Shown: positions 1 through 35,920 of the stretch, piece by piece
Position numbering within the stretch: position 1 is the first letter of the stretch
Layout of the letters: each line of letters begins with the position of its first letter
IMG/VR virus record: IMGVR_UViG_2529293138_000008
Span: 1-35,920 of that record
Reading direction: 5' to 3' (one strand)
Length of the DNA: 35,920 bases
Source of the DNA: a virus
Lineage: Duplodnaviria; Heunggongvirae; Uroviricota; Caudoviricetes
Position numbers and translations under genes: made by a program
The notes under the pieces: generated by a model
Told to the model about the DNA's origin: nothing
The model's database searches: none
The model's input: only the letters and a program-made list of their open reading frames with translations

Positions 1-57
1 GGTATCCGTTCTGCTGAAGTGTCATGGCGTTGATTTTACGGTGACTCTTCGACAGTG

Positions 58-83
58 AAAAGAAAAAAGGCCGCAGAGCGGCC
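58..83 (-). terminator. Rho-independent terminator candidate for the int-cargo operon
   Basis: Perfect hairpin ggccgc-aga-gcggcc at 69-83; on the minus strand it is followed by a U-run (reverse complement of aaaagaaaaaa at 58-68). Lies about 125 bp downstream of the last minus-strand gene. Confidence 0.45.
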
Positions 84-208
84 ATAAACACAAATAAAAA
101 TCAATAAGTTAGATAATTATCAAAGACTTACAGACACACAAAAACACAGCCAACCACAACAAATAACAGGGATGTGGTCACTTTGTGGATCATATCGCCG
201 CCATAAAT

Positions 209-646
209 TTACTTAATAACAGTAACCACAGCCACAAGCACGGCCATCGCAGACAGGACAATACCTGTGAGTAACCAAGTCTGATTTGCAAATGATTTCT
301 GAAGTTCAGTACGATGCTCAGCCATCTCAACTTTCAGAGACTGGCGTAAATCAGCCATCTCAGACTTCAGGGATTGGCGAGATTCTGCCATCTCAAGCCT
401 CAACCCTTCGCGAATCTCCAGTACATCAGATTTGGTAGCAAAGGATTCGCTTCTTGTGGTGAGAGTAATCAGGTTGTTTTTGATTTCAGTCACATCACTT
501 TCCAGGCAACTGACCCGCCGTTCAAGGTCGTCATTCATGCCATCACCTCCATCATTACCACTTCCTGTTACTTGGTTGTTGGATACATTATAGGCATTCT
601 CTTTCTTTTTTCTGAACCGCGAAATATGTGCAACATTCTCTGCCAT
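209..646 (-). CDS. Hypothetical coiled-coil protein with C-terminal transmembrane anchor (cargo)
   Basis: ORF track 209..649. Start likely the ATG at 646 overlapping the upstream TGA stop (TGATG coupling); an alternative ATG at 538 has a strong GGAGGTGA SD. Four tandem 11-residue repeats ending in EMA/SFA, then hydrophobic tail LLTGIVLSAMAVLVAVVTVIK. Confidence 0.5.
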   Translation of the reverse strand: MAENVAHISRFRKKKENAYNVSNNQVTGSGNDGGDGMNDDLERRVSCLESDVTEIKNNLITLTTRSESFATKSDVLEIREGLRLEMAESRQSLKSEMADLRQSLKVEMAEHRTELQKSFANQTWLLTGIVLSAMAVLVAVVTVIK

Positions 647-1008
647 CACTTCTCATCACCCTGCTTGCCTACCCAGTTCATAAAGGCCCGGGCCGAGTAA
701 CGATGAACAAACCCACATCTGTTACAGGTAAGTCGGAATTCATAGTTATGGATATTTTCCCGATCATGTCCCTCATATCCCGGATACCCAGTAAATGGAC
801 CGATGTAATCAAGCATAACAAAAGTGCCTAAATCACACTCCTCAGCAGTTTTCGGCTCAGGCCCCACCTCAACAATATTCGTCAAATACATGTACATATC
901 CGTATCGCCACACGACAAACATTTTTCATTCGTAGACGACTCATTGAGAAAACGCGCAAAATTATCGAGCGTTGCCATTCTTTTAAGCTCATCTAAATGA
1001 AACTTCAC
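646..1008 (-). CDS. Hypothetical Cys-rich protein (CxxC ... CxxC), cargo downstream of int
   Basis: ORF track 646..1008. GTG start preceded by a perfect AGGAGGTG SD with 7-nt spacer. Two CxxCG motifs (CLSCG, CNRCG) suggest a zinc ribbon. Start abuts the int stop. Confidence 0.55.
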   Translation of the reverse strand: MKFHLDELKRMATLDNFARFLNESSTNEKCLSCGDTDMYMYLTNIVEVGPEPKTAEECDLGTFVMLDYIGPFTGYPGYEGHDRENIHNYEFRLTCNRCGFVHRYSARAFMNWVGKQGDEK

Positions 1009-1010
1009 TC

Positions 1011-1988
1011 TTAAGCACCTCCTAGTGGATTAAACCTCACCGCATCCTGCAGGTAATCCGGCGCAAGATGGGCATAAATCATCGTTGTCTGAATCTTTGC
1101 GTGCCCCAGAATTTTCTGGAGCGTGAGAATATTGCCACCGTTCATCATGAAATGACTGGCGAAGGTGTGACGCAGCGCATGAACAGCCTGGCCGTCAGGA
1201 ACATCAGGTGCGACCGTTTTGATGACATCGCGAACCAATGAATAATCCAGCGTCGGAAACACCAGTTTCCCGCCCCGTTTTTTGATCTTTTCAAACAGGC
1301 TTTCAGAAATAGGAACGGTACGGTTTTTGCTGTTCTTCGTTTTTGAAAAAGTGATTCGACAATGAAGAACACGGCGCTGCTCCAGTACCGCTACCTCGCC
1401 CCATCGCGCCCCGGTCGACAGAAGGATTTCGACAGCCAGCCGTTCATCGGGATTTTCAGCCAATGCATCCAGCAACTGAACACATTCAGACTTACTCAGA
1501 TATCCCATTTCGCGCTCGTTAACCTTCATTCCTTTAAGGCCTTGAACGGGGTTATCGTTAAGAAAATGGCCGGATGAGATGAGTGCGGTAAACATCGCGC
1601 TTAACGCCCCAATCTCTCGATTTATGGTGCTGGGCTGTATCCCCTGCTCTATCCTGGACACACGTAGCTCGGTGAGCATCGTTGTATTAAGTTTATGCAC
1701 GCACGGGTCATCCATTGCCTCACTCAAGCGCAGCAATTTAAGGCGCGTGTTATGCCCTGACTTCATTAGCTGGCCGTGGTATTTCCACCACAAGTCAATA
1801 AGCACTGACAGAGGACGGCGATCAATAGAGTTTCCTTTCCACTCATTGTTATGCTGTTGCGCCAGCACCCACCGCTCATATAAAACTGCATCCGATTTCG
1901 TTTTAAATTTTTTGCGAATGCGTTTGCCTTTACGCCCCTCAGGGCGCATGTCAAGAAGATACCCTCCCGGAATTGATTTTATGCTCAT
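1011..1988 (-). CDS. int: Tyrosine site-specific integrase (P2/186 family)
   Basis: ORF track 1011..2138; start trimmed to internal MSIKS (1988), which matches the P2/186 Int N-terminus and avoids overlap with the repressor. C-terminal HALRHTFASHFMMNGGNILTLQKILGH...IYAHLAPDYLQDAVRFNPL is the catalytic R-H-R-Y region, recalled as near-identical in pattern to 186/P2 Int. Confidence 0.9.
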   Translation of the reverse strand: MSIKSIPGGYLLDMRPEGRKGKRIRKKFKTKSDAVLYERWVLAQQHNNEWKGNSIDRRPLSVLIDLWWKYHGQLMKSGHNTRLKLLRLSEAMDDPCVHKLNTTMLTELRVSRIEQGIQPSTINREIGALSAMFTALISSGHFLNDNPVQGLKGMKVNEREMGYLSKSECVQLLDALAENPDERLAVEILLSTGARWGEVAVLEQRRVLHCRITFSKTKNSKNRTVPISESLFEKIKKRGGKLVFPTLDYSLVRDVIKTVAPDVPDGQAVHALRHTFASHFMMNGGNILTLQKILGHAKIQTTMIYAHLAPDYLQDAVRFNPLGGA

Positions 1989-2037
1989 TCGTGAAACCCC
2001 AGCGTTACAAGACCACCATGCCCCCAGCGCTCCATGA

Positions 2038-2349
2038 TTAGCCGGGCTGTGTACCAGTCTTGCGGGATTTTTGAGAAGACGATGTGTTTTCTGGCCCATC
2101 AGGGGAGAGAGAGGGACTGATCTGCCCAGCAGCCTCATTTGTTTTTCCCGTCATAAGCCATATAGTGTATTTTTCGAAATCCTTAGAATTAATTACGCGA
2201 TCAACAACGCTTAAACCAACCTCTCTTTTACCGCTCTCATAATTCTTTATAGTTCCGAGATTTATCCCAGTAACATCAGCAAACTCAGCTTGAGTTAACC
2301 CTTCACTTTTCCGTATCTCTTTCAGTTTTTTTTCGTACCCACTTGACAT
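2038..2349 (-). CDS. Immunity repressor, HTH (XRE-like), P2 C-type
   Basis: 103 aa. N-terminal LTQAEFADVTGINLGTIKNYESGKR is a classic helix-turn-helix. Position is immediately upstream of int, same strand, divergent from the early operon. Confidence 0.8.
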   Translation of the reverse strand: MSSGYEKKLKEIRKSEGLTQAEFADVTGINLGTIKNYESGKREVGLSVVDRVINSKDFEKYTIWLMTGKTNEAAGQISPSLSPDGPENTSSSQKSRKTGTQPG

Positions 2350-2376
2350 GGTGGTCTCCAGACGACCAAATTAACC

Positions 2377-2404
2377 CTAAAAGTCGCCTAGAGACGACTT
2401 TTAG
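2377..2404. promoter_or_regulatory. Operator: perfect 10-bp inverted repeat in the lysis/lysogeny switch region
   Basis: ctaaaagtcg-N8-cgacttttag read directly from the sequence. Sits between the divergent repressor start (2349) and cox-like start (2441). A related half-site agacgac occurs at about 2361-2367. Confidence 0.5.
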
Positions 2405-2440
2405 CAACAAATAACCACAGACTGAACAGGTTATCACATC

Positions 2441-2719
2441 ATGACAAAGCTCTTGAACACATACGAGCAAGCGGATTTTGAGCGTTTGGCGGCGTTCTAC
2501 CCATACCGCGATGAGCATGGATTACCGGTACTCGAAGAAAGCCTGAAAGATTACGCGAAGCGTACCAATCAAACTGTTAATGCAGTGAAAAGGCAGGCTG
2601 ACAGAGCAGCCCTTCCCATCAACCAAGAAGAAAAAAACTCAAAACGTACAGTAAATCTCTTCGCAATTTTCCTGAAAACCATCAGAAACGCAGAGAAATA
2701 CGTGCAGATGACAAAATAA
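2441..2719 (+). CDS. cox: Cox/Apl-like excisionase-regulator, first gene of early operon
   Basis: 92 aa. Central segment DYAKRTNQTVNAVKRQADRAALP resembles the HTH region of P2 Cox (from memory). Position is divergent from the repressor. Confidence 0.55.
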   Translation: MTKLLNTYEQADFERLAAFYPYRDEHGLPVLEESLKDYAKRTNQTVNAVKRQADRAALPINQEEKNSKRTVNLFAIFLKTIRNAEKYVQMTK

Positions 2720-2733
2720 CGAGGTGTCATTTT

Positions 2734-3072
2734 ATGCTGAAGCAACGCCGTAATTTTCGCACCGAAACGGAACGCCAAGCTAACCGTTTCGCTACCAGCG
2801 CATCACGCAGCAACATCCGCTACAGCCTGAGCGAGACGCACGCAACGCCAGATGGCCATACAGTAAAACAAATTGGCGAACACACCTGGCTGATTGAAAA
2901 AGCTGGAATCGTGGTTCACAGATGCCAACGCAACCCATTTACCGGAAACCGCATTTTTGCACTAAGCAGCGGCGACAATCAGTTCGGGCAGGATTTCACA
3001 TTATACGAAGCACTTCGCACGGTTGATCGTCTGCTTCGCGGGCAAAGTTTTATTAAACAGACTGATTTATAA
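2734..3072 (+). CDS. Hypothetical early protein
   Basis: 112-aa ORF in the early operon, tightly packed after the cox-like gene. No domain recognised. Confidence 0.5.
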   Translation: MLKQRRNFRTETERQANRFATSASRSNIRYSLSETHATPDGHTVKQIGEHTWLIEKAGIVVHRCQRNPFTGNRIFALSSGDNQFGQDFTLYEALRTVDRLLRGQSFIKQTDL

Positions 3073-3082
3073 CAGGTGCGTT

Positions 3083-3361
3083 ATGATCAAAGAGCATGCA
3101 CAAGGTGTATTTATCCGTTTTATTGATTTTCGCGGTGAACTGTTATTGCGCGCATCAGCTATTGATGGAGTTGTCCCATCAGAAAAAAATGCAGCTACTT
3201 ACGTTTATCTGAACGGCACGCGCCTGACCGTAGAACTTCCGTACCAGACTGTACAAGGAATCATTAGCGAAGCTGAAAAAGCACGTAAGATTAATGGCGA
3301 TGAACCCTATATCGAAATTATTTGTATGGATTCAGAAGCTGAAATTCAGAAAGCAGATTAA
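3083..3361 (+). CDS. Hypothetical early protein
   Basis: ORF track 3023..3361; start moved to ATG 3083, which follows an aggtg SD. No domain recognised. Confidence 0.5.
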   Translation: MIKEHAQGVFIRFIDFRGELLLRASAIDGVVPSEKNAATYVYLNGTRLTVELPYQTVQGIISEAEKARKINGDEPYIEIICMDSEAEIQKAD

Positions 3362-3372
3362 AGGGCGTTGCG

Positions 3373-3615
3373 ATGGGCAAAGAATATAAAACTCTCATTA
3401 ACAAAGCACTTGAGCGTTTTTATTTTCGCTTAAGTGCATCAGGTGCTCATGCTGAACGTGCAGCCCGTGACTCATTGACCAGGGCAATCCGGAGTCTGTA
3501 TGACGTGGCTTTTTACGCTGATGATCTGGATGCACTTAACGAACTTTCCGAGCTGATCTGTGCCGCAGAATGCGGGGAGCATATTGAACCGTATAAGCTA
3601 GGGAATATTGCATGA
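3373..3615 (+). CDS. Hypothetical early protein
   Basis: 80-aa ORF, co-directional and tightly spaced in the early operon. Confidence 0.5.
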   Translation: MGKEYKTLINKALERFYFRLSASGAHAERAARDSLTRAIRSLYDVAFYADDLDALNELSELICAAECGEHIEPYKLGNIA

Positions 3616-3725
3616 GTATATTTATCTCATGGCTTGTTCTGATTATTTCGGTGGTCTGCGCCATTGGGATTATGCAAATTATTCATTCAGTAAAAAAGAT
3701 TGAACGCTTTTTCACTGGCGAATAA
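3612..3725 (+). CDS. Small hydrophobic peptide (37 aa, one predicted TM helix)
   Basis: ATG at 3612 overlaps the previous stop (ATGA). Translation MSIFISWLVLIISVVCAIGIMQIIHSVKKIERFFTGE. Not in the ORF track because of its length. Confidence 0.3.
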   Translation: MSIFISWLVLIISVVCAIGIMQIIHSVKKIERFFTGE

Positions 3726-3812
3726 CAGCGCAAATAAAAACCCTAGGTTAAATAAGAAAATGTAAAAACAATCCGCATTCGCGGAGGTATTCGCACACGC
3801 CCAGGAGGCGTA

Positions 3813-4016
3813 ATGGCAATTAAGCATTTTCCTGTCGTTCGTTTCACTTCCAGAGGACGTGAATACGAAGTCGACGAACGCCTGATTACCACAATCGACA
3901 AACACCGCTCAGAAAAGGATGCACACCACATCTATCTCACTGACGGTACTTACTTCTGCGCCACTAATGTGGCGCGGGTGAATCTTATCCGACAGGTACA
4001 GGATCCACGTAAATGA
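3813..4016 (+). CDS. Hypothetical early protein
   Basis: 67-aa ORF with a caggagg SD upstream. Confidence 0.5.
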   Translation: MAIKHFPVVRFTSRGREYEVDERLITTIDKHRSEKDAHHIYLTDGTYFCATNVARVNLIRQVQDPRK

Positions 4017-4231
4017 GCAGGAGAAGAATCACTCGCAGACATCACCGCACACACCTGAATTCCTCAGCAACGCTAAAGGCACTTATTCAAAGCGAGATCG
4101 GTGATTTCTTCGCGGGAGTTGGCTCACTAGGTGAACCAGAAACACCAGAAGCGATGCAGCGTGAGCTCATGATACGCATAGATAACACTTTTGATTTCTT
4201 CTACAGCATGCACGGAATTAAACAGAAATGA
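4013..4231 (+). CDS. Hypothetical early protein (basic N-terminus)
   Basis: 72-aa ORF; start overlaps the previous stop (ATGA coupling). Confidence 0.45.
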   Translation: MSRRRITRRHHRTHLNSSATLKALIQSEIGDFFAGVGSLGEPETPEAMQRELMIRIDNTFDFFYSMHGIKQK

Positions 4232-4339
4232 ACCTCAAGCCAGCAATAACTACTCGTAGAACGCCAATTTCTGTAACCGACCGCTTCTGAGTTTTTTGGC
4301 AGGAAGCCTTCGCACATCCTTAGTAGAGAGAATTGCAGC

Positions 4340-4729
4340 ATGATTGACGCTCATGACTTCACAAGATGGGTGCGCACACAGGACACCCGTCTGGCTCCCG
4401 TTCTCCAAGGATTATTTGATCTTTACATCCGTGGTCGTGACAACAGAGCACGCACTACAAAACCGGAGAATGTGGATACCCTTTATTTCACCGTAGACGA
4501 CTGCTACCGCGTGGACTTCACACCACACGGACTGGCGTTGCACTGCCTGACACCGCACGGCGAATCACTGCTGGCATATTACGACTCCCCGGCCTCCGTA
4601 TTTGCGGCAATGCTGGCGCATCGCACTGCTGGCGGGTGTGCCTCGCTGAGTGAATACACCGCTGAATTTAACCGCCTTTCCACCATCTTCTTGCAGGAGT
4701 GGCAGCGCGTGACGGGATACCAGCCATGA
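4340..4729 (+). CDS. Hypothetical early protein
   Basis: 129-aa ORF immediately upstream of the replication gene; its stop overlaps the A start (ATGA). Confidence 0.5.
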   Translation: MIDAHDFTRWVRTQDTRLAPVLQGLFDLYIRGRDNRARTTKPENVDTLYFTVDDCYRVDFTPHGLALHCLTPHGESLLAYYDSPASVFAAMLAHRTAGGCASLSEYTAEFNRLSTIFLQEWQRVTGYQP

Positions 4730-7566
4730 GTGAGTTTGCATGGAGCTGGAATGAACCACGACCAGCCATTGATCCGGCCAGATTTACGGAGCACAGGCAG
4801 GAAACTGAAACCGACCTGCAACGCGCCATCCGTTACTACCTTGAGGCAGACAAAAAGGCTCTGGAAGAACAGGAAGCGAAGGAGGAAGCCTTTTTCGCAC
4901 AATCCACCGTGGGTAAAAAACTCATGGCATCCCTTGAGGAAGCCGGACAGCGTGAAAAGCTGGCACAAAGCATCATCAGCAAGCGTCAGGCAACAGAACA
5001 AGACCCGGTGGCCCGTGCTTTTGCCACACTGAAGGTGCTTCCCGTTTATCTGCGTGAACCTCTGAGCCGCCACCTCTCTTTCCTGCGCAAAAAACAGGAA
5101 GCCGATCGCCAGAAAGGCAAAAAGAGCTGGCAGGCTGAACGCTACGCGCGCGGAACCCTGCGCAAAATATTCGAACGTCTGGACCGCACCGATCACCGCT
5201 GGCTGACACCGGGTTATCGCTCCCTTGCCGGACGCGAACGCCTGGACGATTTGCTTTACCTGCCGCAGCTCAACAAACACCAGATACAGACGCTGGCCAC
5301 CATGACGGCGGCGATGTTCAGCAGCACCTTCGAAAAACTCTGCGATGGCTTTGGCGCGACTGATGGCGAACTGACCATGGATGTAACGCTGAAGGCGTAT
5401 CAGATGCTGGCCCGCATGGCGTTACACCTGCACGCCATGCCTCCACATTATGACGCACTGACAACAGACAAAGACCGGAGGAACGAACCGGACACGGAGC
5501 TGCTGCCGGGCGCAATCCTTCGCCTGACCTGTGCGGAATGGTGGAAACGCAAACTGTGGCTGTTACGTTGCGAGTGGAGAGAAGAACAACTCCGCGCCGC
5601 CTGTCTGGTTTCCAGAAAAACATCACCCTATCTGAGCCAGGACGCGTTAAGCGAGTTTCGCGCACAGCGCGAGAAAACACGCGATTTCCTGAAAAGTTTC
5701 ATGCTGGAAAATGAAGACGGGTTCACGATTGATCTCGAGACAGTGTATTACGCGGGAGTAAGTAACCCGGTTCACCGTAAGGCAGAAATGATGGCCACCA
5801 TGAAGGGACTGGAACTTCTGGCCGAAGCCCGTGGCGACAGAGCGGTGTTTCTGACTGTCACCTGCCCGTCAAAATACCACGCAACAACGGAGAACGGTCA
5901 TCCGAACCCCAAATGGAACGGGGCCACCATGCGCGACTCCAGCGATTACCTGGTTAACACGTTTTTTGCGGCGGTCCGCAAGAAACTGAACCGCGACGGC
6001 CTGCGCTGGTATGGCATCCGCACGGTGGAGCCTCACCATGACGGCACCGTGCACTGGCATATGATGGTCTTTGCTCATCCGGAAGAAATCGACACCATTG
6101 TGTCCCACACCCGCGATATTGCCATTCAGGAAGATTGTCACGAGCTGGGCGATGATATTACTCCGCGCTTTAAGGCGGAGTATGTCGACGGCTCAAAAGG
6201 CACGCCAACCAGCTACATCGCCACCTACATCGGAAAAAACCTGGACAGCCGCGCCGTGGATGGCATCGACCCGAAAACAGGCAAACCACGCGTTGACCAC
6301 GAAACCGGAAAATCAATGGCGGAGAGCGTGGAGCGCGCCATCGGCTGGGCGCGCCTTCACCGGGTCCGCCAGTTCCAGTTCTTTGGCATCCCCTCCCGTC
6401 AGGTGTGGCGTGAACTGCGCCGCCTTGCCAGCCAGATGGCACGCAACCCGGAAGGCCCGCAACGGCTGAAGGACGACGCAATGGATGCGGTACTCGCTGC
6501 CGCTGATGCCGGGTGTTTTGCCTCCTACATTGAAAAACAGGGTGGCGTACTTGTTCCACGCAAGGACTACCTGATTCGCACCGCCTACGACCTCGCAGAT
6601 GAGCTGAACGATTACGGCGAACAGAGCGTACAGATTTACGGGATCTGGTCACCACTCATCGGGGAATCCTCCCGTGTGTGCACGCACCCGGATAACTGGA
6701 AGCTGGTAAGACGTAAACCGGAAGCGGAAGACAGCGCCCGCGAAAATGGTTTTGACCTTCAGGGCGGCCCTGCCGCCCCTTGGACTCGTGGCAATAACTG
6801 TCCCCGTGTACAGGAAACGGACAACAACGGGACAGAACAGCCGGAAGAACGGCCAGCACCGTGGCCGCAGCTCCCTGACGGCGTTGAAGTAAACGAATGG
6901 ATGCGCTCACTGAAACGGCACGAACGCCGGGCGCTGATGCGTTCGCTTCGTGACAAACAGGCAAAAAACAGCAGTGATGAAATGCAGAGCTGGACACAGA
7001 GCCGCAAACAGCAGCGGCCTTTGCCTGATAACCACGAGTTACTCGCTAAAGAATGGCGGGAGTCTGCCGAATCTCTCGGCCTGCATATCGGTGAACAGCA
7101 GATGCAGCACCTGTTACGGGGCGGCAGCCTGTACGTTGACGGCAGCATCATTGCACCGCAGGGATATGAAATTGTACGCAAACCGGATACCCGCCCGGAC
7201 AGCCGGATCACGCAGCTCTGGCAACGCCTGAGCCGTAATCACGGCGTAAGCAGCACGGAGATCCGCCATAACCCGGTCGCCAGCTATCTGGAACAACTAG
7301 GGGCATCAGCCCCTGAAGCCGCCGCACGCCTGGCATCCACACTTCAGCAGAACCAGAACACCATGAAAACACCCGTTACCGTACTTTCTGACATGCTGCG
7401 CGCTATCCGTGACGCAGAGCACGCACAGAGAATCAGTGAAACCACTGAACGCGCCCGCCGCAAAGCAGACCTGCTGCGGGGTGGCCTGACCAGTGGAAAC
7501 AAAAAACAGACAGAAACGGGATTCACAAATCCCGTAAATGAGCAAAAGACGCGCCGCGATATATGA
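4726..7566 (+). CDS. A: Rolling-circle replication initiation protein (P2 gpA-like)
   Basis: ORF track 4699..7566; ATG 4726 chosen for stop-start coupling. Contains a metal-binding HWHMMVFAH motif and an active-site tyrosine region YIATYIGK. Position after the early genes matches P2/186. Longer than P2 A as I recall it. Confidence 0.85.
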   Translation: MSEFAWSWNEPRPAIDPARFTEHRQETETDLQRAIRYYLEADKKALEEQEAKEEAFFAQSTVGKKLMASLEEAGQREKLAQSIISKRQATEQDPVARAFATLKVLPVYLREPLSRHLSFLRKKQEADRQKGKKSWQAERYARGTLRKIFERLDRTDHRWLTPGYRSLAGRERLDDLLYLPQLNKHQIQTLATMTAAMFSSTFEKLCDGFGATDGELTMDVTLKAYQMLARMALHLHAMPPHYDALTTDKDRRNEPDTELLPGAILRLTCAEWWKRKLWLLRCEWREEQLRAACLVSRKTSPYLSQDALSEFRAQREKTRDFLKSFMLENEDGFTIDLETVYYAGVSNPVHRKAEMMATMKGLELLAEARGDRAVFLTVTCPSKYHATTENGHPNPKWNGATMRDSSDYLVNTFFAAVRKKLNRDGLRWYGIRTVEPHHDGTVHWHMMVFAHPEEIDTIVSHTRDIAIQEDCHELGDDITPRFKAEYVDGSKGTPTSYIATYIGKNLDSRAVDGIDPKTGKPRVDHETGKSMAESVERAIGWARLHRVRQFQFFGIPSRQVWRELRRLASQMARNPEGPQRLKDDAMDAVLAAADAGCFASYIEKQGGVLVPRKDYLIRTAYDLADELNDYGEQSVQIYGIWSPLIGESSRVCTHPDNWKLVRRKPEAEDSARENGFDLQGGPAAPWTRGNNCPRVQETDNNGTEQPEERPAPWPQLPDGVEVNEWMRSLKRHERRALMRSLRDKQAKNSSDEMQSWTQSRKQQRPLPDNHELLAKEWRESAESLGLHIGEQQMQHLLRGGSLYVDGSIIAPQGYEIVRKPDTRPDSRITQLWQRLSRNHGVSSTEIRHNPVASYLEQLGASAPEAAARLASTLQQNQNTMKTPVTVLSDMLRAIRDAEHAQRISETTERARRKADLLRGGLTSGNKKQTETGFTNPVNEQKTRRDI
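7516..7535. repeat. 20-bp palindrome acgggatt-caca-aatcccgt (copy 1, inside 3' end of A)
   Basis: Read directly: 8-bp inverted arms with 4-bp spacer; conserved flanks aaacggg...cccgtaaa shared with copy 2. Confidence 0.6.
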
Positions 7567-7588
7567 AGCGCGCACAAAACAGGCAAAA

Positions 7589-7608
7589 ACGGGATTTCAG
7601 AATCCCGT
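7589..7608. repeat. 20-bp palindrome acgggatt-tcag-aatcccgt (copy 2, upstream of parM-like gene); candidate centromere or operator
   Basis: Same arms as copy 1, about 73 bp away centre to centre; lies in the 76-bp gap between A and the ParM-like gene. Confidence 0.6.
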
Positions 7609-7642
7609 AAACGATTAATTAATCAACACAAGGAAAATCGAC

Positions 7643-8602
7643 ATGAAAATTTGTATCGACGACGGCTCCACCAACATCAAGCTGGCATGGACTGAGAACG
7701 GCGAACGCCGCAACGCCATCAGCCCGAACAGCTTCAAGTCGGAATGGTCTGCGCCGTTCGGTGGCACGACGCCTGCAAACTACATGCTTGATGGCGTGCG
7801 CTATGGTTTTGATCCGGTCAGCGATCGCTTTGTCCAGACGACCGACACGCAATATCAGTACAGCGATGTGAATGTCATTGCCATACATCACGCACTGCTC
7901 AAATCAGGCATCACACCACAGGAAGTGGATGTGGTTGTCACCCTGCCACTGAGCGAGTATTTCGACACAAACGCCCAGCCGGATATGACCAACATCAACC
8001 GCAAAAAAGCGAACGTTATGCGACCGGTGGAATACCAGAACGGCGAAGCATTCACTATCCGTAATGTACGGGTTATGCCTGAATCCATTCCGGCTGGCTT
8101 TAAAGCACTGGCTGACATGAGTCCGTTTGAATCCCTGCTGATTGTGGATTTGGGCGGAACCACGCTGGATGTGGCAAAGGTTCAGGGACAACTGGCAGGT
8201 ATCAGCCAGGTGTTTTGCGATCCACACGTAGGCGTTTCACTGATGACCGATGCAGTGCTGTCGGTGATGGCCACCAACGGTATGCGTACCAGCCACCACA
8301 TCGCCAATACCATTATCGAACATCGCCACGATGAAACCTGGCTGCGCCAGCACATCCACAATGACGCGCATTACGCCAGCCTGATGGCGGTTATTAGTGA
8401 AAAGGAAGAAACACTGAAACAACGCGTGATCCGTGCGCTGGCGGGTTTTTCGGGTTACGGGCGGGTGATGGTTGTCGGTGGCGGGGCGGAGATTGTGGCA
8501 CCCGCTATCCGCGAAGCCTGCGGAGTTAATGCGACTTTCATCGCGGACGGGGTGCCACAGTTTGCTCTGGTTAATGGGCTGTACGCAATGGACAAGGAGT
8601 AA
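7643..8602 (+). CDS. parM: ParM/StbA-like actin-type segregation ATPase
   Basis: N-terminus MKICIDDGSTNIKLAW matches plasmid R1 ParM (MLVFIDDGSTNIKLQW, from memory). Further matches recalled: ISPNSFK, YSDVNVIAIHHALL, VMPESIPAG, DLGGTTLD, GGGAE. Length 319 aa, same as ParM. Confidence 0.8.
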   Translation: MKICIDDGSTNIKLAWTENGERRNAISPNSFKSEWSAPFGGTTPANYMLDGVRYGFDPVSDRFVQTTDTQYQYSDVNVIAIHHALLKSGITPQEVDVVVTLPLSEYFDTNAQPDMTNINRKKANVMRPVEYQNGEAFTIRNVRVMPESIPAGFKALADMSPFESLLIVDLGGTTLDVAKVQGQLAGISQVFCDPHVGVSLMTDAVLSVMATNGMRTSHHIANTIIEHRHDETWLRQHIHNDAHYASLMAVISEKEETLKQRVIRALAGFSGYGRVMVVGGGAEIVAPAIREACGVNATFIADGVPQFALVNGLYAMDKE

Positions 8603-8606
8603 ACCA

Positions 8607-8918
8607 ATGACGACACCAACCAGACGAATAAGTTTCTATCTGAAGCCCGCCGCCGTCAAGAACGAAGGCGAAGCATGCGCCTGGCTGGACAGCCTTACAC
8701 CAGAAGCCCGTAAAAACGGCCAACGCGTGGCTTTTCTGGCCGGGCTGGCGCTTCTGAAAATGAATCCGGCAGAGGCTTACCGACTGGCAGCATGGGCTGA
8801 CGATGAGGCGTTATCAGTGAGACAAACCAGGACAGAACGCCCCCTGTCACAGCCAGTACCAACCGCACAGATAACCAGTCAGATGGCCGGAAATATCAGG
8901 GCGTTATTTCCTGAATAA
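8607..8918 (+). CDS. ParR-like centromere-binding adaptor (putative)
   Basis: ORF track 8472..8918 trimmed to ATG 8607, which follows a ggag SD 4 bp after the parM stop. About 103 aa. ISFYLKP...LDSLTPEAR...AFLAGLALL...ALFPE parallels R1 ParR (IAFKLNP...DSIPQGERS...ALTAGLALY...SLFPKE, from memory). Confidence 0.5.
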   Translation: MTTPTRRISFYLKPAAVKNEGEACAWLDSLTPEARKNGQRVAFLAGLALLKMNPAEAYRLAAWADDEALSVRQTRTERPLSQPVPTAQITSQMAGNIRALFPE

Positions 8919-8981
8919 CACAACGTCAGGGCGAGTTCGCCCTGATCTCCATCTCAGAACATAAACAAGAAGAGCGACTTA

Positions 8982-9365
8982 ATGAGCAAAATCAACTATC
9001 AGGCATTACGTGAACGTTATTCACCTGCACCAGTACCAAAATGCCCTATTTGCGGCGAAGAAATGTCAATTCAGCGAATATCTGGATCACAGGTTGTTTA
9101 TGCCTGCTCCGGTTATGGTGATGATGGAGATTTCAAAATTGGTCGAACTCTTGCCGACGAACATTATGAAAAATCACGCGTAACAGTGTTGGATGTCGGG
9201 GATCCTGAAGTATTGGCGCTACTTGATTGGCTGGAAACCAAAGACAACCGAATCGCTGAACTGGAGAAAATCGCCACTGACTATGCACTTAAATTCCAGA
9301 AAGCACAGGACGCATTAAAGTACGCCGCTTTGCTGCATAGCAGGACAGCGCAGCTACAAGACTAA
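8982..9365 (+). CDS. Hypothetical protein with N-terminal zinc-ribbon-like motif (cargo)
   Basis: 127 aa; CPICG ... C...C near the N-terminus, C-terminal predicted helical. Occupies the P2 tin-like position. Confidence 0.5.
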   Translation: MSKINYQALRERYSPAPVPKCPICGEEMSIQRISGSQVVYACSGYGDDGDFKIGRTLADEHYEKSRVTVLDVGDPEVLALLDWLETKDNRIAELEKIATDYALKFQKAQDALKYAALLHSRTAQLQD

Positions 9366-9393
9366 CTTAAAGCGGAAGATTAATACATGGTGA

Positions 9394-9420
9394 GTCGGGA
9401 TAATTTGTTTTTATCCCGAC
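9394..9420. other. Hairpin between convergent cargo genes (possible terminator)
   Basis: gtcgggata-N9-tatcccgac stem-loop, read directly. No clean U-run on either strand, so terminator function is uncertain. Confidence 0.3.
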
Positions 9421-9455
9421 AAATAAACAAAAAAGTGGACTATCTCTGTAGTATC

Positions 9456-9986
9456 TTATTCAGCATCGTCTCGTGCAGTCTGTGCATACGTCACAACAAC
9501 GCCCAATGCATTAGTTTTCTTTTCAACATAGATAATATTGTCATATTCATAGTTACCATACGGATAGCAAATAAGAATATTTTTATGCAGATCGGGATCA
9601 TCAACAAACGCTCCGGAACAGCTTCTTGAACTACCGGATGTATACTCATACGGTGCAACATATGATGATGTTACTCCTGGTAAAAAATAAGTCACCATCA
9701 TAAGAGGGATAATCAGGAATATCCCTGTAAGAATGCAAGAGCCAGCATAAACCTTCAGGTATTCCGACAGTCCTTTCCAGCCACTTTGCTTCACTACCCC
9801 CCTCTTCACCAGAAACAAGGAGAAGAAAAAGGACATACCCATACTACACAAGATGTAATAATTGGATATACGCGAATTAAGATATGTAATCCTGTAGATA
9901 TCTGCCCTCCACCAGTAAAAGAGGAAAATAATCCCTAGCACTGAAACAGTCATGCAAATCAAATAAGGATATGAATCTTTCTTCAT
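9456..9986 (-). CDS. AT-rich integral membrane protein (about 3 TM helices plus C-terminal soluble domain), cargo
   Basis: 176 aa. Hydrophobic segments LICMTVSVLGIIFLFYWW, YILCSMGMSFFFSLFLV, AGSCILTGIFLIIPLMMVTYFL. Visibly lower GC than flanking phage core. Same position and orientation as P2 old (next to cos, minus strand). Confidence 0.55.
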   Translation of the reverse strand: MKKDSYPYLICMTVSVLGIIFLFYWWRADIYRITYLNSRISNYYILCSMGMSFFFSLFLVKRGVVKQSGWKGLSEYLKVYAGSCILTGIFLIIPLMMVTYFLPGVTSSYVAPYEYTSGSSRSCSGAFVDDPDLHKNILICYPYGNYEYDNIIYVEKKTNALGVVVTYAQTARDDAE

Positions 9987-10463
9987 GTCTTGCGCTCATT
10001 AAAATTTCCCTGCTACGAACAAATTTACCATCCGTTTTTTGCGCAGAAAACAGCACGATGCACACTGCACGATAGTGCACAAATTTGCACAATTTTTTTG
10101 AACGACTTTTTACCCTTCCGGCCCGCATGGCGGCTGGATCCGTCAAGGATCCGTGCGTGCACAAAAAAACGCGTTTTTCTGCGCGCAGGTGACGGGGGAA
10201 CAGCCCGCGTTTCAGGGGGTAAATAGCATTCCCTGAGCGATGTCGCAGCGACACAACAGAATGGCTGTATTTCTCACGCTGAGCGTGAAAAAGACGTAAG
10301 GGTTTTTGATTTGATGGGTTGAAAGGTAAGGCCGTCAAAATCGCACTGAGGCGGCGAGAACATACAGTCAACGCGGTGGGATTGCGTAAGAGCCTGACCG
10401 TCGATGGTGGCGATAAACTGGAAGGCGTCGTGAAATTATCTGACTGATACAGGAACTGGAGAG

Positions 10464-10488
10464 TCGGGGCATAAATTTTTTATGCCCC
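10464..10488. other. Hairpin just downstream of portal gene (possible terminator or cos-associated structure)
   Basis: cggggcataaa-ttt-tttatgccccg, read directly. Confidence 0.3.
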
Positions 10489-10515
10489 GGCGAAGCAGCA
10501 GGCAAGCGAAGCGCG

Positions 10516-11562
10516 TCAGGCTGTGGGCTGGGTGTCTAACAGTGCGTAAGGGTTAAAGCGGATCACCTCTTCGCCCAGCCAGTCATTGATGTGCTTCATG
10601 GCCTCCATGACGGGCATCAGCTCGTTAATTGCGTAAACCCGCGCGGCCTTCTCCACATCACCAAACGCACTTTTTTCACCCGGCATCGCCCCCATCAGTT
10701 GCGGCGGAACGCGGTGCGCAGCCAGCACATCATCACGGGATGCCGCCTTAACATTCATGAACTCATCCTTTGCGGTGATCTGCTGGAACGGCAAAATTTG
10801 CACCCCCTCTTTGCCCCCGTTGGGCGCATGAATGAGCACGTTTTTAAACGCACCACCACCACGTGCACCCTGTAGCGTTTCTTTCAGGGAGTCCATGCTT
10901 TCGCGGTTTACCTGCGCTGCACCGATGTAGATGATGCACCCGGCGTGGGATCCGTTGTCGTAATACAGTTTTCTGAACATGTCCGCCGAATGAGACAGGC
11001 TGGCCGAGAGTAATGCGCCGAGATATTCCGGCATGCCGTAGATTTCCTGGTTAATGTCAGGATTCATCAGGTGGCACACTTTGCCAGGGCGAAACTGAAA
11101 CGCGTCCTTACCATCCTGCACATACCACCATGATTCAAGATCGCTTCCGCGTCGCATGTATTTCGCCAGGGCGTGCCGTAATTTAAGCGGTTCGCCGAGC
11201 ATATTGCTTCGAAGCTCAAGGAATGCGTTACCGAACACAAACCAGTCCAGCGCCAGCGCCGAGAAATCCTGCCGGGAAAGCAGCGGGTGCGGAATATAGC
11301 AGCCGAGCAATACATTGCGCTTAAAGTAAAGCGCAGACTGATGCCAGGACGTTTGCCGGGCAGCTCTTGCCAGACCGTACCAGTCCACCGGGGTTTCATA
11401 CCATCGCCCGTTATCGGCACAGTACATATTGTCCAGTAAATCATGCCCGGTCAGGCGGTAAGGGCCGTCAAATGTGAATGCACTGAGCGATGATTCTTTC
11501 CTGAGCGCATCAGCGAGATCAATGCGTGAACTCATGCGCACTTTTTTATTTTTTCTGCTCAT
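10516..11562 (-). CDS. Q: Portal protein (P2 gpQ-like)
   Basis: 348 aa (P2 Q is about 344 aa). Divergent from the capsid operon and adjacent to the large terminase, as in P2. Confidence 0.9.
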   Translation of the reverse strand: MSRKNKKVRMSSRIDLADALRKESSLSAFTFDGPYRLTGHDLLDNMYCADNGRWYETPVDWYGLARAARQTSWHQSALYFKRNVLLGCYIPHPLLSRQDFSALALDWFVFGNAFLELRSNMLGEPLKLRHALAKYMRRGSDLESWWYVQDGKDAFQFRPGKVCHLMNPDINQEIYGMPEYLGALLSASLSHSADMFRKLYYDNGSHAGCIIYIGAAQVNRESMDSLKETLQGARGGGAFKNVLIHAPNGGKEGVQILPFQQITAKDEFMNVKAASRDDVLAAHRVPPQLMGAMPGEKSAFGDVEKAARVYAINELMPVMEAMKHINDWLGEEVIRFNPYALLDTQPTA

Positions 11563-13313
11563 CAGAACTCCATAACCGTGAAACGCTCGTTTTCTCCTTC
11601 GCCGCCAATCGGTTCGTTAATGACAGCAAGCATGGTTGCCCACGCAAGGTCGCCGTGGCTGATCCCCCTCGCGCGGTCCGTTTCGTAAGTGATAAAGCCG
11701 CCCGGTGTTTTCACCTTACGCACGGCGTTAAAGGCTGCGACCAGCTCCCGTTCGGCGCGATCGTATTCCCAGCGCCCGGCACGCATTATTTGCAGCATTT
11801 TCAGTACCAGCGACCGTTTTGATGACAGCGTGAAGGTGTACGGAATAGCAGCAGGGAAAAACCGTTTCACTATCTGATAAACAGCCTCCCCGTTCCCGCC
11901 CGTCACATCAATGCCGATGTGTTCCACGTTGTAGCGATACGTAAACTCTTCAATGACTCTGGCCTGTTCTTCAAACTCCAGCCCCTGAACGCGTCGCGTC
12001 TCCACCGTTCGAAAACGGCCACCAGGAACAGCCGGAGGAACCACCACGGACACTGCGCCGCTGTCGCCGTTTCCACTGCTGCCGTTTGCGTCATATCCAA
12101 TCCATACCGGACGATTCCCCATCGGGCGGGGAGCAAAAGGTTTCCAGTCTTTCCAGTCGTCGTATCCGTCAACACCGCAGCCAATCAGGATATTCAGGTT
12201 AAATGCCGATTCCCCTTCGCGGACAAACTCACACATATAGAGATTGAGGAACTCGTCTTCGGTGTTTTCATCACGAATTTCGTCGATATCGGTGTGTTTC
12301 CAGCCGTGATTAACCACATCTTCCAGCGTGACAATTTGCCGCCACGTCCTGTCAGGGCAGATAAGCCCGTTATGCAGCGTTTTCCAGTCAACAGAAAAAC
12401 GCTGGCGTTTATGCGCGGCCTTTTTCTCATTCCAGCGGTCGCCGTTCCAGTAGGCGTATGCCTCGTGCGTTTCGGTGGATGGCGTGGAGAAGTAGGTGCG
12501 CCGCAGTCCGCTGAGGGTTGCCATAGCGCCAGCCACCTTGCGCAGTTCAGCAAAGCGACTGACCCAGAAAAATTCATCAAAATAAAAATTGCCCGTATAG
12601 GACTGTGCCGACGCAGCAGAAGTGCCGAGAAAATGCAGCTCTGCGCCGTTGGAGAGGATGATTTTATCGCCCCCTTTCAGCTCCACATCAACTTCAGCCG
12701 CGGCCTTCTGAATAATGCTTTTAAACTGGAACGCCTGACGACGCGACGCAGACAAAAAAATCTGGTTACGCTGGTAAGGTTGCGCCACATCGTCACGCAG
12801 CGCCATCAGCAGAGCTTCCTGTGCAAAATACCAGGTCGCCCCAATCTGTCGGGATTTCAGGATCATCCTGTTACGTATCCCGACTTCCCTGCAAAGGGTC
12901 AGGGAGTCAAACCAGCCCCGCTGATGCCACTCCAGCCTGCTGATGATTTTTTCCCGCAGTGCGGCAATCTGTTCCGGCGTGAAATGATTTTTGAGTTTTT
13001 TCGCCCGGCCTTTCTTTCCTGCGGCCATCACATCCGGCTGGCCATCATGCAGCTTTTTAAGCTGCCGGGTCAGCAGGTCTATTTCCTTAAAGTCACCGCC
13101 TGTTTTATTCTGTTTTTCAGTAAGCTGGATAAGGCGCGCATCGATGGACTGCGTGACACGCTGCACGGGTGGCGTTTCATCCCACTGGTCGCGTTTTTTC
13201 CACGCATAAATCGTGTTCGGGTTTATTCCCATCAGACGTGATATTTCTGCGGGCGGATAACCCTGCCAGTAAAGTTGTCGCGCACGCTGGCGCACAAAAG
13301 CGTCCTGAATCAT
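11562..13313 (-). CDS. P: Terminase large (ATPase) subunit (P2 gpP-like)
   Basis: 583 aa; position and size match P2 gpP; stop overlaps the portal start. The 440-aa plus-strand ORF at 11919..13241 is a shadow ORF. Confidence 0.9.
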   Translation of the reverse strand: MIQDAFVRQRARQLYWQGYPPAEISRLMGINPNTIYAWKKRDQWDETPPVQRVTQSIDARLIQLTEKQNKTGGDFKEIDLLTRQLKKLHDGQPDVMAAGKKGRAKKLKNHFTPEQIAALREKIISRLEWHQRGWFDSLTLCREVGIRNRMILKSRQIGATWYFAQEALLMALRDDVAQPYQRNQIFLSASRRQAFQFKSIIQKAAAEVDVELKGGDKIILSNGAELHFLGTSAASAQSYTGNFYFDEFFWVSRFAELRKVAGAMATLSGLRRTYFSTPSTETHEAYAYWNGDRWNEKKAAHKRQRFSVDWKTLHNGLICPDRTWRQIVTLEDVVNHGWKHTDIDEIRDENTEDEFLNLYMCEFVREGESAFNLNILIGCGVDGYDDWKDWKPFAPRPMGNRPVWIGYDANGSSGNGDSGAVSVVVPPAVPGGRFRTVETRRVQGLEFEEQARVIEEFTYRYNVEHIGIDVTGGNGEAVYQIVKRFFPAAIPYTFTLSSKRSLVLKMLQIMRAGRWEYDRAERELVAAFNAVRKVKTPGGFITYETDRARGISHGDLAWATMLAVINEPIGGEGENERFTVMEF

Positions 13314-13467
13314 TGCTCCCCCTGAGTAATTACAGGAAGATTACCCGCGCGCGAAACCGTTCTCCTTAACCCCCTGTTCTGACTGTTTTCTTACAACAAA
13401 AGCCCTTTGTATCAGCCTGTTACGCTTTGCCATCATGACTGAAGAACCAGTCAGAGGGGCAAAAACT

Positions 13468-14304
13468 ATGGCTAATGAAAAAAAGACATCCCGCAAAAAG
13501 TTTCGCGTGGCTGTCTCCGGTGTAACGGCAGACGGGCGCGAAATCAACGGCGACATGCTGAAAGCTGCCGCCACCAGTTATAACCCGTCCGTTTATGGTG
13601 CACGTGTGAATATTGAGCACATCCTGTCACCACTCCCCGGTAGCGAGTTTTCCGCTATGGGCGATGTTGTGGGGTTGAGCACCGAAGACATAACCGATGG
13701 CCCGCTGGCAGGTCGCACGGCACTGTATGCCGAAATTGAGCCGACCGCTCGCATGATGTCCCTGCTTAACGATGGTAAAAAAATTTACTCCAGTATTGAG
13801 CTGGAGCCACAGTCAACCATCACGGGAGGCCCTTACCTGCGCGGGCTGGCAATGACCGACACCCCCGCCAGCCTGGGCACGGAACGTCTGGCCTTTGCGG
13901 CACAACAACGTATGCAACTGATGACATTCAACTGTCAGCAGGGAGACGTGGCGATGTTTACCGCCGCTATGGAGTCAGAACTTATCGAACTCACCGAACA
14001 ACGTCAGGAAGAAGGTACCCAGTGGTTTAACCGCGTTATGGGGATTATTGGCCGTGGCCGCAAAGCGGATGACGCCAGTTTTTCCCGTATTCAGGAAGCA
14101 GTGGAAGGCGTCGCAACGTCACAGGCCGACATTATCGACCGTTTTAATGCACTGGAAGCCCGCCATCAGCAGGACAGCCAGAAAATCACATCACTGACCA
14201 CAGAGCTGGCAGCACTGAAGGAAAAACTGCGCACGCAGGACGGCGATCCGCAGAACCGGTTCACCGCAACAGGCGCAGCCTCAGACCAGCTGGCTGACTT
14301 CTGA
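13468..14304 (+). CDS. O: Capsid scaffolding protein (P2 gpO-like)
   Basis: ORF track 13435..14304 trimmed to ATG 13468 after an agagggg SD. FRVAVSGVTADGREINGDMLK parallels the P2 gpO N-terminus (FFRIGVEGDTCDGRVISAQDI, from memory); acidic/coiled C-terminus. Confidence 0.85.
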   Translation: MANEKKTSRKKFRVAVSGVTADGREINGDMLKAAATSYNPSVYGARVNIEHILSPLPGSEFSAMGDVVGLSTEDITDGPLAGRTALYAEIEPTARMMSLLNDGKKIYSSIELEPQSTITGGPYLRGLAMTDTPASLGTERLAFAAQQRMQLMTFNCQQGDVAMFTAAMESELIELTEQRQEEGTQWFNRVMGIIGRGRKADDASFSRIQEAVEGVATSQADIIDRFNALEARHQQDSQKITSLTTELAALKEKLRTQDGDPQNRFTATGAASDQLADF

Positions 14305-14327
14305 TAAGACAAAGGAGCAAATTTTTT

Positions 14328-15377
14328 ATGAATCTGGTGATGTCAGATATTACCCGCAACAAGCTGGGTTGCTATATGGCGCAGCAGGCGTCGCTTAACA
14401 ATATCCCGGTATCTGCACTGGTATCGCGATTTACCGTGAAACCCGCGGTACAGCAGCGTTTTGAAAACGCCTCAAAGGAAAGTACCGAATTTACGAAAAG
14501 AATTAACGTGATCGGCGTGACCGACCAGAAAGGCGAAAAAATCCTCCTGGATACCACAGGACCGATTGCGCGCACGAATACCAGTTATGACGGAACAAAA
14601 CGCCGTAACCCGAATAACGTGGTTGATCTGAAAAACCGCAAATACCAGTGCGAACAGGTGAACTACGACACGTTTATTTCGTATCCGCAGCTTGATGCCT
14701 GGTCGGCACACCCTGATTTTCAGTCCCGCATCAGCGCACAGATTGCCCGGCAGGTGGCGCTTGACCGCATCATGATCGGTTTCAACGGCACGTCTCACGC
14801 GGATGAGTCCAACTTCAGCACCAACAAGCTGCTTCAGGACGTTAACGGCTGGCTGGAGCACATCAGAACCGACGCCAGCGAACGCGTTATGAATGACGTG
14901 ACGCTGACCTCCCGCAACATGGACAACACCGTGGCGCACGCGGGTAAGTATGCGAACGCTGATGCACTGGTACAGGACGCGCGTTCATCCCTGCTGGATG
15001 AATGGCACAAGGAAGCTGACGACCTCGTGGTGATTATGGGGCGCAACCTGTTTAACTCGCTGCGTCTGCCCGTGCTGAACAGCATCAGCGGCCAGAATCC
15101 CAATGCGGAATTACTCGCTGGGCAGCTCATCCTGTCATCGCGCACCATTGGCGGGCTGGGCGTGTTCCTTGCGCCGTTCTTCCCGGATTCAACGATGCTT
15201 ATCACCTCGTTCAACAACCTGTCGATTTACTGGCAGAAAGGTTCAATGCGTCGCCTGATGAAAGACGAACCGGAATACAACCGCATCGCCACCTACCAGT
15301 CCATCAATGACGCTTATGTCGTTGAAGACTATGGCAAGTGCGCGATGGTCACTGGCCTGAAGTTCGCCGACAGCTAA
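14328..15377 (+). CDS. N: Major capsid protein (P2 gpN-like)
   Basis: 349 aa. Motifs FTVKPAVQQ, TKRINVIGVTDQKGEKI, MIGFNGT, DLVVIMGRNL, NLSIYW align with recalled P2 gpN. Confidence 0.9.
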   Translation: MNLVMSDITRNKLGCYMAQQASLNNIPVSALVSRFTVKPAVQQRFENASKESTEFTKRINVIGVTDQKGEKILLDTTGPIARTNTSYDGTKRRNPNNVVDLKNRKYQCEQVNYDTFISYPQLDAWSAHPDFQSRISAQIARQVALDRIMIGFNGTSHADESNFSTNKLLQDVNGWLEHIRTDASERVMNDVTLTSRNMDNTVAHAGKYANADALVQDARSSLLDEWHKEADDLVVIMGRNLFNSLRLPVLNSISGQNPNAELLAGQLILSSRTIGGLGVFLAPFFPDSTMLITSFNNLSIYWQKGSMRRLMKDEPEYNRIATYQSINDAYVVEDYGKCAMVTGLKFADS

Positions 15378-15422
15378 TCAACTCACGGCGGGCATCATGC
15401 CCGCCTGCAACGGAGAGAAAAA

Positions 15423-16220
15423 ATGATTACTCCTGCACAGCAACACTGGCAGAACGTGATGGCACAGCGCGCGGGCCGGGCGAATGAAGGCGTGGACCAC
15501 GCTGCGCGTACCGCGCATGAAGAGGTGCTGTATCGTCTGCGTCTGGCACAGGCCCGGCTTAAGGGCGTACAGGCCAGAAGCGCGAAAGCCGCCATCAAAA
15601 AAGAGTTGTTGCCGGATTTTTCCGGCTGGATTGAGGGAACGCTGGAGGCTGACGGCGGGCAGCAGGATGAAGTGATTGCCACGCTGATGGTGTGGGCGAT
15701 TGACTGCGGCGATCTTCCGCTGGCGCTGCGTATTGGTGCGTATGTGGTCCGTCACAACCTCATCATGCCGGATAACTTTGGCCGTACTGCTGCCACGGTT
15801 CTGACCGAAGAAATCTGCAATCCGGTACTGACGCAGGCCGGGACGGATGCCGACGCGGATTTGTCCGCCTTTATCGAACCACTGGACACCCTCCGGGAGA
15901 TTGTCACCGACCAGGACATGCCGGACGAAGTGCGCGCCAAATTATGCAAGGCGTGCGCCTTTGCCCGTCGTGGTCTGACCGATGCAGACAACATGGCCTT
16001 ATCACTGAAGCTGCTGCGCGAAGCGATGCACCTGAACCCGAACGCAGGTGTGAAACGCGAGATTGCAACCCTTTCCCGCGCCCTGAAAAAAGCCGATTCC
16101 GCAGCCGCACCAGTTGCCAGCGCACAGCAGGCGCAGGACGAAAGCAGCAAAAGTAAAAAGACAACGCGGAAGCCTGCAACACGAAAAACCACCGCGACGC
16201 AGAAGGCGAAGCGCGGTTAA
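15423..16220 (+). CDS. M: Terminase small (endonuclease) subunit (P2 gpM-like)
   Basis: 265 aa. MITPAQQHW, KKELLPDF, MPDEVRAKL, NPNAGVKREI and a basic C-terminal tail parallel recalled P2 gpM. Confidence 0.85.
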   Translation: MITPAQQHWQNVMAQRAGRANEGVDHAARTAHEEVLYRLRLAQARLKGVQARSAKAAIKKELLPDFSGWIEGTLEADGGQQDEVIATLMVWAIDCGDLPLALRIGAYVVRHNLIMPDNFGRTAATVLTEEICNPVLTQAGTDADADLSAFIEPLDTLREIVTDQDMPDEVRAKLCKACAFARRGLTDADNMALSLKLLREAMHLNPNAGVKREIATLSRALKKADSAAAPVASAQQAQDESSKSKKTTRKPATRKTTATQKAKRG

Positions 16221-16321
16221 CGACTGACCCCGTCAGCGGGCGGCGTGCGCGGTGTTCCGGTTTGACTCCGTGGCCGTTTACACCACGCACCCACCGCCCG
16301 ATTTTTTCAGGAGTGAACCCC

Positions 16322-16816
16322 ATGAGTATGGTTGCCAGAACCGAAACCCGCCCCGCAGAGGATGACATCACTGATACCGATGATGGCGATACCCGTATTT
16401 CTGCGGGGGCATTCTGGCCGGATATTGTGCTGCGTGAGCTGCGTCTGGCGGTACGACTGCCGGGCCGCGTGACCACCTCCCGCCTGCTGCATACCGCCAC
16501 CGGGGCGGTGGCCCACGTTACCCGTGAGCTGGAAGCGTGGCAGCAGGAACAGCAGGCAGCCGGACATGAAACACTGGCCGATGTCCCGGCGCCATTAATT
16601 AACGGAGAAAGCGTCAATCTCTGGCACTGGCGCAATGCGGTTTATACCGCCACCCGTGCCCTGATTCTGGAGCGTTACCGCGATGCGGACACAACGGACA
16701 AGGGCGACCGCCGGGCGGACGCACTGGATATACAGACATCGGATTTGTGGCGCGATGTGAGCTGGGCCATCTCTGACATTCTGTGCCGCCCGCGAATCTT
16801 TGCGGAGTTGTGCTGA
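16322..16816 (+). CDS. L: Head completion/stabilisation protein (P2 gpL-like)
   Basis: ORF track 16262..16816 trimmed to ATG 16322 after a caggagtg SD. LADVPA..INGESV and ERYRDADTTDKGDRRADALD..DLWRDVSWAI match recalled gpL. Confidence 0.85.
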   Translation: MSMVARTETRPAEDDITDTDDGDTRISAGAFWPDIVLRELRLAVRLPGRVTTSRLLHTATGAVAHVTRELEAWQQEQQAAGHETLADVPAPLINGESVNLWHWRNAVYTATRALILERYRDADTTDKGDRRADALDIQTSDLWRDVSWAISDILCRPRIFAELC

Positions 16817-17016
16817 TGAAAGTGAAGGCACTGGAAGGCGACACCGTGGATTCGCTCTGTTTCCGGTACTACGGCACGACGCAGGGCGTCACCGAAAAGG
16901 TGCTGGATGCCAACCCCGGACTCTGTCAGCAGGTATTTCTGGACGCCGGGCAGGAAGTGGAGATGCCGGAGCCGGAGAAGAAGAAACGAGAAATGATTCA
17001 GTTGTGGGGGGAGTAG
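16816..17016 (+). CDS. X: Tail protein X-like (LysM-like small protein)
   Basis: MKVKALEGDTVDSLCFRYYG parallels P2 gpX (MKTFALQGDTLDAICVRYYG, from memory); ATG overlaps the gpL stop. Confidence 0.75.
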   Translation: MKVKALEGDTVDSLCFRYYGTTQGVTEKVLDANPGLCQQVFLDAGQEVEMPEPEKKKREMIQLWGE

Positions 17017-17018
17017 CA

Positions 17019-17342
17019 GTGAGCACCATTCAAACAGGGATCACAGAGCAGGTTATTGCGTGGCTCTTTGACCACCTGCCAACGGTGTATGCAGTAGGCG
17101 CGGCGGTCAGCATTTCCGCGCTGATGAGTCTTTATGACGGACGAACACTGGTTCAGACCGTAACGGGATCGCTGGCGTGCGGCGTTCTTGCCATGGCCGT
17201 GGCCGGGTCGTTGCGCTTCTTCGGTTTTCCTGAAGATGCCGTGACGTTTATCGGCGCATCAATCGGTTTTATGGGCGCAGAGAAAGCACGCGACAAGGTT
17301 ATTGCGGCCTTTAATCGCAGGGTGAAGGAGAAGGACGAATGA
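17019..17342 (+). CDS. Holin (putative)
   Basis: GTG start after a ggggag SD. Two or three hydrophobic helices and a charged C-terminus (KARDKVIAAFNRRVKEKDE). Sits immediately upstream of the endolysin. Confidence 0.6.
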   Translation: MSTIQTGITEQVIAWLFDHLPTVYAVGAAVSISALMSLYDGRTLVQTVTGSLACGVLAMAVAGSLRFFGFPEDAVTFIGASIGFMGAEKARDKVIAAFNRRVKEKDE

Positions 17343-17731
17343 GCAACACATTTAAATTCAGCAGCCGGAGCGAAAAGAATTTGCAGGGCGTAAACCCTGA
17401 TCTGGTGAAAGTGACCCGACGGGCACTGGAAATCTCGGAAGTGGATTTTGGTATCACCGAAGGATTGCGCAGCCGTTACCGCCAGAAGCAACTTGTGGCC
17501 ACGGGTAAGAGCCAGACCATGAACAGCCGCCACCTTACGGGGCATGCTGTGGATGTTGTGGCTTATGTCGGCAGCCAGGTGTCATGGGAATGGCCGCTGT
17601 ACGAAAAAATCGCAGCAGCATTCAGACAGGCCAGCCGGGAGCTGAATATTCCGGTGGAATGGGGCGGCGACTGGAAGACCCTGAAAGACGGGCCGCATTT
17701 TCAGTTACCACACGGAGCCTATCCGGTATGA
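17339..17731 (+). CDS. Endolysin, peptidase M15 family (L-alanyl-D-glutamate endopeptidase type)
   Basis: 130 aa with SRHLTGHAVDV zinc-binding signature typical of VanY/M15 peptidases. Follows the holin with ATGA overlap. Confidence 0.7.
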   Translation: MSNTFKFSSRSEKNLQGVNPDLVKVTRRALEISEVDFGITEGLRSRYRQKQLVATGKSQTMNSRHLTGHAVDVVAYVGSQVSWEWPLYEKIAAAFRQASRELNIPVEWGGDWKTLKDGPHFQLPHGAYPV

Positions 17732-18135
17732 AGCTCTGGCCCACGCTGGGTGTCGCTTTCCTTCTGATTGCCGCATGGGGAGCATCCATGCGTCTGTCGT
17801 GGTCACTGGGCCGGGAGAACGCCAGAAACGAAGCGCAGGCCAGCACCCTGAAAAGTACCGTCGACACCCTGAATATCATCAGCGCCGGGGTACAGGATAT
17901 GCAGCAGGTGCTGGCACAACTCCGCGCGGAAAATCAGCAACGCAATCAGGACGGAGAGGCCAGACGTGAACAGCTACGCAACGATATTGCAAAAGATGAA
18001 TGCGCCCACGCTTTGCCTGACGCTCGTTTTACTGACAGGTTGCGCAGGCACGCAGAACGCGCCACGGCCAGCGCCGTCAGTCCGGCTTATACCGCAGACG
18101 CTGACCATACCGGTAACGCCTCCCCCCTTCCCTGA
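17728..18135 (+). CDS. i-spanin (Rz/LysB-like)
   Basis: ORF track 17584..18135 trimmed to ATG 17728. N-terminal TM helix LWPTLGVAFLLIAAWG then a coiled, charged periplasmic region. Confidence 0.6.
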   Translation: MKLWPTLGVAFLLIAAWGASMRLSWSLGRENARNEAQASTLKSTVDTLNIISAGVQDMQQVLAQLRAENQQRNQDGEARREQLRNDIAKDECAHALPDARFTDRLRRHAERATASAVSPAYTADADHTGNASPLP

Positions 18136-18286
18136 TACTCCCACATGGGGAAATCTCGGTATATGGGGTGACCGCCTTCTGGATGCACTGGAAACCTGTA
18201 ACGCGGATAAACGGGCCATTGAATTACTGGAACAGCGCAGGCTGCAACGACTGAACAACGAGGACAACAACCATGCTGAAAACTGA
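17996..18286 (+). CDS. o-spanin lipoprotein (Rz1/LysC-like), overlapping i-spanin in another frame
   Basis: Signal peptide with lipobox (LVLLTGCAG) and proline-rich mature part; upstream alternative start at 17966. Overlaps the 3' end of the i-spanin and the 5' end of R. Confidence 0.55.
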   Translation: MNAPTLCLTLVLLTGCAGTQNAPRPAPSVRLIPQTLTIPVTPPPFPDTPTWGNLGIWGDRLLDALETCNADKRAIELLEQRRLQRLNNEDNNHAEN

Positions 18287-18740
18287 TTCCCTGCGTGAAG
18301 CCATGACCCGTTCATGCCGATGGTGTCAGGCCAACCCGGAAAAATTCACCATTTTCGTGGAGAGCGGCAACATTGAAACGACCGGAGAAACGCCCTCGTT
18401 TGTTTACCGCTATCAGATGGTGATGTTTGTCATGGATTACGCCGGGGAGCTGGACGACCTCACGCTGCCGCTACTGGCGTGGTTATCCGAAAATCAGCCG
18501 CAGTTGTTGCTCAATCCGGAGCGTAATCAGGACATCAAATTCTCCGCCGTTATCAATGACGATGACAGCGCCGATCTCCTGTTTACGCTCCCCCTGCGGG
18601 AACGCGTTCGCATTACGCGCAGCAGTCAGGGGACACCGCAGGCAGAACACCTGCCGGAGCCAAAACCCCGCCTGCCATCTTCCGAAGGCGACTGGTCGCA
18701 TGTATTCCAGGATGTGACGTGGGGTGAAAGCGATGGATAA
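18273..18740 (+). CDS. R: Tail completion protein (P2 gpR-like)
   Basis: 155 aa, same length as P2 R. MLKTDSLR and LLAWLSENQP parallel recalled P2 gpR (MLKPDSLR ... LAWLRENQP). Confidence 0.85.
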   Translation: MLKTDSLREAMTRSCRWCQANPEKFTIFVESGNIETTGETPSFVYRYQMVMFVMDYAGELDDLTLPLLAWLSENQPQLLLNPERNQDIKFSAVINDDDSADLLFTLPLRERVRITRSSQGTPQAEHLPEPKPRLPSSEGDWSHVFQDVTWGESDG

Positions 18741-19368
18741 GGCATTCACCCGTGTGGATGAAACCTTTGAGGCTATCCGCGACGGCCTGAATCAGCAGGC
18801 CATCAATAACATCGCCAGAAAGCTGGCACAGGATTTACGTCGCGCCCAGCAGGCACGCATCCGGTCACAGAAAGCGCCGGACGGGAGCGCATGGACACCA
18901 CGCAGACGCCGCGTAACCCGGATACAGGAGCGCATTCGCTTTATCTGGAATAACGAAGCACGCACGCTGAAAAACTGGCATCACGACACGGGGAAATACG
19001 GGCGAACCATTACCGGGTGGGATGAGGATAAAAACAATATCCGCACGTTTTACCGGGATGACATCGACCGTTTTCTGGAAATACGCACCCGGCGCATCAA
19101 CCAGGCCAGCACAAAGCGCGTCCCCATGTTCGTAAAACTGCGCACCGCCCGCTACCTGAAAGCCCGTGCAGATGCTTCTGGTGTGACGGTGGGTTACAGC
19201 GGCGTGGCCGCACGTATTGCCCGCGTTCATCAGTTCGGTGAGCGCGATCAGGTTGCGCCGGGCATTTTCACCGATTACCCGGTACGCGAGCTGCTGGGTA
19301 TCAGCCAGGCAGATGAGCGCCTGATTTATAACACGGTGCTGGGCCGGATTGCGGAGGCTGTACGGTGA
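18733..19368 (+). CDS. S: Tail completion / virion morphogenesis protein (P2 gpS-like)
   Basis: ATG 18733 after a ggggtga SD, overlapping the R stop. HQFGE motif; position between R and V. Confidence 0.75.
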   Translation: MDKAFTRVDETFEAIRDGLNQQAINNIARKLAQDLRRAQQARIRSQKAPDGSAWTPRRRRVTRIQERIRFIWNNEARTLKNWHHDTGKYGRTITGWDEDKNNIRTFYRDDIDRFLEIRTRRINQASTKRVPMFVKLRTARYLKARADASGVTVGYSGVAARIARVHQFGERDQVAPGIFTDYPVRELLGISQADERLIYNTVLGRIAEAVR

Positions 19369-19946
19369 GCGCAGAACTCATGCGACTGCTGAGTAACATC
19401 ATCCGCACCGGGATCATCTCTGAAGTTGATGAGAAGTCCTGGCGCGTGCGCGTTCGCAGCGGCGAACTGGAAACAGGCTGGTTGCGCTGGAACACCACGC
19501 GCGCGGGGGCCTTCAATGTGTGGCTGCCGCCATCACCAGGCGAACAGGTGGTAATTGCCTGCATAGGCGGCAACCCGGAAACCGCCATGATAATTGGCAG
19601 CCTGTGGAGTGATGCCAGTCCGGCCCCCGGCAAAAGCCTGAAAGAAATCGTGGTCAGCGCGCCGGACGGCGCGGTGTTCCGCTACGACGCGGACGCAGGC
19701 GCACTGAGCGCCAGCGGCATGAAAACAGCCACCCTGCAGGCATCCGTCAGCGTGACACTGGATACGCCTGTCGTGGAATGCACAGACCTTCTGAGAACAG
19801 CGACGCTTGACGTCACAAAAGGGGGAACGATGAGCGGCAATATCACGCACAGCGGCGGCGATTTCACCTCAAACGGCATCACTGTGCATACGCATAAACA
19901 CGGTGGCGTTAAAGGGGGCAGCGATTCGACAGGAGGCCCACAGTGA
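19365..19946 (+). CDS. V: Baseplate assembly/spike protein (P2 gpV-like)
   Basis: GTG start with GGAGG SD 7 nt upstream, overlapping the S stop. 193 aa. Confidence 0.85.
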   Translation: MSAELMRLLSNIIRTGIISEVDEKSWRVRVRSGELETGWLRWNTTRAGAFNVWLPPSPGEQVVIACIGGNPETAMIIGSLWSDASPAPGKSLKEIVVSAPDGAVFRYDADAGALSASGMKTATLQASVSVTLDTPVVECTDLLRTATLDVTKGGTMSGNITHSGGDFTSNGITVHTHKHGGVKGGSDSTGGPQ

Positions 19947-20293
19947 CAACCCGCTACACAGGAATGAACCCGGACGGAACGGGAAACCTGAACGATATGG
20001 AGCACCTGAAACAGTCAGTCAGGGACATCCTGACCACCCCGCTGGCAAGCCGGGTTATGCGACGGGAATATGGCAGCCTTGTGCCTGATTTGATTGACGA
20101 ACCCATGAATAACACCACGCGTCTGCAATGCATGAGTGCTGCCGTGATTGCGCTGACACGATGGGAACCCCGCATTGCCCTGGACGCCATCGACGTTGTC
20201 TGGAAGGCAGGAGGCCGCGCCGGGGTGACGCTGTCGGGCACTGTCATGCAGACCATGCAGAATGTTGAATTAACCATCACGCTGAGGGAGTAA
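19943..20293 (+). CDS. W: Baseplate wedge protein (P2 gpW-like)
   Basis: GTG start with AGGAGG SD; 116 aa (P2 W is about 115 aa). Confidence 0.85.
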   Translation: MTTRYTGMNPDGTGNLNDMEHLKQSVRDILTTPLASRVMRREYGSLVPDLIDEPMNNTTRLQCMSAAVIALTRWEPRIALDAIDVVWKAGGRAGVTLSGTVMQTMQNVELTITLRE

Positions 20294-20296
20294 ATC

Positions 20297-21193
20297 ATGC
20301 CTGCCGTTGACCTTTCCCAGTTACCGGAACCCGCCATCATCGCGGAGCCTGATTTTGAGGCAATTCTGGCTGACACAAAGGCCATGATGATTGCGTCCTA
20401 TCCTGCCGAACAGCGTGAAGCCGTCTCCGCCGCGCTGGGGCTGGAATCGGAACCCCTGAACGTTATCGCCCAGACAACAGCGTTTCGTGAAATGCTGTTA
20501 CGCCAGCGGGTCAATGAGGGTGCACGCGCCTGCATGCTAAGCCACAGCGCCGGGACAGACCTGGACAACCTCGCGGGCAATATGAACACAAAGCGCCTGG
20601 TTATCACTCCGGCAACGGATACCACCGACGCAGTGATGGAAAGTGACACCTCGCTGAGACTACGGGCGCAACGGGCATATGACGGTCTGAGTGTTGCTGG
20701 CCCGTCAGGTGCATACGAGTATTTTGCACGCAGCGCCAGCGGTCTGGTACGCGATGCGCGGGCCATCAGCCCGTCTCCGGCCAACGTGACGGTTTCCATC
20801 CTGTCCACTGAGGGCGACGGCACAGCAACGGAGGCGTTGCTTAATACCGTTCGCGCCGTTCTGAATGCAGAGGATACCCGCCCGGTGGCCGACCGCCTGA
20901 CCGTACAGAGTGCCAGAATCGTGACATGGCGGCTGAATGCAAAACTGTACTTTTACCCCGGCCCGGAATCCGAACCTATTCTGGCCGCGGCGGAATCGTC
21001 GTTCAGGAAGTGGCTGTCTGAGCAGGGGCTTATCGGTCAGGACGTGGCGTTGTCAGCCATTGCTGCCGCACTGCATGTGCACGGTGTGCAACGCGTGGAG
21101 ATAATCGAACCCACACAGAATATGGCCATCAGCGACATACAGGCGGCGCGCTGTGAGTCATTCACCATCAGCGAAGGTGGGCGCAATGAGTAA
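20297..21193 (+). CDS. J: Baseplate protein (P2 gpJ-like)
   Basis: 298 aa (P2 J about 302 aa); synteny W-J-I-H. Confidence 0.85.
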   Translation: MPAVDLSQLPEPAIIAEPDFEAILADTKAMMIASYPAEQREAVSAALGLESEPLNVIAQTTAFREMLLRQRVNEGARACMLSHSAGTDLDNLAGNMNTKRLVITPATDTTDAVMESDTSLRLRAQRAYDGLSVAGPSGAYEYFARSASGLVRDARAISPSPANVTVSILSTEGDGTATEALLNTVRAVLNAEDTRPVADRLTVQSARIVTWRLNAKLYFYPGPESEPILAAAESSFRKWLSEQGLIGQDVALSAIAAALHVHGVQRVEIIEPTQNMAISDIQAARCESFTISEGGRNE

Positions 21194-21716
21194 TTCACTG
21201 TTACCGCCATCAGCCAGCAGTTTCATGCGTTGTGCCGAAGCCGTCGGAACACGCATTACAGGCATTCCGGTAGACCTCAACACACTGTGGTCACCAGATA
21301 CCTGCCCGGTGCATCTGCTGCCTTATCTCGCCTGGGCGTTTTCCGTTGACCGCTGGGATCGCAACTGGCCGGAAGAGACAAAGCGACAGGTTATTCGTGA
21401 TGCATGGCTGATACACCGACACAAAGGGACCATCAGCGCACTGCGCCGGGCCATTGAGCCGCTGGGGTACCTCATTCGCGTGTCTGAGTGGTGGGAGTTC
21501 GGCGGAGAACCGGGAACATTTACCGTTGAAGTCGGCACGCTGGACAGTGGCGTGACAGAGGAAATGTATCTGGAAATGGAGCGGTTGATTGCTGATGCCC
21601 GCCCGGTCAGCCGCCACATGACAGGGCTGAATATCATTCAGGAAATTCCGGGAGATATTTTCGCAGCGGCGGCAACTTATGACGGTGAAGTTATTACCAT
21701 TTATCCAGGCGATTAA
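21186..21716 (+). CDS. I: Baseplate/tail protein (P2 gpI-like)
   Basis: ORF track 21153..21716 trimmed to ATG 21186, overlapping the J stop. About 176 aa, as for P2 I. Confidence 0.8.
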
Positions 21717-21718
21717 GC

Positions 21719-24268
21719 ATGAGTACCACAACACGAAAATTTAAAACCGTTATCACCGATACGGGTGCAAAAAAATTAGCGCAGGCAGCCGCGTCAGATG
21801 GTAAGCCTGTCCGCCTGACTCATATGGCCGTAGGCGACGGTGGCGGCACGTTGCCCACACCAGACAGTAAGCAGACCCGTCTGGTGCATGAGGTGTGGCG
21901 ACACACTGTTAATCGCGTCATCCTGGACGCAACACATCAGAACCGCATTATTGCAGAGCTGGTTATTCCTCCAGAAACGGGCGGATTCTGGATCCGGGAA
22001 ATTGGTGTATTTGATGAGCACGGCGATTTAATCGCGGTGGGCAATACTGCCGAAAGTTACAAGCCAGCCGTTGCCGAAGGGTCCGGTCGTGCACAAACAT
22101 TTCGCACCATTCTGACCGTATCCAGCACTGCCGCCGTGGCGCTTACCGTGGATAACACCATGGTGATGGCCACAGTGGATTACGTGGATGACAAACTGAA
22201 AGAGCATGAACAGTCACGACGTCACCCGGACGCCTCGCTGACCGCAAAAGGCTTTGTTCAACTCAGTAGCGCCACTAACAGCGATTCTGAAACGCTGGCG
22301 GCAACGCCGAAAGCGGTTAAGGTCGCGTATGATCTTGCTAACGGAAAATATACAGCGCAGGATGCCACAACAGCGCGAAAAGGCCTTGTCCAGCTCAGTA
22401 GTGCCACCAACAGCGATTCTGAAACGCTGGCGGCAACGCCAAAGGCAGTAAAATCAGCCTATGACAATGCAGAGAAACGTCTGCAGAAAGACCAGAACGG
22501 TAGAGATATTCCAGATAAGGGCGCTTTCCTGAATAACATTAACGCGGTCAGTAAAACAGACTTTGCTGCTAAGCGCGGTATGCGTTATGTGCGGGTTAAC
22601 GCTCCTGCAGGTGCAACGTCTGGAAAATATTACCCTGTTGTTGTTATGCGCTCTGCTGGATCAGTAAGCGAGCTGGCATCAAGAGTAATTATTACTACGG
22701 CAACACGAACCGCAAACGATCCGATGAATAACTGCGAGTTTAATGGATTCGTTATGCCTGGCGGCTGGACTGACAGGGGGCGTTATGCCTATGGAATGTT
22801 CTGGCAATATCAAAACAATGAACGAGCCATTCACTCAATAATGATGAGTAATAAGGGCGATGATTTGCGCTCTGTGTTCTATGTTGATGGCGCTGCTTTC
22901 CCTGTTTTTGCGTTTATCGAAGATGGCCTGTCAATATCCGCACCGGGTGCTGATCTCGTTGTTAATGATACGACCTATAAGTTTGGGGCAATAAATCCGG
23001 CGACTGAATGTGTCGCGGCGGACGTTATCCTTGATTTCAAGAGTGGGCGTGGTTTTTACGAATCTCATTCGTTAATCGTTAACGATAACTTGTCGTGCAA
23101 AAAACTTTTTGCCACAGACGAAATTGTAGCGCGTGGTGGTAATCAGATTCGAATGATAGGTGGGGAGTATGGTGCATTATGGCGTAATGATGGCGCTAAA
23201 ACTTACCTGCTGCTTACCAATCAAGGTGATGTTTATGGTGGCTGGAATACATTAAGACCGTTTGCTATTGATAACGCAACCGGCGAACTGGTTATTGGAA
23301 CCAAACTGTCCGCAAGTCTGAACGGTAATGCATTAACAGCAACAAAGCTGCAAACGCCAAGACTGGTTTCTGGTGTTGAGTTTGATGGTTCCAAAGATAT
23401 TACTTTAACCGCCGCGCATGTGGCTGCTTTTGCCAGAAGGGCAACGGATACATATGCCGATGCGAATGGTGGCGTTCCCTGGAATGCCGAATCAGGCGCT
23501 TACAATGTCACCCGCTCTGGCGACAGCTATATTCTGGTTAACTTCTATACCGGAGTCGGAAGTTGCCGGACCTTGCAGATGAAGGCGCATTACAGAAATG
23601 GTGGTCTGTTCTACCGTTCTTCAAGAGACGGTTATGGTTTTGAGGAAAACTGGGCAGAAGTTTATACCTCGAAAAATCTTCCACCAGAAAGCTACCCAGT
23701 CGGCGCACCAATCCCGTGGCCATCAGATACCGTTCCGTCTGGTTATGCCCTGATGCAGGGGCAGACTTTTGACAAATCTGCTTACCCGAAACTTGCAGCC
23801 GCTTATCCGTCAGGCGTGATCCCTGATATGCGTGGCTGGACGATTAAGGGCAAACCTGCCAGTGGTCGGGCCGTATTGTCTCAGGAACAGGACGGCATTA
23901 AATCGCACACCCACAGCGCCAGCGCATCCAGTACGGATTTGGGTACGAAAACCACATCGTCGTTTGATTACGGTACTAAATCCACAAATAACACCGGAGC
24001 ACATACACATAACTTTGCTTACAACAATACTTCAGCATACGCAGATACTCCTGGTACTGGCGGAGGAATGCATGCAACTAACACCAGCAAGACAGCAAGT
24101 AATCGCGTATTAAGCGCAGGAGCTCATACTCATACAGTAGCAATAGGTGCGCATACACATACGCTCGCTATTGGTTCGCATACACACACCATTACCATTG
24201 CCGCTTATGGTAACGCGGAAAACACCGTTAAAAACATCGCATTTAACTATATTGTGAGGCTTGCATGA
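21719..24268 (+). CDS. H: Tail fiber protein (P2 gpH-like), with internal repeats and His-rich tip
   Basis: 849 aa. Duplicated 44-residue module containing [21 protein letters not shown] (DNA direct repeats around 22250-22322 and 22382-22454). C-terminal GAHTHT-type HxH repeats typical of fiber tips. Confidence 0.85.
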
Positions 24269-25155
24269 TTACGCTCATTCTTTCTGCACCAGTAACAGAA
24301 ATGGCTGAAGCATTTAAGCGAGTATTCGCAAATGCAGATAATGTGAATATTGTCGGAAAGCCATTTGAAACAATCAGAGAATTTGACTGCATGGTAAGTG
24401 CGGCAAATAGTTTCGGCCTGATGGATGGCGGCGTTGATGCCGCCATTACCACATTCTTCGGTACTCAGTTACAGGCCCGTGTTCAGAATCACATTCTTCG
24501 TGAATGTCTCGGCGAACAGCCTGTAGGTTCTGCATTTGTCATTGAAACGGGGCATAATCATCACCCCTGGTTGGTACATGCGCCAACAATGCGTGTTCCG
24601 TTGACAATTGACGGAACAGACGCTGTATATAACGCAACCTGGGCAGCTCTGCTTGCCATCTTTCAGCACAATAAAAACGCAACGACAGACATGAAAATAA
24701 AAACAGTGGTATTCCCTGCAATGGGGGCCGGATGTGGTCAGGTGCCGTTTGAAAGTGTTGCCCGGCAGATGAAGCAGGCATGGGATAACTTTAATAAAAA
24801 AACAGAATCAATTAACTGGGAATACGCACAATCCCGCCAGTCGGCAGTATTTGGCACATATGCATACTGTCCGGGTAATTCTGTTTGCCGTTATGCGGAT
24901 ACTAAATATATTGGATGCGGCGATTATCGGACGTATTGCTTACGGTCAGGGCAGGCATGTATTAATCCTGAACATCAGGTTGATGATGTGCTGGCTAATA
25001 ATCGCTCTCGCCCGGGTTCGCATGCACATCGAATTAATCCAGAAAATCCCGTAGGCCATCTCACCTCTGGTGAACATAGCCACGGAGGAGGCATCATTAT
25101 TGGTGCTCACCCCCATACGCTCAATAAACAATATTCTGTCTCTGGTATTAAGTAG
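24265..25155 (+). CDS. Macro-domain (ADP-ribose-binding/processing) protein with Cys/His-rich, fiber-tip-like C-terminus
   Basis: ATG overlaps the H stop (ATGA). N-terminal ~180 aa carries three macro-domain motifs: [30 protein letters not shown]...[32 protein letters not shown]-terminal ~110 aa has five Cys and three HxH motifs (SHAHR, EHSHGGG, AHPHTL) resembling the H tip. Confidence 0.6.
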
Positions 25156-25163
25156 AGGTGAAC

Positions 25164-25742
25164 ATGGATTTCAGAATGAGTGAACAACCACGGACCATAA
25201 AAATTTATAATCTGCTGGCGGGAACCAATGAATTTATTGGTGAAGGTGATGCATACATTCCACCTCATACAGGTCTGCCAGCAAACAGTACCGATATTGC
25301 GCCGCCAGATATTCCGGCAGGATTCGTAGCCGTTTTCAACAGTGATGAGGCATCGTGGCATCTCGTTGAAGACCATCGGGGAAAAACCGTCTATGACGTG
25401 GCTTCCGGCGACGCGTTATTTATTTCTGAACTCGGTCCGTTACCGGAAAATGTCACATTGCTGTCACCGGAGGGGGAGTATCAGAAGTGGAACGGCACAG
25501 CCTGGGTGAAGGATACGGAAGCAGAAAAAATGTTCCGGATACGGGGCGCTGAAGAAACCAAAAACAGCCTCATGCAGGTAGCCAGCGAGCATATTGCGCC
25601 ACTTCAGGATGCCGTAGATTTAGATATTGCGACGGAGGAAGAGGTATCGTTACTGGCTGCATGGAAGACATATCGGGTATTGTTGAATCGCGTTGATACA
25701 ACAGTGGCAGCGGATGTTGAGTGGCCAGTCGCACCACAATAA
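25164..25742 (+). CDS. G: Tail fiber assembly chaperone (P2 gpG/Tfa-like)
   Basis: ORF track 25158..25742; ATG 25164 follows an agagg SD. Position directly after the fiber genes; acidic C-terminus typical of Tfa proteins. Confidence 0.7.
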
Positions 25743-25748
25743 AAAGGA

Positions 25749-25778
25749 AAAGCCATCGATAGAAATATCGATGGCTTT
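25749..25778. terminator. Bidirectional terminator hairpin between convergent tfa and acetyltransferase genes
   Basis: Perfect 13-bp stem aaagccatcgata / tatcgatggcttt with GAAA loop; U-rich on the minus-strand side. Confidence 0.55.
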
Positions 25779-25785
25779 ATGTACT

Positions 25786-26358
25786 CTATTTATATAATAC
25801 AACACCGCTCTTTTTAGTTATATATGTGCAGTTCGATGGTATATCTTTATTTATAAAAGACATTGCACCTATTTTTACATTATCCCCAATTTTACGTGAT
25901 AATCCAATGATGCAACAATTAGCTCCGATATCAACGTTATTACCAATTTTTATTCTTGCACCAGGCATGTCACCATCTATCTGTCCAATGGTAGTATTCT
26001 GTCGTAACACCAGATTTTCACCAGCATCAACAGCAAAATGAACAACAATTCCAGCATGATGGGGAATTGTTAACCCTTTTCCAATATTTGCACCCAATCC
26101 AATTTCGCAACCAAACTTGTTAATTATTTTACTGTTTAACTTCTTGGCTGCTTTCTTATGTAATTCATTACCATTAATATACATTTCGTTAGCCAACCGC
26201 CACCAGAAAAGGAAATTCCGGTTACGCTGCTTTTTCTCTCTTAAAAGCCTCCAGATATCCACACGTTTCCGCCGAATTACTTCATATTTCCAGAAGTTTT
26301 TTAAATCAGTAGAGTTTCCAAATAAAACAAAGTGAATTGCCATTAAGTAAGACAGCAC
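25786..26358 (-). CDS. Hexapeptide-repeat (left-handed beta-helix) O-acetyltransferase, CysE/WcaB/NeuO-like (moron)
   Basis: 190 aa with repeated [LIV]-G-x-x-x-x hexads (IGLGANIGKGLTIPHHAGIVV, IKIGNNVDIGANCCIIG, IGDNVKIGAMSFI). Strongly AT-rich relative to flanking genes. Confidence 0.7.
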   Translation of the reverse strand: MLSYLMAIHFVLFGNSTDLKNFWKYEVIRRKRVDIWRLLREKKQRNRNFLFWWRLANEMYINGNELHKKAAKKLNSKIINKFGCEIGLGANIGKGLTIPHHAGIVVHFAVDAGENLVLRQNTTIGQIDGDMPGARIKIGNNVDIGANCCIIGLSRKIGDNVKIGAMSFINKDIPSNCTYITKKSGVVLYK

Positions 26359-26514
26359 GATAATCTCCTTAATTATTATTTCAGACCATACATGTTATAA
26401 GGTTAAGAGATTATAAAATCCTGTTATTTGTTATTCAAAAACAATTTTCTAAGAAGGACATACAACAGCAAGTCGTCAGTCACCTTCATCAGGACATTGG
26501 CGACATACGTTAAA

Positions 26515-27009
26515 TCAGAGCAGCCCCTTAACTGAGCTGGCCGCGCTATTAAGGGATGATGTCACCTTATCTTTGAAGCCGGACAACATATCGCTGAACG
26601 ATGAGGATTGCAGACGCTCCCGCAAATCCTCATCACAGCGTTCAAGGGTCAGTGAAAATTCTATCTTTTTCGCCTTACCGTAGCGATCAAACTCGGAACG
26701 GGTCGTATTCGTTCCGGTCAGGACATACATGCCGTAAATCTGCCCGACACCATCAATCAAAGGCCAGGGTCGTCCTGTATACGCCTGCGTGGTCAGCAGC
26801 GACAGCGACACTTCGCCACCTGTAATTTCAGGATAAAGCACACCAGAAAGAACGATGCGATCATCACCTGCACCGATATACTGCCAGCTTGCTGAACGGT
26901 TAACGCGTTCATTTTTCACATGCCGCCAGCTTTTGTTTTGCTGTAACTGCTGATGCGGCAATGTGCGCAGCTCAAAAACAAACATGCCGTAGATCATCAT
27001 CATGGTCAT
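26515..27009 (-). CDS. U: Tail protein (P2 gpU-like)
   Basis: 164 aa. MMMIYGMFVFELRTLPHQQLQ..SWRH, GVLYPEITGG, PLIDGVGQIYGMYV, IEFSLTLER parallel recalled P2 gpU. Confidence 0.85.
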   Translation of the reverse strand: MTMMMIYGMFVFELRTLPHQQLQQNKSWRHVKNERVNRSASWQYIGAGDDRIVLSGVLYPEITGGEVSLSLLTTQAYTGRPWPLIDGVGQIYGMYVLTGTNTTRSEFDRYGKAKKIEFSLTLERCDEDLRERLQSSSFSDMLSGFKDKVTSSLNSAASSVKGLL

Positions 27010-27015
27010 GACTCC

Positions 27016-29859
27016 TCAATCTTTATCGTAAAAACTGCCACGCCCGGCACGGGCTCGCCGTTCCATTTCTGCCCTGACCATTTCACCGACCAGTTTCGCC
27101 AGTTCGCGGGGATTCTGCGTAACAACGTTATGCAGATGAACATGAATTTCACCGCCAAATCCGGAGACAGCAGGCTCCCGGTTACGGGAAGTTGCAGGAA
27201 CTGATGCCACTGGCGATCGTATGGCCTCCGCCACCGGGCGGGAGCTGGCCGCAACAACAGGGACCAGCGCCGGAGGCAGCGGAGCCGGGACCACGGGGGT
27301 GATATTAATTGCGGGGACAGGCTTACTGACCTGCGCAATCTTCCGCTCCTGCCACTCCCCACGAACAGCAAGTGCGCGAGGCAGGTTCTTAAAGACAATA
27401 TCGCCGGGGCCAATGCGTTTTTTCGTCTCATCAACCAGCTTACCTGTGTTATCAGCAATTTTGCTGAGTCTGCGTAGCGTCCCGGTATTGCTGTCTGTGA
27501 GTGGTTTGTTGTCTTTGGGTTTATCACCTCCGGTGCCATTGCCATTTTCCACAGGCTTCGGCAGATTGATTTTCGCCAGGTCCCCCTGAAGCAAGGCAAC
27601 CTTGTCCTGAAGAATGGCCGCACGCTGTGCGTCTTCGATTTTCTTTCTCGCCCTTTCCGCTTCATCCGGAAGAACACCGAGTTTTTCAAGTATCCATGCC
27701 AGCGTATCCAGCAGCATTTTTGCAGGTGTCAGAACAAGTTGTAACGCACCGCCAAGAACGTTACCGAATACCTTGCCAGCACTGGTACATTTATCCAGCG
27801 TTTCCTTGCTGGACTCCATCGGTGACAGCAGCGATTTAAACCAGTTAAACACCTGGCTGATCCCACTCCCGATTGCGTCAAAAACAGGACCAAACCGTTC
27901 AAAGGTTTCGCGCAACGGGGTCAGCCTTTCCATAATCCCGCTGAACACCCCGGCAAAAAATGCCCTGATGGGATCCCAGTATTTCCAGATAAGAACGGCA
28001 GCTCCGGCAAGCGCAGCCACGATAAGACCAACCGGACTGAACAGCGCCCCGATAGCACCTCCCAGTAAAGAAACGGAACCCGTCACCATTCCCCACAGCG
28101 CAGGCAACACTCTGACGACATTCATTGACCGGGTAAGAATGTCAAAACCAAGACGCAGTTTTGCCAGCGGGCCAGCAAGCACACCAATAGCCAGCGACAA
28201 CGAGCCAACCGTTGCAGTCATTGCCAGCAGTGCACCGCCTGCAATCAGTAGCTGGCGCGTCAGTGCGGGATGGGCCTGCGCCAGCGCCGTCACCTTTGAT
28301 ACCACACGCGTGAGCCACTGCGTGACAGAACGCAGCGGACCGTCAATCAGATCTGCAATGCGGATGCGCAACCCTTCCCATGCACTGCTGAGTGATTTCA
28401 GATCGCCGTCAAGGTTGTTGGCCATAACCTTTGCCGTGCGTTCAGCCTCACCGCGCGCGCCTTCAAGTTCTTTTCTCAGTTTGGGTAAGGAGCCGTCACC
28501 TGCCGCATCAACGAGGGCCATAAATGATGTGAAAGCCTCTTCTCCGGCAATGTCCTTAAAGAACGATACCCGGTCAACTTCCCCGTATTTGCGGGTAGCT
28601 TTATAAAGGTCAGCCAGCACATCCTCCATCGGGCGCATTTTGCCCCCGGCATCCGAGACAGACACGCCAAGCTCTTTCAGCGCCTCTGCTGCCGCCTTTG
28701 GCGGTGATGCCAGACGAGCCAGGCTGGCACGCATTGCCGTACCAGCATCACTCCCCCTGATACCCATATTCGCCAGCACGCCCGCCATCGCTGCGGCCTG
28801 CTCCAGCGATATTCCCAGCTTACCCGCCACCGGACCTGCATATTTCATGGTTTCACCCAGTGCGCGAAGGTCAGTGTTGGTACGGGTAAACGCTGCGGTG
28901 AGTGTGTCGCCGACCCGGTCCATCTGGTCAGCAGAAAGGCCGAACTGCGTCAGGATATTTGAGCCAATATCCGCCGTCTCGCCGAGATCCATACCGCCAG
29001 CCGTTGCCATGCTCAGCACGCCGGGAAGCGCAGCCTGAATGGCCTGCGGAGTAAAACCAGCCATTGCAAGAAATGCCTGTCCACTGGCGGCATCGCCTGC
29101 GGTGAACTGCGTTTCAGAGCCAAGTTTTAACGCCTGCTCACGCAGCGCCTTAAACTGCGGGCTGTTCTGGTCAATTCGCGTCAGCGCCTGAACGCGGGAC
29201 ATCTCTTTCCCGAACCCGATCGCGGGCTGCAAAAAACGCCCGGCAGCATAGCCGCCCGCCGCTGCCGCACCAGTTGCCAGCGCACCACCTGTTTTCAGTT
29301 TTCCAGCGGTTTCCTGCGCGCGCGAATACCGCTCACGCGCCCGCGTTACACGCGCAAGCGCCTGCCGTTCGCGTTCAAGCTGGTTGTTGTACTGTTCGGT
29401 GCGTCTGATGGCCTGCTGGATGGTGTTATCGCTGCCTGTCAGGGAAATGCCGTGGCGTTTCAGTTCTCCGCCAAGCTCCCGCATTTTCTGAATTTCCCGT
29501 GTGCGCGATTCATTCAGGCGTTCAAGCCGGGTGCTTAACTGCTGCATCAGCTTTTGTTGTTTTTCGCTGAGCACTGTACCCGTGCGTTGTAACTGATTAA
29601 GGGCGTTAAGCTGGCGTCGTGCTTTCACGATACCCGCATCCGCTTTACTGACAGCGTCGCGGGCGCGCTCAAATGAACGCGCCTGACGCTCGAGATTTTT
29701 GATCGCCCCCTGCGTTCGCTGGATGGAGTCACCAAACTGCCCCATCAGGCGGCGTGCGTTTTCGGCAGGCCGGGTCAGCCTGTCAACGGCGCTGAAAGCG
29801 ACCCGGATATCAAGAGTCTTCATTGTCTGCATTCCCGCTGCGAAGTGCCGCCCGCTCAC
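27016..29859 (-). CDS. T: Tail tape measure protein (P2 gpT-like)
   Basis: 947-aa ORF with coiled-coil N-terminus, Gly/Ala-rich hydrophobic middle and long helical C-terminus. GTG at 29859 or ATG at 29832/29823 are all possible starts. The 330-aa plus-strand ORF at 27614..28606 is a shadow. Confidence 0.85.
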   Translation of the reverse strand: MSGRHFAAGMQTMKTLDIRVAFSAVDRLTRPAENARRLMGQFGDSIQRTQGAIKNLERQARSFERARDAVSKADAGIVKARRQLNALNQLQRTGTVLSEKQQKLMQQLSTRLERLNESRTREIQKMRELGGELKRHGISLTGSDNTIQQAIRRTEQYNNQLERERQALARVTRARERYSRAQETAGKLKTGGALATGAAAAGGYAAGRFLQPAIGFGKEMSRVQALTRIDQNSPQFKALREQALKLGSETQFTAGDAASGQAFLAMAGFTPQAIQAALPGVLSMATAGGMDLGETADIGSNILTQFGLSADQMDRVGDTLTAAFTRTNTDLRALGETMKYAGPVAGKLGISLEQAAAMAGVLANMGIRGSDAGTAMRASLARLASPPKAAAEALKELGVSVSDAGGKMRPMEDVLADLYKATRKYGEVDRVSFFKDIAGEEAFTSFMALVDAAGDGSLPKLRKELEGARGEAERTAKVMANNLDGDLKSLSSAWEGLRIRIADLIDGPLRSVTQWLTRVVSKVTALAQAHPALTRQLLIAGGALLAMTATVGSLSLAIGVLAGPLAKLRLGFDILTRSMNVVRVLPALWGMVTGSVSLLGGAIGALFSPVGLIVAALAGAAVLIWKYWDPIRAFFAGVFSGIMERLTPLRETFERFGPVFDAIGSGISQVFNWFKSLLSPMESSKETLDKCTSAGKVFGNVLGGALQLVLTPAKMLLDTLAWILEKLGVLPDEAERARKKIEDAQRAAILQDKVALLQGDLAKINLPKPVENGNGTGGDKPKDNKPLTDSNTGTLRRLSKIADNTGKLVDETKKRIGPGDIVFKNLPRALAVRGEWQERKIAQVSKPVPAINITPVVPAPLPPALVPVVAASSRPVAEAIRSPVASVPATSRNREPAVSGFGGEIHVHLHNVVTQNPRELAKLVGEMVRAEMERRARAGRGSFYDKD

Positions 29860-30339
29860 GCCAGCTAACCACTTCGCCGGGCGTCATCATGAAGATTTCG
29901 GCGGGCGACCAGTTAAAAATAACGGCAATATCTGCCACAAAGTCTTCTATGTGCTCAAAGCACACAACCGTGATCAGGCTTCCGTCGCCTGTTCGTTCTT
30001 CCCGCCAGAGTCCGCACCGCTCAAAAAATTTACGGCAACCACACATAACTGAATAAAGTCACGGGATGCCATTTTTTTGATCGTCACTTCATCCAGTCGC
30101 GGTGATGTCACGCGTGACAGCAGCGTAAACATGGATTCCGCTTTCAGATTCAGCACATCAGACAGTGACAAATCTCGCAGAGATCCAGCCTGCTCAATAG
30201 CTCCGGTGATCTCCACATACGTGATTTTTTCGCCGCCTCGCTCAATTGGTTGGGTAAGTTTTACGCCACGCTCACTGGTTTCTTTCACAGTGTCAGTAAC
30301 TACCGTATTTTCGGTATCGATGTTTTTCGTCTCTTTCAT
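29810..30339 (-). CDS. gpE+E' -1 frameshift fusion product (predicted)
   Basis: Frame arithmetic: E codons start at coordinates congruent to 0 mod 3; the 29810..30046 ORF is in the frame reached by a -1 slip. The A7 tract AAA-AAA-A (30078..30072 on the coding strand) lies in E frame as TIKKMA. E' overlaps the T start, as in P2 and lambda G/GT. Confidence 0.5.
29974..30339 (-). CDS. E: Tail assembly chaperone (P2 gpE-like)
   Basis: AGGAG SD upstream. Core region GEKITYVEITGAIEQAGSLRDLSLSDV resembles recalled gpE. Contains an A7 run at 30072-30078. Confidence 0.75.
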   Translation of the reverse strand: MKETKNIDTENTVVTDTVKETSERGVKLTQPIERGGEKITYVEITGAIEQAGSLRDLSLSDVLNLKAESMFTLLSRVTSPRLDEVTIKKMASRDFIQLCVVAVNFLSGADSGGKNEQATEA

Positions 30340-30393
30340 CAGGAAACTCCTTTCAGTCAGAGGCGACGCACTGCGCCGCCTGCATATTACTTA

Positions 30394-30906
30394 TCAGCCA
30401 AGCCCAAGCGCGGAACGGATGCGATCGGGCACAATGTCCTTGCCGTCCTTCCGGTAAATGAAGTTCAGCAGGTCAATCTCCCACAACGGGCGATCGTTAA
30501 CACTCAGCTTGTAGTAGGTGTTTTTAATGGCGTAAGTGTGTGATGTGGCTTCGCCCTGTTTGGCTTCCCCCATATCAATTTCCGTCACACGTCCGCGCAT
30601 TTCGACTTCATACAGGTCGCTTTCATCATCGGTGTAGTATTCACCCGCAAAACGCAGTAGCGTGCCGTCAATCGTGCCGCCATACTTCAGGAACAGCTCA
30701 CGAACTGCGCCCCCCATGACAAAGCTCGCATCAAGCGCGGAGTCGTCCAGACCGAGATCAATACTTACCGCACCCATCATGCCGCCCCCCCGGTAGCTGT
30801 CGGTTTTGCGCGTCAGCTTGGGCAGAGTGACGGACGTCACCTTACCTACTTCGTTTTCACCATCCACAAACAGCGTAAAAAAGCGAAGATGTTTTGGCAC
30901 AGCCAT
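30394..30906 (-). CDS. FII: Tail tube protein (P2 gpFII-like)
   Basis: 170 aa (P2 FII about 172 aa), directly downstream of the sheath gene on the same strand. Confidence 0.9.
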   Translation of the reverse strand: MAVPKHLRFFTLFVDGENEVGKVTSVTLPKLTRKTDSYRGGGMMGAVSIDLGLDDSALDASFVMGGAVRELFLKYGGTIDGTLLRFAGEYYTDDESDLYEVEMRGRVTEIDMGEAKQGEATSHTYAIKNTYYKLSVNDRPLWEIDLLNFIYRKDGKDIVPDRIRSALGLG

Positions 30907-32090
30907 CAGGCACCTCCCAGCACCGCAAATGCGGGTTCAAAGTATTCATCAGTAAACGTCTGGTAAAGCTCCATGTCTTCCAGTGGCGGAACGGGCGTAT
31001 ATTTGTAGCGAATACGCACACGCCCCTGACGTAAATCCGTGGTGCTGTTATCCACCACGTCATACCAGCACTCCGCGCCAATCAGTTTCCCGGCAGTAAC
31101 CAGTGAATCCAGTTTTGCCCTGATGGCACTGATAACATCTTTCACGTTCGCAGGCGTCAGTGGACTGTCGATGGTTTCAAACTGCGCTTCCGCAATTGAA
31201 TCAGCCAGCACCTGTGCGGTTCGGGTATACACCTCAAAGATGTAGGCATTCGTTTCCGGTGTGCGGTTGCCCCAGAAGCGGAACCCGTTGCGACGAATAA
31301 TGGTCGTGATTTCTTTGTTGTTGAGGCTGTTGGCATCACTGTCTTCGGCCTGCAACGACCAGAACACATGCCTCGACATCCCCAGCACATTTTTAACCGG
31401 AACGTTGGACAGTGATTTGTGCCAGCCCTGCTCATGGTCAATGTATGCACGAAGACCGCACGCATAGGCAGGCGCGGGGAACGTTTCGTTTTTGCCACTT
31501 TTGGGGTTGTAGGCGATGAAGTCCGGCCATAAGAGCATCACCTCACGTTCGTTGAATTTCTGGCGGTAGGTAATTGCCTCTGCCATCGTGTTACAGCCAT
31601 TACATGAGGCATACACAAACGCGCGCAGTTTACCTGCAATCACGCACAGGGATTTTGTTACAGCCTCCGTGTCCAGCTCCGGCGCGGCCAGAATACGCGG
31701 ACGGTATCCGATGCTTTCATCCTGCTCTGCAACAAGCAGCGCATACATCCCCGTATAGCTGCCGTCATCCTCAGAACCACCGATAACCAGTTGATCCTGC
31801 GTCTTACCGTCTTCTTCTTTGTGTTCAGCCACGCGAACGACGATCACCTTTGTGCTCACCTGGTCTGCGATGGCTTTAAGCGCACGATAAAGCGTCCCCG
31901 TTGTCCCGCATTTTCCCAGCACGTCATTGACGCGGGTCAGCAGTGTGGGCTTGTTCAGCGGGAACAGCTTCGCGTCCGCATCATCCGCCGTTGCCACGAT
32001 ACCGATAACGCTGGAATCAACATCGTTAATCGCTGTTACCAGGTCGGTATTTTCCGTAACACGGGCACCATGAAAACGAGTTTCACTCAT
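30906..32090 (-). CDS. FI: Tail sheath protein (P2 gpFI-like)
   Basis: 394 aa (P2 FI about 396 aa); ATG at 32090 with a GGGG-type SD. Confidence 0.9.
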   Translation of the reverse strand: MSETRFHGARVTENTDLVTAINDVDSSVIGIVATADDADAKLFPLNKPTLLTRVNDVLGKCGTTGTLYRALKAIADQVSTKVIVVRVAEHKEEDGKTQDQLVIGGSEDDGSYTGMYALLVAEQDESIGYRPRILAAPELDTEAVTKSLCVIAGKLRAFVYASCNGCNTMAEAITYRQKFNEREVMLLWPDFIAYNPKSGKNETFPAPAYACGLRAYIDHEQGWHKSLSNVPVKNVLGMSRHVFWSLQAEDSDANSLNNKEITTIIRRNGFRFWGNRTPETNAYIFEVYTRTAQVLADSIAEAQFETIDSPLTPANVKDVISAIRAKLDSLVTAGKLIGAECWYDVVDNSTTDLRQGRVRIRYKYTPVPPLEDMELYQTFTDEYFEPAFAVLGGA

Positions 32091-32247
32091 AGCTTCAGCC
32101 CCTTGTATCCGTTAAATGATTCGGCAACAATCATCACCCACCACGCGCGTAATCTCACCCCTGCGCCGTTCTCCCGCCACGGCGACAACAAAAAGCAGTA
32201 ACCCCCTCCGCACGCACATGCGACCATGCCGCACAGGGAGGGAACAG

Positions 32248-33357
32248 ATGACCGACACCACCATGCAATTGCTCAGTCAGGGCACAGACCCCGTAAAAAT
32301 GCCGGATTTTGATATTCTCGCGGAGGGTAAAACGCTGTCCGGCGTGGCAGAGCGCCTGATGAGCCTGTCGCTGACCGACAACCGGGGATTTGAGGCAGAC
32401 CAGCTCACCATCACGCTGGATGATGCGGATGGTCAGTTGCAGCTACCGCCACGGGGCGCGCGCCTGACGGTTCTCATTGGCTGGAAAGGCGAACCGCTGA
32501 CAGAAAAAGGGTCTTACATTGTTGATGAAATCGCACACGAAGGACCGCCGGACAGGCTGACTGTTTCAGCCAGAAGCGCAGATTTCCGGGATGAATTTAA
32601 CGTTAAACGTGAGGTGTCCTGGCATGATGTGACCGTTGAGCGTGTGGTATCCGCCATCGCTCATCGGTACGGTCTGAAACCGCAAATCAGCGAAATGCTG
32701 ATGGATATCGAAATCGACCACGCCGACCAGACCGAAGAAAGTGACATGTCCTTCCTTACGCGCATGGCGGAAATGCTGGGCGCAATCACTACGGTAAAAA
32801 GCGGTAATCTGTTATTCATCATGCCCGGTGGTGGCGTGAACGCACAGGGCCAGCCGTTGCCATCGTTCGCCATCACGCGCAGCAGCGGCGATCGCCATCA
32901 GTTCCGCATTGCTGACCGCGAGGCGTATACGGGGGTACGCGCTTACTGGCTTGATCTTAATTACGGGAAAAAGAAAAAAGTCAGCGTGAAACGCCGCAAA
33001 CCGCCAAAACCGAAAAAAGAGAAAAGCAGCAGCCGTGAAGGTGATTATATGGAAGGCGCGGAAGGCAATGTGTTTGTGTTACGCAAGACTTATCAGAACG
33101 AGCAGGCAGCAAGACGCGCAGCGGCGGCAAAGTGGCAACAACTACAACGCGGAGCCGCATCATTCTCCATCACGCTGGCACGTGGACGAGCAGAACTCTA
33201 CCCCGAAATGCATGGCACGGTAACAGGATTTAAAAGCGAGATTGATAATCAGGACTGGATTATTGCAAAAGCCGAGCACACCATTGATAACAGCGGCTTT
33301 ACCACGCAGCTTGAGCTTGAGGCAAAAATCCCGGAATGGATAGCAGAAACAGAGTGA
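32248..33357 (+). CDS. D: Tail protein D (P2 gpD-like)
   Basis: ORF track 32116..33357 trimmed to ATG 32248 after a gggaggg SD. LSGVAERLMSLSLTDNRGFEAD, ARSADFR, SWHD, lysine-rich linker and REGDYMEGAEGNVF align with recalled P2 gpD. Confidence 0.85.
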   Translation: MTDTTMQLLSQGTDPVKMPDFDILAEGKTLSGVAERLMSLSLTDNRGFEADQLTITLDDADGQLQLPPRGARLTVLIGWKGEPLTEKGSYIVDEIAHEGPPDRLTVSARSADFRDEFNVKREVSWHDVTVERVVSAIAHRYGLKPQISEMLMDIEIDHADQTEESDMSFLTRMAEMLGAITTVKSGNLLFIMPGGGVNAQGQPLPSFAITRSSGDRHQFRIADREAYTGVRAYWLDLNYGKKKKVSVKRRKPPKPKKEKSSSREGDYMEGAEGNVFVLRKTYQNEQAARRAAAAKWQQLQRGAASFSITLARGRAELYPEMHGTVTGFKSEIDNQDWIIAKAEHTIDNSGFTTQLELEAKIPEWIAETE

Positions 33358-33582
33358 GCAACTTAAATGTATTAACTCAGAACGGATCAACACACTCACA
33401 ACATAGAGTCAATATAGCTGCTCGCTTTGTTCCAGCAAGGATGCCTATTTCTAAGGAAAAACAGAGCAGAAACATATGGTGTTTTCCTACCTGACATCAG
33501 GGGTGGTAAGAATCATGCTTTGATAACCAATTGATAACTATTATTATATTAATCTAACACCATTGACATAGTTGAGGTTTGA

Positions 33583-35085
33583 ATGAACAAAAAGCTGTAT
33601 TTATTCCCAGACTCAAACATTTTTCTACAATGCAAGGACTTGACGCAGGTAAATTTTTCCGAGATTACTGCTTGTGATGAAGTATGTATCATTATTACAA
33701 GGCCCATTCAGCAAGAGATTGACCGCCAGAAAGGGCAAGGTAATTCCCGCCTATCCAAAAAAGCAAGGAAGGCTGCTAGCCTATTTAATCAAGTAGTTGA
33801 TTCAACTGACATGACTCTTGTTATTCGTGAACGCTCGCCGCGAGTTTTTCTTACCATGGATCTAAGCCTGAAACCATGTGAACAGTTATCTGAACAATTG
33901 GATTATCAGGAGGCCGACGATCGTTTTGTTGGTATTGCGGCAGGGTATTGCGCTGACGATCCAGATTCGGAGGTGGCAATCATTACCAATGATAGCGGTC
34001 CACGTTTTTCAGCAATAAAACATAATATAATCTGCTATAAAGTGCCTTCTTCATGGTTGCTTCCTGCTGAGCCAGATGAAAAGGATAAACAAATTAAATT
34101 GCTGGAAGCTAAGCTGAAGCAATTCACTCAGTCTATGCCCGATTTCAGCATTAAAGTAGCCGATGACGAGCAATTAAATATTGTACTTCCTTATTATACA
34201 GCTTTATCTGTATATGAAGTTGATAATTTGCTTTGTCAACTAACGGATGCATTCCCATTGGTTACAAACTTTGACAATGAACAAACTACCCCACAATCAC
34301 TAGAAAAAATCATCAAGTCATTTAGTCAACAGGAGTATTTCCCTGTATCAGCAGATGATATTTCTCTTTATAAAGAAAAACATTATCCACTTTGGAAAAA
34401 GCAGTGTGAAGAAATACTGAAAAACTGTCATACTCATATTAATCCGAAGGCAATAAAATACCCGCTGTCGTTTTTATTACAAAACACAGGTTATACTATC
34501 GCTGAACGTGCTGTGGTAACATTTACAGCAAAAGGAGATTTTCGTCTGTGTGGATTTAATTGGGAGATAATGGAAGAGCTGACTGAAAGCAAAAGGATTG
34601 ACCTACCTTCAGCCCCTACCGCCCCCAAAGGAAAATGGCGTAGTGTATGTGGCGTAACAGAAAGAATGCCTTACGCTTGGGGAGCTTTGGAAACACCGCT
34701 ATCCAGTATAATTTCAAAAGAAATTGGTCCTTTGTTATCTCTTACTCCAACAGAAAGGGATAAAAACGATTTTTATTATAAAGAAAAGAGAAATGAGCCA
34801 GTTCAAGTTGTATCGCTGGAATGCGAAGAGTGGCGTCATCAAGTCAAAGAAGAAATATTCCCGTTGTTCGTATATACAGCCAACAAACCAAAGAAAGTGA
34901 ATGGTGCAATTGAGGTGAGAGTTGATGCAAATAACCTTACCAATCCGGTCATTAAAACATTTAAATTAAAAATAACTATAGAAGAACATAGTGCATTTTC
35001 AACCATAACAGAAATGGTGCAGACATACATTCAAGAGCAGAAGAAAAGACAGAAAAGTTCTATTAGCGCACAAATCAAAACATGA
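33583..35085 (+). CDS. Stand-alone 500-aa protein with PIN-like N-terminal nuclease fold and uncharacterised C-terminal domain (cargo; candidate defence gene)
   Basis: AT-rich gene with its own sigma70-like promoter region (TTGATA ... TATATT around 33520-33560), gagg SD and downstream hairpin. N-terminal acidic residues in PIN-like spacing: LYLFPDSNIF (D), QQEID (E/D), QEADDRFVGIAAG (D), AIITNDSGP (D). C-terminal ~330 aa has no motif I recognise. Confidence 0.6.
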   Translation: MNKKLYLFPDSNIFLQCKDLTQVNFSEITACDEVCIIITRPIQQEIDRQKGQGNSRLSKKARKAASLFNQVVDSTDMTLVIRERSPRVFLTMDLSLKPCEQLSEQLDYQEADDRFVGIAAGYCADDPDSEVAIITNDSGPRFSAIKHNIICYKVPSSWLLPAEPDEKDKQIKLLEAKLKQFTQSMPDFSIKVADDEQLNIVLPYYTALSVYEVDNLLCQLTDAFPLVTNFDNEQTTPQSLEKIIKSFSQQEYFPVSADDISLYKEKHYPLWKKQCEEILKNCHTHINPKAIKYPLSFLLQNTGYTIAERAVVTFTAKGDFRLCGFNWEIMEELTESKRIDLPSAPTAPKGKWRSVCGVTERMPYAWGALETPLSSIISKEIGPLLSLTPTERDKNDFYYKEKRNEPVQVVSLECEEWRHQVKEEIFPLFVYTANKPKKVNGAIEVRVDANNLTNPVIKTFKLKITIEEHSAFSTITEMVQTYIQEQKKRQKSSISAQIKT

Positions 35086-35192
35086 GGGTGTACTCAAATA
35101 ATACAATGCTATAGTAAATCTATAAGTGCATAACTATTTCCTGATCTTTTCCCAAAATAGATGACAGGATAAAAAACATTCCAATCTTTTAC

Positions 35193-35218
35193 AGGCTTTG
35201 GATAAATCGTATCAAAGC
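35193..35218 (+). terminator. Hairpin downstream of the PIN-like gene (possible terminator)
   Basis: ggctttggata-aatcg-tatcaaagcc, followed by a T-rich stretch (tatttcttc). Confidence 0.35.
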
Positions 35219-35328
35219 CTATTTCTTCAAGAGTTAAATCACCGCTTTTCGCTCGAAACGGACTGGCTGTTGGAGTATGAGCCAGAACAACTTAGAATAG
35301 CCCCTGCACTACGTTAAGGGAGGTCGCT

Positions 35329-35589
35329 ATGTTCCGTTGTCCGCTTTGTGGCGCATCTGCCCGCATCCGTACCAGTCGTCCGGAAAATGATTCAAACACC
35401 GTGCGGCAAAAGTATTACCAGTGTAACAATCTAGAATGCGGCGTATGCTTCTCAACACTGGAAGCTTTTCATAAATTCACATCGAAACACGCCTCCGGCG
35501 TTCACTCTTCAGAAGGTATCCCGTGGCATGAGCTGCCAGCTTCACACAGGGGAAACAATCAGATGAGTTTGCCTTTGCCTCAAAATTAA
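35329..35589 (+). CDS. ogr: Ogr/Delta-family zinc-finger late-gene transcription activator
   Basis: MFRCPLCGASARIRTSR ... YYQCNNLECGVCFSTLE matches the P2 Ogr Cys4 pattern (MFHCPLCQHAAHARTSR ... YHQCQNVNCSATF, from memory). AAGGGAGG SD upstream. Confidence 0.85.
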   Translation: MFRCPLCGASARIRTSRPENDSNTVRQKYYQCNNLECGVCFSTLEAFHKFTSKHASGVHSSEGIPWHELPASHRGNNQMSLPLPQN

Positions 35590-35649
35590 CAGGCAGAATT
35601 GCCGGAGTAACAAAAAAGCGATAGATTACGCGCGGGTGCCTTTCGGCTG

Positions 35650-35862
35650 ATGGTCGGAGGGAATACCCGAAGGCCAGATGTGGAAAGGCCCCGGAAAACA
35701 TCTCTGTTTAACCGAGGCCCTAACCGCATTACCTTGACAAGTGAAAGGTTAGCGCCTCTCCGGAAAAGGAGCAAGTGCTATGTCGCAAAAATCGCTTACG
35801 GCCATCACGTTCTGTGTGACGGCAATCCTCATCATCTGGATGTTGCACGGTTCGCTGTGTGA
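35650..35862 (+). CDS. Mok-like overlapping reading frame of a hok/sok-type locus (putative)
   Basis: 70-aa ORF overlapping the hok start in a different frame, as in hok/mok/sok loci. Weak by itself. Confidence 0.35.
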   Translation: MVGGNTRRPDVERPRKTSLFNRGPNRITLTSERLAPLRKRSKCYVAKIAYGHHVLCDGNPHHLDVARFAV

Positions 35863-35920
35863 AATACGGATGAGCTTCTGGGGAGCGGAGTTTGCGGCGT
35901 TCTTACAGTGTAAGCAGTAA
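35780..35920 (+). CDS. hok: Hok/Gef-family type I toxin (small membrane peptide)
   Basis: 46-aa ORF MSQKSLTAITFCVTAILIIWMLHGSLCEIRMSFWGAEFAAFLQCKQ: N-terminal TM helix followed by the family-typical SLCEIR motif and AAF. Stop codon is the last three bases of the window. Confidence 0.7.
   Translation: MSQKSLTAITFCVTAILIIWMLHGSLCEIRMSFWGAEFAAFLQCKQ

What the first reader, a model, noticed from the sequence alone, without database searches (positions are those of the whole stretch)
209..1008. Two-gene cargo operon downstream of int: Cys4 zinc-ribbon-like protein plus hendecad-repeat coiled-coil membrane-anchored protein
P2 has no genes between int and attP as I recall. Here two translationally coupled genes follow int on the same strand, the first with a perfect AGGAGGTG SD, ending at a clean terminator. 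The second encodes four tandem 11-residue repeats (33-bp DNA tandem repeats around 300-420) and a C-terminal transmembrane tail, i.e. a tail-anchored coiled-coil protein. Function unknown; could be an exclusion/defence or lysis-modulating pair.
Basis: partly seen in the sequence, partly recalled or inferred. Interest (0 to 1): 0.5.

Follow-up and report, generated by a model that had tools for sequence, protein, structure and literature searches.

The report
Prophage zinc-ribbon plus membrane-stalk gene pair
An E. coli P2-like prophage carries, between its integrase gene and its attachment site, a conserved but uncharacterised accessory gene pair: a small zinc-ribbon protein and a membrane-anchored coiled-coil stalk that is probably expressed in lysogens and may act against other phages, though that is untested.

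Summary
On the minus strand, int (1011-1988) is followed by gene A (646-1008, 120 aa) and gene B (209-646, 145 aa).

- **Inside the prophage:** the att core is window 59-83, downstream of both genes. Its hairpin is the "clean terminator".
- **A:** a soluble protein with four invariant Cys. Its confident model matches no known fold.
- **B:** a disordered N-peptide, a Gly/Asp linker, four heptads, an FATKSD beta-layer motif, four hendecads and a C-terminal membrane helix. It resembles the stalk and anchor of DUF1640/CCDC90 proteins but lacks their head and scores below Pfam threshold.
- **Linkage:** every A has a B overlapping or abutting its stop, across Enterobacterales P2/186-like prophages.
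- **Cargo slot:** sibling prophages at the same site carry an unrelated gene there.
- **Module swapping:** A and B's N-peptide exchange together, while the B core stays 99% identical.
- **Possible second isoform:** a conserved internal start codon behind a GGAGG-like stretch suggests a short form of B.

Function is untested. I favour a lysogen-expressed sensor or adaptor plus membrane stalk acting in phage exclusion or abortive infection (about 0.35-0.4). There are no PADLOC, PDB or literature matches.

The parts
59..83 (.). att core (AAAGAAAAAAGGCCGCAGAGCGGCC). On the minus strand it reads as the hairpin GGCCGCTCTGCGGCC plus a T-run, an intrinsic terminator that ends the C-int-A-B transcript.
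   Evidence: It is identical at attL (window) and at attR of strain SCU-387, just after ihfA. Prophage-free genomes match window 1-83 only. The terminator scan finds it.
173..192 (+). Tandem Int arm-type repeats TGTGGTCA and TGTGGATCA (P' arm of attP), starting 17 nt after B's stop.
   Evidence: The motif is conserved right after the cargo stop codon in L003, L002 and L010. A TGTGGACA copy lies on the attR side. Identifying these as P2-type arm sites rests on my own knowledge.
209..646 (-). Gene B, long form, 145 aa (phrog_9415). It encodes a tail-anchored coiled-coil membrane protein.
   Evidence: The B frame is open from A's stop in 17 distinct lineages. The B core has dN/dS 0.02.
566..646 (-). 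B residues 1-27: a basic, disordered N-terminal peptide. It is fast-evolving and co-swapped with gene A.
   Evidence: pLDDT is below 50 and pI is about 10. dN/dS is 0.38-0.78 for residues 1-36 as a whole, the N-peptide plus the linker.
539..565 (-). B residues 28-36: a Gly/Asp-rich linker (GSGNDGGDG). Its GGA GGT codons double as a Shine-Dalgarno-like GGAGGT at 550-545.
   Evidence: Linker length varies elsewhere, for example GGD expansions in L042 and 9-11 Gly in Sodalis.
536..538 (-). Invariant internal start codon (M37). It is the putative start of a 109-aa short B isoform.
   Evidence: The codon is ATG in 16 of the 17 distinct sequence contexts found and GTG in the other (L051). It is always preceded by a Gly-codon run that reads as GGAGG-like in most contexts and as a weaker G-rich stretch in L052, L054 and L057. 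Many annotators call this start.
425..442 (-). Beta-layer motif FATKSD (B residues 69-74), between the heptad segment (38-66) and the hendecad segment.
   Evidence: K72 and D74 are invariant. The motif starts 33 residues after M37 in nearly every B that carries it; L052 is the one exception and the Providencia B has none. It matches the [aliphatic]-A-T-K-[polar]-[DE] pattern described for DUF1640 (PMC4786415).
293..424 (-). Four hendecad (11-residue) coiled-coil repeats, B residues 75-118. The 33-bp DNA period is visible at 318-396.
   Evidence: Copy number is 1-5 in homologues.
215..277 (-). C-terminal transmembrane helix (B residues 124-144), followed by a single Lys.
   Evidence: Hydropathy of the best 18-residue window is 2.58. 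The model is helical through residue 144.
646..1008 (-). Gene A, 120 aa (phrog_4293). It encodes a soluble Cys4 zinc-ribbon-like protein. Cys codons are at 921-919, 912-910, 726-724 and 717-715.
   Evidence: AF2 gives pLDDT 86.8. No fold match was found.
1016..1023 (-). AGGAGGTG Shine-Dalgarno for gene A, embedded in the last codons of int.
   Evidence: Read directly from the sequence.
1011..1988 (-). P2-type tyrosine integrase, immediately upstream in the same operon.
   Evidence: Pfam Int_N 1.6e-28 and Phage_integrase 2.3e-19.
2038..2349 (-). C-type HTH immunity repressor, the first gene of the presumed lysogenic operon C-int-A-B.
   Evidence: Pfam HTH_3 and phrog_147. No terminator-like site with a plausible G+C-rich stem lies between it and B.

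Best explanation
A and B form a mobile two-gene accessory cassette in the integrase-to-attP cargo slot of P2/186-like prophages of Enterobacterales. It is read as the tail of the repressor-integrase (lysogenic) operon and terminated by the hairpin in the att core.

A is a soluble, acidic, zinc-binding (Cys4) protein with an orphan fold.

B is a tail-anchored inner-membrane protein. Its cytoplasmic part is a rod: four heptads, a beta-layer, then a variable number of hendecads. By analogy with beta-layer coiled coils it is probably a trimer. The rod is tipped by a flexible Gly/Asp linker and a short basic peptide.

Inferred mechanism:
1. A docks on B's N-terminal peptide, because the two are inherited and exchanged as one unit while the B rod and anchor stay constant.
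2. A plus the N-peptide would then be the specificity (sensor or adaptor) module, and the B rod and anchor the constant membrane chassis or effector.
3. An internal start would add a short B isoform lacking the docking peptide, which could tune or restrain the complex.
4. The most likely biological role is protection of the lysogen against other phages. Superinfection exclusion and abortive infection at the inner membrane are the candidate modes, in the manner of other repressor-operon cargo such as lambda RexAB or P22 SieB.

Shown here: anatomy, location inside the prophage, cargo status, strict A-B linkage, purifying selection, repeat-number variation, module swapping, and conservation of the internal start codon.

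Inferred only: zinc binding, trimer state, the A-B contact, the two isoforms, expression in lysogens, and the anti-phage role.
For: Location and cargo status
- The att core at 59-83 lies downstream of both genes.
- The same slot holds an unrelated 131-aa gene in the E2348/69 and O104:H4 prophages, with cargo ending at the same arm site.
- A 2026 survey reports the integrase-att interval of P2-like prophages as a minor defence hotspot, holding 3% of systems (PMC13586616).

Operon context
- The genes share a strand and have 2-nt and overlapping junctions. No terminator-like site with a plausible G+C-rich stem lies before the core hairpin.
- In Citrobacter, and in an IMG/VR contig of unidentified host (L055), the pair sits upstream of int. 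In the Citrobacter locus it follows a CI-type repressor, so it is still in the lysogenic operon.

Linkage
- Across about 55 loci, every intact A is followed by a B ORF starting 36 nt before to 1 nt after A's stop. Every B-like gene checked has an A upstream.

Protein features
- A: four Cys are invariant in 36 sequences. The model has pLDDT 86.8.
- B: the beta-layer motif is invariant and, in nearly every B that has it, sits at a fixed distance from M37. The stalk and TM region of the B' allele matches Pfam CCDC90-like at E 1.8e-5. There are weak PDB profile hits to beta-layer coiled-coil constructs.

Selection
- The B core shows 13-14 synonymous against 1 non-synonymous change. A has dN/dS 0.08-0.59.

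Module swapping
- L061 and L003 are about 92% identical in the int 3' end and 98-100% identical in the B core. They are about 40% identical over A plus the B N-peptide, with the junction at the Gly linker.
- Two independent lineage pairs have a B core at least 87% identical, with A at 24-41% and the N-peptide at 22-29%.

N-extension and dual start
- There are no stops in the B frame in 17 spacers, against stops in 17/17 and 15/17 in the other two frames.
- The internal codon is ATG 16 times and GTG once, behind a G-rich, mostly GGAGG-like Gly-codon run.
Against: - There is no experimental or homology link to any defence system. PADLOC gives nothing significant. The coiled-coil hits of B' to ZorA, LmuB and LeoBC are compositional.
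- No paper mentions these proteins.
- The cassette is absent from isolated phage genomes in GenBank, apart from one Klebsiella record, and from plasmids. Its carriage by active phages is therefore not demonstrated.
- B has essentially no periplasmic part. That argues against classic exclusion acting at the periplasmic face.
- The A-B contact rests on co-inheritance only; no complex was modelled.
- The promoter was not located, and the scan shows promoter-like sites no more often than in shuffled sequence.
- The Providencia copy is not next to an integrase.
Confidence: 0.4

Rival explanations
1. Lysogenic-conversion module that acts on host physiology rather than on phages. B would be a cytoplasm-facing membrane scaffold, in the way CCDC90/MCUR1-type proteins are scaffolds or as E. 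coli tail-anchored proteins ElaB/YqjD tether partners. A would be its client or regulator. The benefit to the host could be stress tolerance or envelope homeostasis.
For: - The architecture resembles DUF1640/CCDC90 stalk-anchor proteins, and RefSeq labels the B' allele DUF1640/CCDC90.
- A generic match to the tail-anchored SH3_and_anchor family covers the coiled coil and TM.
- The stalk tolerates length changes in 11-residue quanta, as expected of a spacer.
- There are no defence-database hits.
Against: - The head domain that defines CCDC90 proteins is missing, and the Pfam score is below threshold.
- The rapid turnover and swapping of A plus the N-peptide against a frozen B core looks more like an arms-race interface than housekeeping.
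- The slot is a documented defence hotspot.
Confidence: 0.2
2. Toxin-antitoxin-like addiction module. B would be a membrane-damaging toxin and A a labile zinc-ribbon antitoxin that neutralises it by binding its N-terminal peptide, so stabilising the prophage.
For: - Antitoxin-then-toxin gene order, with overlapping stop and start and small sizes.
- A has an acidic C-terminal tail.
- The best, but non-significant, Foldseek hit of A is the zinc-binding N-domain of antitoxin MqsA, E 0.95.
- A and B's N-peptide are inherited together.
Against: - Neither protein is similar to any toxin or antitoxin family.
- A 100-residue rigid stalk with conserved register is not expected of a small membrane toxin.
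- In L053, A is truncated by an IS while B is intact with its TM. This is only weak evidence, because the operon promoter was probably lost too.
- An internal start would produce B without the presumed A-binding peptide, and that form would escape neutralisation.
Confidence: 0.15
3. Accessory factor of lysogeny, integration or excision. It might tether or titrate Int, Cox or the repressor, or the att DNA, at the membrane, which would explain why the pair is usually adjacent to int.
For: - The pair is linked to a P2-type int in three different gene orders: C-int-A-B, CI-x-A-B-int and int-A-B-host.
- One source names an A-family member a 'predicted nucleic-acid-binding Zn-ribbon protein'.
Against: - P2 itself (from memory) and sibling prophages at the same att site lack the pair and carry unrelated cargo.
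- The Providencia copy abuts ogr with no int nearby.
- A shows no similarity to Cox/Xis or other recombination directionality factors.
Confidence: 0.1
4. The genes are host genes or annotation artefacts, not part of the prophage.
For: None found.
Against: - Host identity stops at window 83 and the core is 59-83.
- Both ORFs match PHROG families at 3e-30 and 1e-42.
- Strong purifying selection acts on them.
- They are present only in prophage contexts.
Confidence: 0.01

Closest known systems
DUF1640 / CCDC90-like membrane proteins (Pfam PF07798; MCUR1, CCDC90B and prokaryotic relatives)
   Same: Both have a beta-layer motif ([aliphatic]-A-T-K-[polar]-[DE]; here FATKSD) followed by a coiled-coil stalk and a single C-terminal membrane anchor. 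The stalk and TM of the B' allele match the Pfam model at E 1.8e-5. RefSeq names that allele DUF1640/CCDC90.
   Different: B has no globular head domain. Instead it has a 4-heptad segment, a Gly/Asp linker and a disordered peptide. The window's B scores only 10.9 bits against a threshold of 33.5. The stalk is built of hendecads whose number varies. B is always paired with a zinc-ribbon gene and has a conserved internal start.
Lambda RexA/RexB and P22/lambda SieB (prophage exclusion genes read from the immunity region; from my own knowledge, not tested here)
   Same: In both cases the cargo sits behind the repressor gene in the lysogenic transcript. Rex pairs a soluble partner with a membrane protein. 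As I recall, SieB also makes a shorter in-frame product (Esc) from an internal start, which restrains it; that parallels the putative long and short forms of B.
   Different: There is no sequence or fold similarity. RexB is polytopic, whereas B has one C-terminal helix and a long rod. No phenotype is known for A-B.
Cargo/defence hotspots of P2-like prophages (old/tin locus, Z/fun locus, and the minor integrase-att hotspot; PMC9122126, PMC13586616)
   Same: The slot lies between a conserved core gene (int) and the att arm sites, and unrelated alternative cargo occupies it in sibling prophages.
   Different: The content is not a recognised defence system. Neither paper, as far as searched, describes this pair.
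Zinc-ribbon proteins (Cys4 rubredoxin-like knuckles), e.g. MqsA N-domain and TFIIS-type ribbons
   Same: Both have two CxxC knuckles next to beta-strands. The only hits, all far below significance, are zinc-ribbon Pfam families and MqsA.

Membership tests
DUF1640 / CCDC90-like (PF07798) | Score at or above the Pfam gathering threshold (33.5 bits) | tested here: not met
   The window's B scores 10.9 bits, E 0.43. The B' allele of L003 scores 25.1 bits, E 1.8e-5.
DUF1640 / CCDC90-like (PF07798) | Beta-layer motif [aliphatic]-A-T-K-[polar]-[DE] at the start of the stalk | tested here: met
   FATKSD lies at residues 69-74, with K72 and D74 invariant. The motif definition comes from PMC4786415.
DUF1640 / CCDC90-like (PF07798) | Single C-terminal transmembrane anchor after the coiled-coil stalk | tested here: met
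   Residues 124-144 have hydropathy 2.58, with one residue after the helix.
DUF1640 / CCDC90-like (PF07798) | N-terminal globular head domain before the beta-layer | tested here: not met
   Only profile positions 68-171 of 175 are matched. The N-terminus is disordered up to residue 34, followed by one continuous helix.
DUF1640 / CCDC90-like (PF07798) | Trimeric assembly | not testable with these tools
   Only a monomer could be modelled. The trimer is inferred from the beta-layer motif.
Cys4 zinc ribbon | Two conserved CxxC knuckles | tested here: met
   C30, C33, C95 and C98 are invariant in 36 sequences at 25% mean identity.
Cys4 zinc ribbon | Knuckles at beta-hairpin turns, bringing the four Cys together | tested here: inconclusive
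   The model places C95 at the end of strand 89-95 and C98 before strand 101-105. C30 and C33 lie in the loop before strand 38-40. Coordinates could not be inspected.
Cys4 zinc ribbon | Bound zinc | not testable with these tools
   Metal analysis of purified protein is needed.
P2-like integrase-att cargo (defence) hotspot | Lies between int and the att core, inside the element | tested here: met
   The core is 59-83, the arm repeats are 173-192 and the genes span 209-1008.
P2-like integrase-att cargo (defence) hotspot | Unrelated alternative content at the same position in related elements | tested here: met
   A 131-aa gene occupies the slot in the E2348/69 and O104:H4 prophages. Divergent A/B alleles occur in others.
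P2-like integrase-att cargo (defence) hotspot | Match to a known defence-system model | tested here: not met
   PADLOC-DB 2.0.0 gave nothing significant for A, B or A'. The B' hits are coiled-coil matches only.
P2-like integrase-att cargo (defence) hotspot | Anti-phage phenotype | not testable with these tools
   Phage challenge of a strain carrying the cassette is needed.
Type II toxin-antitoxin pair | Two small overlapping genes, with the putative antitoxin first | tested here: met
   The junction is TGATG, and overlaps range from -36 to +1 nt across loci.
Type II toxin-antitoxin pair | Homology to a toxin or antitoxin family | tested here: not met
   Pfam, NCBIfam and PADLOC gave nothing. 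The MqsA fold hit has E 0.95.
Phage lysis proteins (holin, antiholin, spanin) | Located in the late lysis cassette, with significant family match | tested here: not met
   Holin and endolysin lie at 16800-17731. The Rz-like PHROG match of B has only E 0.035.

The most novel reading that the evidence does not exclude
A-B is a previously unrecognised kind of prophage immune module. It would have a constant, membrane-anchored trimeric alpha/beta coiled-coil stalk of tunable length (hendecad copy number). The stalk would present, on a flexible Gly linker, a short docking peptide for an exchangeable orphan-fold zinc-ribbon sensor. The sensor gene and its docking peptide would be swapped between prophages as one cartridge. 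A second, peptide-less isoform made from a conserved internal start would set the threshold of activation.
Probability: 0.25. Interest if true: 0.7.

Novelty: new variant of a known kind. Interest (0 to 1): 0.5.

Why it matters
The pair is a compact, experimentally tractable candidate from a little-studied cargo slot of P2-like prophages, the integrase-att interval, which was recently flagged as a minor defence hotspot.

About 2% of complete E. coli genomes carry one allele or another, including O157:H7, O26, O103 and O145 strains.

If the pair acts against phages, it would add a system whose logic can be read from the sequence:
- an exchangeable sensor cartridge made of A and B's N-peptide;
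- a frozen membrane stalk whose length changes in 11-residue steps;
- a possible long/short isoform control.

Independently of function, B is a natural beta-layer/hendecad coiled coil with copy-number variants. A is a confidently modelled zinc-binding fold with no structural relative. Both are useful for protein-structure work.

If the pair turns out to be a host-physiology scaffold or an addiction module, it is a routine moron.

Tried and rejected
Searches that found nothing
- Pfam, NCBIfam and PADLOC gave nothing significant for A or B. Only PHROG families of unknown function matched.
- The PDB sequence-profile search gave no relative for A. For B it gave only weak coiled-coil and beta-layer construct hits.
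- GenBank phages: megablast and tblastn found only one Klebsiella record. Plasmids gave none.
- Species-representative genomes gave 0 and then 2 loci. Two alignments were too diverse for pattern search.
- Literature: no paper cites the RefSeq accessions. Searches for tail-anchored prophage exclusion proteins, and for sieB/esc, gave nothing usable. The 2011 P2 regulatory-region paper does not discuss genes in this slot.

Ideas considered and dropped
- Lysis role: rejected on position.
- B starts only at M37 and the upstream stretch is a non-coding spacer: rejected, because the B frame is open in all 17 lineages while the other frames are closed.
- The Gly run is only a ribosome-binding site: rejected as the sole explanation, because it expands as Gly or GGD repeats.
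- The PADLOC hits of B' to ZorA, LmuB and LeoBC: treated as coiled-coil composition matches.
- A fold search with the B model: not run, because a single long helix gives uninformative matches.
Full report
**What is there.** The window is a P2-like prophage of E. coli. It has portal, terminase, capsid, holin and endolysin, gpA nickase, sheath and gpD, plus Ogr. On the minus strand at its left end lie four genes:
- a C-type HTH repressor (2038-2349);
- a P2-type tyrosine integrase (1011-1988; Int_N 1.6e-28, Phage_integrase 2.3e-19);
- ORF A (646-1008, 120 aa);
- ORF B (209-646, 145 aa).

The junctions are tight. int's TAA (1013-1011) is followed 2 nt later by A's GTG (1008), and AGGAGGTG lies at 1023-1016. 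A's TGA overlaps B's ATG (TGATG).

**Are the genes inside the prophage?** Yes.
- More than 5,300 prophage-free E. coli genomes match only window 1-83. The left neighbour is btuC.
- Aligning attL with attR of a strain carrying the same prophage gives a 25-bp common core, AAAGAAAAAAGGCCGCAGAGCGGCC, at window 59-83, next to ihfA.
- On the minus strand this core is a GC hairpin plus T-run, the only terminator-like site with a G+C-rich stem after B. The 'clean terminator' is thus the att core itself, which is also the host ihfA terminator. The phage carries it in attP, so it ends the C-int-A-B transcript in either state.
- Tandem TGTGGTCA and TGTGGATCA repeats lie between B's stop and the core, at 173-192. 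They recur immediately after the cargo stop codon in other prophages. I take them to be Int arm-type sites (own knowledge of P2 attP).

**Cargo, not core.**
- The exact pair occurs in 86 of 5,426 complete E. coli genomes.
- A further 158 genomes share only the arm region. In E2348/69 and O104:H4 the slot holds one unrelated 131-aa gene that ends at the same arm site.
- A divergent allele pair (A' 166 aa, B' about 181-184 aa depending on the start codon; labelled DUF1640 or CCDC90 by RefSeq) occupies the slot in 23 genomes, including O157:H7, O26, O103 and O145. Another 16 genomes share only the B' part.
- A 2026 survey of P2-like prophages lists the integrase-att interval as a minor defence hotspot holding 3% of systems (PMC13586616).
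- The pair is absent from GenBank phage isolates, apart from one Klebsiella record with the same int-A-B order, and from plasmids.

**Protein A.**
- It matches phrog_4293 (3e-30, unknown function) and nothing in Pfam, NCBIfam or PADLOC.
- The family is small: 8 clusters in 5.8 billion sequences by word search, and 35 representatives at E<1e-3 in 1.84 billion by exhaustive HMM search.
- Named members come only from Enterobacterales: Escherichia, Salmonella, Klebsiella, Citrobacter, Serratia, Providencia, Morganella, Sodalis and Regiella.
- Four Cys (C30, C33, C95, C98), G99 and W112 are invariant at 25% mean identity.
- The insert between the two CxxC knuckles and the N-terminal helical extension vary in length.
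- AlphaFold2 gives a confident model (pLDDT 86.8, pTM 0.77) of two N-terminal helices, six strands and a C-terminal helix.
- No structural relative was found, nor any PDB sequence relative.
- A has no signal peptide or membrane segment and is acidic (pI 5.1).

**Protein B.** It matches phrog_9415 (1e-42, unknown function). Its parts are as follows:

| Residues | Feature |
|---|---|
| 1-27 | Basic, disordered peptide |
| 28-36 | Gly/Asp linker |
| 38-66 | Heptad pattern |
| 69-74 | FATKSD |
| 75-118 | Four hendecads with a 3-4-4 hydrophobic spacing |
| 124-144 | Membrane helix, followed by one Lys |

- FATKSD fits the beta-layer motif [aliphatic]-A-T-K-[polar]-[DE] that Hartmann et al. described at the start of the stalk of DUF1640 membrane proteins (PMC4786415).
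- It starts 33 residues after M37 in nearly every B that carries it. L052 is the one exception, and the Providencia B has no such motif.
- The B' allele matches Pfam CCDC90-like over stalk and anchor only, at 25.1 bits against a threshold of 33.5. The window's B does not match.
- B is therefore DUF1640-like in stalk and anchor, lacks the head, and is not a Pfam member. Trimer state and N-in topology are inferred.

**Repeat-number variation.**
- Among homologues over 60% identical, the hendecad block has 1, 2, 3, 4 or 5 units. Protein lengths are 123, 134, 145 and 156 aa, or 87, 98 and 109 aa when called from M37.
- B' shows the same behaviour: L012 has one extra LKGELKCDIAN unit.
- The Gly linker also expands: three extra GGD units in L042, and 9-11 Gly in Sodalis.
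- Within the 86 E. coli genomes sampled, the allele is full length.
- The stalk thus tolerates length steps of 11 residues, which keep the coiled-coil register.

**Linkage and operon position.**
- In about 55 loci, every intact A is followed by a B ORF beginning 36 nt before to 1 nt after A's stop.
- Exceptions are decayed copies: Regiella B is truncated, Sodalis B has lost its anchor, A in L056 is truncated, and A in L053 is cut by an IS.
- B-like proteins found independently also have an A upstream.
- Three gene orders occur: C-int-A-B-att (the window, Klebsiella, Sodalis and others); CI-(Flk_N-like)-A-B-int-att in a 186-like Citrobacter prophage, with a similar A-B-int order in L055; and A'-B' abutting ogr without int in Providencia.
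- Wherever a regulatory region is present, the pair lies in the repressor/integrase transcription unit. This is why I expect expression in lysogens (inferred).

**Selection.** Against alleles L030 and L031, the B core shows 13-14 synonymous changes and 1 non-synonymous change (dN/dS 0.02). A has dN/dS 0.28-0.59. B residues 1-36 have 0.38-0.43, with the changes concentrated in the first 11 residues.

**Is the N-terminal extension of B real, and is there a second start?**
- In 17 distinct lineages, the stretch from A's stop to the conserved Met has no stop in B's frame. The other two frames have stops in 17/17 and 15/17. The long form is therefore translated.
- The residue that opens the coiled coil is encoded by ATG in 16 of the 17 distinct sequence contexts and by GTG in the other (L051).
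- It is always preceded by a run of Gly codons that reads as GGAGG-like in most contexts and as a weaker G-rich stretch in a few.
- The position thus keeps start-codon identity rather than an amino acid, and many gene callers pick it.
- I infer two isoforms, long and short. This needs experimental proof.
- A promoter-like match (TTCAGA-18-TATAAT, 616-587, minus strand) lies just upstream, but such matches are no more frequent than in shuffled sequence.

**Module swapping.**
- L061 and L003 are about 92% identical at the int 3' end and 98-100% identical from just before the internal Met to the att site. They are about 40% identical over A plus B's N-peptide.
- Across 21 distinct triples, two independent pairs have a B core at least 87% identical, with A at 24-41% and the N-peptide at 22-29%. 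The reverse pattern does not occur.
- A and the N-peptide thus travel as one cartridge on a constant stalk. This is the basis for proposing that A docks on that peptide.

**Mechanism and rivals.**
- Best-supported reading: a lysogen-expressed two-part module in which A plus the N-peptide is the variable sensor or adaptor, and the B rod and anchor is the constant membrane chassis or effector. A role in excluding or aborting other phages is the most likely (about 0.35-0.4).
- The parallels are functional analogies recalled from memory, not homologies: lambda RexAB (soluble plus membrane partner behind the repressor) and P22 SieB/Esc (a shorter in-frame product that restrains the long one).
- Rivals: a host-physiology scaffold (0.2), a toxin-antitoxin-like addiction pair (0.15), and an integration or lysogeny accessory (0.1).
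- A lysis role is unlikely on position. The host-gene scenario is refuted.

**Novelty and score.** Both proteins already sit in PHROG families of unknown function, and RefSeq labels one allele DUF1640, so the genes are not new to databases. No description of the pair was found, covering its architecture, its cartridge-like exchange or its internal start. It is a new variant within the known class of prophage hotspot cargo. Interest is moderate at 0.5: a clean, testable candidate with unusual protein features, but with no functional evidence yet.

Noticed in passing
window 33583-35085 (+): A 500-aa ORF with an N-terminal PIN_4 domain (E 4e-8) sits between gpD and ogr and has no PADLOC hit. In strain SCU-387 the same slot holds a GmrSD-type restriction endonuclease gene instead, so this looks like another swappable cargo or defence slot of this prophage lineage.
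   Followed up: partly
window 35780-35920 (+): A Hok/Gef-family toxin ORF (46 aa, E 4e-7) lies between ogr and attR at the right end of the prophage. No Sok-type RNA reached Rfam threshold.
   Followed up: partly
window 7643-8602 (+) and 8982-9365 (+): A full-length ParM/StbA actin-like segregation protein (StbA_N 7e-82, ParM C-terminal domain 6e-69) and an Ead/Ea22-like protein lie in the gpA-to-portal variable region. This is unusual cargo for an integrated P2-like prophage.
   Followed up: no
window 25507-25705 (+): Rfam IS009 RNA family match (171.6 bits, E 5e-41), downstream of the tail-fibre genes.
   Followed up: no
window 25786-26358 (-): A 190-aa ORF next to the tail-fibre region has weak hexapeptide-repeat (acyltransferase-like) matches below Pfam threshold. 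It may be a lysogenic-conversion gene.
   Followed up: no
window 587-616 (-): A promoter-like site, TTCAGA-18-TATAAT (10 of 12), lies inside the coding region for B's N-terminal extension, about 50 nt upstream of the internal start codon. Such matches are no more frequent here than in shuffles.
   Followed up: no
L010 2541-2936 and L011 2541-2936 (E2348/69 and O104:H4 prophages): An alternative cargo in the same int-att slot: a 131-aa protein with no Pfam or PADLOC match. Its stop codon overlaps the first arm-type repeat.
   Followed up: partly
L057 2002-2631 (Citrobacter farmeri 186-like prophage): A 209-aa Flk_N-domain protein with a C-terminal hydrophobic tail (another tail-anchored protein) lies between the CI-type repressor and A-B in the lysogenic operon.
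   Followed up: no
window 22246-22464 (+): Two 87-nt direct repeats (84% identical, 132 nt apart) lie inside the 849-aa tail-fibre ORF.
   Followed up: no
L055 1853-2746: In one IMG/VR contig, A-B-int is preceded by a 297-aa ORF of unknown function instead of a small HTH repressor. It was not analysed.
   Followed up: no

Follow-up and report, generated by a model that had tools for sequence, protein, structure and literature searches.

Two dyad-symmetric 20-bp sites upstream of parM-parR in a P88-like prophage of Escherichia coli: a candidate split parC

At the junction between its replication gene and a parM-like gene, a P2-like prophage of E. coli carries the same 20-bp palindrome twice, which raises the question what function this repeated element serves. 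The window, i.e., the whole stretch of 35,920 bp that was analysed, represents a P88-like (Xuanwuvirus, P2-like) prophage; the phage family carrying parMR is present in approximately one quarter of the complete E. coli genomes and has relatives in Hafnia, Plesiomonas, Serratia, and Enterobacter. ParMRC is the textbook example of actin-like DNA segregation, and, to our knowledge, nearly all work on it concerns plasmids. Here, a par cassette adjoins the replication gene of an integrating prophage that is very common in E. coli, and the 93-bp candidate centromere upstream of it provides a handle on the functionality of this cassette and on the use of inverted half-sites by ParR.

An exact-match scan of the window revealed exactly two copies of the dyad ACGGGATT-N4-AATCCCGT, at positions 7516-7535 and 7589-7608, as described in an earlier note on this DNA. 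Site 1 (ACGGGATTCACAAATCCCGT, i.e., ACGGGATT-CACA-AATCCCGT, with the core GGGATT-N4-AATCCC) lies within the final codons of gene A, in the frame of which it is read as T-G-F-T-N-P-V, and site 2 (ACGGGATTTCAGAATCCCGT, i.e., ACGGGATT-TCAG-AATCCCGT) is located in the A-parM intergenic gap. The palindrome units start at -127 and -54 relative to the parM ATG. The conserved flanks noticed earlier correspond to a 42-nt direct repeat with 81% identity that encloses the palindromes (extended units 7500-7541 and 7573-7614), the two units being non-contiguous and each internally inverted. The start-to-start distance was measured to be 73 bp, in agreement with the proposed seven helical turns. The stop codon of gene A (7564-7566) falls into the 53-bp spacer between the sites (7536-7588), which also holds a weak, imperfect inverted repeat rich in GC and varies in sequence among lineages. 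If up to three mismatches are allowed, the palindrome has three matches in the window compared with 0.17 expected, a number reached in none of 100 shuffles, and no further GGGA-N8-TCCC occurs near the regulatory regions of the phage. Additional half-sites (AAACGGGATT, up to two mismatches) are not enriched in the window, with 41 found and 36 expected. A cluster of weak half-site matches at 1293-1553 within the integrase gene was taken as chance.

The genes flanking the sites fit the arrangement that had been read from the sequence. Gene A (4699-7566, plus strand), the 3' end of which overlaps site 1, encodes a P2-type replication nickase (Pfam Phage_GPA, 3.1e-130; PHROG 91). As its product is annotated in P88 with 940 aa, the true start is probably located downstream of the GTG at 4699. 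The gap between the A stop codon and the parM ATG at 7643 comprises 76 bp. The gene parM (stbA; 7643-8602, plus strand) encodes an actin-like partition ATPase of 319 aa, matching Pfam StbA_N (6.6e-82), PF21523 (the ParM C-terminal domain; 6.4e-69), PHROG 691 (partition protein) and the plasmid R1 ParM in the PDB (1MWK; 5.9e-94). The gene parR (stbB; 8607-8918, plus strand) encodes a centromere-binding adaptor of 103 aa (Pfam Plasmid_stab_B, 7.6e-24) that presumably binds both sites. Hence, the ParM-like and ParR-like assignments were confirmed, as was the placement of one copy in the 3' end of A and of the other in the gap before parM.

The palindromic look of the element, and nothing more, might point to a dispersed REP-like genomic repeat, an outcome that the earlier note had named as speaking against its own reading. 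In BLAST searches, the 42-nt unit is confined to carriers of the prophage (1303 of 5426 E. coli genomes) with a median of two places per genome, i.e., approximately two per prophage as in the window, and it is missing from the 4123 genomes that do not carry the prophage. This refutes the dispersed repeat, the probability of which we regard as negligible. The unit was placed 2789 times on chromosomes and four times on plasmids; apart from two chance matches, plasmid matches of the region's DNA all represent this prophage, either integrated into a plasmid or deposited as one. In one E. coli assembly, the whole phage is present as a 34.5-kb circular 'plasmid' record.

Diverged P2-like prophages provide the most informative comparison for the question of what is conserved at the junction. 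Useful relatives were obtained via protein look-ups only; a ParM scan of genome contigs returned three near-identical loci and nothing further, scans of IMG/VR returned E. coli-type loci only, and a metagenome scan returned E. coli-type loci together with distant plasmid-type loci bearing classical iterons. In prophages of Plesiomonas (L088) and Hafnia (L089), the ParM proteins of which are each 63% identical to that of the window, a GGG-N10-CCC pair is located at -131/-59 and -128/-55 relative to the parM ATG, compared with -125/-52 in the window, and the spacing is 72-73 bp in all three. No such pair arose when either 400-nt upstream region was shuffled 200,000 times. The relative L182 (ParM 94%, ParR 73%) carries the pair at 73 bp with perfect GGGATT/AATCCC cores and with other loops and outer bases. 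Another relative, L177 (ParM 81%), begins within parM and has no upstream DNA for comparison. In the Serratia/Enterobacter subgroup (ParM 54-59% identical) another layout is found, consisting of one large inverted repeat. Wherever the GGG/CCC site pairs are found, they precede a ParM/ParR pair. Site 1 overlaps the coding end of A in E. coli and Plesiomonas. In the Hafnia prophage, a 167-aa ORF intervenes between A and parM and site 1 lies inside this ORF, so the element travels with parMR and not with gene A.

These comparisons also bear on the idea that the repeat is a non-functional relic, formed when parMR joined gene A and the 3' end of this gene was duplicated. In line with such an origin, the repeat is direct and 42 nt long, copy 2 reads in the +1 frame as KQAKTGFQNPVND*, in parallel to the A C-terminus KQTETGFTNPVNE..., and the C-terminal 150 aa of the gene A product are found only among phages having parMR. 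However, a relic is expected to decay independently, yet the two sites retain their position, spacing, and GGG/CCC register across four lineages, although the flanking DNA cannot be aligned and, in Hafnia and Plesiomonas, the inner stem is not conserved either; moreover, one lineage has site 1 in a different gene. The probability that we assign to a relic is accordingly very small.

Considered as RNA, each palindrome has a folding energy of -10.7 kcal/mol in E. coli, and the fold of the 181-nt region is more favourable than those of all 200 shuffles (z = -4.3). The palindromes could act as hairpins in an A-parM read-through transcript, with roles in RNase processing or stability, in translational coupling, or in attenuation, the latter having been raised earlier as an alternative. 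A common variant of site 2, CCC to CCT, retains a G-U pair on the plus strand, which speaks for this explanation. Against this explanation, no U-tract follows either hairpin on the plus strand, the frequent GGGACT variant of site 1 breaks a plus-strand pair that is left uncompensated, and a search of 7300-7800 on both strands with the Rfam 15 covariance models gave nothing at E <= 1. The stem is not conserved in Hafnia and Plesiomonas (approximately -4.6 kcal/mol; three to four pairs, GGG/CCC across a 10-nt loop), while the GGG/CCC positions are kept. We consider RNA hairpins to be a rather improbable explanation.

On the minus strand, a T-rich tail follows each of the E. coli hairpins (TTTTTGCCTGT and TTCTGTCTGT), and each was called terminator-like, which would fit tandem intrinsic terminators of leftward transcription that shield gene A from antisense transcripts. 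However, no minus-strand gene ends nearby, the closest one (9456-9986) being 1.8 kb off, and the CCT variant of site 2 results in an A-C mismatch on this strand. At the homologous positions in Plesiomonas and Hafnia no terminator-like site was called on either strand, and minus-strand terminators were rejected as the conserved function; they are highly improbable. As the hairpin is not conserved in the diverged relatives, the hairpin and the minus-strand terminator-like look are to be read from the sequences as specific to the E. coli lineage. The two-site layout persists beside parM where the hairpin does not, which disfavours the attenuator and the terminator and favours a protein-binding par site.

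Within E. coli, nucleotide diversity is 0.034 over the 24 core positions. The corresponding values are 0.162 for the loops, 0.052 for the spacer, and 0.055-0.073 for third codon positions; the 16-nt 5' flank located in A is very conserved (0.013). The constraint on the core is modest, because frequent variants exist at two of its positions, namely GGGAcT (site 1; heterozygosity 0.41) and AATCCt (site 2; 0.27). In 55-76 haplotypes from E. coli, no compensatory changes were found in the palindrome stems. The two sequence types of ParR in E. coli both lie downstream of identical palindromes.

The proposal of a parC centromere combined with a promoter, put forward in the earlier note, held in part. 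The centromere portion is supported by the site pair that stays beside parM in diverged prophages. For the promoter portion, the consensus scan found no sigma-70-like site on the plus strand at 7400-7650 or in the homologous regions of the Plesiomonas and Hafnia prophages, so that the promoter of type II par loci, located within or next to parC and repressed by ParR, was not recognised. A weak or non-consensus promoter at the parC candidate is possible. Candidates seen by eye are weak, e.g., TTCAGA-N16-ATTAAT overlapping site 2, and were not relied on. A ATTAATCAA box (7618-7626, plus strand), read from the sequences between site 2 and the parM Shine-Dalgarno, is common to the E. coli, Hafnia, and Plesiomonas phages and possibly constitutes a weak -10 region or a piece of the translation-initiation region. 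As no sigma-70-like promoter lies between or next to the sites, an operator role of the sites is only weakly indicated, and parMR may simply be transcribed by read-through from the early operon across gene A.

Which protein would bind the sites? A profile of phage and plasmid ParRs matches the StbB/ParR structure of pB171 (PDB 2JD3; E 1.8e-16, positions 4-103). The N-terminal stretch TRRISFYLKP is invariant across the E. coli ParR variants, and the N-terminal strand TRR(I/V)SFYL is common to the E. coli, Hafnia, and Plesiomonas proteins. An AlphaFold2 model of the ParR monomer was of low confidence (pLDDT 52) and does not confirm the fold. Alternatively, the sites might bind a protein other than ParR, such as the C-terminal domain of A, an early phage protein, or a host factor, and regulate the A-parM junction. 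ParR as the binder is itself a prediction from sequence, and both the overlap of site 1 with the coding end of A in E. coli and Plesiomonas and the low diversity of the 5' flank in A would suit such a protein. However, the Hafnia sites are parted from A by another gene while their distance to parM is kept, neither the C-cox switch region nor any other part of the phage contains a similar dyad, and the site sequences diverge in step with ParR, the GGGA core tracking the conserved ParR N-terminal strand. Another binder is thus unlikely, even if it deserves somewhat more weight than the other alternatives.

We therefore consider it probable, with moderate confidence, that the two 20-bp units form a split, two-unit parC of the prophage's own parM-parR that is bound by ParR. 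ParR as the binder, the stoichiometry, and the outputs in segregation and autoregulation are what we infer. According to this proposal, the units would be the cis-acting parC sites of a type II partition cassette. The inverted half-sites GGGATT and AATCCC have their centres 10 bp apart and would thus face the same side of the helix, a geometry that would fit two ribbon-helix-helix ParR dimers side by side, i.e., a dimer of dimers. As 73 bp correspond to approximately seven turns, the units would be in phase, and ParR occupying the two could bridge the 53-bp spacer or wrap it. It was reported that type II parC is located upstream of parM, may be split in two, and accommodates one ParR dimer per approximately 10-bp iteron (PMC5016525). 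Furthermore, 20-bp repeats are bound by pSK41 ParR and two 10-bp repeats suffice for pB171 ParR; on the other hand, direct repeats are the target of all ParRs characterised so far, which counts against the reading of inverted sites (PMC9426499). The number of units, two here compared with ten iterons in R1, the modest constraint on the core, and the other layout in the Serratia/Enterobacter subgroup also count against a parC.

In the literature searched on P88, Xuanwuvirus, and P2-like phages with ParM/parC, no description of the site was found. Within the records and papers searched, the cis site is neither annotated nor described, and it is most likely a compact variant of the known plasmid-partition design. 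A further-reaching and more doubtful possibility is that an integrating P2-like phage family carries a working actin-type segregation machine, the centromere of which consists of two dyad 20-bp ParR sites placed partly in the end of the upstream gene, and that it separates or positions circular replication products or persists temporarily as an episome. If true, ParMRC would be used by a phage outside the classical plasmid prophages, and ParR would recognise inverted, not direct, half-sites. Candidate purposes in an integrating phage are the segregation of replicating circles, episomal carriage, and incompatibility toward plasmids that carry related par loci. Should ParR fail to bind, the element would be a minor lineage-specific curiosity.

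Compared with known systems, the locus shows traits of type II (ParMRC) systems, namely a ParM ATPase gene, a ParR-family gene directly downstream, and a repeated cis unit upstream. In plasmid R1, the ParR-parC complex has two effects, the capture of growing ParM filament ends and a lowering of par expression. The phage element resembles R1 parC as a cis site directly upstream of parM-parR with two blocks in helical phase, and the partner proteins are homologous, ParR belonging to the same Pfam family and ParM matching R1 ParM as given above. R1-type iterons of the locus L082 (AAAxAxACCCA) likewise carry a CCC core. In contrast, R1 parC consists of 2 x 5 direct 11-bp iterons around a clear promoter, while the phage has 2 x 20-bp units with internal dyads, 53 bp apart, with no recognisable promoter, with one unit within the upstream coding sequence, and on an integrating P2-like phage as replicon. 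The contrast between direct repeats in R1 and inverted repeats here, drawn in the earlier note, applies to the internal dyad symmetry of each unit and not to the two units, which form a direct repeat. The parC sites of pSK41 and pB171 par1 are a precedent for a very small centromere of 20-bp units (PMC9426499), although their repeats are described as direct and contiguous, whereas the phage has dyad-symmetric units with 53 bp between them. Among plasmids and phage-plasmids, the nearest relatives of the ParM (46-53% identity; e.g., pCFS3246-2, IncL/M p721005-3, phage D6, and the metagenome loci L238-L262) also have two repeat blocks upstream of parM; these, however, are composed of numerous short iterons, T/G-rich or (A/T)TCTCA, that surround a visible promoter of the TTGAyn-N17-TATAAT type, and none of these relatives contains GGGATT-N4-AATCCC. 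Operators of the Arc, MetJ, and CopG type are composed of inverted half-sites approximately one helical turn apart that are bound by a dimer of dimers. These operators are purely transcriptional and overlap promoters, whereas the phage sites have no evident promoter and their candidate partner is a partition adaptor.

The earlier note had described a 20-bp palindrome that occurs twice with conserved flanks, once in the 3' end of the replication gene A and once ahead of parM, and this arrangement was confirmed. Exact matches to ACGGGATT-N4-AATCCCGT are found in the window only at 7516-7535 (site 1, ACGGGATTCACAAATCCCGT) and 7589-7608 (site 2, ACGGGATTTCAGAATCCCGT); with up to three mismatches allowed there are three matches compared to 0.17 expected by chance, the third being a weak one at 26405. 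The palindromes lie within a 42-nt direct repeat (7500-7541 and 7573-7614) with 81% identity and a start-to-start distance of 73 bp. ORF and Pfam positions place site 1 in the last codons of A, encoding the P2-type replication protein (ORF 4699-7566; Phage_GPA, 3.1e-130), and site 2 in the 76-bp gap ahead of parM (ParM/StbA, 7643-8602; 6.6e-82 and 6.4e-69; R1 ParM in the PDB, 5.9e-94), which is followed by parR (ParR/StbB, 8607-8918; Plasmid_stab_B, 7.6e-24). Due to the direct repeat, translation of copy 2 (7573-7614) in frame +1 with respect to A yields KQAKTGFQNPVND and a stop, paralleling the A C-terminus KQTETGFTNPVNE..., possibly a trace of how the A-parM junction arose. By tblastn, the last 150 residues of A (7114-7563) are matched in no records other than the 14 of Xuanwuvirus-type phages in which parMR is also present, and A measures 940-955 residues here compared to 785-912 in diverged relatives. 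Five matches to the half-site AAACGGGATT, each with two mismatches, cluster within 260 bp inside the integrase gene (1293-1553, minus strand); no dyad is found among them and the cluster was judged to be due to chance.

Over A-parM-parR, the window shares 94-96% identity with Escherichia phage P88, other Xuanwuvirus (P2-like Peduoviridae) genomes and Citrobacter phage Shae_phiSM. Of 5426 complete E. coli genomes, 1351 contain this stretch, nearly all of them chromosomally. The parMR cassette is already annotated in public records. A cis site upstream of parM was found described neither in the literature searched nor in the P88 record, where no repeat or regulatory feature is annotated at the palindrome position. 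According to the earlier note, a palindrome commonly dispersed over the genome would refute the candidate centromere or operator; this can be ruled out, as BLAST (E <= 10) against the 5426 genomes detects the 42-nt unit in 1303 only, with a median of two and a maximum of six places per genome. Two records are unusual: in NZ_CP148288.1, a complete E. coli assembly, the whole phage from integrase through ogr, parMR included, forms a 34,461-bp circular "plasmid" record, which may represent excised or induced phage or else a genuine episome. NZ_JBQPOM010000071.1, by its label (Vagococcus sp.) a Gram-positive genome, has this E. coli-type prophage region on a 226-kb contig (ParM 97% identical), probably reflecting contamination or a mislabelled assembly.

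The gene order in the window follows the P2 layout (integrase, C, cox, early genes, A, parM, parR, cargo), with portal and terminase after the cargo on the opposite strand. The stretch from parR to portal (8919-10515; also L088, L089, L091, L170, L172 and L178) contains variable cargo: the window has Ead/Ea22 and a phrog_1416 gene, the Serratia prophages have HicAB, Enterobacter has a KAP NTPase, L178 encodes a DUF3800 protein, and ogr is found in Hafnia and Plesiomonas. At this end of P2-like genomes, parMR therefore adjoins the region that varies. A perfect palindrome with 8-bp stem, TCAGGGCG-AGTT-CGCCCTGA (8926-8945), lies 8 nt past the parR stop codon and ahead of the Ead/Ea22 gene; it has no clear U-tract on the plus strand and may define where the par transcript ends or be a stabiliser.

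ParM homologues of 54-63% identity are encoded at the same place, directly after A and ahead of the portal gene, in P2-like prophages of Plesiomonas (L088), Hafnia (L089, L090), Serratia (L091, L172) and Enterobacter (L170). Sites 1 and 2 read GGGATTCACAAATCCC and GGGATTTCAGAATCCC in the window, GCGGGATTCATGAATCCCAA and ACGGGATTTGAAAATCCCAT in L182 (ParM 94%, ParR 73%), TGGGATTGAGGAAACCCA and CGGGTTCATTAAATCCCA in Hafnia L089 (ParM 63%), all spaced by 73 bp, and GCGGGACAACAAAAACCCGA and GCGGGACAACACTAACCCAC in Plesiomonas (ParM 63%), spaced by 72 bp. L182 has perfect cores, while its loops, outer bases and spacer are unlike those of the window. Relative to the parM ATG, the GGG-N10-CCC pairs are located at -125/-52 in the window, -131/-59 in Plesiomonas and -128/-55 in Hafnia. 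Site 1 overlaps the end of A in Plesiomonas, as in the window; in Hafnia it lies inside a 167-aa ORF between A and parM. When the 400 nt upstream of parM in Plesiomonas or Hafnia were shuffled 200,000 times, a proximal site with a partner 71-75 bp upstream never arose, and even the proximal site was seen in just 0.3%. Neither the spacers nor the DNA flanking the sites can be aligned across lineages, except for a ATTAATCAA box before the Shine-Dalgarno sequence (window 7618-7626, approximately 20 nt before the parM ATG), which is common to the phages of E. coli, Hafnia (L089) and Plesiomonas and absent from the Serratia group.

Conserved across lineages are the outer GGG and CCC triplets, in part the adjacent A/T, and the spacing both of GGG to CCC (one turn) and of unit to unit (seven turns). 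The hairpin lacks such conservation: the E. coli units fold with -10.7 kcal/mol each, compared to about -4.6 in Hafnia and Plesiomonas, where 3-4 pairs enclose a 10-nt loop. Among 55-76 distinct E. coli-type haplotypes, single changes break the stem, for example GGGACT in place of GGGATT in site 1 and CCT in place of CCC in site 2, and no compensatory pairs were found. Diversity is lowest at the 24 core positions (0.034, nearly all due to these two positions), intermediate in the spacer (0.052) and at third codon positions (0.055-0.073) and highest in the loops (0.162). Read on the minus strand, each of the E. coli hairpins resembles an intrinsic terminator; this was rejected as the conserved function, as no minus-strand gene ends nearby and the homologous Plesiomonas and Hafnia sites are not terminator-like on either strand. 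The palindromes also have no plus-strand U-tract and no Rfam match. Taken together, the pattern fits protein binding to double-stranded DNA better than it fits an RNA element.

The N-termini of ParR proteins form ribbon-helix-helix dimers, each binding one iteron of about 10 bp (PMC5016525); pSK41 ParR binds 20-bp units and two 10-bp repeats suffice for pB171 ParR (PMC9426499). Two helically phased copies of a 20-bp unit whose half-sites are spaced by 10 bp fit this framework. A profile built from phage and plasmid ParRs matches the sequence of the pB171 ParR crystal structure (2JD3; E 1.8e-16), including the N-terminal strand, which reads TRRISFYLKP in E. coli, TRRISFYLNP in Plesiomonas, TRRVSFYLKP in Hafnia and NRKISFYLKP in Serratia and Enterobacter. 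In E. coli prophages of this type (P0121-P0204) ParR is much more variable than ParM (down to 52% compared to at least 90% identity), mainly at residues 30-40 and in the C-terminal linker, while the first 20 residues and the C-terminal tail NI(R/Q)xLFPE are fixed and the strand is identical in every variant. The same palindromes precede both main ParR types, TPEARKSGQRVA and PASERSRAQRAA, and a GGGA core is found in the sites of all five lineages. The phage ParR is the likely binder of the two sites.

ParR dimers would sit on both GGGATT and AATCCC within each unit. Once loaded, the two units would cooperate over the 53-bp spacer at their distance of seven turns, and the complex would serve as attachment point for ParM filaments and probably also modulate expression of, or read-through into, parM. 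Binding, stoichiometry and output of the complex are what we infer; observed are sequence anatomy and conservation. Several points weaken this model: only two units are present, two of the core positions carry high-frequency polymorphisms in E. coli, and the Serratia/Enterobacter prophages (ParM 54-59%) show a different upstream design (L091 4880-4980; L172 3880-3980; L170 3883-3950). These have one large inverted repeat with 14-20-bp arms (GGGAAC...AGAAAAAT; GGGAACGAAATAGAAAAATG) 26-28 nt apart, followed by repeated TTTCATGACC (ATTTCATGACC, 32 bp apart) and the palindrome GCCGTTTAAACGGC; the left arm shares CAGGCAAAAACGGGA with site 2 of the window. A protein other than ParR could also bind sites 1 and 2.

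Known parC sites are located upstream of parM, either continuous or split into two blocks around the promoter, and split centromeres loop and repress it (PMC5016525). The picture of an R1-style centromere plus promoter finds support for one half only: neither between the sites nor next to them could a sigma-70-like promoter be detected in the window or the homologous L088 and L089 regions, and transcription of parMR may start at the early promoter and run through A. The interest of the element lies mainly in how common its host prophage is and in the question why an integrating P2-like phage keeps ParMRC beside its replication gene. R1-type plasmids (L082) have 2 x 5 A/C-rich 11-bp iterons around the promoter. 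The plasmids with the closest ParMs (52% identical; L081, L084), phage D6 (ParM 48%; L083) and metagenomic loci (46-49%; L238-L262) have arrays of short T/G-rich or (A/T)TCTCA iterons arranged as two blocks, often flanking a clear TTGAyn-N17-TATAAT-type promoter. Given these two-block centromeres among ParM relatives, the phage element is, as judged from its sequence, a reduced, dyad-symmetric variant of the same parC design.

Follow-up and report, generated by a model that had tools for sequence, protein, structure and literature searches.

A ParM/ParR partition cassette in the backbone of P88-like P2-family prophages and a candidate centromere at the gpA/parM junction

Our analysis identified an intact pair of actin-type partition genes, parM and parR, in an integrated P2-like prophage. 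We consider it probable, at roughly 0.55, that they form a functional type II (actin-type) segregation module of a P2-like phage lineage that would move or segregate replicating phage circles and would not serve stable plasmid lysogeny, the less likely of these two roles. The prophage is contained in a viral record of 35,920 nucleotides (IMG/VR record IMGVR_UViG_2529293138_000008), all of which is referred to here as the window. The two genes are translationally linked and under purifying selection, and the cassette is part of the backbone of one P2-like lineage (P88 and other Xuanwuvirus together with relatives in Enterobacterales) rather than recent cargo. The gene identities are already known from public annotation, the cassette is widespread, the hypothesis of the original prediction already stands in print, and current concepts are left unchanged. 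New are a phage-specific ParM clade with linkage to gpA, the backbone composition of the cassette, purifying selection, a ParR domain pattern with many alleles, and the candidate parC.

The partition genes and their prophage context

The element is an integrated P2-like prophage related to phage P88 (Xuanwuvirus). Its left end adjoins btuC and, in matching genomes, its right end adjoins ihfA; this copy lies integrated between the two, which answers the question, raised with the original prediction, of whether the element is integrated or episomal. Its assignment to the P2-like phages (Peduoviridae, Xuanwuvirus) rests on an early region with the order int-C-cox-...-A, portal and terminase genes of the Q/P type, P2-type capsid and tail genes, and ogr. 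The genes int, repressor and cox are intact, ogr and hok/gef are found at the right end of the prophage, and a rolling-circle initiator of the P2 gpA type was recognised by Pfam. The genes of interest are the following.

1011-2138, minus strand: int
2038-2349, minus strand: repressor
4699-7566, plus strand: gpA replication endonuclease, 955 aa (PF05840, E=3e-130; 30% identity to P2 A)
7643-8602, plus strand: parM, an ORF of 319 aa encoding an actin-fold segregation ATPase
8607-8918, plus strand: parR, 103 aa, predicted centromere-binding adaptor
10516-11562, minus strand: portal
11562-13313, minus strand: terminase
32116-33357, plus strand: gpD

The cassette is located after gpA and before the minus-strand portal gene, and its placement in the orf91/tin position of a P2-like prophage proved correct, as P2 carries orf91 and then tin and old at this site. 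In P2, orf91 is on the same strand as A with overlapping stop and start codons, and tin and old are on the opposite strand with their own promoter. A variable stretch with 37-46% GC, at about 8950-10100, lies beside the cassette. The annotated nick-site sequence of P2 aligns to the region of 6763-6803, which precedes the repeats described below by about 0.7 kb, and judging from this alignment the nick region of the origin is probably located near there.

The 319-aa protein had been described as similar to ParM/StbA of plasmid R1, and our searches bore this out. A phmmer search of all PDB chains gave a significant alignment to the R1 ParM structure 1mwk (E=5.9e-94, residues 2-316 of 319), and Pfam assigned the domains StbA_N (E=6.6e-82) and ParM C-terminal domain (E=6.4e-69). 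When aligned to four plasmid ParMs (R1/R100-type IncF, IncI1, IncFIA/FIC and IncL/M), the prophage protein was 47-53% identical, and the motifs phosphate-1 (DDGSTNIK), PES, phosphate-2 (DxGGTTLD) and GGGA were invariant. It thus carries the phosphate-1, connect, phosphate-2 and adenosine motifs of the ParM of type II ParMRC systems. Pairwise dN/dS values among seven close relatives were 0.01-0.17 for parM and 0.24-0.39 for parR.

The next small ORF had been taken for a ParR, which was right as to its identity but not as to its start: the gene begins with ATG at 8607, 4 nt past the parM stop codon and with GGAG ahead, and not with TTG at 8472. The 148-aa ORF from that TTG (8472-8918) was rejected as an over-extension that runs into parM. 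The 103-aa ParR matched PF10784 (Plasmid_stab_B, StbB/ParR family) at E=3.1e-24, and a family profile of phage and plasmid ParRs, this ParR included, matched the structure of pB171 ParR (2JD3) at E=2.6e-14; a PDB search with the single ParR sequence returned nothing relevant. By the PF10784 and 2JD3 profile matches, a protein with a ribbon-helix-helix-type N-terminal domain is encoded directly downstream of parM, as in type II ParMRC systems.

Alignments divide ParR into this N-terminal domain (residues 1-63 approximately), a hypervariable linker (about 64-95) and a conserved C-terminal tail, NIRALFPE, and in 23 of 23 ParR alleles RRISFYLKP, N96, I97, F101 and P102 were invariant. The alleles are 52-93% identical, while ParM stays at 90-98%, and this diversity is concentrated in the linker, outside the DNA-reading strand and the tail; the prophage in the window carries the P88 allele type. 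Identity to plasmid ParRs is 17-29%. The NIRALFPE tail lines up with the last residues of plasmid ParRs (...KKNAMKLIN in R100 StbB, ...RNNIKNLFPDD in others). In plasmid R1, ParR binds ParM through its C-terminal peptide, and the conserved motif suggests that the tail of the prophage protein may do the same. A helical segment of about 30 aa that plasmid ParRs retain, as do the phage ParRs from other genera, is absent from the E. coli-type ParR, an observation that does not fit easily with a segregation function. In an AlphaFold model of the ParR monomer, residues 20-61 formed helices, 62-86 were disordered and 87-100 made up a terminal helix; with a mean pLDDT of 56 the model is of low confidence and unsuited to a fold search.

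Distribution and lineage of the cassette

An actin-type segrosome in an integrative P2-family phage had been called unexpected. We do not share this view, since the cassette is common, annotated and discussed in print, and since there are experimental precedents. Of 5426 complete E. coli genomes, 1308 (24%) carry it at 93-98% identity, with the closest match at 97.6% and with up to three copies per genome; chromosomal copies account for 1454 out of 1456, and two were on plasmids. The cassette DNA is 93-96% identical to that of Escherichia phage P88 and other Xuanwuvirus records, where the genes are annotated as 'plasmid segregation protein ParM' and 'partition protein'. RefSeq likewise lists ParM, and both proteins are 'partition protein' in PHROGs. 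Pfeifer et al. 2021 (PMC7969092) discussed P88 among candidate phage-plasmids owing to its partition cassette, and the phiSM paper (PMC6456863) gives the gene merely as a 'fitness' factor. The cassette is not discussed in the P88 paper, and our literature searches for a functional study of the P88-type ParMR module found none. Actin-type modules have been described from other integrating elements, namely AlpAC (PMC4446434) and srpMRC (PMC4489591).

Outside E. coli genomes the distribution was narrow. A tblastn search found ParM in 16 of 50,697 phage records, 14 belonging to the P88 group (93-98% identity) and two to the phage-plasmid D6 (48%). No plasmid ParMs at 60-95% identity were found among plasmids, and the plasmid matches at 95-99% were P88-like prophages inside plasmid-labelled records. 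A scan of species-representative genomes gave three near-identical loci only; the intermediate relatives came from a search of a large protein collection, which returned ParMs from Hafnia, Plesiomonas, Serratia and Enterobacter that are 54-63% identical. Each of these four intermediate loci is a P2-like prophage with the arrangement gpA, zero to two small genes, parM, parR (PF10784), further genes, portal and terminase. Chromosomal homologues at 49-51% identity were located in an ICE (Dickeya) and in an integrated plasmid (Mangrovibacter).

In a neighbour-joining tree of 110 ParMs, calculated without support values, the prophage ParMs formed one clade apart from the plasmid clades. The clade of P2-like prophages includes Escherichia, Salmonella, Hafnia, Plesiomonas, Serratia and Enterobacter, and the order gpA-parM-parR is always kept. 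The base composition at third codon positions is also that of the phage backbone, with GC3 values of 0.628 for parM, 0.627 for gpA and 0.625 for portal; the value for R100 parM is 0.35.

Candidate centromere and expression of the cassette

The palindromes that had been noted upstream of the cassette exist, and they belong to a pair of longer repeats at the gpA/parM junction. The elements surrounding the two genes are listed below.

7500-7541: candidate parC repeat 1, 42 nt, with the palindrome ACGGGATTCACAAATCCCGT at 7516-7535, within the last gpA codons
7573-7614: candidate parC repeat 2, 42 nt, with the palindrome ACGGGATTTCAGAATCCCGT at 7589-7608, in the gpA-parM intergenic leader
7614-7642, plus strand: leader carrying the parM ribosome-binding site AAGGA and the conserved motif ATTAATCAA, which the relatives in Hafnia and Plesiomonas share
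8926-8945: GC-rich hairpin seen in the sequence just past parR; the terminator scan reports it for the minus strand alone, and its plus-strand T-run is weak

The two 42-nt direct repeats are 81% identical and 73 bp apart, each contains a 20-bp palindrome of the form ACGGGATTnnnnAATCCCGT, and together they straddle the gpA stop codon. In the whole window, exact matches to the dyad were restricted to these two. On the basis of this arrangement we regard the paired dyad repeats as a candidate parC. The candidate has two sites, as against ten 11-bp iterons in the parC of R1, and this difference speaks against a segregation role. An Rfam scan of positions 7000-10500 at E<=1 gave no match.

Related prophages have comparable elements. 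The Plesiomonas relative carries two copies of GCGGGACAACAnnnAACCC at a spacing of 72 bp, the first at the gpA stop codon and the second in the leader; the Hafnia relative has a single CGGGTTCATTAAATCCC, with ATTAATCAA just ahead of the ribosome-binding site; and the Serratia and Enterobacter relatives have a different inverted repeat, GGGAAC..ATAGAAAAAT / ATTTTTCT.TTTC. ParRs of the TRR(I/V)SFYL type pair with GGG-N10-12-CCC dyads and those of the NRKISFYL type (Serratia, Enterobacter) with another inverted repeat, and these few examples give hints that the ParR N-terminus and the cis site may co-vary.

Among the seven relatives, the leader varied at 9 of its 76 sites, compared with 42 of the 149 four-fold sites in parM (Fisher p=0.0067), and in palindrome 2 the substitutions fall mainly in the 4-nt loop (TCAG/TAAA), with the arms mostly kept. 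Conservation of the arms is imperfect, with uncompensated changes in P88 and O157. A terminator scan scored both palindromes, with hairpin and T-run, as intrinsic terminators on the minus strand. This resemblance and the uncompensated arm changes are further observations that do not favour a partition site.

A simple scan found no sigma-70 consensus promoter between gpA and parM, and by the same scan the autoregulated promoter that is embedded in parC in type II ParMRC systems was not found; parMR might nevertheless have a weak promoter of their own. The terminator scan detected no plus-strand terminator in the 76-nt gap between gpA and parM. Since neither a consensus promoter nor a plus-strand terminator follows gpA, parMR are probably made together with the early replication operon. 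The hairpin at 8926-8945 is possibly the operon end.

Possible roles of the module and comparison with known systems

P2 replication yields monomeric circles, and in the role that we favour the partition proteins would act on such circles. Judging by gene order, parMR would be expressed as part of the early operon, along with gpA, once the phage has infected a cell or been induced, at a stage when gpA would be copying the genome as a free circle. ParR, as a dimer, would bind the paired dyad repeats of the candidate parC and would capture the ends of ParM filaments with its conserved C-terminal tail, and filaments growing between ParR-bound circles would push the phage genomes apart. In this way the replicating circles could be spread through the cell and into both daughters ahead of integration or packaging. 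Late in P2-type replication many circles are present and partition then seems needless, which speaks against this role. From the three roles that the original prediction had offered, which were a plasmid-prophage lifestyle, active positioning of replicating phage DNA, and incompatibility or exclusion, active positioning appears to be the best fit.

Several plasmid-labelled matches were inspected for episomes. A single circular record of 34,461 bp (NZ_CP148288.1, strain Z1323PEC0009) holds a whole P88-like genome closed at attP. A search with the unique end of this record for an integrated copy in the same strain returned other strains only, the strain being outside the E. coli genome set. A Shigella 'plasmid' of 26.8 kb was rejected as an episome, being a linear, IS-ridden fragment, as was a 272-kb Salmonella IncHI2 'plasmid', where ffh, trmD, pheA and tyrA flank the prophage, so that this record contains chromosomal DNA. 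The remaining plasmid-labelled matches are records of 0.2-1.4 Mb. With nearly all copies in complete genomes on the chromosome and the present copy between btuC and ihfA, the extrachromosomal maintenance that characterises phage-plasmids was not observed. Plasmid lysogeny as the usual state is therefore not supported, and a transient plasmid state could occur.

These records bear directly on the reading of P88-type phages as facultative phage-plasmids, in which the module would sustain a low-copy episome in plasmid lysogeny or in a carrier state instead of integration. A complete ParMR together with a rolling-circle replication initiator would suit such a replicon, the idea has been proposed in print (PMC7969092), and the circular record could be taken as an example. 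However, that single record could equally be an excised or induced genome, the other plasmid matches are not episomes, the copies are chromosomal in 1454 of 1456 cases, int, repressor and cox are intact in this integrated copy, and the autoregulated promoter was not found. We therefore regard this reading as unlikely, and the plasmid-prophage lifestyle of the original prediction as poorly supported. Slightly more doubtful still is a hidden second mode of inheritance, in which unintegrated or excised genomes of P88-type phages would be segregated as episomes for several generations, be it as a carrier state or during delayed integration (for example with attB occupied); with a presence in about a quarter of E. 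coli genomes, these phages would then be a widespread facultative phage-plasmid on a rolling-circle P2 replicon. A more serious competitor, tentative as it is, concerns the cis site: instead of a centromere, the palindromes could be intrinsic terminators on the minus strand, which would protect gene A against antisense transcription, or they could form RNA hairpins in the early transcript. The terminator scan and strong RNA folding (z=-5.5) agree with this, and variation confined to the loop suits a hairpin as well as a protein site. Yet the Plesiomonas copies, which keep the two-copy 72-bp layout, have a stem of just 4 bp, a loop of 10 nt and no T-run, and could not work as terminators; the closest gene on the minus strand is some 1.8 kb off, ending at 9456; and one of the palindromes is inside coding sequence.

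A function in lysogenic conversion or exclusion, by which the module expressed from the prophage would hinder plasmids or related phages through partition incompatibility or would act as a defence gene of the P2 hotspot, is improbable in our view. It would account for the position beside the AT-rich variable cargo slot that lies between A and portal, for ParR alleles that diverge far more than ParM, and for the presence of up to three copies in some genomes. But the ParR diversity is in the linker and spares the DNA-reading strand and the tail, and, unlike in hotspot cargo, the backbone composition and the linkage to gpA are kept across genera. PADLOC gave no match for ParM, ParR or the neighbouring cargo, and at 17-29% identity to plasmid ParRs and with repeats unlike plasmid iterons, the incompatibility or exclusion role that had been suggested is without support. 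It is very improbable that the cassette was captured from a plasmid long ago and now travels with gpA as an inactive relic. Truncated members do occur in the database (clusters of 188-261 aa), and in O157:H7 the cassette sits in a degraded prophage, as might be the case for a relic, but purifying selection is strong, all catalytic motifs persist from genus to genus together with the ParR tail, and synteny is kept at 54-63% protein identity.

If the module does act on free circles, the contribution of an actin-type segrosome to an integrating virus could be learned from a common and genetically tractable E. coli prophage; this contribution might lie in replication efficiency, in inheritance before integration or in the avoidance of abortive lysogeny. 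The well understood ParM machinery of R1 would serve as reference, and the two-site candidate centromere with its shortened ParR could define a minimal ParR/parC complex.

The cassettes of P88 and other Xuanwuvirus (phiSM, 520873, P884B11) are 93-98% identical to the one described here, with the same position and annotation, and differ in their alleles only. A close relative is parMRC (stbAB) of R1/R100, with a ParM 47% identical over its full length and sharing all motifs, with repeats upstream of parM, and with parR immediately downstream, of the same Pfam family and with the same N-terminal strand and a tail of the (K/R)xN(A/I)xxLF type. In contrast to R1/R100, the module described here is located after gpA on an integrating P2-like prophage, its ParR has 103 aa compared to 117-147 aa and is devoid of the middle helical segment, the candidate parC consists of two 20-bp palindromes in 42-nt repeats where R1 has iterons flanking a promoter, no consensus promoter was found, and the prophage ParMs form a separate phage-specific clade. 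The P1-like phage-plasmid D6 also carries a phage-borne ParM of the R1 family (48% identical), but D6, 91 kb long, is a true plasmid prophage, and its ParM, which by level of identity belongs with the plasmid types, has no link to gpA.

With regard to function, the proposed role most likely matches those of srpMRC on excised SXT/R391 ICEs and of AlpAC of CGP3, by analogy. The srpMRC module stabilises the excised form as well as a test plasmid, and is expressed together with excision functions (PMC4489591). Like the cassette described here it is a type II partition module on a normally chromosomal element, and its expression is limited to times when excision and replication functions are expressed too; the element is an ICE and not a phage, SrpM is distant from R1 ParM, and SrpR has no recognisable ParR domain. 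In the prophage CGP3 of Corynebacterium glutamicum, the early induced AlpC/AlpA/alpS system links circular phage DNA to filaments and is needed for full replication, with about two-fold fewer copies in mutants (PMC4446434). CGP3 is an actinobacterial phage with a distant actin-like family, an unrelated adaptor and an alpS of 24 short repeats, but it shares with the P88-like prophages the combination of an actin-like ATPase, a DNA-binding adaptor and upstream repeats on an integrated prophage.

The apparent variable slot beside the cassette and the prophage ends

Between parR, the gene for the centromere-binding adaptor, and the portal gene lies an AT-rich stretch (window 8950-10100, GC 37-46%) with the following features:

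8982-9365 (+) and 9456-9986 (-), ORFs in the AT-rich stretch
within 8950-10100, a zinc-ribbon protein resembling Ead/Ea22
within 8950-10100, a 176-aa product (phrog_1416, of unknown function) predicted to be a membrane protein

In the relatives L014 and L017 the same slot is occupied by HicAB, a KAP NTPase or other genes, and it looks as if this stretch, rather than the parMR cassette itself, is the variable cargo slot.

Further genes were detected near both prophage ends. A 500-aa PIN-domain protein (33583-35085 (+); PF13638, E=4e-8), for which neither PADLOC nor PHROGs returned a match, is encoded between gpD and ogr, an interval that is unusual as a cargo slot. The whole right-end stretch occurs at identities of at least 99% in 59 E. 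coli genomes, among them O157:H7 strains. Within the opposite edge, between btuC and int, two hypothetical ORFs of 146 and 120 aa (209-1008 (-)) had no match in Pfam; the arrangement of btuC, the two ORFs and int is common to 86 genomes over at least 80% of the stretch.

The cassette and its parR alleles in other genomes

The prophage of E. coli O157:H7 TW14359 (L003) is degraded, with gpA, parM and parR remaining intact. Since parR is followed there by an IS3 pseudogene and then by tail-fibre assembly genes, the portal-to-tail block is absent.

Many alleles of parR (8607-8918), with identities of 52-93%, were found beside a nearly invariant parM at 90-98% (L003, L008 and L010; proteins P0121-P0203), and their divergence is concentrated in the linker. 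In the O157-type allele DNA similarity is lost approximately 55 nt into the gene (window ~8661), and this breakpoint suggests recombination inside parR.

The E. coli-type cassette, at 97% protein identity, is also located on a 226-kb contig labelled as a Gram-positive genome, 'Vagococcus sp. WN89Y' (L009, NZ_JBQPOM010000071.1), which is probably due to contamination or a mislabelled assembly. Salmonella pS2122_1 (L022, NZ_CP110658.1), typed as an IncHI2 plasmid, carries a P88-like prophage with parMR that encodes sopE in its tail-fibre region and adjoins pheA, tyrA and ffh, with IS26 nearby; this record represents either a plasmid-captured chromosomal segment or a misassembly.

Length of the replication endonuclease gpA

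The final codons of gpA, the replication endonuclease gene directly upstream of the cassette, are overlapped by the first candidate parC repeat (7500-7541). The gpA proteins of relatives are 785 to 907 aa long. Here gpA has 955 aa compared to 761 in P2, and the alignment with P2 A stops close to residue 815, beyond which approximately 140 aa form a C-terminal extension.

Follow-up and report, generated by a model that had tools for sequence, protein, structure and literature searches.

The locus and its variable cargo slot

The DNA analysed here, a stretch of 35,920 nucleotides that we refer to throughout as the window, belongs to a P88-like (Xuanwuvirus) prophage of the P2 family. Between its replication gene A and its portal gene Q, next to cos, where cargo of the gpA–gpQ hotspot of P2-like phages is found (Rousset et al. 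2022), it carries two genes, ORF1 and ORF2, which are convergent and separated by 90 bp. Specifically, to the left of the slot come replication gene A (PF05840, GPA at 4699–7566), ParM and ParR, in this order, and to its right the portal (10516–11562) and terminase genes. An initial annotation had described the same two convergent frames, with the same overall span and lengths, between replication/partition genes and cos/portal, and on these points our analysis agrees with it. The elements that enter the argument below are as follows, with the basis for each in brackets:

8969–10063, no strand: variable cargo slot of the gpA/parMR-to-portal hotspot of P88-like phages (breaks in flank homology)
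8982–9365, plus strand: ORF1, Ead/Ea22-like, 127 aa, ATG start (PF13935, phrog_368)
9353–9367, no strand: putative recombination junction, at which the incoming ORF2 cassette meets the resident Ead gene (homology breakpoints)
9368–10123, minus strand: ORF2 cassette, a putative moron made up of ORF2 with its promoter region and 3′ hairpin (blastn boundaries)
9394–9420, minus strand: hairpin with a 10-bp stem and 7-nt loop, 36 nt past the ORF2 stop (RNA fold)
9456–9986, minus strand: ORF2, predicted inner-membrane protein, 176 aa, ATG start (ORF list, hydropathy, AlphaFold2)
9459–9677, minus strand: ORF2 C-terminal domain, residues 104–176, predicted five-stranded OB-like beta-barrel (structure model)
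10022–10030, minus strand: candidate extended −10 element TGGTAAATT for ORF2 (conservation of upstream regions)
10059–10092, minus strand: four GTGCA / TTGTGCA direct repeats with 7–10 bp spacing (upstream of the candidate promoter)
10160–10186, minus strand: terminator-like hairpin that has a T7 run and separates the portal operon from the candidate ORF2 promoter (consensus scan)

Five further open reading frames, at 9387–9629 (+), 9010–9183 (+), 9133–9288 (−), 9491–9661 (−) and 9877–10371 (−), were judged spurious because all of them are contained in, or opposite to, the two conserved genes or cover non-coding DNA of the backbone. When cos was sought by its likeness to the P2 19-mer, the best match (13/19, at 10188–10206) was too weak to call.

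Backbone homology to P88, Shae_phiSM and other Xuanwuvirus phages ends at about 8968 and restarts at about 10064. Comparison of the slot across related P2-like prophages, which the initial annotation had suggested, found at least six fillings among P88-like phages and prophages with flanks 93–97% identical, such that content differs between otherwise near-identical phages. The ORF2-type filling is a minority, found in 62–77 of about 1307 genomes with a P88-type backbone, and in other P88-like prophages the slot is filled by an intact Ead gene alone, without ORF2. Anti-phage genes are known to collect in the gpA–gpQ hotspot (Rousset et al. 2022, PMC9122126), which has also been described in PMC13586616, where 19% of P2 elements had solely unknown genes at the main defence locus, and where six of eight randomly picked unknown P4 loci gave protection against phages.

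ORF1 is a truncated member of the Ead/Ea22 family

The protein encoded by ORF1 matches PF13935 over residues 2–117 with 102.8 bits (cut-off 27, E 3.1e-29) and phrog_368 with an E value of 1.8e-27, and its RefSeq product name is ‘ead/Ea22-like family protein’. The gene has a GC content of 45.1% and runs in the direction of the early, replication and parMR genes; the Ead homologs of ES18, ST64B and D6 are likewise co-directional within the early operon. Ea22 proteins consist of an N-terminal domain, a coiled coil and a lineage-specific C-terminal domain, and with lambda Ea22 and P22 Ead ORF1 shares the N-terminal domain and the coiled-coil layout (PMC7093339, PMC10834534). However, all characterised or full-length homologs have a variable C-terminal domain, and this is absent from ORF1, which is thus a truncated member of the family. 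ORF1 also differs from Ea22 in location, lying downstream of parMR in a P2-type phage rather than between exo and xis, and from lambda Ea22 and P22 Ead in having a conserved C3H motif in its N-terminal domain.

The motif consists of C21, C24, C42 and H61, and all four positions (CPxC for the first two) are invariant in the homologs from ES18, ST64B, D6 and P88_4B11. The initial annotation had taken ORF1 for a zinc-ribbon protein; what survives of this is a plausible C3H zinc site, as judged from conservation, rather than a canonical four-Cys ribbon. Every match to the Pfam zinc ribbons fell under its cut-off (best 17.5 bits against 25.3), and the zinc-ribbon check gave no match among solved structures.

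Over residues 1–124, ORF1 shares 96.8% identity with gp56 of P88_4B11, a protein of 196 aa; three unrelated residues and a stop codon follow. The 196-aa form is intact in sister phages, and RefSeq tags ORF1 in an identical arrangement as ‘incomplete; missing C-terminus’. These alignments indicate that what remains in ORF1 is the 5′ two-thirds of a resident Ead/Ea22-type early gene. Homology to P88_4B11 and to strain SMN152SH1 stops at 9352, and homology to phage 434, mEp332 and 2B8 begins at 9368. Adjacent DNA would have been replaced at the hotspot, such that the resident Ead gene lost its C-terminal domain and the ORF2 cassette came to lie beside it. Since the domain was lost in this way, ORF1 would be, at best, a crippled version of a gene tied elsewhere to the lysis/lysogeny decision, and it is probably a decaying pseudogene without function.

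The arrangement of ORF1 and ORF2 occurs at 98% identity or more in 62 complete E. coli genomes. As the DNA of these is about 98% identical, the co-occurrence reflects common descent and not repeated selection. The breakpoints indicate that the apparent pair is a recombination composite in a hotspot, not a two-gene system.

ORF2 is an intact gene in a mobile cassette

ORF2 has a GC content of 38.8%, against 51.6% for the window. Compared with three alleles whose synonymous sites are near saturation its dN/dS is about 0.1, which argues that ORF2 is a real gene under strong purifying selection and not a chance reading frame. It cannot be longer, because two in-frame stops lie 3–4 codons upstream of its ATG, and the start MK(K/N)-SY is common to all members of the family, including Salmonella proteins of 173–176 aa. 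The genes for these Salmonella proteins have a GAGG Shine-Dalgarno sequence; the Shine-Dalgarno sequence of the E. coli ORF2 alleles is weak. The exact ORF2 protein is present on at least 1000 contigs, and the family, which groups into 61 clusters at 90% identity and has 57 representatives at 50%, includes no named member. Its starts are annotated inconsistently, giving proteins of 176, 188, 200, 207 or 223 aa. At the identical locus, and likewise in strain H3, RefSeq (PGAP) labels ORF2 as ‘frameshifted’. We attribute this label to comparison with a 200-aa reference start: the added stretch runs across the conserved −10 element without being conserved itself. We note that the dissenting annotation remains.

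The unit 9368–10123 is shared with lambdoid phages at 76% identity by blastn. Of 5426 complete E. coli genomes 1000 carry it, 77 of them at 99% identity or more and about 920 at about 77%, and the pathogens O157:H7 and O104:H4 are among these carriers. In the exo–xis region of 434, mEp332, 2B8 and O157:H7 prophages, the cassette lies with its own flanks and runs antisense to the early-left operon; in all phage contexts seen, ORF2 has this orientation relative to the early operon. Unrelated P2-like prophages of Salmonella carry the cassette as well, in the gpA–gpQ hotspot and beside neighbours that differ, and there the region upstream of ORF2 is shared with the window. Phage 434, the roughly 920 E. 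coli genomes, the Salmonella P2-like prophages and chromosomal sites all carry ORF2 without an Ead neighbour. Most P88-like and lambdoid phages lack ORF2; a tblastn search of 50,697 phage records returned the 434 group only, with no annotated match. More distant homologs are solo chromosomal genes in more distant bacteria, with neighbours such as yqeI/yqeJ-like regulators, an scr-type LacI/LysR pair and metabolic genes, and one adjoins DUF4062/TPR STAND-type genes. Such ordinary chromosomal contexts fit a role in host physiology as well as one in defence.

Distinct base composition, together with occurrence of the same unit, with its own flanks, in unrelated phages, marks a moron, and both are found here. 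By these comparisons the actual cargo of the slot is ORF2, a self-contained, AT-rich moron with its own candidate promoter and 3′ hairpin. We regard the anatomy as a whole, that is a composite origin, a solo ORF2 cassette and an intact ORF2 gene, as highly probable.

Candidate control elements of ORF2

The upstream regions of the window, 434 and three Salmonella P2-like prophages were aligned. An extended −10 element, TGnTAAATT, is found in the window, in 434 and in the Salmonella loci that bear P0037, and takes the form TGATAATTT at the P0046 locus. As a generic sigma-70 consensus scan of 8800–10600 found no promoter, we infer the ORF2 promoter from this conservation across contexts. Further upstream, four GTGCA repeats fall on one strand within 32 bp, against about 0.04 expected from the window-wide density, and the Salmonella P2-like contexts conserve them, as 434 does in part; the cluster is possibly an operator. 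The hairpin at 10160–10186 would insulate ORF2 from late read-through.

At the other end of the gene, the 9394–9420 hairpin folds on both strands, and a 90-nt segment of the ORF2 strand has a minimum free energy of −18.4 kcal/mol (z −3.35). It is retained in 434 and O157 via compensatory changes (GGGAT/ATCCC to GAGGT/ACCTC) and has no clean U-tract. It is probably a 3′ end or terminator element.

Predicted structure of the ORF2 protein

A hydropathy scan places hydrophobic segments at residues ~8–27, 42–60 and 80–103, and an AlphaFold2 model (mean pLDDT 79) has helices at 5–33, 38–61 and 69–101, so that the earlier description of an AT-rich membrane protein with about three transmembrane helices stands. 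Across 17 homologs, the 16 residues of loop 2 bear a mean of +4.3 charges, the C-terminal domain is acidic and the positive-inside pattern is consistent; together with the three transmembrane helices this predicts an inner-membrane location, and confidence in the structure models is high. Each cytoplasmic loop is predicted to be about 19 residues at most. The N-terminus is therefore predicted to be cytoplasmic and the C-terminal barrel of about 70 residues to be periplasmic, which answers the question of topology that the initial annotation had raised. This predicted barrel is the most conserved part of the protein. In it, C123 and C140 alone are invariant among 17 sequences, and these two cysteines are predicted to form a disulfide bond. 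The domain had been called Tyr/Gly-rich: with 9 Tyr (12%) and only 5 Gly in its 73 residues, it is Tyr/Ser-rich, and the Tyr half of the claim alone is retained.

The family search gave no Pfam and no NCBIfam match for ORF2, and its sole PHROG match is that of the C-terminal half to phrog_1416, of unknown function. The initial annotation had recognised no family for either protein, which for ORF1 does not hold and for ORF2 needs only this addition. PADLOC-DB, searched with both proteins at E ≤ 1, returned 0 families, so that the anti-phage assignment proposed earlier finds no match for either protein in any PADLOC defence model. Because the fold search with the full-length ORF2 model gave only generic matches to transmembrane helices with large rmsd, a domain-only model was made; searches of BFVD and the PDB gave no specific match, and the barrel has no defence-associated fold. 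Literature on the ORF2 protein, mEp332, phage 434 exclusion, the 434 genome and Xuanwuvirus gave no characterisation of the protein.

Several candidate relatives were rejected. The protein ‘memP’ of Citrobacter phage Shae_phiSM, encoded in the same slot and on the same strand, is unrelated to ORF2 (hhalign probability 0.5%). E. coli YqeK came into view as a relative because of where the distant homolog P0070 lies and because P0080 is 141 aa long; K-12 YqeK is unrelated (hhalign probability 0.08%, BLASTP E 0.63), and genomic position alone coincided. In P0103, a giant repeat protein of 3074 aa, 11 stretches match the C-terminal domain, but the likeness is a weak two-Cys resemblance in a surface-repeat protein.

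Comparison with known systems

The minus strand of the P2 reference carries tin and old, which run in the direction of Q/P and towards A, from a transcription start some 150 bp away from cos. This layout is shared by ORF2, as the initial annotation had noted for old: ORF2 resembles old-tin in position (gene A to cos/portal), strand, convergence with the early operon and a cos-side promoter, which for ORF2 is a candidate. However, there is no similarity in sequence or domains. Old is an ABC-ATPase/TOPRIM nuclease and Tin is soluble, whereas ORF2 is a small protein with three predicted transmembrane helices and no Pfam or PADLOC match.

HK97 gp15, P22 SieA and T4 Imm/Sp are moron-encoded membrane proteins that act in superinfection exclusion. 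ORF2 resembles the gp15/SieA/Imm type in being a small predicted inner-membrane protein, encoded as a single gene in an autonomous, AT-rich, opposite-strand cassette of a temperate phage; phage records, PHROGs, BFVD and PDB gave no homology or fold likeness to known Sie proteins. Short NfeD proteins of the YbbJ/YuaF type have transmembrane helices and a C-terminal OB-fold, and in the models ORF2 has a similar overall architecture, with about three transmembrane helices followed by a small five-stranded beta-barrel. It has neither an NfeD HMM or specific fold match nor an SPFH partner gene, by which a short NfeD would be recognised.

A possible role in superinfection exclusion

We tentatively propose, as a reading that is somewhat more apt to be wrong than right, that ORF2 is a stand-alone, prophage-expressed envelope protein that blocks superinfection by an exclusion mechanism. 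It would be transcribed against the early operon from the cos/portal side, made in the lysogen, and work by itself on the periplasmic side of the inner membrane, where its barrel might bind either a host inner-membrane component used in phage genome entry or an ejection protein of the incoming phage, and such binding would block the superinfecting phage. We counted for exclusion the composite origin, the autonomy of ORF2, the conserved non-coding elements, the old/tin position, dN/dS, topology and the minority filling; counted against it were the absence of likeness to PADLOC families, named PHROGs or Sie proteins, the lack of a specific fold match, the sigma-70 scan without a promoter, the weak E. 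coli Shine-Dalgarno sequence, the chromosomal settings of distant members and the RefSeq label ‘frameshifted’.

The same evidence bears on other functions. ORF2 could be a lysogenic-conversion or host-physiology envelope factor, serving stress tolerance, transport, colonisation or a periplasmic process as a fitness gene on prophages. That distant members are single genes in non-prophage chromosomal contexts is in keeping with this, as are the frequency of ORF2 in pathogens such as O157:H7 and O104:H4, the virulence-type morons carried by phage 434 (PMC9119081) and a periplasmic barrel without a defence-associated fold. However, close homologs recur in two recognised phage hotspots that house exclusion genes, one distant member sits beside DUF4062/TPR STAND-type genes and no neighbour points to a host pathway. 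We consider such a role plausible but unlikely. A solo abortive-infection effector, which upon infection would depolarise or permeabilise the inner membrane and kill the cell before phage release, seems quite improbable: small multi-TM proteins are frequent effectors of hotspot systems (PMC9122126), and ORF2 lies in a hotspot and stands alone in every context, but its short cytoplasmic loops leave no domain able to sense infection, conservation peaks in the predicted periplasmic barrel, and there is neither a conserved partner sensor nor a PADLOC match. It is very improbable that ORF2 serves the phage's own cycle, setting lysis/lysogeny, induction or lysis timing via a host membrane complex. 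[quoted passage not shown]

Two further readings concern both genes. The PGAP labels at the identical locus (‘incomplete’ for Ead, ‘frameshifted’ for ORF2, as in strain H3) and the frequency of pseudogene-like recombination remnants in such hotspot loci (PMC13586616) might suggest that both are functionless pseudogenes decaying after recombination. For ORF2 this is countered by the intact 176-aa frame with its family-wide start, by dN/dS, by the exact protein on so many contigs and by the origin of the ‘frameshift’ in a 200-aa reference with a non-conserved extension, such that decay of both genes is extremely improbable. The initial annotation had instead joined a zinc-ribbon protein and ORF2 in one two-component exclusion or abortive-infection module, and the genes are indeed adjacent and convergent in a defence hotspot and kept together in the 62 genomes. 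We give this hardly any credence, and reject it on distribution and breakpoints: ORF1 is a 3′-truncated remnant, the two halves have different homology partners with their junction at 9353–9367, and more than 900 genomes, phage 434 and Salmonella have ORF2 but no ORF1, just as intact Ead fills the slot without ORF2. The genes are also on opposite strands with separate signals, and their co-occurrence is by common descent.

Extending the proposal of exclusion, ORF2 might be the first of a novel family of anti-phage factors that work as single proteins at the level of the envelope, with the barrel intercepting genome delivery and the cassette mobile between P2-like and lambdoid prophages and chromosomal islands. 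This we think somewhat unlikely; if true, about 18% of E. coli genomes, and the classical phage 434 too, would carry such a family unnoticed.

Implications

The annotation of this locus should be corrected, in that ORF2 is an intact 176-aa gene and not a frameshifted one, and ORF1 a remnant of the ea22 family and not a novel zinc-ribbon partner. ORF2 is one of the unknowns of the hotspot and a tractable one, being a single small gene with its own candidate control region that is widespread and present in a model phage, 434. If it does not exclude phages, it would be a candidate lysogenic-conversion envelope factor in pathogens. If it does, it would represent a new envelope-level protein family and provide an account of a conserved antisense gene in the long-puzzling exo–xis region.

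Locus organisation and phage background

Judged by its sequence, the window belongs to a P88-like phage (Xuanwuvirus, Peduoviridae), with flanks 93-97% identical to phage P88, P88_4B11, Citrobacter phage Shae_phiSM and others. An ORF reading places both genes of the initial annotation where it had put them, convergent and with their stop codons 90 bp apart:

8982-9365, plus strand: ORF1, 127 aa
9456-9986, minus strand: ORF2, 176 aa

To the left of ORF1 are a P2-type replication gene A (PF05840, E 3e-130), parM (StbA_N/ParM) and a parR-like gene (Plasmid_stab_B), and to the right of ORF2 are the portal and large terminase genes, both on the minus strand. The GC content is 51.6% for the window, 45.1% for ORF1 and 38.8% for ORF2. 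The membrane protein had been likened to P2 old in place and orientation, which agrees with the P2 reference record, where tin and old are on the minus strand in the same direction as Q and P, and transcription of old-tin begins some 150 bp from cos.

Two further features of the backbone were observed. Between gene A and the hotspot, this integrating P2-family phage has a full plasmid partition module of the actin type (ParM and a ParR-like protein; 7643-8918). The P88-type parMR backbone is found in ~1307 of the 5426 complete E. coli genomes (~24%). The portal stop codon ends at 10516 (minus strand), and about 30 bp further downstream, at 10463-10485, is a perfect 10-bp inverted repeat, GGGGCATAAA-TTT-TTTATGCCCC, whose location is similar to that of the annotated P2 terminator tQ.

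A variable hotspot

The backbone shared with other P88-like phages is lost at about 8968 and regained at about 10064, and this slot is the gpA-gpQ hotspot of P2-like phages described previously (Rousset et al. 2022, PMC9122126; PMC13586616). The initial annotation had proposed cargo here, and the locus does vary, with six other fillings seen among P88-like phages and prophages. The window's own cargo is present in only 62-77 of the ~1307 E. coli genomes with the parMR backbone.

Slot contents in P88-like relatives
P88: ClpX-zinc-finger-like gp19 and three small ORFs
P88_4B11 and E. coli SMN152SH1: an intact 196-aa Ead/Ea22-like gene only
Shae_phiSM: a 172-aa membrane protein, 'memP'
Another P88-like relative: a DUF4760 protein and a hypothetical protein
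Another relative: no annotated gene in the slot; a 174-aa gene adjoins portal
Another relative: an IS3 element with rearrangement

Shae_phiSM 'memP' was ruled out as an ORF2 relative, being unrelated by hhalign. P88 gp19 (2883-3215 of the P88 locus), labelled 'carboxylate--amine ligase', occupies the position of ORF1 and has a CxxC...CxxC motif; it resembles the ClpX-type zinc-binding domain, the record's own note names ClpX, and the product name looks mis-annotated. In the P1-like phage D6 a gp19 homolog (3169-3489 of that locus) immediately follows the Ead/Ea22-like gene. A second insertion point adjoins the 3′ end of the portal gene (window ~10519-10541; compare related loci L004, 5009-5533, and L022, 6473-6997), where some P88-like prophages carry WP_000236489.1, a 174-aa hypothetical gene on the plus strand that the window lacks.

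ORF1 is a truncated Ead/Ea22-like gene

The initial annotation recognised no family for ORF1; however, it matches Pfam PF13935 (Ead/Ea22-like) over residues 2-117 at 102.8 bits (cut-off 27), and phrog_368 with E 1.8e-27, and its RefSeq name agrees. Its homologs ES18 gp41 (274 aa), ST64B Sb32 (205 aa) and D6 orf92 (222 aa) share with it the N-terminal ~82 residues, in which C21, C24, C42 and H61 are invariant, followed in those proteins by a coiled-coil segment and a C-terminal domain that differs in each. This is the three-part architecture of Ea22 (PMC7093339; PMC10834534), and ORF1 lacks the third part. The zinc ribbon proposed for it is better read as a conserved, plausible C3H zinc site than as a canonical four-Cys ribbon, all Pfam zinc-ribbon models scoring under threshold. 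Residues 1-124 show 96.8% identity to gp56 of P88_4B11 (196 aa), after which come three unrelated residues and a stop, and PGAP labels Ead at the identical loci of E. coli 14EC020 and strain H3 'incomplete; missing C-terminus'. As in ES18, ST64B and D6, the gene is co-directional with the early operon. ORF1 is therefore a truncated member of a known family, not a novel protein, and likely a decaying pseudogene.

ORF2 is an independent, mobile cassette

The locus is composite in origin. Window 9368-10123 is homologous to the lambdoid phages 434, mEp332 and 2B8 (76% DNA and 79.5% protein identity), an interval that begins three bases past the ORF1 stop and includes the hairpin between the ORFs, ORF2 itself and 137 bp of its upstream DNA. 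Since the breakpoint (9353-9367) is where ORF1 stops matching the intact Ead gene, one replacement event accounts at once for the truncated ORF1 and the newly arrived ORF2.

The cassette resides in hotspots of two phage families. Phages 434 and mEp332, like the att-lambda (ybhC) prophage of O157:H7 and other strains, carry the homolog in the interval from xis to exo, on the strand opposite to the early-left operon. Salmonella homologs, 66% and 56% identical, occupy the gpA-gpQ hotspot of P2-like prophages without ParM or Ead, always in the direction of the portal gene and with varying neighbours (81-aa, 119-aa or 100-aa ORFs, or a YafO toxin). Among 5426 E. coli genomes 1000 carry the cassette, 77 with the window allele (>=99% identity) and ~920 with the ~77%-identity lambdoid allele.

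In 434 (4755-4925 of that locus) and mEp332 a co-oriented 56-aa ORF, predicted to encode a membrane protein, lies ahead of the ORF2 homolog and may be a component of the lambdoid version; the window keeps only DNA matching its 3′ end (10062-10123), so it is not needed for ORF2.

The distant members, drawn from 50%-identity representatives, are single genes in ordinary chromosomal settings, of which three may serve as examples: one neighbours yqeI/yqeJ-like genes, another lies between an scr-type LacI gene and a LysR gene, and a third, P0064, lies on two metagenomic contigs (L033/L034; 1-6510; 7688-8539) beside two large DUF4062/TPR (STAND-like) proteins and, on one of them, an Anti-Pycsar Apyc1-like metallo-beta-lactamase-fold gene, which suggests a defence/counter-defence neighbourhood. 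No conserved partner gene was found in any context examined (lambdoid, Salmonella or distant members), which argues that the ORF2 protein works alone. The initial annotation had treated the two genes as one module, a reading that we find scarcely credible: the cassette recurs without Ead in Salmonella, and intact Ead stands alone in the P88_4B11 slot.

An intact reading frame under constraint

The exact locus (window 8982-10031) recurs in E. coli 14EC020 (1115-2164) and strain H3 (5340-6389), where RefSeq/PGAP annotates both genes as pseudogenes and labels the one identical to ORF2 'frameshifted'. The label appears to be an artefact, the reference being a lambdoid protein given as 200 aa long. 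In the window the ORF2 ATG is preceded, 3-4 codons away, by two in-frame stops; the family alignment begins at MK(K/N)-SY in all members, where the Salmonella genes have a GAGG Shine-Dalgarno; the 24-aa N-terminal extension of the 200-aa reference is not conserved and overlaps a conserved candidate -10 element; and lambdoid starts are annotated inconsistently (176, 188, 200, 207 and 223 aa across records). ORF2 is under purifying selection, with pairwise dN/dS of 0.08-0.15, synonymous sites near saturation and most constraint in the C-terminal domain, and at least 1000 contigs encode the identical protein. By these sequence measures ORF2 is an intact, constrained gene, and decay to a pseudogene, to which the PGAP labels would point, is very improbable.

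The upstream region and the 3′ end carry these elements:

10022-10030, minus strand: TGnTAAATT, a candidate extended -10 motif conserved in an upstream-region alignment of the window, 434 and three Salmonella prophages
10059-10092, minus strand: four GTGCA/TTGTGCA direct repeats, 7-10 bp spacing, just upstream of the candidate promoter
10186-10160, minus strand: hairpin of terminator type with a T7 run, separating the portal operon from the ORF2 upstream region (consensus scan)
9394-9420, minus strand: 10-bp-stem hairpin downstream of ORF2, present in the predicted RNA fold of a 90-nt segment (MFE -18.4 kcal/mol, z -3.35)

A generic sigma-70 scan found no promoter here, and the candidate one is assigned from conservation. 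The GTGCA motif, not enriched window-wide, forms a strong local cluster of four copies on one strand in 32 bp, and a 90-bp stretch holds three of the five TTGTGCA heptamers in the window (see also 10158-10164). Salmonella P2-like prophages keep the (T)TGTGCA repeats ahead of their ORF2 homologs, and 434 does so in part; since the distal ones are also kept in P88-like phages lacking ORF2 (backbone homology from 10064), the cluster may be a shared operator or recombination point. Compensatory substitutions preserve the stem of the 9394-9420 hairpin in 434, and it has no U-tract.

An uncharacterised family of predicted membrane proteins

Word-seeded and exhaustive HMM searches gave a family of 61 clusters at 90% identity, with 57 representatives among 1.84 billion 50%-identity clusters; full-length members are mostly 165-190 aa and none has a functional name. 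Neither ORF2 nor the distant members match Pfam, NCBIfam or PADLOC, and the sole PHROGs match of ORF2, phrog_1416 (function not assigned), covers its C-terminal half. In no test did ORF2 show homology to Old, Tin, known defence models, known Sie proteins, NfeD or YqeK. We found no characterisation in the literature and no curated model; ORF2 represents an uncharacterised protein family.

A comparison of 17 diverse members shows a basic N-terminus (+1.6) and loop 2 (+4.3 over 16 residues), a nearly neutral loop 1 and an acidic C-terminal domain, from which the positive-inside rule predicts a cytoplasmic N-terminus and a periplasmic barrel. C123 and C140 are the sole invariant cysteines, and the barrel is probably disulfide-bonded. 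Eleven repeats of P0103, a giant 3074-aa surface-repeat protein, match the two-Cys core of the C-terminal domain (summed E 1.4e-9), probably a superficial resemblance in Cys spacing.

Proposed function

The most likely function of ORF2, we tentatively propose, is to exclude superinfecting phages at the genome-entry step. The cassette occupies a site at which temperate phages carry exclusion genes, the protein has no cytoplasmic domain able to sense infection, its best-conserved part is predicted to face the periplasm, and unassigned genes at such loci have a high anti-phage hit rate, activity having been found in 6 of 8 P4 loci carrying genes without assigned function (PMC13586616). ORF2 would be expressed in the lysogen from its own promoter, as old-tin is in P2, and its product would act at the periplasmic face of the inner membrane.

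The main rival, a host-envelope or lysogenic-conversion factor, draws on the chromosomal, non-prophage setting of the distant members and is possible, if rather unlikely. That the protein is a solo Abi effector we consider distinctly unlikely, and a role in the phage's own life cycle very unlikely. ORF2 behaves like a known kind of element, the membrane-protein moron of a prophage hotspot. It is unsurprising in kind, yet very common, present in phage 434 and in major pathogens, and easily testable.

Follow-up and report, generated by a model that had tools for sequence, protein, structure and literature searches.

A Macro2-type macro-domain gene precisely inserted between tail fiber and chaperone genes of enterobacterial phages, with a possible late role against ADP-ribose-based host immunity

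The window analysed here is a 35,920-nt stretch from a tailed virus of the class Caudoviricetes (IMG/VR record IMGVR_UViG_2529293138_000008, positions 1 to 35,920). The virus is a P2-like prophage, and its tail fiber module contains a third gene, which encodes a macro domain and lies between the tail fiber gene H and the gene for the tail fiber assembly protein, Tfa (Table 1). The original prediction placed an ORF at this position and proposed that it is translationally coupled to H, and the sequence bears this out: the ATG of the macro gene overlaps the TGA of H as ...GCATGA..., and its Shine-Dalgarno element sits within the last codons of H (GTG AGG CTT GCA). At the downstream junction, Tfa translation likely begins at ATG 25164 rather than GTG 25158, behind a GAGGTG Shine-Dalgarno element that comes from the 3' end of the macro insert. 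A matching fiber end in E. coli K-12 serves tfaR directly, without a macro gene (GCATAATG). The macro gene has no terminator of its own, and its sigma-70-like promoter sites do not exceed the expectation from shuffled sequence. Its frame is -1 relative to H; fusion of the two products by frameshifting was considered and rejected, as inspection found no slippery heptamer at ...GGCTTGCATGA....

Table 1. Genes and sequence features at the fiber-macro-Tfa locus of the window
Feature	Position	Strand	Remarks
Tail fiber H	21719..24268	+	849 aa; Pfam and PHROG matches
Fiber H/macro junction	24254..24268	+	GAGG Shine-Dalgarno, then ATGA stop/start overlap
Macro-domain accessory gene	24265..25155	+	296 aa plus stop
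Macro domain, Macro2/YMR087W-like type	24265..24849	+	residues 1-195
Linker and Cys4 block	24850..24996	+	residues 196-244
Fast-evolving, fiber-like G(A/S)HxH repeat tail	24997..25152	+	residues 245-296
Tail fiber assembly protein (Tfa)	25164..25742	+	Pfam Caudo_TAP, E=1e-40
Hexapeptide acetyltransferase	25786-26358	-	

Fiber H begins with a P2-type N-terminus; from about residue 199 to the end it has been exchanged horizontally, and this distal part carries gp34-trimer, gp37_C and Collar domains and five HxH repeats. Residues 199-849 are 86% identical to the lambdoid-type Stf of an N15-like plasmid prophage, and the Tfa is 90% identical to its counterpart in the N15-like plasmid cassette. The GC content of the macro gene matches that of the exchanged fiber segment and differs from that of the acetyltransferase gene next door, a moron of low GC content that has a promoter-like site and a terminator to itself. 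Beside the same cassette elsewhere, the acetyltransferase is replaced by a SAM methyltransferase, ParB, PagK/NleG, or nothing. Because this neighbor is so variable, we rejected a functional pairing of the macro protein with the acetyltransferase, a link that the original prediction had suggested.

The motifs that had led to the proposal of a macro domain in the N-terminal half were backed by profile and structure searches. Pfam PF01661 matched residues 44-169 over the full model (1-118) with E=1.5e-18 and 67.3 bits, against a cutoff of 22. The AF2 model had pLDDT values of 96-99 across the domain (residues 1-200), and Foldseek returned 215 PDB matches at E<=1e-3, every one of those listed being a macro domain or a macro-derived design. 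Sequence score and the modelled three-layer alpha/beta/alpha fold agree in assigning the protein to the macro superfamily. The protein is neither a Tfa nor a fragment of a fiber: it had no Caudo_TAP or fiber-domain match in Pfam and no match to a Tfa PHROG.

Yeast Ymx7/YMR087W (PDB 1njr), an ADP-ribose-1''-phosphate phosphatase, headed the profile ranking (E=5.5e-17) as well as the fold ranking (Foldseek E=8e-12). At about 21% identity, the yeast and window proteins have the motif VSxxNSxGxxxGGxD in common. The Pfam Macro_2 model (PF14519) matched the window protein weakly (21.2 bits, cutoff 27) and was passed by several relatives of 35-45% identity, which scored 31-37 bits. Residues N48, D58 and H105 align opposite N80, D90 and H145 of Ymx7, for which Kumaran and colleagues reportedly proposed a catalytic role in 2005. 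All three are invariant across the full-length subfamily, and among 73 relatives the conservation of N48 and D58 reaches at least 90%. The putative ADP-ribose binding motifs are likewise conserved, comprising N48, the GG-V-D58 loop and the G154-x-G156-x-G158 loop. On this alignment and fold, we assign the domain to the Macro2 (YMR087W-like) type, with an intact putative active site.

In the Macro2 clade, the closest characterised one, the only studied member turns Appr-1''-p into ADP-ribose and has no de-MARylation activity; its substrate is a small-molecule ADP-ribose derivative (PMC6397177). The likeness ends with the domain: Ymx7 is a cellular yeast enzyme tied to by-products of tRNA splicing, and it lacks both a Cys4/HxH tail and any phage or fiber setting. 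Other identities were rejected by score. NCBIfam antitoxin_DarG gave 12.2 bits against a cutoff of 250 and PADLOC DarG gave 14.3 bits over just 39 residues, which argues against a DarG or AdfM identity; the NCBIfam equivalogs for MacroD/YmdB O-acetyl-ADP-ribose deacetylases reached 16-54 bits against cutoffs of 200-315.

Beyond the macro domain, the protein carries two further segments. Five cysteines (residues 202, 208, 218, 225 and 232) and three HxH motifs (253, 271 and 282) lie where they had been described, although only four of the cysteines belong to the family pattern: C202, C208, C225, C232 and H237 change rarely or never, whereas C218 varies. The pattern AYC-x5-C-x16-C-x6-C ... HQ was present in 62 of the 62 full-length tails examined and persists down to 62% identity. 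This Cys4 block is modelled as a beta-hairpin (pLDDT 65-84; dN/dS 0.08-0.40); it probably binds metal and may form a zinc-ribbon-like site.

The HxH segment evolves faster (dN/dS 0.27-0.79) and is not folded in the AF2 monomer, with pLDDT below 50; when the C-terminal 104 aa were modelled alone, mean pLDDT was 47. Its proposed resemblance to the repeats at the tip of H held in BLASTP, where the window tail matched the H C-terminus at E=7e-4 and the tail of the Salmonella homolog P0037 did so at E=1e-7, with the same 9-residue GAHxHxxxI period. Needle repeats of the T4 gp37/gp12 and StfR/H types (PF03335) use the same unit, G-A/S-H-x-H, at the same 9-residue period. The window tail stayed below the threshold of PF03335 (9.6 bits, cutoff 20, E=1.5), and sub-threshold matches occurred in 5 of 12 family tails. 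At the level of the repeat, sequence comparison supports a real likeness to the fiber needle. The tails differ from needle fibers, however, in having only 1-4 repeats, no collar domain and no fiber C-terminal ending, and they vary among family members in repeat number and C-terminal ending. By analogy with fiber needles, the tail may trimerise and bind metal. A recent duplication of the fiber 3' end was rejected as its origin, as DNA matches extend to just 9-14 nt. Looking for the C-terminal 104 aa on other enzymes, as would befit a general fiber-docking module, we found only N-terminally truncated gene calls of the same family.

The gene belongs to a known family, and its novelty had been overestimated. 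The window protein falls in PHROG 2613 (E=2e-142), PGAP names the family "macro domain-containing protein", and the databases hold at least 1336 members. Orthologs of 63-87% identity include STM2588.1n of Gifsy-1, whose annotation already cites pfam01661, gp19 of the Salmonella phages SEN4/SEN5, and CDS0053 of Escherichia phage Chuche. All have the fiber-macro-Tfa order and the 4-nt overlap found in the window, with tails that differ in repeat number and ending. A literature search that covered STM2587, the Gifsy-1 macro domain and macrodomain anti-Thoeris activity yielded no functional study of the gene.

The arrangement around the gene is rigid. A 4-nt overlap between the end of the fiber ORF and the macro start is present in 77 of 77 informative viral loci, those with upstream sequence present, and Tfa lies directly downstream in 79 of 79. 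Every fiber upstream of a family member ends in [FY]NYIVRLA, and the window matches the PHROG 2613 cassettes in each respect: a fiber ending in ...NYIVRLA, the 4-nt overlap, Tfa, and a Cys4 block with HxH repeats. This synteny is common to P2-like, lambdoid, N15-like and other myovirus prophages, and the cassette is found in Escherichia, Salmonella, Erwinia, Citrobacter and Enterobacter. The expectation that a macro domain is no normal constituent of the fiber module is correct for P2 itself, but the three-gene order recurs and is annotated in public records.

Within this rigid frame the gene is optional. Of 5426 complete E. coli genomes, 128 carry it, as against 4443 with fiber-end/Tfa matches, and in sampled cases such as K-12 stfR-tfaR the fiber and Tfa genes abut with no macro gene between them; the gene is therefore not needed for the fiber. 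Where present, its macro domain is under strong purifying selection, with dN/dS of 0.06-0.15. We conclude that this is an optional accessory gene, precisely inserted at the fiber/Tfa junction and maintained by purifying selection. Where fiber C-termini share only 61-79% identity, the macro domains share 97-98%, and by this comparison the macro domain does not co-diversify with the receptor-binding fiber end. Macro identity correlates most tightly with the N-terminal half of Tfa (r=0.92), as simple linkage would lead one to expect.

Relatives that consist of the macro domain only sit in accessory, non-structural regions of other phages. Jumbo-phage homologs that bear the name 'tail protein' are located among hypothetical genes, and such names appear to derive from annotation by neighbourhood. 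No fusion of this macro clade to a tail protein was found; the fusions seen are to Hpt, DUF6508, TPR, WD40, RRM and dual-specificity phosphatase domains, mostly in eukaryotes.

For function, we tentatively favour a late-expressed enzyme directed against ADP-ribose-based host immunity and oligomerised or docked through its fiber-like tail. The macro gene travels with a mobile host-range cassette of distal fiber, macro gene and Tfa, and its product would most likely be made late, alongside fiber and chaperone. Late co-expression is suggested by the universal 4-nt coupling to a late fiber gene and by the lack of sigma-70-like promoter enrichment. Within the infected cell, the enzyme would act on an ADP-ribose-derived molecule. 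Candidates are free ADP-ribose substituted at the 1'' position (for instance a TIR/Thoeris-type signal or a compound resembling Appr-1''-p) and, less likely, an ADP-ribosyl adduct. The enzyme could thereby blunt NAD+-based host immunity triggered by the appearance of late structural proteins. Through its tail it may form an oligomer, probably trimeric and possibly assembled with the aid of Tfa, or may be docked on the fiber or on Tfa.

In favour of this reading are the Macro2-type fold with its conserved putative active site, the purifying selection on it, the dispensability of the gene for the fiber, the lack of co-diversification with the fiber end and the likeness of the tail to the fiber repeats. 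The macro-only relatives, moreover, occupy non-structural regions, and phages offer a precedent in AdfM, macrodomains that counter DarTG2 (PMC13309987; bioRxiv 10.1101/2025.11.20.689424). AdfM (T4 Tk.4; PhiKZ gp104) is phage-encoded like the window protein and removes ADP-ribose as a stand-alone domain. It belongs to a different, DarG2/ALC1-like clade with a catalytic Lys, however, and its genes are not in fiber operons and encode no tail. A Tk.4 homolog ranks 23rd among the viral folds that match the window macro domain. Since that domain is not DarG/AdfM-like, the AdfM mechanism, the sole one proven for a phage macrodomain, cannot be transferred directly. A counter-defence role of phage macro domains was demonstrated only recently, by AdfM against DarTG2, and Macro2 is a different and almost unstudied clade. 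Should the protein degrade or sequester immune signals based on ADP-ribose, it would represent an additional, enzymatic mechanism of anti-signalling, and would also suggest joint inheritance of trigger genes (fiber and chaperone) and an antidote gene.

Further considerations weigh on the other side. A counter-defence enzyme would not usually be expressed late. A purely cytoplasmic enzyme would need neither the Cys4/HxH extension nor a fixed place between the fiber and chaperone genes, and these features point at least equally to a physical link with fiber or Tfa. The three functional options first put forward (a fiber-attached enzyme acting on a surface substrate, an anti-defence enzyme reversing ADP-ribosylation, and a counter-signal hydrolase) are still inseparable by sequence alone.

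The strongest competitor, which we regard as somewhat unlikely, makes the protein part of the virion. By co-folding with the fiber needle or a tip-retained Tfa, or by docking onto either, the HxH/Cys tail would display the macro domain on the fiber, either as a lectin or enzyme for a phospho-sugar or ADP-ribose-like surface structure or for delivery at infection. The invariant, translationally coupled position between fiber and chaperone speaks for it, as do a tail built from the repeat unit of the fiber needle and unfoldable as a monomer, as expected of an oligomer-dependent structure, and the co-transfer of the gene with the fiber cassette among the prophage types listed above. A partial parallel is the T2/S16-type gp38 adhesin, likewise encoded by a small separate gene directly downstream of the distal fiber gene; gp38 caps the fiber tip, where the window protein could in principle attach. 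Pfam and PHROG scans of the window protein gave no similarity to gp38, however, and gp38 adhesins are hypervariable receptor binders, whereas no part of this cassette is more conserved than the globular macro domain.

Several observations count against a place in the virion. The same fiber and Tfa occur without the macro gene in sampled E. coli, conservation of the macro domain far exceeds that of the fiber end, which is not the pattern of receptor-binding parts, and both the missing tail-protein fusions and the apparently neighbourhood-derived 'tail protein' names remove possible support. We know of no macro-domain ligand on the enterobacterial surface, and delivery into the cytoplasm is hard to picture from an extracellular fiber tip. 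The surface-acting, host-range role raised originally is weakened by the identity contrast between macro domain and fiber end, by the small-molecule substrate of Macro2 (PMC6397177) and by the non-structural setting of macro-only relatives. Should the protein nevertheless ride on the fiber, it would be, to our knowledge, the first macro domain found in a phage virion. With an ortholog in Gifsy-1 of Salmonella Typhimurium LT2, both outcomes are accessible in a standard genetic system.

We consider it quite unlikely that the gene is a moron for lysogenic conversion or host benefit, whose expression in the prophage state would change the ADP-ribose/NAD+ metabolism of the host or keep other phages out. 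In favour, the gene is optional and patchily distributed, the region just past the tail fiber genes is a known moron hotspot, and true morons adjoin the cassette (the acetyltransferase here; SAM-MTase, PagK or NleG elsewhere). The macro gene, however, lies inside the late operon and not behind it, overlaps the fiber stop by 4 nt, shows neither a terminator nor an above-chance promoter-like site of its own, and matches the exchanged fiber segment in GC content, unlike the moron beside it.

An accessory role in fiber assembly, with a non-catalytic macro fold serving some fiber variants as a scaffold or additional chaperone, seems improbable. Such a role would suit the fiber-like tail, the position directly upstream of Tfa and the correlation with the Tfa N-terminal half, but that correlation needs no more than linkage, and fibers whose ends are nearly identical (about 91% DNA identity) are assembled with a Tfa of the same type where no macro gene is present. 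The equivalents of the Ymx7 catalytic set are, moreover, invariant in the subfamily, which argues that ligand chemistry is under selection.

Returning to the enzyme directed against ADP-ribose-based immunity, we also entertain, as a long shot, a version in which the Cys4/HxH tail imitates whatever part of the fiber, or of its complex with the chaperone, is detected by a host immune sensor, for example one of the TIR/Thoeris type. A trimeric Macro2 enzyme brought to the sensor would destroy or sequester the 1''-linked ADP-ribose signal at its source. This would explain why an antidote gene is fixed beside the genes for the trigger and accompanies them from one phage to another, unrelated one.

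Finally, it is scarcely credible that the gene is a decaying, functionless remnant, for example a macro gene fused to what is left of a fiber 3' end: the fast-evolving tail with its variable repeat number and the shortened forms (255-aa and about 196-aa variants, N-terminally truncated gene calls) would fit decay, but the selection on macro domain and Cys4 block largely refutes it and shows that this is no pseudogene, the Cys4 pattern endures among divergent members, and the ORF is intact throughout the 80 viral loci, apart from a few early stops.

The gene lying between the tail fiber gene H and the gene for the tail fiber assembly chaperone Tfa encodes a macro-domain protein, as the original prediction had proposed. 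Residues 44-169 matched Pfam PF01661 (E=1.5e-18, well over the gathering score), and an AF2 model built on an alignment of 73 homologs had a pLDDT of 96-99 over residues 1-200. The top solved structure by fold was 1njr, the yeast ADP-ribose-1''-monophosphatase Ymx7/YMR087W (E=8e-12), which was likewise the first match of the family profile (E=5.5e-17). In the profile alignment, N48, D58 and H105 faced Ymx7 N80, D90 and H145, the catalytic set proposed for that enzyme. Full-length subfamily members had all three without exception, and among distant relatives N48 and D58 were at least 90% conserved. Within its Macro2-type clade only YMR087W has been studied; this enzyme turns Appr-1''-p into ADP-ribose and is reported to lack de-MARylating activity (PMC6397177). 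Family-model comparison rejected both a DarG/AdfM-type and a YmdB/MacroD-type equivalog. The T4-like anti-DarT macrodomain Tk.4 was only a distant structural neighbour, and the nearest viral folds were unnamed macro proteins from giant viruses and jumbo phages. The identification is not new, being already in public annotation, and that of the Gifsy-1 ortholog STM2588.1n cites pfam01661.

The protein matched PHROG 2613 (E=2e-142). Its family numbers at least 1336 database proteins from Escherichia, Salmonella, Erwinia, Citrobacter and Enterobacter, which go under the names 'macro domain-containing protein' or 'phage tail protein'; STM2588.1n, SEN4/SEN5 gp19 and phage Chuche CDS0053 are named orthologs. 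Of 5426 complete E. coli genomes, 128 carried the gene, with 22 copies on plasmids. The fiber-macro-Tfa order was shared by several phage types: P2-like phages, lambdoid prophages, a linear plasmid prophage of N15-like type and, in Salmonella and Erwinia, other myoviral prophages. Among 80 IMG/VR loci sampled for synteny (62-93% identity), the fiber ORF stopped 4 nt inside the macro ATG at all 77 with upstream sequence, all upstream fibers ended in [FY]NYIVRLA, and Tfa lay immediately 3' of the macro gene in 79 of 79. In the window, the macro ATG overlaps the TGA of H as GCATGA. One 190-aa Salmonella database protein (P0243) is a chimeric gene call, in which 55 N-terminal residues with a lysozyme/chitinase-like GRGLIQITG motif precede the final ~135 residues of the macro protein, Cys4 and HxH tail included; this chimera suggests rearrangements at the macro locus.

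Within this cassette the macro gene is an optional, precisely inserted element. When the stretch from the fiber 3' end through the macro gene to tfa served as query, 4443 E. coli genomes matched, just 115 of them with at least 80% query coverage; in the rows that were sampled, fiber end and tfa (~91% identical) were directly adjacent, as in K-12 stfR-tfaR. Alignment of the junctions (K-12 GTGAGGCTTGCATAATG... versus GTGAGGCTTGCATGA-[macro]-TAGAGGTGAACATG... in the window) indicates that the insert exploits a Shine-Dalgarno sequence within the conserved VRLA codons and supplies tfa with a new one, the GAGGTG in the final bases of the insert. Because of this element and the K-12 tfaR comparison, ATG 25164 (192 aa) is the most plausible real Tfa start. 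From fiber residue ~199 through Tfa, protein identity with the N15-like plasmid prophage cassette was 86-90%, and the GC content of the cassette was 44-52%, versus 56-62% in the upstream baseplate genes. H residues ~765-800 separate the descending HxH repeats of the fiber from the ascending ones; compared with the otherwise 86% identical Stf of the N15-like prophage, they show a 27-residue gap, an 11-residue gap and substitutions, and are probably a hypervariable receptor-binding tip.

Estimates of dN/dS were 0.06-0.15 in the macro domain, against 0.08-0.40 in the Cys block and 0.27-0.79 in the HxH tail. By this measure the gene is functional and its tail fast-evolving, and the macro-domain values did not bear out the possibility of a pseudogenised remnant. 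In E. coli-type cassettes the macro domain was 97-98% identical to the window copy and the last 230 fiber residues 61-79%; the globular domain has thus not co-diversified with the receptor-binding end.

Five cysteines had been predicted in the C-terminal extension. Four form a conserved C-x5-C-x16-C-x6-C pattern, accompanied by H237, in residues 196-244, whereas C218 varies across the family. AF2 placed a beta-hairpin here with moderate confidence, and we infer that the Cys4 block is a zinc-ribbon-like site. Residues 245-296 hold three HxH motifs, and their predicted resemblance to the H repeats held up: the tail matched the H C-terminus at E=7e-4, and that of a Salmonella homolog (P0037) at E=1e-7 with an identical 9-residue period. 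No DNA-level duplication was found between the macro-gene tail and the fiber, the Pfam fiber-repeat model did not reach threshold on the tail, and a search for the Cys4/HxH module on other kinds of protein found none. The tail was unfolded as a monomer in structure prediction, as expected of an oligomer-dependent structure. Tails across the family carry one to four G(A/S)HxH units, and natural variants spanning this range occur among the IMG/VR loci (L018-L097) and database proteins P0021, P0040 and P0018; some end directly past the macro domain (~196 aa) or past the first HxH (255 aa). These length variants and truncated forms indicate that the tail is evolutionarily labile, and it is perhaps dispensable in some lineages.

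A representative-library search returned 2324 cluster representatives at E<=0.001, and the best 150 of these were mostly stand-alone proteins of ~200 aa. Some relatives join the macro domain to eukaryote-type domains. In other phages, macro-only relatives lie among accessory genes, away from tail genes, so the 'tail protein' labels of jumbo-phage homologs look like propagated names. Protein 271 of Pseudomonas phage PhiPA3 (a BFVD match) appears to belong to the Macro2-like clade. Chimalliviruses thus appear to carry a second, Macro2-like macro protein besides the DarG2-like AdfM (PhiPA3 gp108), which hints at a separate function for this clade in phages.

Structurally, the findings are consistent with an accessory enzyme that would have joined the late fiber operon and gained a fiber-like tail for oligomerisation or docking. 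Our favoured reading, held tentatively, is late cytoplasmic counter-defence against ADP-ribose-based immunity. It has two precedents: the AdfM macrodomains of phages (PMC13309987; bioRxiv 10.1101/2025.11.20.689424) and the finding that sensitivity to type II Thoeris is set by tail fibers and their chaperones (bioRxiv 10.64898/2026.06.04.730250). The main rival, a virion-attached macro protein, we judge less likely. Some physical link with the fiber or with Tfa is favoured by the invariant position, by the coupling and by the homology of the repeats. Arguments against a role at the surface or in host range are the conservation pattern, a fiber able to do without the macro gene, the nearest clade's chemistry on small molecules and the accessory-region context of macro-only relatives. 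A classic moron fits poorly, as neither sigma-70-like promoter enrichment nor a terminator separates the macro gene from the late operon. The macro gene is a candidate that is well defined and experimentally tractable rather than a categorically new system; what goes beyond the public annotation is the architecture of Macro2 domain, Cys4 block and fiber-type HxH repeats, together with its fixed place inside a mobile cassette of fiber and chaperone genes.

Features of the prophage discussed in the text
Feature	Position	Strand	Details
ParM	7643-8602	+	StbA_N and ParM C-terminal domain
Tail fiber H	21719-24268	+	
H residues ~765-800	24011-24120		
Macro gene	24265-25155	+	296 aa
Tfa chaperone	25158-25742	+	mechanical ORF call, GTG 25158; Pfam Caudo_TAP E=1e-40
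Acetyltransferase terminator	25778-25749		13-bp stem
Hexapeptide-repeat O-acetyltransferase	25786-26358	-	190 aa; PHROG 2154
Acetyltransferase promoter-like site	26438-26410		10/12
gpU, tape measure (947 aa), tube, sheath	26515-32090	-	
gpD	32116-33357	+	
PIN_4 ORF	33583-35085	+	500 aa; N-terminal PIN_4, E=4e-8

The window is a complete prophage of P88-like type (P2 family), with integrase, gpA, ParM, portal, terminase, P2-type capsid protein, baseplate genes, fiber and gpD. Its plus strand carries the baseplate genes as well as the fiber and gpD; the opposite orientation of the gpU-sheath block is unlike P2 itself and common to P88-like phages. The acetyltransferase past the cassette is CysE/EpsC/WcaB-like, at scores below family cutoffs, has a GC content of 32-38% and is not conserved beside the macro cassette in other phages. 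This low GC content, its own promoter-like site and its terminator mark it as a classic moron, whose product possibly acetylates O-antigen or exopolysaccharide in lysogenic conversion. ParM is a full-length actin-like segregation protein, also annotated in P88-like phages; ParM domains are fused to the present kind of macro protein in a 463-aa database protein (P0024), probably an assembly or recombination artefact. The PIN_4 ORF, just past gpD and near the prophage end, may be a host gene flanking the prophage or else prophage cargo, for example a nuclease of defence or toxin-like type.

Follow-up and report, generated by a model that had tools for sequence, protein, structure and literature searches.

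Why should a P2-like phage carry most of its tail operon backwards, and how would the one gene left behind, D, stay under late control? In phage P2 the late operon F is transcribed from PF in the order FI, FII, E, E', T, U and D, with D as its last gene (operon list, PMC3931495). A preliminary description of the window analysed here, a 35,920-nucleotide viral stretch (IMG/VR record IMGVR_UViG_2529293138_000008), had placed FI through U on the minus strand and D, divergently, on the plus strand, and had offered two readings: a large inversion that required rewiring of late transcription, or a mis-assembly. Comparison with relatives establishes that the flipped tail block is real and old and is the normal order of a large P2-like group in enteric bacteria. 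To account for it, we favor as quite probable a scenario in which an ancestral flip was fixed in the lineage, with one Ogr site coming to be shared by two divergent late promoters.

Layout of the inverted block and its distribution

The window represents a P88-like phage or prophage of Xuanwuvirus, in the P2 family (Peduoviridae). Searches with PHROG and Pfam profiles, and tblastn against relatives, recovered the P2-type structural set (Q P O N M L ... V W J I H, FI FII E T U D and ogr). Xuanwuvirus records match the window at 95-98% nucleotide identity. Against P88, 26509-33368 forms one collinear piece of 97.8% identity, and 81% of the region 25000-33500 is matched at that level; the first 25 kb (1-25000) matches P88 and other Xuanwuvirus at ~95.5% identity over 70-77%, the unmatched parts being accessory modules.

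As the preliminary description had it, U, T, E/E', FII and FI (26515-32090) are all encoded on the minus strand. The inverted block opens with FI, the tail sheath (30906-32090; phrog_23, E = 1.6e-127; 99.5% amino-acid identity to P88), followed by FII, the tail tube (30394-30906; phrog_55; major tail tube protein in the annotation of relatives), and the tail chaperone genes E and E' (29810-30339; phrog_103). E itself spans 29974-30339 and E' ends at 29810, with a slippery TTTTTTG at 30022-30028 for the E' frameshift extension; a GpE family protein is annotated downstream of E in P88 and E. coli. The tape measure gene T (phrog_28; P88 annotation) extends over 27016-29859 as its longest ORF, annotated homologues beginning ~36 nt further in, and the tail gene U (26515-27009; PF06995 Phage_P2_GpU, E = 1.5e-38; 98.8% amino-acid identity to P88) comes last. 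On the plus strand lie D, the baseplate hub (32248-33357; PF05954; phrog_52; 99.5% amino-acid identity to P88_4B11), and ogr, which encodes an Ogr/Delta-type zinc-finger late activator (35329-35589; PF04606, E = 5e-14; 98.8% amino-acid identity to the P88 homologue). D keeps its canonical orientation and is now apart from U. The gap between FI and D is exactly 157 bp (32091-32247), again as first described; a longer D ORF from 32116 finds no support, D homology beginning at 32248, after a GGGAGGG ribosome-binding site.

The adjoining minus-strand acetyltransferase gene (25786-26358) had been counted in the block, whose size was accordingly put at ~6.5 kb. This part of the description has to be revised: P88 similarity starts at 26509, and the acetyltransferase is a separate, later module, the ancestral inverted unit comprising U to FI with the promoter, ~5.7 kb (26509-32247). 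The P2 order invoked for comparison, in which FI through D share a strand with V through G, was confirmed on a P2 record. The window and the P2 operon F share the same seven products, an activator of the Ogr-type family and, allowing for one mismatch to the consensus in the window, probably the same kind of upstream dyad. They differ in that P2 has all seven genes on the V-through-G strand with D overlapping U, whereas in the window FI-U is flipped and D is a separate unit, and the amino-acid identities between the two are only 44-48%.

The notion of an event unusual to this genome did not survive comparison with close relatives, which have the same order throughout: it is the norm of a whole Peduoviridae sub-lineage, and the standard layout of P88-like and related phages. 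P88 and other Xuanwuvirus share both the order V W J I H ... U T E' E FII FI (minus), D ogr (plus) and the FI/D gap, base for base. The 48 phage records that reach at least 63% identity in the D protein cover Xuanwuvirus, Novemvirus, Reginaelenavirus, Reipivirus, Senquatrovirus and Serratia KSP20; FI and D stand head-to-head in every one of them, on opposite strands and separated by 157-193 bp. Among them, SEN5, 3LV2017/Kp4871-3, Kp4848-1/ST16-OXA48phi5.4, phiT5282H and KSP20 have the same arrangement. Records with D at most 53% identical (500465-1, ENT90, ST437-OXA245phi4.1 and P2) show the canonical order. The head-to-head arrangement also holds in 43/43 informative prophage loci from ~25 Enterobacterales genera, and the canonical orientation was found in none of the 91 clade genomes (48 phage records and 43 prophage loci). 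The right (FI/D) junction falls within one collinear 6.9-kb megablast piece in 11 Xuanwuvirus records (94-98% identity; annotated maps identical), and the left junction runs collinearly through 494 complete E. coli genomes.

Q, P, O, M, U, FII, FI and D are closer within the group than to P2 in all four genomes compared; for N, R, V, J, I and T this pattern is absent in some of the four. As the head and tail structural genes are thus mostly closer within the group than to P2, the group is a genome lineage. The literature we searched yielded no paper mentioning the inversion or the FI/D promoter layout: papers on P88, SEN4/5, KSP20-related phages and global P2-like viruses make no mention of inversion, synteny or orientation, and one on Burkholderia P2-like phages describes the canonical order. 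The flipped block is a false alarm, and gene-order checks based on P2 only can be expected to flag many genomes that are sound. The inversion, 5.7 kb in length, broke up the classical F operon but has stayed fixed across at least five ICTV genera and ~25 host genera.

The predicted activator box between FI and D

No clean Ogr-type box had been recognized by eye in the FI-D gap. It is correct that the exact TGT-N12-ACA, the consensus described in PMC3931495, is absent from the gap; over the window there are five exact matches, against 9.8 expected by chance. However, the gap holds a box with one mismatch, TCTCCCGCCACGGCGACA (TCT-N12-ACA; 32170-32187), which was overlooked because its left half-site carries a G-to-C change. 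The exact-pattern search was uninformative until the left half-site was relaxed. The box is centred at 32178.5, which puts the ATG of FI 88.5 nt away and that of D 69.5 nt away. Three sister genera (3LV2017, SEN5 and KSP20) have the exact TGT-N12-ACA at the orthologous site, and in each of six genera the gap contains a single T[GC]T-N12-ACA box, located 81.5-88.5 nt away from the start of FI. All 43 prophage loci retain the orthologous box (39 in the strict form, 4 as CCT-N12-ACA), the spacer being free to vary.

A matrix built from the sites of other genera only, without Xuanwuvirus, ranks a box between P and O first in the 35.9-kb window (21 bits) and the FI/D box second (19-20 bits), the next match reaching at most 9.4 bits; these two are the only strong boxes in the window. 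P2 and 500465-1 score poorly with the same matrix, too low to place the canonical F promoter or the breakpoints. Two perfect TGT-N12-ACA matches at 9481 and 19883, which share TGTGCATACG, are absent among the best matrix matches listed (the 15th scoring 4.5 bits) and were treated as chance; the one at 19883 is also too close to the next start codon. The ogr product is presumed to be the reader of the FI/D box, with a putative binding strength made uncertain by the degeneracy of the left half-site (TGT, TCT or CCT).

Predicted back-to-back promoters and their comparator

When the sequences of 23 non-redundant relatives are anchored on the box centre, ungapped, each arm shows a conserved -10-like hexamer at +44 to +49, to which the D arm adds a TG two bases upstream. 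On the sheath side, the predicted -10 of the leftward promoter PF is GATGAT (32130-32135, minus; 44-49 nt from the box centre), where the relatives show G-A-W-T-A-T at the same offset (A45 in 21/23, A48 in 22/23, T49 in 21/23), placing the predicted PF start near 32121-32123 (minus). On the other side, the D promoter has a predicted extended -10, TG-n-GACCAT (32219-32227, plus; hexamer likewise 44-49 nt from the centre), conserved at T41 (19/23), G42 (20/23), A45 (22/23), A48 (16/23) and T49 (20/23), with a start predicted near 32233-32235 (plus). Both hexamers are weak matches to TATAAT, and a promoter scan of 32091-32247 found no sigma-70-type -35/-10 promoter. From the conserved hexamer positions, the box centre is predicted to lie at ~-55.5 from each of the two predicted starts. 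In P2 late promoters the activator dyad lies at about -55.

The second strong box, TCTGACTGTTTTCTTACA (13378-13395), lies between P and O and offers an internal comparator. The P/O gap has the same mirror layout as the FI/D gap: a single T[GC]T-N12-ACAAC box flanked by -10-like hexamers, each ~44-50 nt away from the box centre (in P/O, TAATCT toward P and CATCAT toward O). The pairs differ in that FI/D would drive tail genes and P/O head genes, and in where the GC-rich tract lies with respect to the A-rich flank of the box, the two gaps having it on opposite sides; because of this last difference, the FI/D gap is no mere duplicate of the P/O gap. In phage Smp131, PP' and PO' have been proposed to share one site (PMC3931495).

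On the basis of this layout, we infer that one Ogr site would be bound at the box and serve two divergent late promoters, with both PF and the D promoter firing from it. Specifically, the F promoter together with the FI-FII-E/E'-T-U segment would have flipped in an ancestor shared by a large branch of Peduoviridae that infects Enterobacterales, with the orientation of D and ogr unchanged, and the F-promoter Ogr site would thereby have come to lie immediately upstream of D; the inverted order is now fixed, and is thus neither a mis-assembly nor a switchable segment. As the T[G/C]T-N12-ACA box is two-fold symmetric, a single bound activator, ~55.5 nt upstream of each predicted start, could drive both directions, the leftward PF transcribing FI through U and the rightward promoter D, a back-to-back design that would be shared by P and O in this phage. 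D thus probably remains under late control via an activator site common to the sheath promoter. The preliminary description had suggested that late transcription had to be rewired. While it must indeed differ from that of P2, the rewiring needed was probably small, since the box that came with FI sits at the right distance for D. A symmetric activator site serving both directions likely explains the persistence of the inversion; if so, this would be a natural case of an operon being split and rewired at almost no cost. It makes a modest point for phage biology: the FI/D case offers a simple, testable example of operon structure changing without loss of co-regulation.

An alternative that accepts the order as the lineage norm holds that the box serves the sheath promoter only, and that D uses an independent promoter, either the extended -10 alone or one dependent on a factor recognizing CGCGCGCG. 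A TG-n-hexamer, such as that conserved on the D arm, can function without a -35 element or an activator; moreover, conservation on the D side includes the CGCGCGCG tract at about +31 to +39, and the left half-site of the box is degenerate. We nevertheless regard this as unlikely, though not negligibly so: the D- and FI-side hexamers are equidistant from the box centre in 23 diverged sequences, the one-box, two-hexamer layout recurs in the P/O region of these genomes, and D encodes a structural baseplate protein that, as established for P2, is required when the products of the other tail genes are. The CGCGCGCG tract, which on the D side separates the box from the -10, also occurs on the P side of the P/O region; the shared-box model does not account for it, and another factor could act there.

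A broader form of the shared-box model concerns the late programme as a whole. Here, the Ogr dyad, mirror-symmetric at ~-55.5, would co-activate the sheath operon and D, and Xuanwuvirus would run its late programme from two sites only (P/O and FI/D), having lost the P2 V promoter and making one ~12 kb transcript from O to the fibre assembly gene. We would give this fuller version an even chance. No match above 9.4 bits that could represent a third box, for a V-type promoter, was found in the window. The S and V genes overlap; the gap at 18136-18272 holds lysC in an annotated relative. SEN5 has a TGT-N12-ACA upstream of V.

Origin of the inversion and its left flank

Rather than flipping in place, the block might have been replaced: an ancestor could have recombined with another phage and thereby gained a foreign FI-to-U module in the reverse orientation. 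The Peduoviridae are mosaic in this region, the slot between the fibre genes and U holding varied cargo (an invertase, an acetyltransferase or a DUF262 protein), and breakpoint scars are absent. However, the identity pattern of FI, FII, U and D across the clade matches that of the head genes Q, P, O and M, so that the block co-evolved with the genome instead of being brought from elsewhere, which makes such a replacement improbable.

Still less credible is an inversion that is recent or can switch back, as an invertase of the Gin/Cin/Hin type like the one beside U in P88 might produce; both orientations would then exist in populations. Like the invertible segments of Mu (G), P1 (C) and the P88 tail fibre switch, the inverted unit is a multi-kb segment of tail genes next to the position of an invertase in relatives: P88, P88_4B11 and 6 of the 43 prophage loci have an invertase gene beside the 3' end of U, at the left breakpoint. 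Unlike those segments, its orientation is fixed (91/91 genomes, with the canonical orientation in 0/48 phage records and 0/43 loci of the clade), and the window has neither flanking crossover repeats nor an invertase: tblastn with the P88 invertase gave no match better than E = 4.8. A search of the two ends of the block revealed no inverted repeats pairing 25743-26514 with 32091-32247 that could represent crossover sites or relics of recombination. Further, the invertase keeps the H/G orientation in both the canonical 500465-1 and P88; the breakpoint is therefore downstream of the invertase gene and not at its crossover site. Finally, the mis-assembly initially considered, with the block misoriented when the contig was built, has its sole basis in the departure from P2 order and can be set aside with near certainty, both junctions recurring in independent phage isolates, closed E. 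coli chromosomes and prophages of ~25 genera, with no long inverted repeats at the junctions to mislead an assembler.

On the left flank, the fibre genes and U of P88 are separated by an invertible fibre segment and a DNA invertase (plus strand, at the position of the acetyltransferase), whereas the corresponding interval of the window encodes a macro-domain protein, a lambda-like tfa and the acetyltransferase; the window further differs from P88 in a 500-aa PIN-domain gene between D and ogr. PADLOC returned nothing significant on the accessory genes. The acetyltransferase is a hexapeptide-repeat moron (phrog_2154; weak Hexapep match) with homologues annotated as serine O-acetyltransferase in E. 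coli genomes, and the promoter scan placed a sigma-70-like promoter upstream of it at 26438-26410 (minus). The tail fibre assembly gene tfa (25158-25742, plus; phrog_105, E = 1e-96; tail fiber assembly protein in the E. coli O157:H7 LSU61 annotation) is the final gene of the rightward late operon and gives the context of the left junction. Between the convergent tfa and acetyltransferase genes, the terminator scan detected a hairpin with a 13-bp stem (25749-25778), likely a two-way terminator at the meeting point of rightward and leftward late transcription.

Gene order in the window and among its relatives

The window is organised like a P2-family phage, with the integrase (1011-2138) and Q and P (10516-13313) on the minus strand, and the replication gene (4699-7566) and the run from O through the tail fibre assembly gene, tfa (13468-25742), on the plus strand. 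These are followed on the minus strand by U (26515-27009), the tape measure gene T (27016-29859), the chaperone genes E/E' (29810-30339), the tube gene FII (30394-30906) and the sheath gene FI (30906-32090), and on the plus strand by the baseplate hub gene D (32248-33357) and the late activator gene ogr (35329-35589). An ATG farther upstream, which begins the longest ORF, was rejected as the start of D, as homology begins at 32248, preceded by a GGGAGGG ribosome-binding site. In the P2 record FI, FII, E, T, U and D share a strand with V through G, and D abuts U; the preliminary description was thus correct that the FI-through-U block lies on the strand opposite to that expected from P2, with D divergent and 157 bp (32091-32247) separating the starts of FI and D.

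Mis-assembly, which that description had raised as one explanation, is contradicted on both sides of the block. In a megablast search with 25000-33500, 11 phage records match 26509 to ~33368 at 94-98% identity as a single collinear piece, which spans the entire inverted block, the divergent gap and D. The best match is Escherichia phage P88 (97.8% identity); the annotated maps of P88 and P88_4B11 have the same strands as the window, and their 157-bp FI/D gap is identical to it base for base. Over 70-77% of its length, the first 25 kb is ~95.5% identical to P88 and Chuche and, together with the collinear piece, marks the window, by sequence, as a P88-like phage of the genus Xuanwuvirus. The left junction is not covered by the P88 match because the accessory genes of P88 differ there; its genes (a macro-domain protein, tfa, an acetyltransferase, U and T) are collinear in 494 complete E. 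coli genomes, and the complete arrangement is present in the annotated chromosome of E. coli O157:H7 LSU61. Judged by these alignments, the inverted order is neither an artefact nor a private event.

Nor is it an anomaly: comparison with close relatives shows it to be the norm in this sub-lineage, an outcome that the preliminary description itself had named as refuting the point. A phage collection was searched with the D and FI proteins, and strand and position were compared record by record. Wherever D is at least 63% identical, FI and D lie on opposite strands, 157-193 bp apart (all 48 phage records: Xuanwuvirus, Novemvirus phiT5282H, Reginaelenavirus 3LV2017, Reipivirus ST16-OXA48phi5.4, Senquatrovirus SEN4/SEN5, Serratia phage KSP20 and further Klebsiella records), as direct inspection confirmed for SEN5, Kp4871-3, Kp4848-1, phiT5282H, 3LV2017, ST16-OXA48phi5.4 and KSP20. 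Where D is at most 53% identical, the order is canonical (500465-1, ENT90, ST437-OXA245phi4.1 and P2). A bacterial scan with one genome per species recovered 47 loci from ~25 genera of Enterobacterales, and FI and D are head-to-head in all 43 prophage loci that hold both genes. The head proteins Q, P, O and M and the tail proteins U, FII, FI and D are consistently closer within the inverted group than to P2, while for N, R, V, J, I and T this is not so in every genome. For the most part, then, the group is a lineage of genomes and not a mobile tail cassette; its gene order is almost certainly a fixed lineage trait, and one old inversion, later fixed, is the simplest reading. The order is itself already known, since it has been in public records at least since the KSP20 entry, where genes annotated as gpD-like and gpFI-like lie opposite each other, and occurs in several ICTV genera.

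Two assemblies labelled as Firmicutes, Vagococcus sp. WN89Y (with a full enterobacterial prophage arrangement) and the Planococcaceae bacterium UBA3378 MAG, encode a D with 96-99% amino acid identity to that of the window, most likely through contamination or mis-binning. In two Xuanwuvirus records, NC_049344.1 (520873) and NC_049341.1 (503458), IS100 of the IS21 family interrupts the sheath and tape measure region; hence, some of the records deposited as "phages" in this group are probably defective prophages.

A proposed shared activator box between FI and D

The F operon of P2 ends with D, and the late promoters carry the consensus TGT-N12-ACA recognised by the Ogr activator (PMC3931495). 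An exact search bore out the earlier impression that the window's FI/D gap has no clean copy, and a box with one mismatch is present: alignment of six genera revealed a single conserved island, which is a perfect TGT-N12-ACA in 3LV2017, SEN5 and KSP20 and TCT-N12-ACA in phiT5282H, ST16-OXA48phi5.4 and the window (TCTCCCGCCACGGCGACA, 32170-32187). Each gap has exactly one box, 81.5-88.5 nt from the FI start. Among the 43 prophage loci, T[GC]T-N12-ACA is kept in 39 and CCT-N12-ACA occurs in four, with the 12-nt spacer varying freely, as expected of a protein site with two half-sites. A position matrix built solely from non-Xuanwuvirus sites, scanned across both strands of the 35.9-kb window, ranked first a box between the divergent P and O (13378-13395; 21 bits) and second the FI/D box (19-20 bits), all other sites scoring at most 9.4 bits. 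The looser pattern TST-N12-ACAAC has five matches against 2.2 expected, and it is only the matrix and cross-genus conservation that single out these two boxes. Perfect TGT-N12-ACA sites at 9481-9500, in an AT-rich accessory region before Q, and at 19883-19900, inside V, share their first ten bases (TGTGCATACG); both score low with the matrix and were taken as chance.

When 23 non-redundant gaps (<85% identical to one another) were anchored on the box centre without alignment gaps, a -10-like hexamer emerged equidistant from it on both arms. The FI arm has G-A-W-T-A-T at +44 to +49 (A45 21/23, A48 22/23, T49 21/23), and the D arm T41-G42-n-A-A-n-C-A-T (T41 19/23, G42 20/23, A45 22/23, T49 20/23), thereby additionally carrying an extended -10 TG. 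Conservation is highest at hexamer positions 2 and 6, the most important ones for sigma-70. In the window the predicted elements are GATGAT on the FI side (32135 to 32130, minus strand) and TG-n-GACCAT on the D side (32219-32227, plus strand). With the hexamers placed at -12 to -7, the box centre would lie at ~-55.5 of both promoters, which fits its position at P2 late promoters, with predicted starts near 32121-32123 (minus) and 32233-32235 (plus). The promoter scan detected no ordinary -35/-10 promoter in the FI/D gap, which accords with dependence on an activator. The layout of one box and two hexamers recurs in the P/O gap of these genomes, and a shared site has been proposed for divergent P/O-type promoters in Smp131 (PMC3931495).

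We therefore favor, with moderate confidence, a promoter pair in which one box serves both the FI and the D side. The inversion would have brought the F-promoter box beside D and, given the symmetry of that box, a weak -10 at the mirror position would have sufficed for a D promoter. In the chief rival reading, D is driven by its own extended -10 or by another factor. We found no mention of the inversion or of this promoter layout in searchable papers; the shared-box model adds something small and testable but does not amount to a system of a new kind. Between box and hexamer, an alternating CGCGCGCG tract is also conserved across genera, at +31 to +39 from the box centre (~32209-32217 on the D side; ~13346-13354 on the P side of the P/O gap), and is degenerate on the window's D side (CGCACGCA).

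The window, including 13468-25742, yielded no third strong box; V overlaps S at 19365-19368, with no intergenic space in front of it, and in an annotated relative lysC occupies the gap preceding R. Xuanwuvirus thus may lack the V promoter of P2, of which there is no obvious counterpart, and O through tfa may form one transcription unit of ~12 kb. By contrast, a TGT-N12-ACA is still present before V in SEN5 (L011 9263-9280).

Extent of the inverted unit and accessory genes

An inversion relative to P2 stands, but not at the ~6.5 kb first suggested: the ancestral unit runs from U to FI and takes in the promoter region, ~5.7 kb in all, and the acetyltransferase gene (25786-26358) is a later insertion outside it. 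This gene has its own sigma-70-like promoter in the promoter scan, similarity to P88 starts only at 26509, and the slot beside U holds an invertase, DUF262 genes or nothing in other members. A search for repeats or recombinase sites at the junctions, as had been proposed, found in the window neither inverted repeats linking the two junctions nor an invertase homologue.

The module of tfa (25158-25742, plus) and acetyltransferase (25786-26358, minus) is 91-93% identical to one in the unrelated, larger E. coli phages JL22 and vB_EcoM-Ro157c2YLVW, and its tfa part is ~89% identical to lambda-family tfa; the module has thus been exchanged across phage families, and it takes the place of the invertible fibre segment and invertase of P88. 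An Rfam match to IS009 (RF02111; 25507-25705, plus; 171.6 bits) lies wholly within the tfa coding sequence, and the family probably represents a prophage tfa fragment rather than marking an independent RNA gene here. Between H and tfa, in the tail fibre module, lies a 296-aa macro-domain protein (24265-25155, plus; PF01661, E = 1.5e-18), also annotated in SEN5 and E. coli O157:H7 prophages, with a weak PADLOC match to DarG (E = 0.005); the adjoining acetyltransferase moron suggests a tie to receptor or O-antigen modification. The slot between D and ogr varies among relatives: a YecA-family gene fills it in O157:H7 LSU61, and it is empty in P88_4B11. In the window it is occupied by a low-GC island (~37-44% GC) with a 500-aa ORF (33583-35085, plus); this ORF has a PIN_4 domain at its N-terminus (E = 4e-8), has no match in PHROG or PADLOC, and may be cargo with a role in defence or as a toxin.

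Follow-up and report, generated by a model that had tools for sequence, protein, structure and literature searches.

The A+T-rich cassette and its acetyltransferase gene

The window analysed here, by which we mean the whole stretch of 35,920 nt, carries in a P2-like prophage a cargo cassette at positions 25743-26514 (no strand assigned), located between the stop codons of tfa and gpU. The tail-fibre assembly gene tfa (Caudo_TAP) occupies 25158-25742 on the plus strand and is the conserved syntenic partner of the cassette's gene, an acetyltransferase ORF (hereafter AT) at 25786-26358 on the minus strand. As read from the sequence, this ORF is intact, starts with GTG and encodes 190 amino acids, and a Shine-Dalgarno motif, AAGGAG, is found 6 nt 5' of the start codon (26365-26370, minus strand). 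The first-pass annotation had described a 190-aa ORF far more A+T-rich than its surroundings, and this was borne out: the ORF has a GC content of 34.9% and the cassette of 34.2%, against 51.6% for the window, 49.1% for tfa and 49.9% for gpU. Only 0.65% of the 573-nt windows were equally A+T-rich, and the lowest-GC point of the whole window falls inside the AT gene. Homology to relatives that lack AT is lost at the two flanking stop codons, near 25726-25735 for tfa and near 26508 for gpU.

The upstream part of the cassette, from the gpU stop codon to the AT start codon, is a spacer of 31.4% GC (26359-26514, minus strand). It contains a putative sigma-70-like promoter at 26410-26438 on the minus strand, TTGAAT and TATAAT separated by 17 nt, with 10 of 12 consensus matches; the scan of the region returned 5 sites where 3.8 were expected from shuffled sequences, and the AT promoter is a consensus match only. 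The candidate is identical in two other prophage copies (L001 and L003), where the Shine-Dalgarno motif is conserved too. The P1-like phage JL22 has a different upstream region, yet by our reading a TTGACA-type promoter-like site is present there. No Ogr-type late promoter element (TGT-N12-ACA) was found upstream of AT, and the sole terminator-like site between gpU and AT is a weak one. On the other side, between the convergent tfa and AT genes, a hairpin at 25749-25778 (minus strand) has the form of an intrinsic terminator for AT, with a perfect 13-bp stem, a 4-nt loop and then a T-tract, and an energy of -18 to -19.5 kcal/mol. This hairpin had been called bidirectional, which holds for its position between convergent genes but not for its terminator signature, since the terminator scan scored it on the minus strand only, where the tail is TCCTTTTTAT. 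An Rfam scan of 25600-26700 on both strands returned nothing in the cassette, the sole real match being a sub-threshold IS009 inside tfa. The gene is absent from otherwise collinear relatives, its borders are sharp, its slot is filled otherwise in sibling prophages, and a putative promoter of its own, a terminator hairpin and a deviant base composition are all present. By these sequence features, AT is a self-contained, A+T-rich cargo unit ('moron'), its promoter being assigned by consensus.

With an uninterrupted copy in 530 of 5,426 complete E. coli genomes (about 10%), among them O157:H7, O111 and O104:H4 strains, and a dN/dS of 0.04-0.22, AT is a real gene under purifying selection. The protein matched PHROG 2154, a phage protein family of unknown function, over its full length (E = 3e-86, 288.6 bits; AT residues 13-190 against profile positions 3-181 of 185). 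RefSeq, PGAP and phage records label it serine (O-)acetyltransferase, and newer RefSeq records downgrade the name to 'LbetaH domain-containing protein'. A literature search found no functional study of the protein or of its accession numbers. At the AT gene, no tandem repeats or phase-variation tracts were detected, the sole array being an imperfect two-copy 17-nt repeat.

Enzyme class and relation to characterised acetyltransferases

The beta-helix domains of serine acetyltransferases (SATs) in the PDB matched the AT protein at E = 2e-12. The AlphaFold2 model (pLDDT 76.6) had five helices and then a beta-coil (residues 83-190), giving a layout of a helical N-domain at about residues 1-82 and a left-handed beta-helix at about residues 83-190, and the top Foldseek matches of this model were all beta-helix SATs, with a TM of about 0.7. 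The Pfam Hexapep score was 22.1 bits, under the gathering score of 27. When aligned with CysE, the catalytic H158 corresponds to H100 of AT, nearly invariant across the AT family, and its acidic partner D143 corresponds to E85, a position that holds E or D in the family. The family also shares the motifs FWWRLA, HH.GIV, RQN.TIG and IGAMSF. Collectively, the modelled structure and the matches identify AT as a left-handed beta-helix (hexapeptide-repeat) acyltransferase with the SAT fold, of the CysE/WcaB branch. The His-Asp dyad is common to that whole branch and does not discriminate CysE.

The AT protein thus resembles CysE in its fold, a helical domain joined to a beta-helix, and in its catalytic His/Asp, and SATs are its best solved structural templates; the two differ in sequence, with 23% identity in the family alignment and 29% over a 115-residue local match, and in genomic context. 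In profile searches AT fell below every NCBIfam cut-off: it scored 61.5 against 210.65 for cysE (TIGR01172), 76 against 150 for EpsC and 57 bits against 195 and 196 for WcaB; its PRK11132 score was 36.9 against a cut-off of 397. No Pfam match to SATase_N was found in the protein and, in the alignment, nothing in AT stands opposite the first ~90 residues of CysE, its own helical domain being shorter, at about 80 residues. In CysE, Asp92, Arg192 and His193 bind serine/cysteine, and a C-terminal tail ending in Ile binds CysK. The positions of Arg192 and His193 are Ala and Arg in AT and variable across the family, the counterpart of Asp92 is not conserved in the family, and AT has no DP motif. Moreover, the protein stops directly after the last beta-helix coil, with no C-terminal tail. 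In the contexts sampled, neither cysK, cysM nor cysS was found beside close AT homologues, unlike the distant true-SAT matches used as a control, which adjoin cysK or cysS (PALP in 9 cases, CysS in 5). It would still be conceivable that AT is a true serine O-acetyltransferase, raising the O-acetylserine/cysteine supply or CysB signalling in the lysogen, as suggested by the names in RefSeq, PGAP and phage records and by SATs being the nearest solved structures; but the failed TIGR01172 and PRK11132 cut-offs, the absent SATase_N, the unconserved serine-site residues, the missing CysK-binding tail, the lack of cysteine-gene neighbours and the renaming already made in newer RefSeq leave this reading with next to no probability. 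We reject an assignment as a true CysE SAT on these profile, domain, serine-site and tail grounds, and the first-pass proviso that the protein might be a housekeeping SAT fragment fell with the same profile scores and unconserved residues.

The closest characterised E. coli enzyme is WcaB (K-12 b2058), the colanic acid fucose O-acetyltransferase, with 36% identity over 109 residues and a shared ...GxEI...HH... active-site region. It too is a small SAT-like beta-helix enzyme without the full SATase_N and with an acidic-His catalytic region as in AT, and it works in the cytoplasm on a lipid-linked sugar. It differs from AT in having its own, shorter and dissimilar N-terminus, in being encoded in the wca operon, and in falling outside the AT family with 100/100 bootstrap support. 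The first-pass annotation had spoken of a hexapeptide-repeat acyltransferase of CysE/WcaB/NeuO type; the CysE/WcaB branch stood, and the NeuO type did not. Like AT, NeuO is a prophage-borne hexapeptide-repeat O-acetyltransferase encoded beside a receptor-binding protein gene, and it modifies the K1 capsule, the glycan recognised by the receptor-binding protein of its phage. NeuO nevertheless belongs to another beta-helix branch and has a serotype-specific capsule target. In CUS-3 we confirmed that neuO adjoins the receptor-binding protein gene and carries the annotated phase-variable AAGACTC repeats, which are absent from the AT gene. A relationship to NeuO was rejected, as AT aligned with CUS-3 NeuO at 22.7 bits over 44 residues and no heptanucleotide repeats occur at AT. 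The phage seroconversion enzymes of the Oac/GtrC/OafA type (Sf6, BTP1, D3) share with AT the same proposed logic of glycan acetylation, but they are integral-membrane AT3 acyltransferases that act on O-antigen at or beyond the membrane, whereas AT is predicted to be soluble and acetyl-CoA-dependent and its relatives point to the core. One report (PMC13123978) describes a temperate phage that acetylates a surface glycan, altering phage susceptibility.

Genomic homes of the family

Family contexts were collected from a profile search of genome contigs, among the matches listed, and from exact-protein look-ups for close enterobacterial relatives, and this sample is not exhaustive; for locus L005 the ORF at 6004-6543 (plus strand) was used in the family alignment. 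The relatives share 44-60% identity and have two recurrent homes, LPS core operons and the convergent position 3' of tfa in phages. In Leminorella (L. grimontii) the order is WaaB-WaaI-WaaY-WaaZ-AT, with an AT of 48% identity convergent with WaaL; in Halopseudomonas it is HldE-MsbA-Kdo-kinase-like-AT; in the Pseudomonas mendocina group, Kdo kinases-carbamoyltransferase-GT2-AT-...-MsbA-Mig-14 (waaP-wapO-GT-AT-msbA); and a further Pseudomonas locus contains a WaaP-family kinase, GT2, AT and UDP-Glc dehydrogenase. The core-cluster members are 179-190 aa long and 44-50% identical to AT over 164-182 residues, the N-domain included. The predicted Leminorella and P. mendocina enzymes have the family membership, length and motifs of AT and interleave with phage copies in the tree; they differ in being chromosomal and co-oriented, sometimes translationally coupled, with core glycosyltransferases and kinases rather than phage cargo. 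Of the chromosomal relatives, about half stand as single-gene islets amid unrelated genes, and others were found in a plasmid/pathogenicity-island setting, at a prophage end beside hok/gef, or next to integrases.

In a bootstrapped NJ tree, the AT family split from WcaB and CysE in 100/100 replicates. The Leminorella core enzyme grouped with the copies of phiNP and of a Salmonella Mu-like prophage in 78/100, and monophyly of all phage copies was recovered in 0/100. The window's own clade consists of the window, JL22, Buttiauxella, two other E. coli alleles and Obesumbacterium. In the sampled contexts no member of this clade lies inside an LPS cluster, so the LPS-core inference rests on the relatives of 44-50% identity; a sister relation of the clade to the Pseudomonas LPS group had a support of only 43/100.

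The first-pass annotation had suggested that the adjacency to the fibre genes may be functional, and the position is indeed no accident: the tail-to-tail tfa-AT pair recurs across 37-96% protein identity in P2-like, P1-like, Mu-like and other phages. All IMG/VR loci whose allele reaches 86% identity and whose 3' flank is usable have a convergent tfa 46-47 nt downstream; at distances of 16-87 nt, the same is true of 10 of the 19 divergent alleles (45-70% identity). The pair was also found in P1-like JL22, 613R2, Hafnia yong2, Citrobacter phiNP and a Salmonella Mu-like prophage, and in Proteus the homologue adjoins a fibre gene. With JL22, the segment 25170-26350 (tfa, hairpin and AT) shares 91% nucleotide identity. 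We found no tie between AT and one particular fibre tip: what the AT phages have in common there is tfa and 288 nt of H (23693-23980), no more, and the rest of H differs. A functional link to the macro-domain gene, also proposed in the first-pass annotation, was rejected, as that gene occurs in 128 genomes and AT in 530, and the two are contiguous in only 25.

In 46 genomes, sibling prophages with the same gpU carry in the slot of AT a gene of the GT9 heptosyltransferase family (Pfam GT9 score 27, just above the cut-off of 22, with no name from NCBIfam), and other siblings carry an invertase and an alternative fibre. In the window's lineage the FI-U block is inverted, judged against what we take to be the canonical P2 gene order, so that G and U face the slot with their 3' ends; in this arrangement and in content it differs from the Z/fun accessory locus of P2. 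The likeness to Z/fun is that of a variable, non-essential slot beside the tail-fibre assembly gene G that holds host-affecting genes (PMC13586616). P2-like phages are known to gather accessory and defence genes in their tail-gene region (PMC13586616; PMC9122126), and these papers mention no acetyltransferase. The site after tfa is a general cargo hotspot, and insertion opportunity rather than function could explain some of the synteny.

Candidate acceptor and proposed role

One and the same AT allele (96% identity or more) is found in strains named O157:H7, O55:H7, O111, O104:H4 and O103. The O-units of O157, O55, O111, O104 and O103 are taken to differ chemically, and the LPS core is the receptor class for fibres of the P2, P1 and Mu types. 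The core-operon relatives, the GT9 gene in the sibling slot and the spread of the allele across O-types together argue that the acceptor is a conserved one, for instance the LPS core, and not a serotype-specific polymer. The first-pass proposal of capsule or O-antigen acetylation is redirected to the core by this evidence. On sequence grounds, we consider that there is about an even chance that AT is a lysogenic-conversion O-acetyltransferase acting on LPS, probably on its core.

Several other readings were weighed. Cytoplasmic beta-helix acetyltransferases are known to act on Und-PP-linked repeat units, and AT could accordingly be a serotype-converting enzyme for the O-antigen repeat unit or the capsule, like NeuO (K1 polysialic acid) or the WbbJ type (O-units). 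GT1/GT4 and GT2 glycosyltransferases are the commonest neighbours of distant relatives, next to loci L005 and L007 there are genes of O-antigen type (NeuB and UDP-Glc dehydrogenase among them), a Rosenbergiella homologue adjoins an AT3-SGNH surface-glycan acetyltransferase gene, and CUS-3 NeuO likewise has a receptor-binding neighbour. Nonetheless, the occurrence of a single allele across those O-types, the lack of specific NeuO similarity and of phase-variable repeats, and the core-specific genes flanking the clearest cluster-embedded relatives (WaaY, WaaZ, WaaL, WapO, Kdo kinases, MsbA) make this unlikely. Another conserved exopolysaccharide, e.g., colanic acid, acetylated in a WcaB-like manner on Und-PP-linked fucose, would fit both the spread of AT over serotypes, as this polymer is made by nearly all E. 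coli, and the active-site region shared with WcaB, the nearest characterised E. coli enzyme. Against it stand the fully supported exclusion of WcaB from the family and the low WcaB profile score, the finding of no AT relative in a wca-type cluster among the contexts sampled, and the homologues in Pseudomonas and Halomonas, which are taken to lack colanic acid; we regard it as most improbable.

The substrate might instead not be a glycan, AT inactivating a small molecule (antibiotic, toxin or signalling nucleotide) or an effector of anti-phage defence or counter-defence, and lying after tfa only because that site tolerates cargo. The hotspot nature of the P2-like tail-gene region (PMC13586616; PMC9122126), the many single-gene islets and the plasmid/pathogenicity-island and hok/gef-adjacent prophage-end contexts favour this. 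Yet no PADLOC defence model family matched the protein at E up to 1, the cluster context that recurs is that of LPS biosynthesis and not of defence islands, the tail-to-tail position with tfa has been kept across deep divergence, and the alternative occupants of the slot (GT9; invertase with alternative fibre) all bear on receptor or host range, so that we judge it distinctly improbable. A further reading keeps the chemistry of the best explanation and changes the timing: rather than converting the lysogen, AT would be made mainly late in the lytic cycle by FI-FII-E-T-U read-through and modify the LPS of the dying cell so that progeny skip the debris. The gene is indeed co-oriented with and directly downstream of gpU, with little in the way of a terminator between them, and in JL22, too, AT follows the alternative fibre genes S'-U' in the same orientation. 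But AT has its own predicted strong sigma-70-like promoter and Shine-Dalgarno motif, conserved between copies, and no Ogr-type element; the relatives that adjoin integrases, stand as orphan islets or belong to waa operons work with no phage late operon; and late-made LPS would presumably replace little of the existing outer-membrane LPS. A mainly late role therefore appears very unlikely.

For the preferred reading, lysogenic conversion of LPS, we infer the donor, the acceptor, the timing of expression and the phage-exclusion phenotype of AT as follows. The cargo unit of promoter, gene and terminator has been inserted where the tail-fibre and the tail-tube/tape-measure operons of the P2-like prophage converge, at the 3' ends of both. 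The predicted product is a soluble left-handed beta-helix enzyme of the trimeric type; as its acceptor we favour lipopolysaccharide, and in that molecule the core oligosaccharide. AT would be made in the lysogen, where read-through from the late tail operon may add to its expression, and would decorate the receptor; this decoration may reduce the adsorption of related phages to lysogens and lysis debris and may alter the surface met by other phages and by the host.

A broader proposal, which we put forward tentatively and hold to be possible but doubtful, is that the AT family is the long-missing cytoplasmic O-acetyltransferase of the LPS core. Temperate phages with four or more types of tail (P2-, P1-, Mu-like and others) would then carry it as an almost constant companion of tfa, and it would mask the core receptor that their own fibres use. 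If true, this would parallel O-antigen seroconversion at the level of the core, concealed so far by the name 'serine acetyltransferase'. That name, borne by a protein encoded in about 10% of complete E. coli genomes, points to the wrong biology. The core oligosaccharide of Pseudomonas is O-acetylated by unidentified transferases (PMC8005017), for which the family would, if the core is acetylated, provide a candidate. In that case, AT would also be a widespread, phage-spread determinant of susceptibility to core-reading phages, tailocins and immune factors, and lysogenic conversion would be extended from the O-antigen to the core. The conserved tfa-AT pair is, in addition, a practical marker for predicting or engineering host range in phage therapy.

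Anatomy of the cassette and its prophage

The window is a P2-like prophage, with an integrase (1011-2138), gpA (4699-7566), portal and terminase genes (10516-13313), and baseplate and fibre genes extending as far as the tail-fibre gene H (21719-24268, +). These are followed by a macro-domain ORF (24265-25155, +; Pfam Macro, 67 bits), the tail-fibre assembly gene tfa/G (25158-25742, +), the ORF of the acetyltransferase, hereafter AT (25786-26358, -; 190 aa, GTG start), gpU (26515-27009, -), the tape-measure gene (27016-29859, -), E, FII and FI beyond it on the minus strand, and gpD (32116-33357, +). In canonical P2, FI-FII-E-T-U, H-G and gpD are all co-oriented; here, the FI-FII-E-T-U tail block (26515-32090, -) is opposite in strand to H-G (21719-25742, +) and gpD, and this inversion generated the convergent G/U junction where the cargo sits. 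The same arrangement was observed in O157:H7 and further E. coli prophages.

The A+T-rich ORF described in the first-pass annotation was borne out, as the GC content was 34.9% for the AT ORF and 34.2% for the cassette (25743-26514), against 51.6% for the window, whose GC minimum in 573-nt stretches falls inside the AT gene. A Shine-Dalgarno sequence, AAGGAG, was found 6 nt before the GTG start, and a predicted promoter-like site, TTGAAT-17-TATAAT, further upstream (26438-26410, -); both are identical in two other prophages. A search upstream of AT for an Ogr-type late-promoter element gave no match. The gene was intact in all four copies compared, with dN/dS of 0.04-0.22, and in relatives lacking AT the stop codons of tfa and gpU mark the two points at which homology is lost. 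AT is a genuine cargo gene, under selection and sharply bounded, and the cassette has the anatomy of a moron. The hairpin, previously called strong and bidirectional, indeed lies between the convergent tfa and AT (25749-25778; perfect 13-bp stem, about -18 to -19.5 kcal/mol), but it scored as an intrinsic terminator on the minus strand only. As a whole, the earlier observation was confirmed.

Other cargo was also detected. The accessory hotspot between gpA and the portal gene contains a ParM-type plasmid-segregation gene (7643-8602, +; StbA_N/ParM, 274 bits), followed by an Ead/Ea22-like ORF and an unassigned 176-aa ORF in a low-GC patch (8982-9986); this agrees with the 'putative plasmid partitioning system' reported for about a quarter of P2-like phages (PMC9122126). 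Just past gpD, in a second low-GC region (~33121-35085), an ORF of 500 aa with PIN_4 at its N-terminal end (33583-35085, +) may represent a defence or toxin-type gene carried close to the end of the prophage. The 3' part of tfa gave a sub-threshold Rfam IS009 match (25600-25705, +; 77.5 bits, gathering score 117), clipped by the start of the searched region, and this may merely reflect homology to related K-12 prophage tfa sequence.

Class of the enzyme

The protein had been assigned to a CysE/WcaB/NeuO type, with HMM classification proposed as a check. When this was run with NCBIfam, the best scores were 76 bits for EpsC (cut-off 150), 61.5 for cysE (210.65) and 57 for WcaB (195), and none of these cut-offs was passed. 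With Pfam, no SATase_N match was obtained and Hexapep stayed under its gathering score; PHROG 2154 ('unknown function') matched the full length, and no PADLOC defence model matched. Solved serine acetyltransferases matched the beta-helix (E = 2e-12). The AlphaFold2 model (pLDDT 76.6) predicted five N-terminal helices followed by a beta-coil, and in a Foldseek search with this model the top hits were all serine acetyltransferases, with TM about 0.7.

Alignment with CysE and WcaB of E. coli MG1655 showed that the catalytic His (CysE H158, here H100) and its acidic partner (D143, here E85) are retained. The CysE residues that bind serine, Arg192/His193 and Asp92, are conserved neither in AT nor across its family, and the first ~90 residues and the C-terminal tail of CysE have no counterpart. 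A true serine acetyltransferase was rejected on the cysE score, the missing SATase_N match and these residues. Genomic context supported this: true CysE proteins among the distant genome matches listed adjoin cysK-type (PALP, 9 cases) or cysS (5 cases) genes, and no such neighbour was found beside any close AT relative in the context sample. The NeuO-type alternative was also rejected, because NeuO of prophage CUS-3 gave only a generic hexapeptide match (22.7 bits over 44 residues) and no heptanucleotide repeats were found in the window's AT gene. Collectively, 'CysE/WcaB-type beta-helix acetyltransferase' is right, and 'serine acetyltransferase' and 'NeuO-type' are wrong; we consider it likely that AT is a glycan O-acetyltransferase rather than a serine acetyltransferase. 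RefSeq names for this same protein vary between 'serine acetyltransferase', 'serine O-acetyltransferase' and 'LbetaH domain-containing protein', the last already used in some recent records. The first two are unsupported by the curated model cut-offs, and we regard 'serine O-acetyltransferase' as an over-annotation.

Genomic homes of the family

The family has two recurrent homes, LPS core operons and positions directly after the receptor-binding genes of temperate phages; other relatives were found as single-gene islets or on other mobile elements. In Leminorella grimontii, a homologue with 48% identity ends the waaB-waaI-waaY-waaZ-AT operon and is convergent to waaL, and each of its neighbours passes at least one curated cut-off. 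In Halopseudomonas, the homologue follows hldE-msbA and a Kdo-kinase-like gene. The core-oligosaccharide cluster of the Pseudomonas mendocina group contains Kdo-family kinases, a carbamoyltransferase, GT2, AT, whose start overlaps the GT2 gene end, and then MsbA and Mig-14; a further Pseudomonas locus has a WaaP-family kinase, GT2, AT and UDP-glucose dehydrogenase. The Pseudomonas core is reported to be O-acetylated by transferases still unidentified (PMC8005017). In Halopseudomonas oceani (6004-9427 of the locus), a more distant SAT-like beta-helix acetyltransferase (219 aa) lies ~850 nt downstream of the family member and is followed by a NeuB-type nonulosonic acid synthase, and the locus appears to sit where core and O-antigen genes meet. 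In two Rosenbergiella loci (2477-5040), the AT gene divergently adjoins an Acyl_transf_3 plus SGNH gene, the OafA-type membrane O-acetyltransferase architecture, so that two distinct systems for acetylating surface glycans are direct neighbours.

In a neighbour-joining analysis of 22 sequences, the family was separate from WcaB, CysE and the streptococcal-phage protein with full bootstrap support (100/100). The core enzyme of Leminorella grouped with the copies from phiNP, the Salmonella Mu-like prophage and Rosenbergiella (78/100), those from Pseudomonas LPS loci formed one group (97/100), and monophyly of all phage copies was never recovered (0/100). This interleaving of phage and LPS-core versions speaks for a single activity common to both. 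The clade that holds the window's AT (100/100) contained no cluster-embedded member in this sample, and its link to the Pseudomonas LPS group was weak (43/100).

Among 80 IMG/VR loci, all alleles at least 86% identical with a usable 3' flank had a convergent tfa 46-47 nt downstream, as did 10 of 19 divergent alleles (45-70% identity) at 16-87 nt. The pair was also found in vB_EcoM-613R2, Hafnia phage yong2, Citrobacter phiNP and a Salmonella Mu-like prophage; in Proteus, AT abuts a putative fibre gene itself, and in ESSI2_ev015 it adjoins the integrase. AT/tfa identities broadly co-varied (96/93, 86/68, 65/46-49 and 45/39%), with exceptions (37/77 and 44/57), indicating both co-divergence and re-assortment. 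In the P1-like phage JL22, AT is tail-to-tail with tfa as in the window, and the DNA shared by both is exactly tfa, hairpin and AT (25170-26350, 91% identity), ending at about the AT start codon. Overall, the evidence reveals a conserved fibre-assembly/acetyltransferase module. In JL22, AT lies between two convergent fibre/assembly sets, stf-tfa and S-U (5463-9810), beside the cin invertase, and is thus probably inside an invertible segment, whose inversion would change its upstream sequence. Among virulent Streptococcus thermophilus phages, including some whose recorded host is ST64987, a 32%-identical relative follows a baseplate gene; in CHPC577, this 'serine acetyltransferase' (3420-3947) precedes the holin, and the locus looks like a Gram-positive parallel to this pairing.

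A copy at least 90% identical was present in 530 of 5,426 complete E. coli genomes, with identical tfa-AT-gpU order in 496 of the 530, and at 66 places on plasmids, many of them P1-sized replicons (about 90-108 kb). A functional link to the macro-domain ORF, proposed from adjacency, did not hold: the macro gene occurred in 128 E. coli genomes and was contiguous as macro-tfa-AT in only 25, and JL22 and another E. coli prophage carry AT without it. The two genes are independent cargo. The macro gene was also found at 22 places on plasmids. Its start overlaps the H stop (ATGA), its His-rich C-terminal ~45 residues (HAH, HSH, HPH) resemble, to the eye, the HxH repeats at the H tip, and its entire length matches PHROG 2613 and its macro part 'tail protein' PHROG 14717; the product may be an esterase or hydrolase associated with the fibre.

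Proposed target and role

In sibling prophages with the same gpU, the alternative occupants of the tfa-gpU slot all bear on receptor or host range. Two carry a DNA invertase together with an alternative set of fibre and tfa genes; this recombinase-family gene, with an oppositely oriented second tfa and fibre fragment, looks like an invertible host-range switch. A third, in E. coli MB06101, carries a GT9 heptosyltransferase-family gene (2744-3922 of that locus, equivalent to window 25743-26514), with a weak Pfam GT9 match (27 bits, cut-off 22) and no NCBIfam name; tfa-GT9-gpU order was found in 46 complete E. coli genomes. This is a candidate second LPS-core-modifying phage cargo, giving independent support for core-directed cargo in the slot. 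Moreover, one AT allele was present in strains named O157:H7, O55:H7, O111, O104:H4 and O103, which fits a conserved acceptor better than one specific to a serotype.

The fibres of P2, P1 and Mu-type phages bind LPS core. We propose that AT would be expressed in lysogens from its own predicted promoter and, as a soluble acetyl-CoA-using enzyme, a mode of action consistent with waa operon membership, would O-acetylate a sugar of LPS, most likely one in its core, masking the receptor used by such fibres. LPS is the probable target; the core specifically is a tentative assignment, and an effect on phage adsorption is somewhat more doubtful. The earlier interpretation was partly supported: surface-polysaccharide acetylation stands as the proposed activity, and the relatives in waa operons shift its probable target away from capsule or O-antigen.

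Prophage-encoded surface-glycan O-acetylation is well known from Sf6 Oac, D3, BTP1 GtrC and CUS-3 NeuO (see PMC13123978). Those are either AT3 enzymes of the membrane or members of another beta-helix branch, acting on O-antigen or capsule, whereas AT belongs to a CysE/WcaB-fold lineage with members in waa clusters, an inferred core target and near-fixed tfa synteny across several phage types. The literature searched contained no functional study of this protein, which is also absent from the P2 hotspot papers. AT is a common gene that has been catalogued before; the evidence moves its proposed target from capsule or O-antigen to the LPS core.
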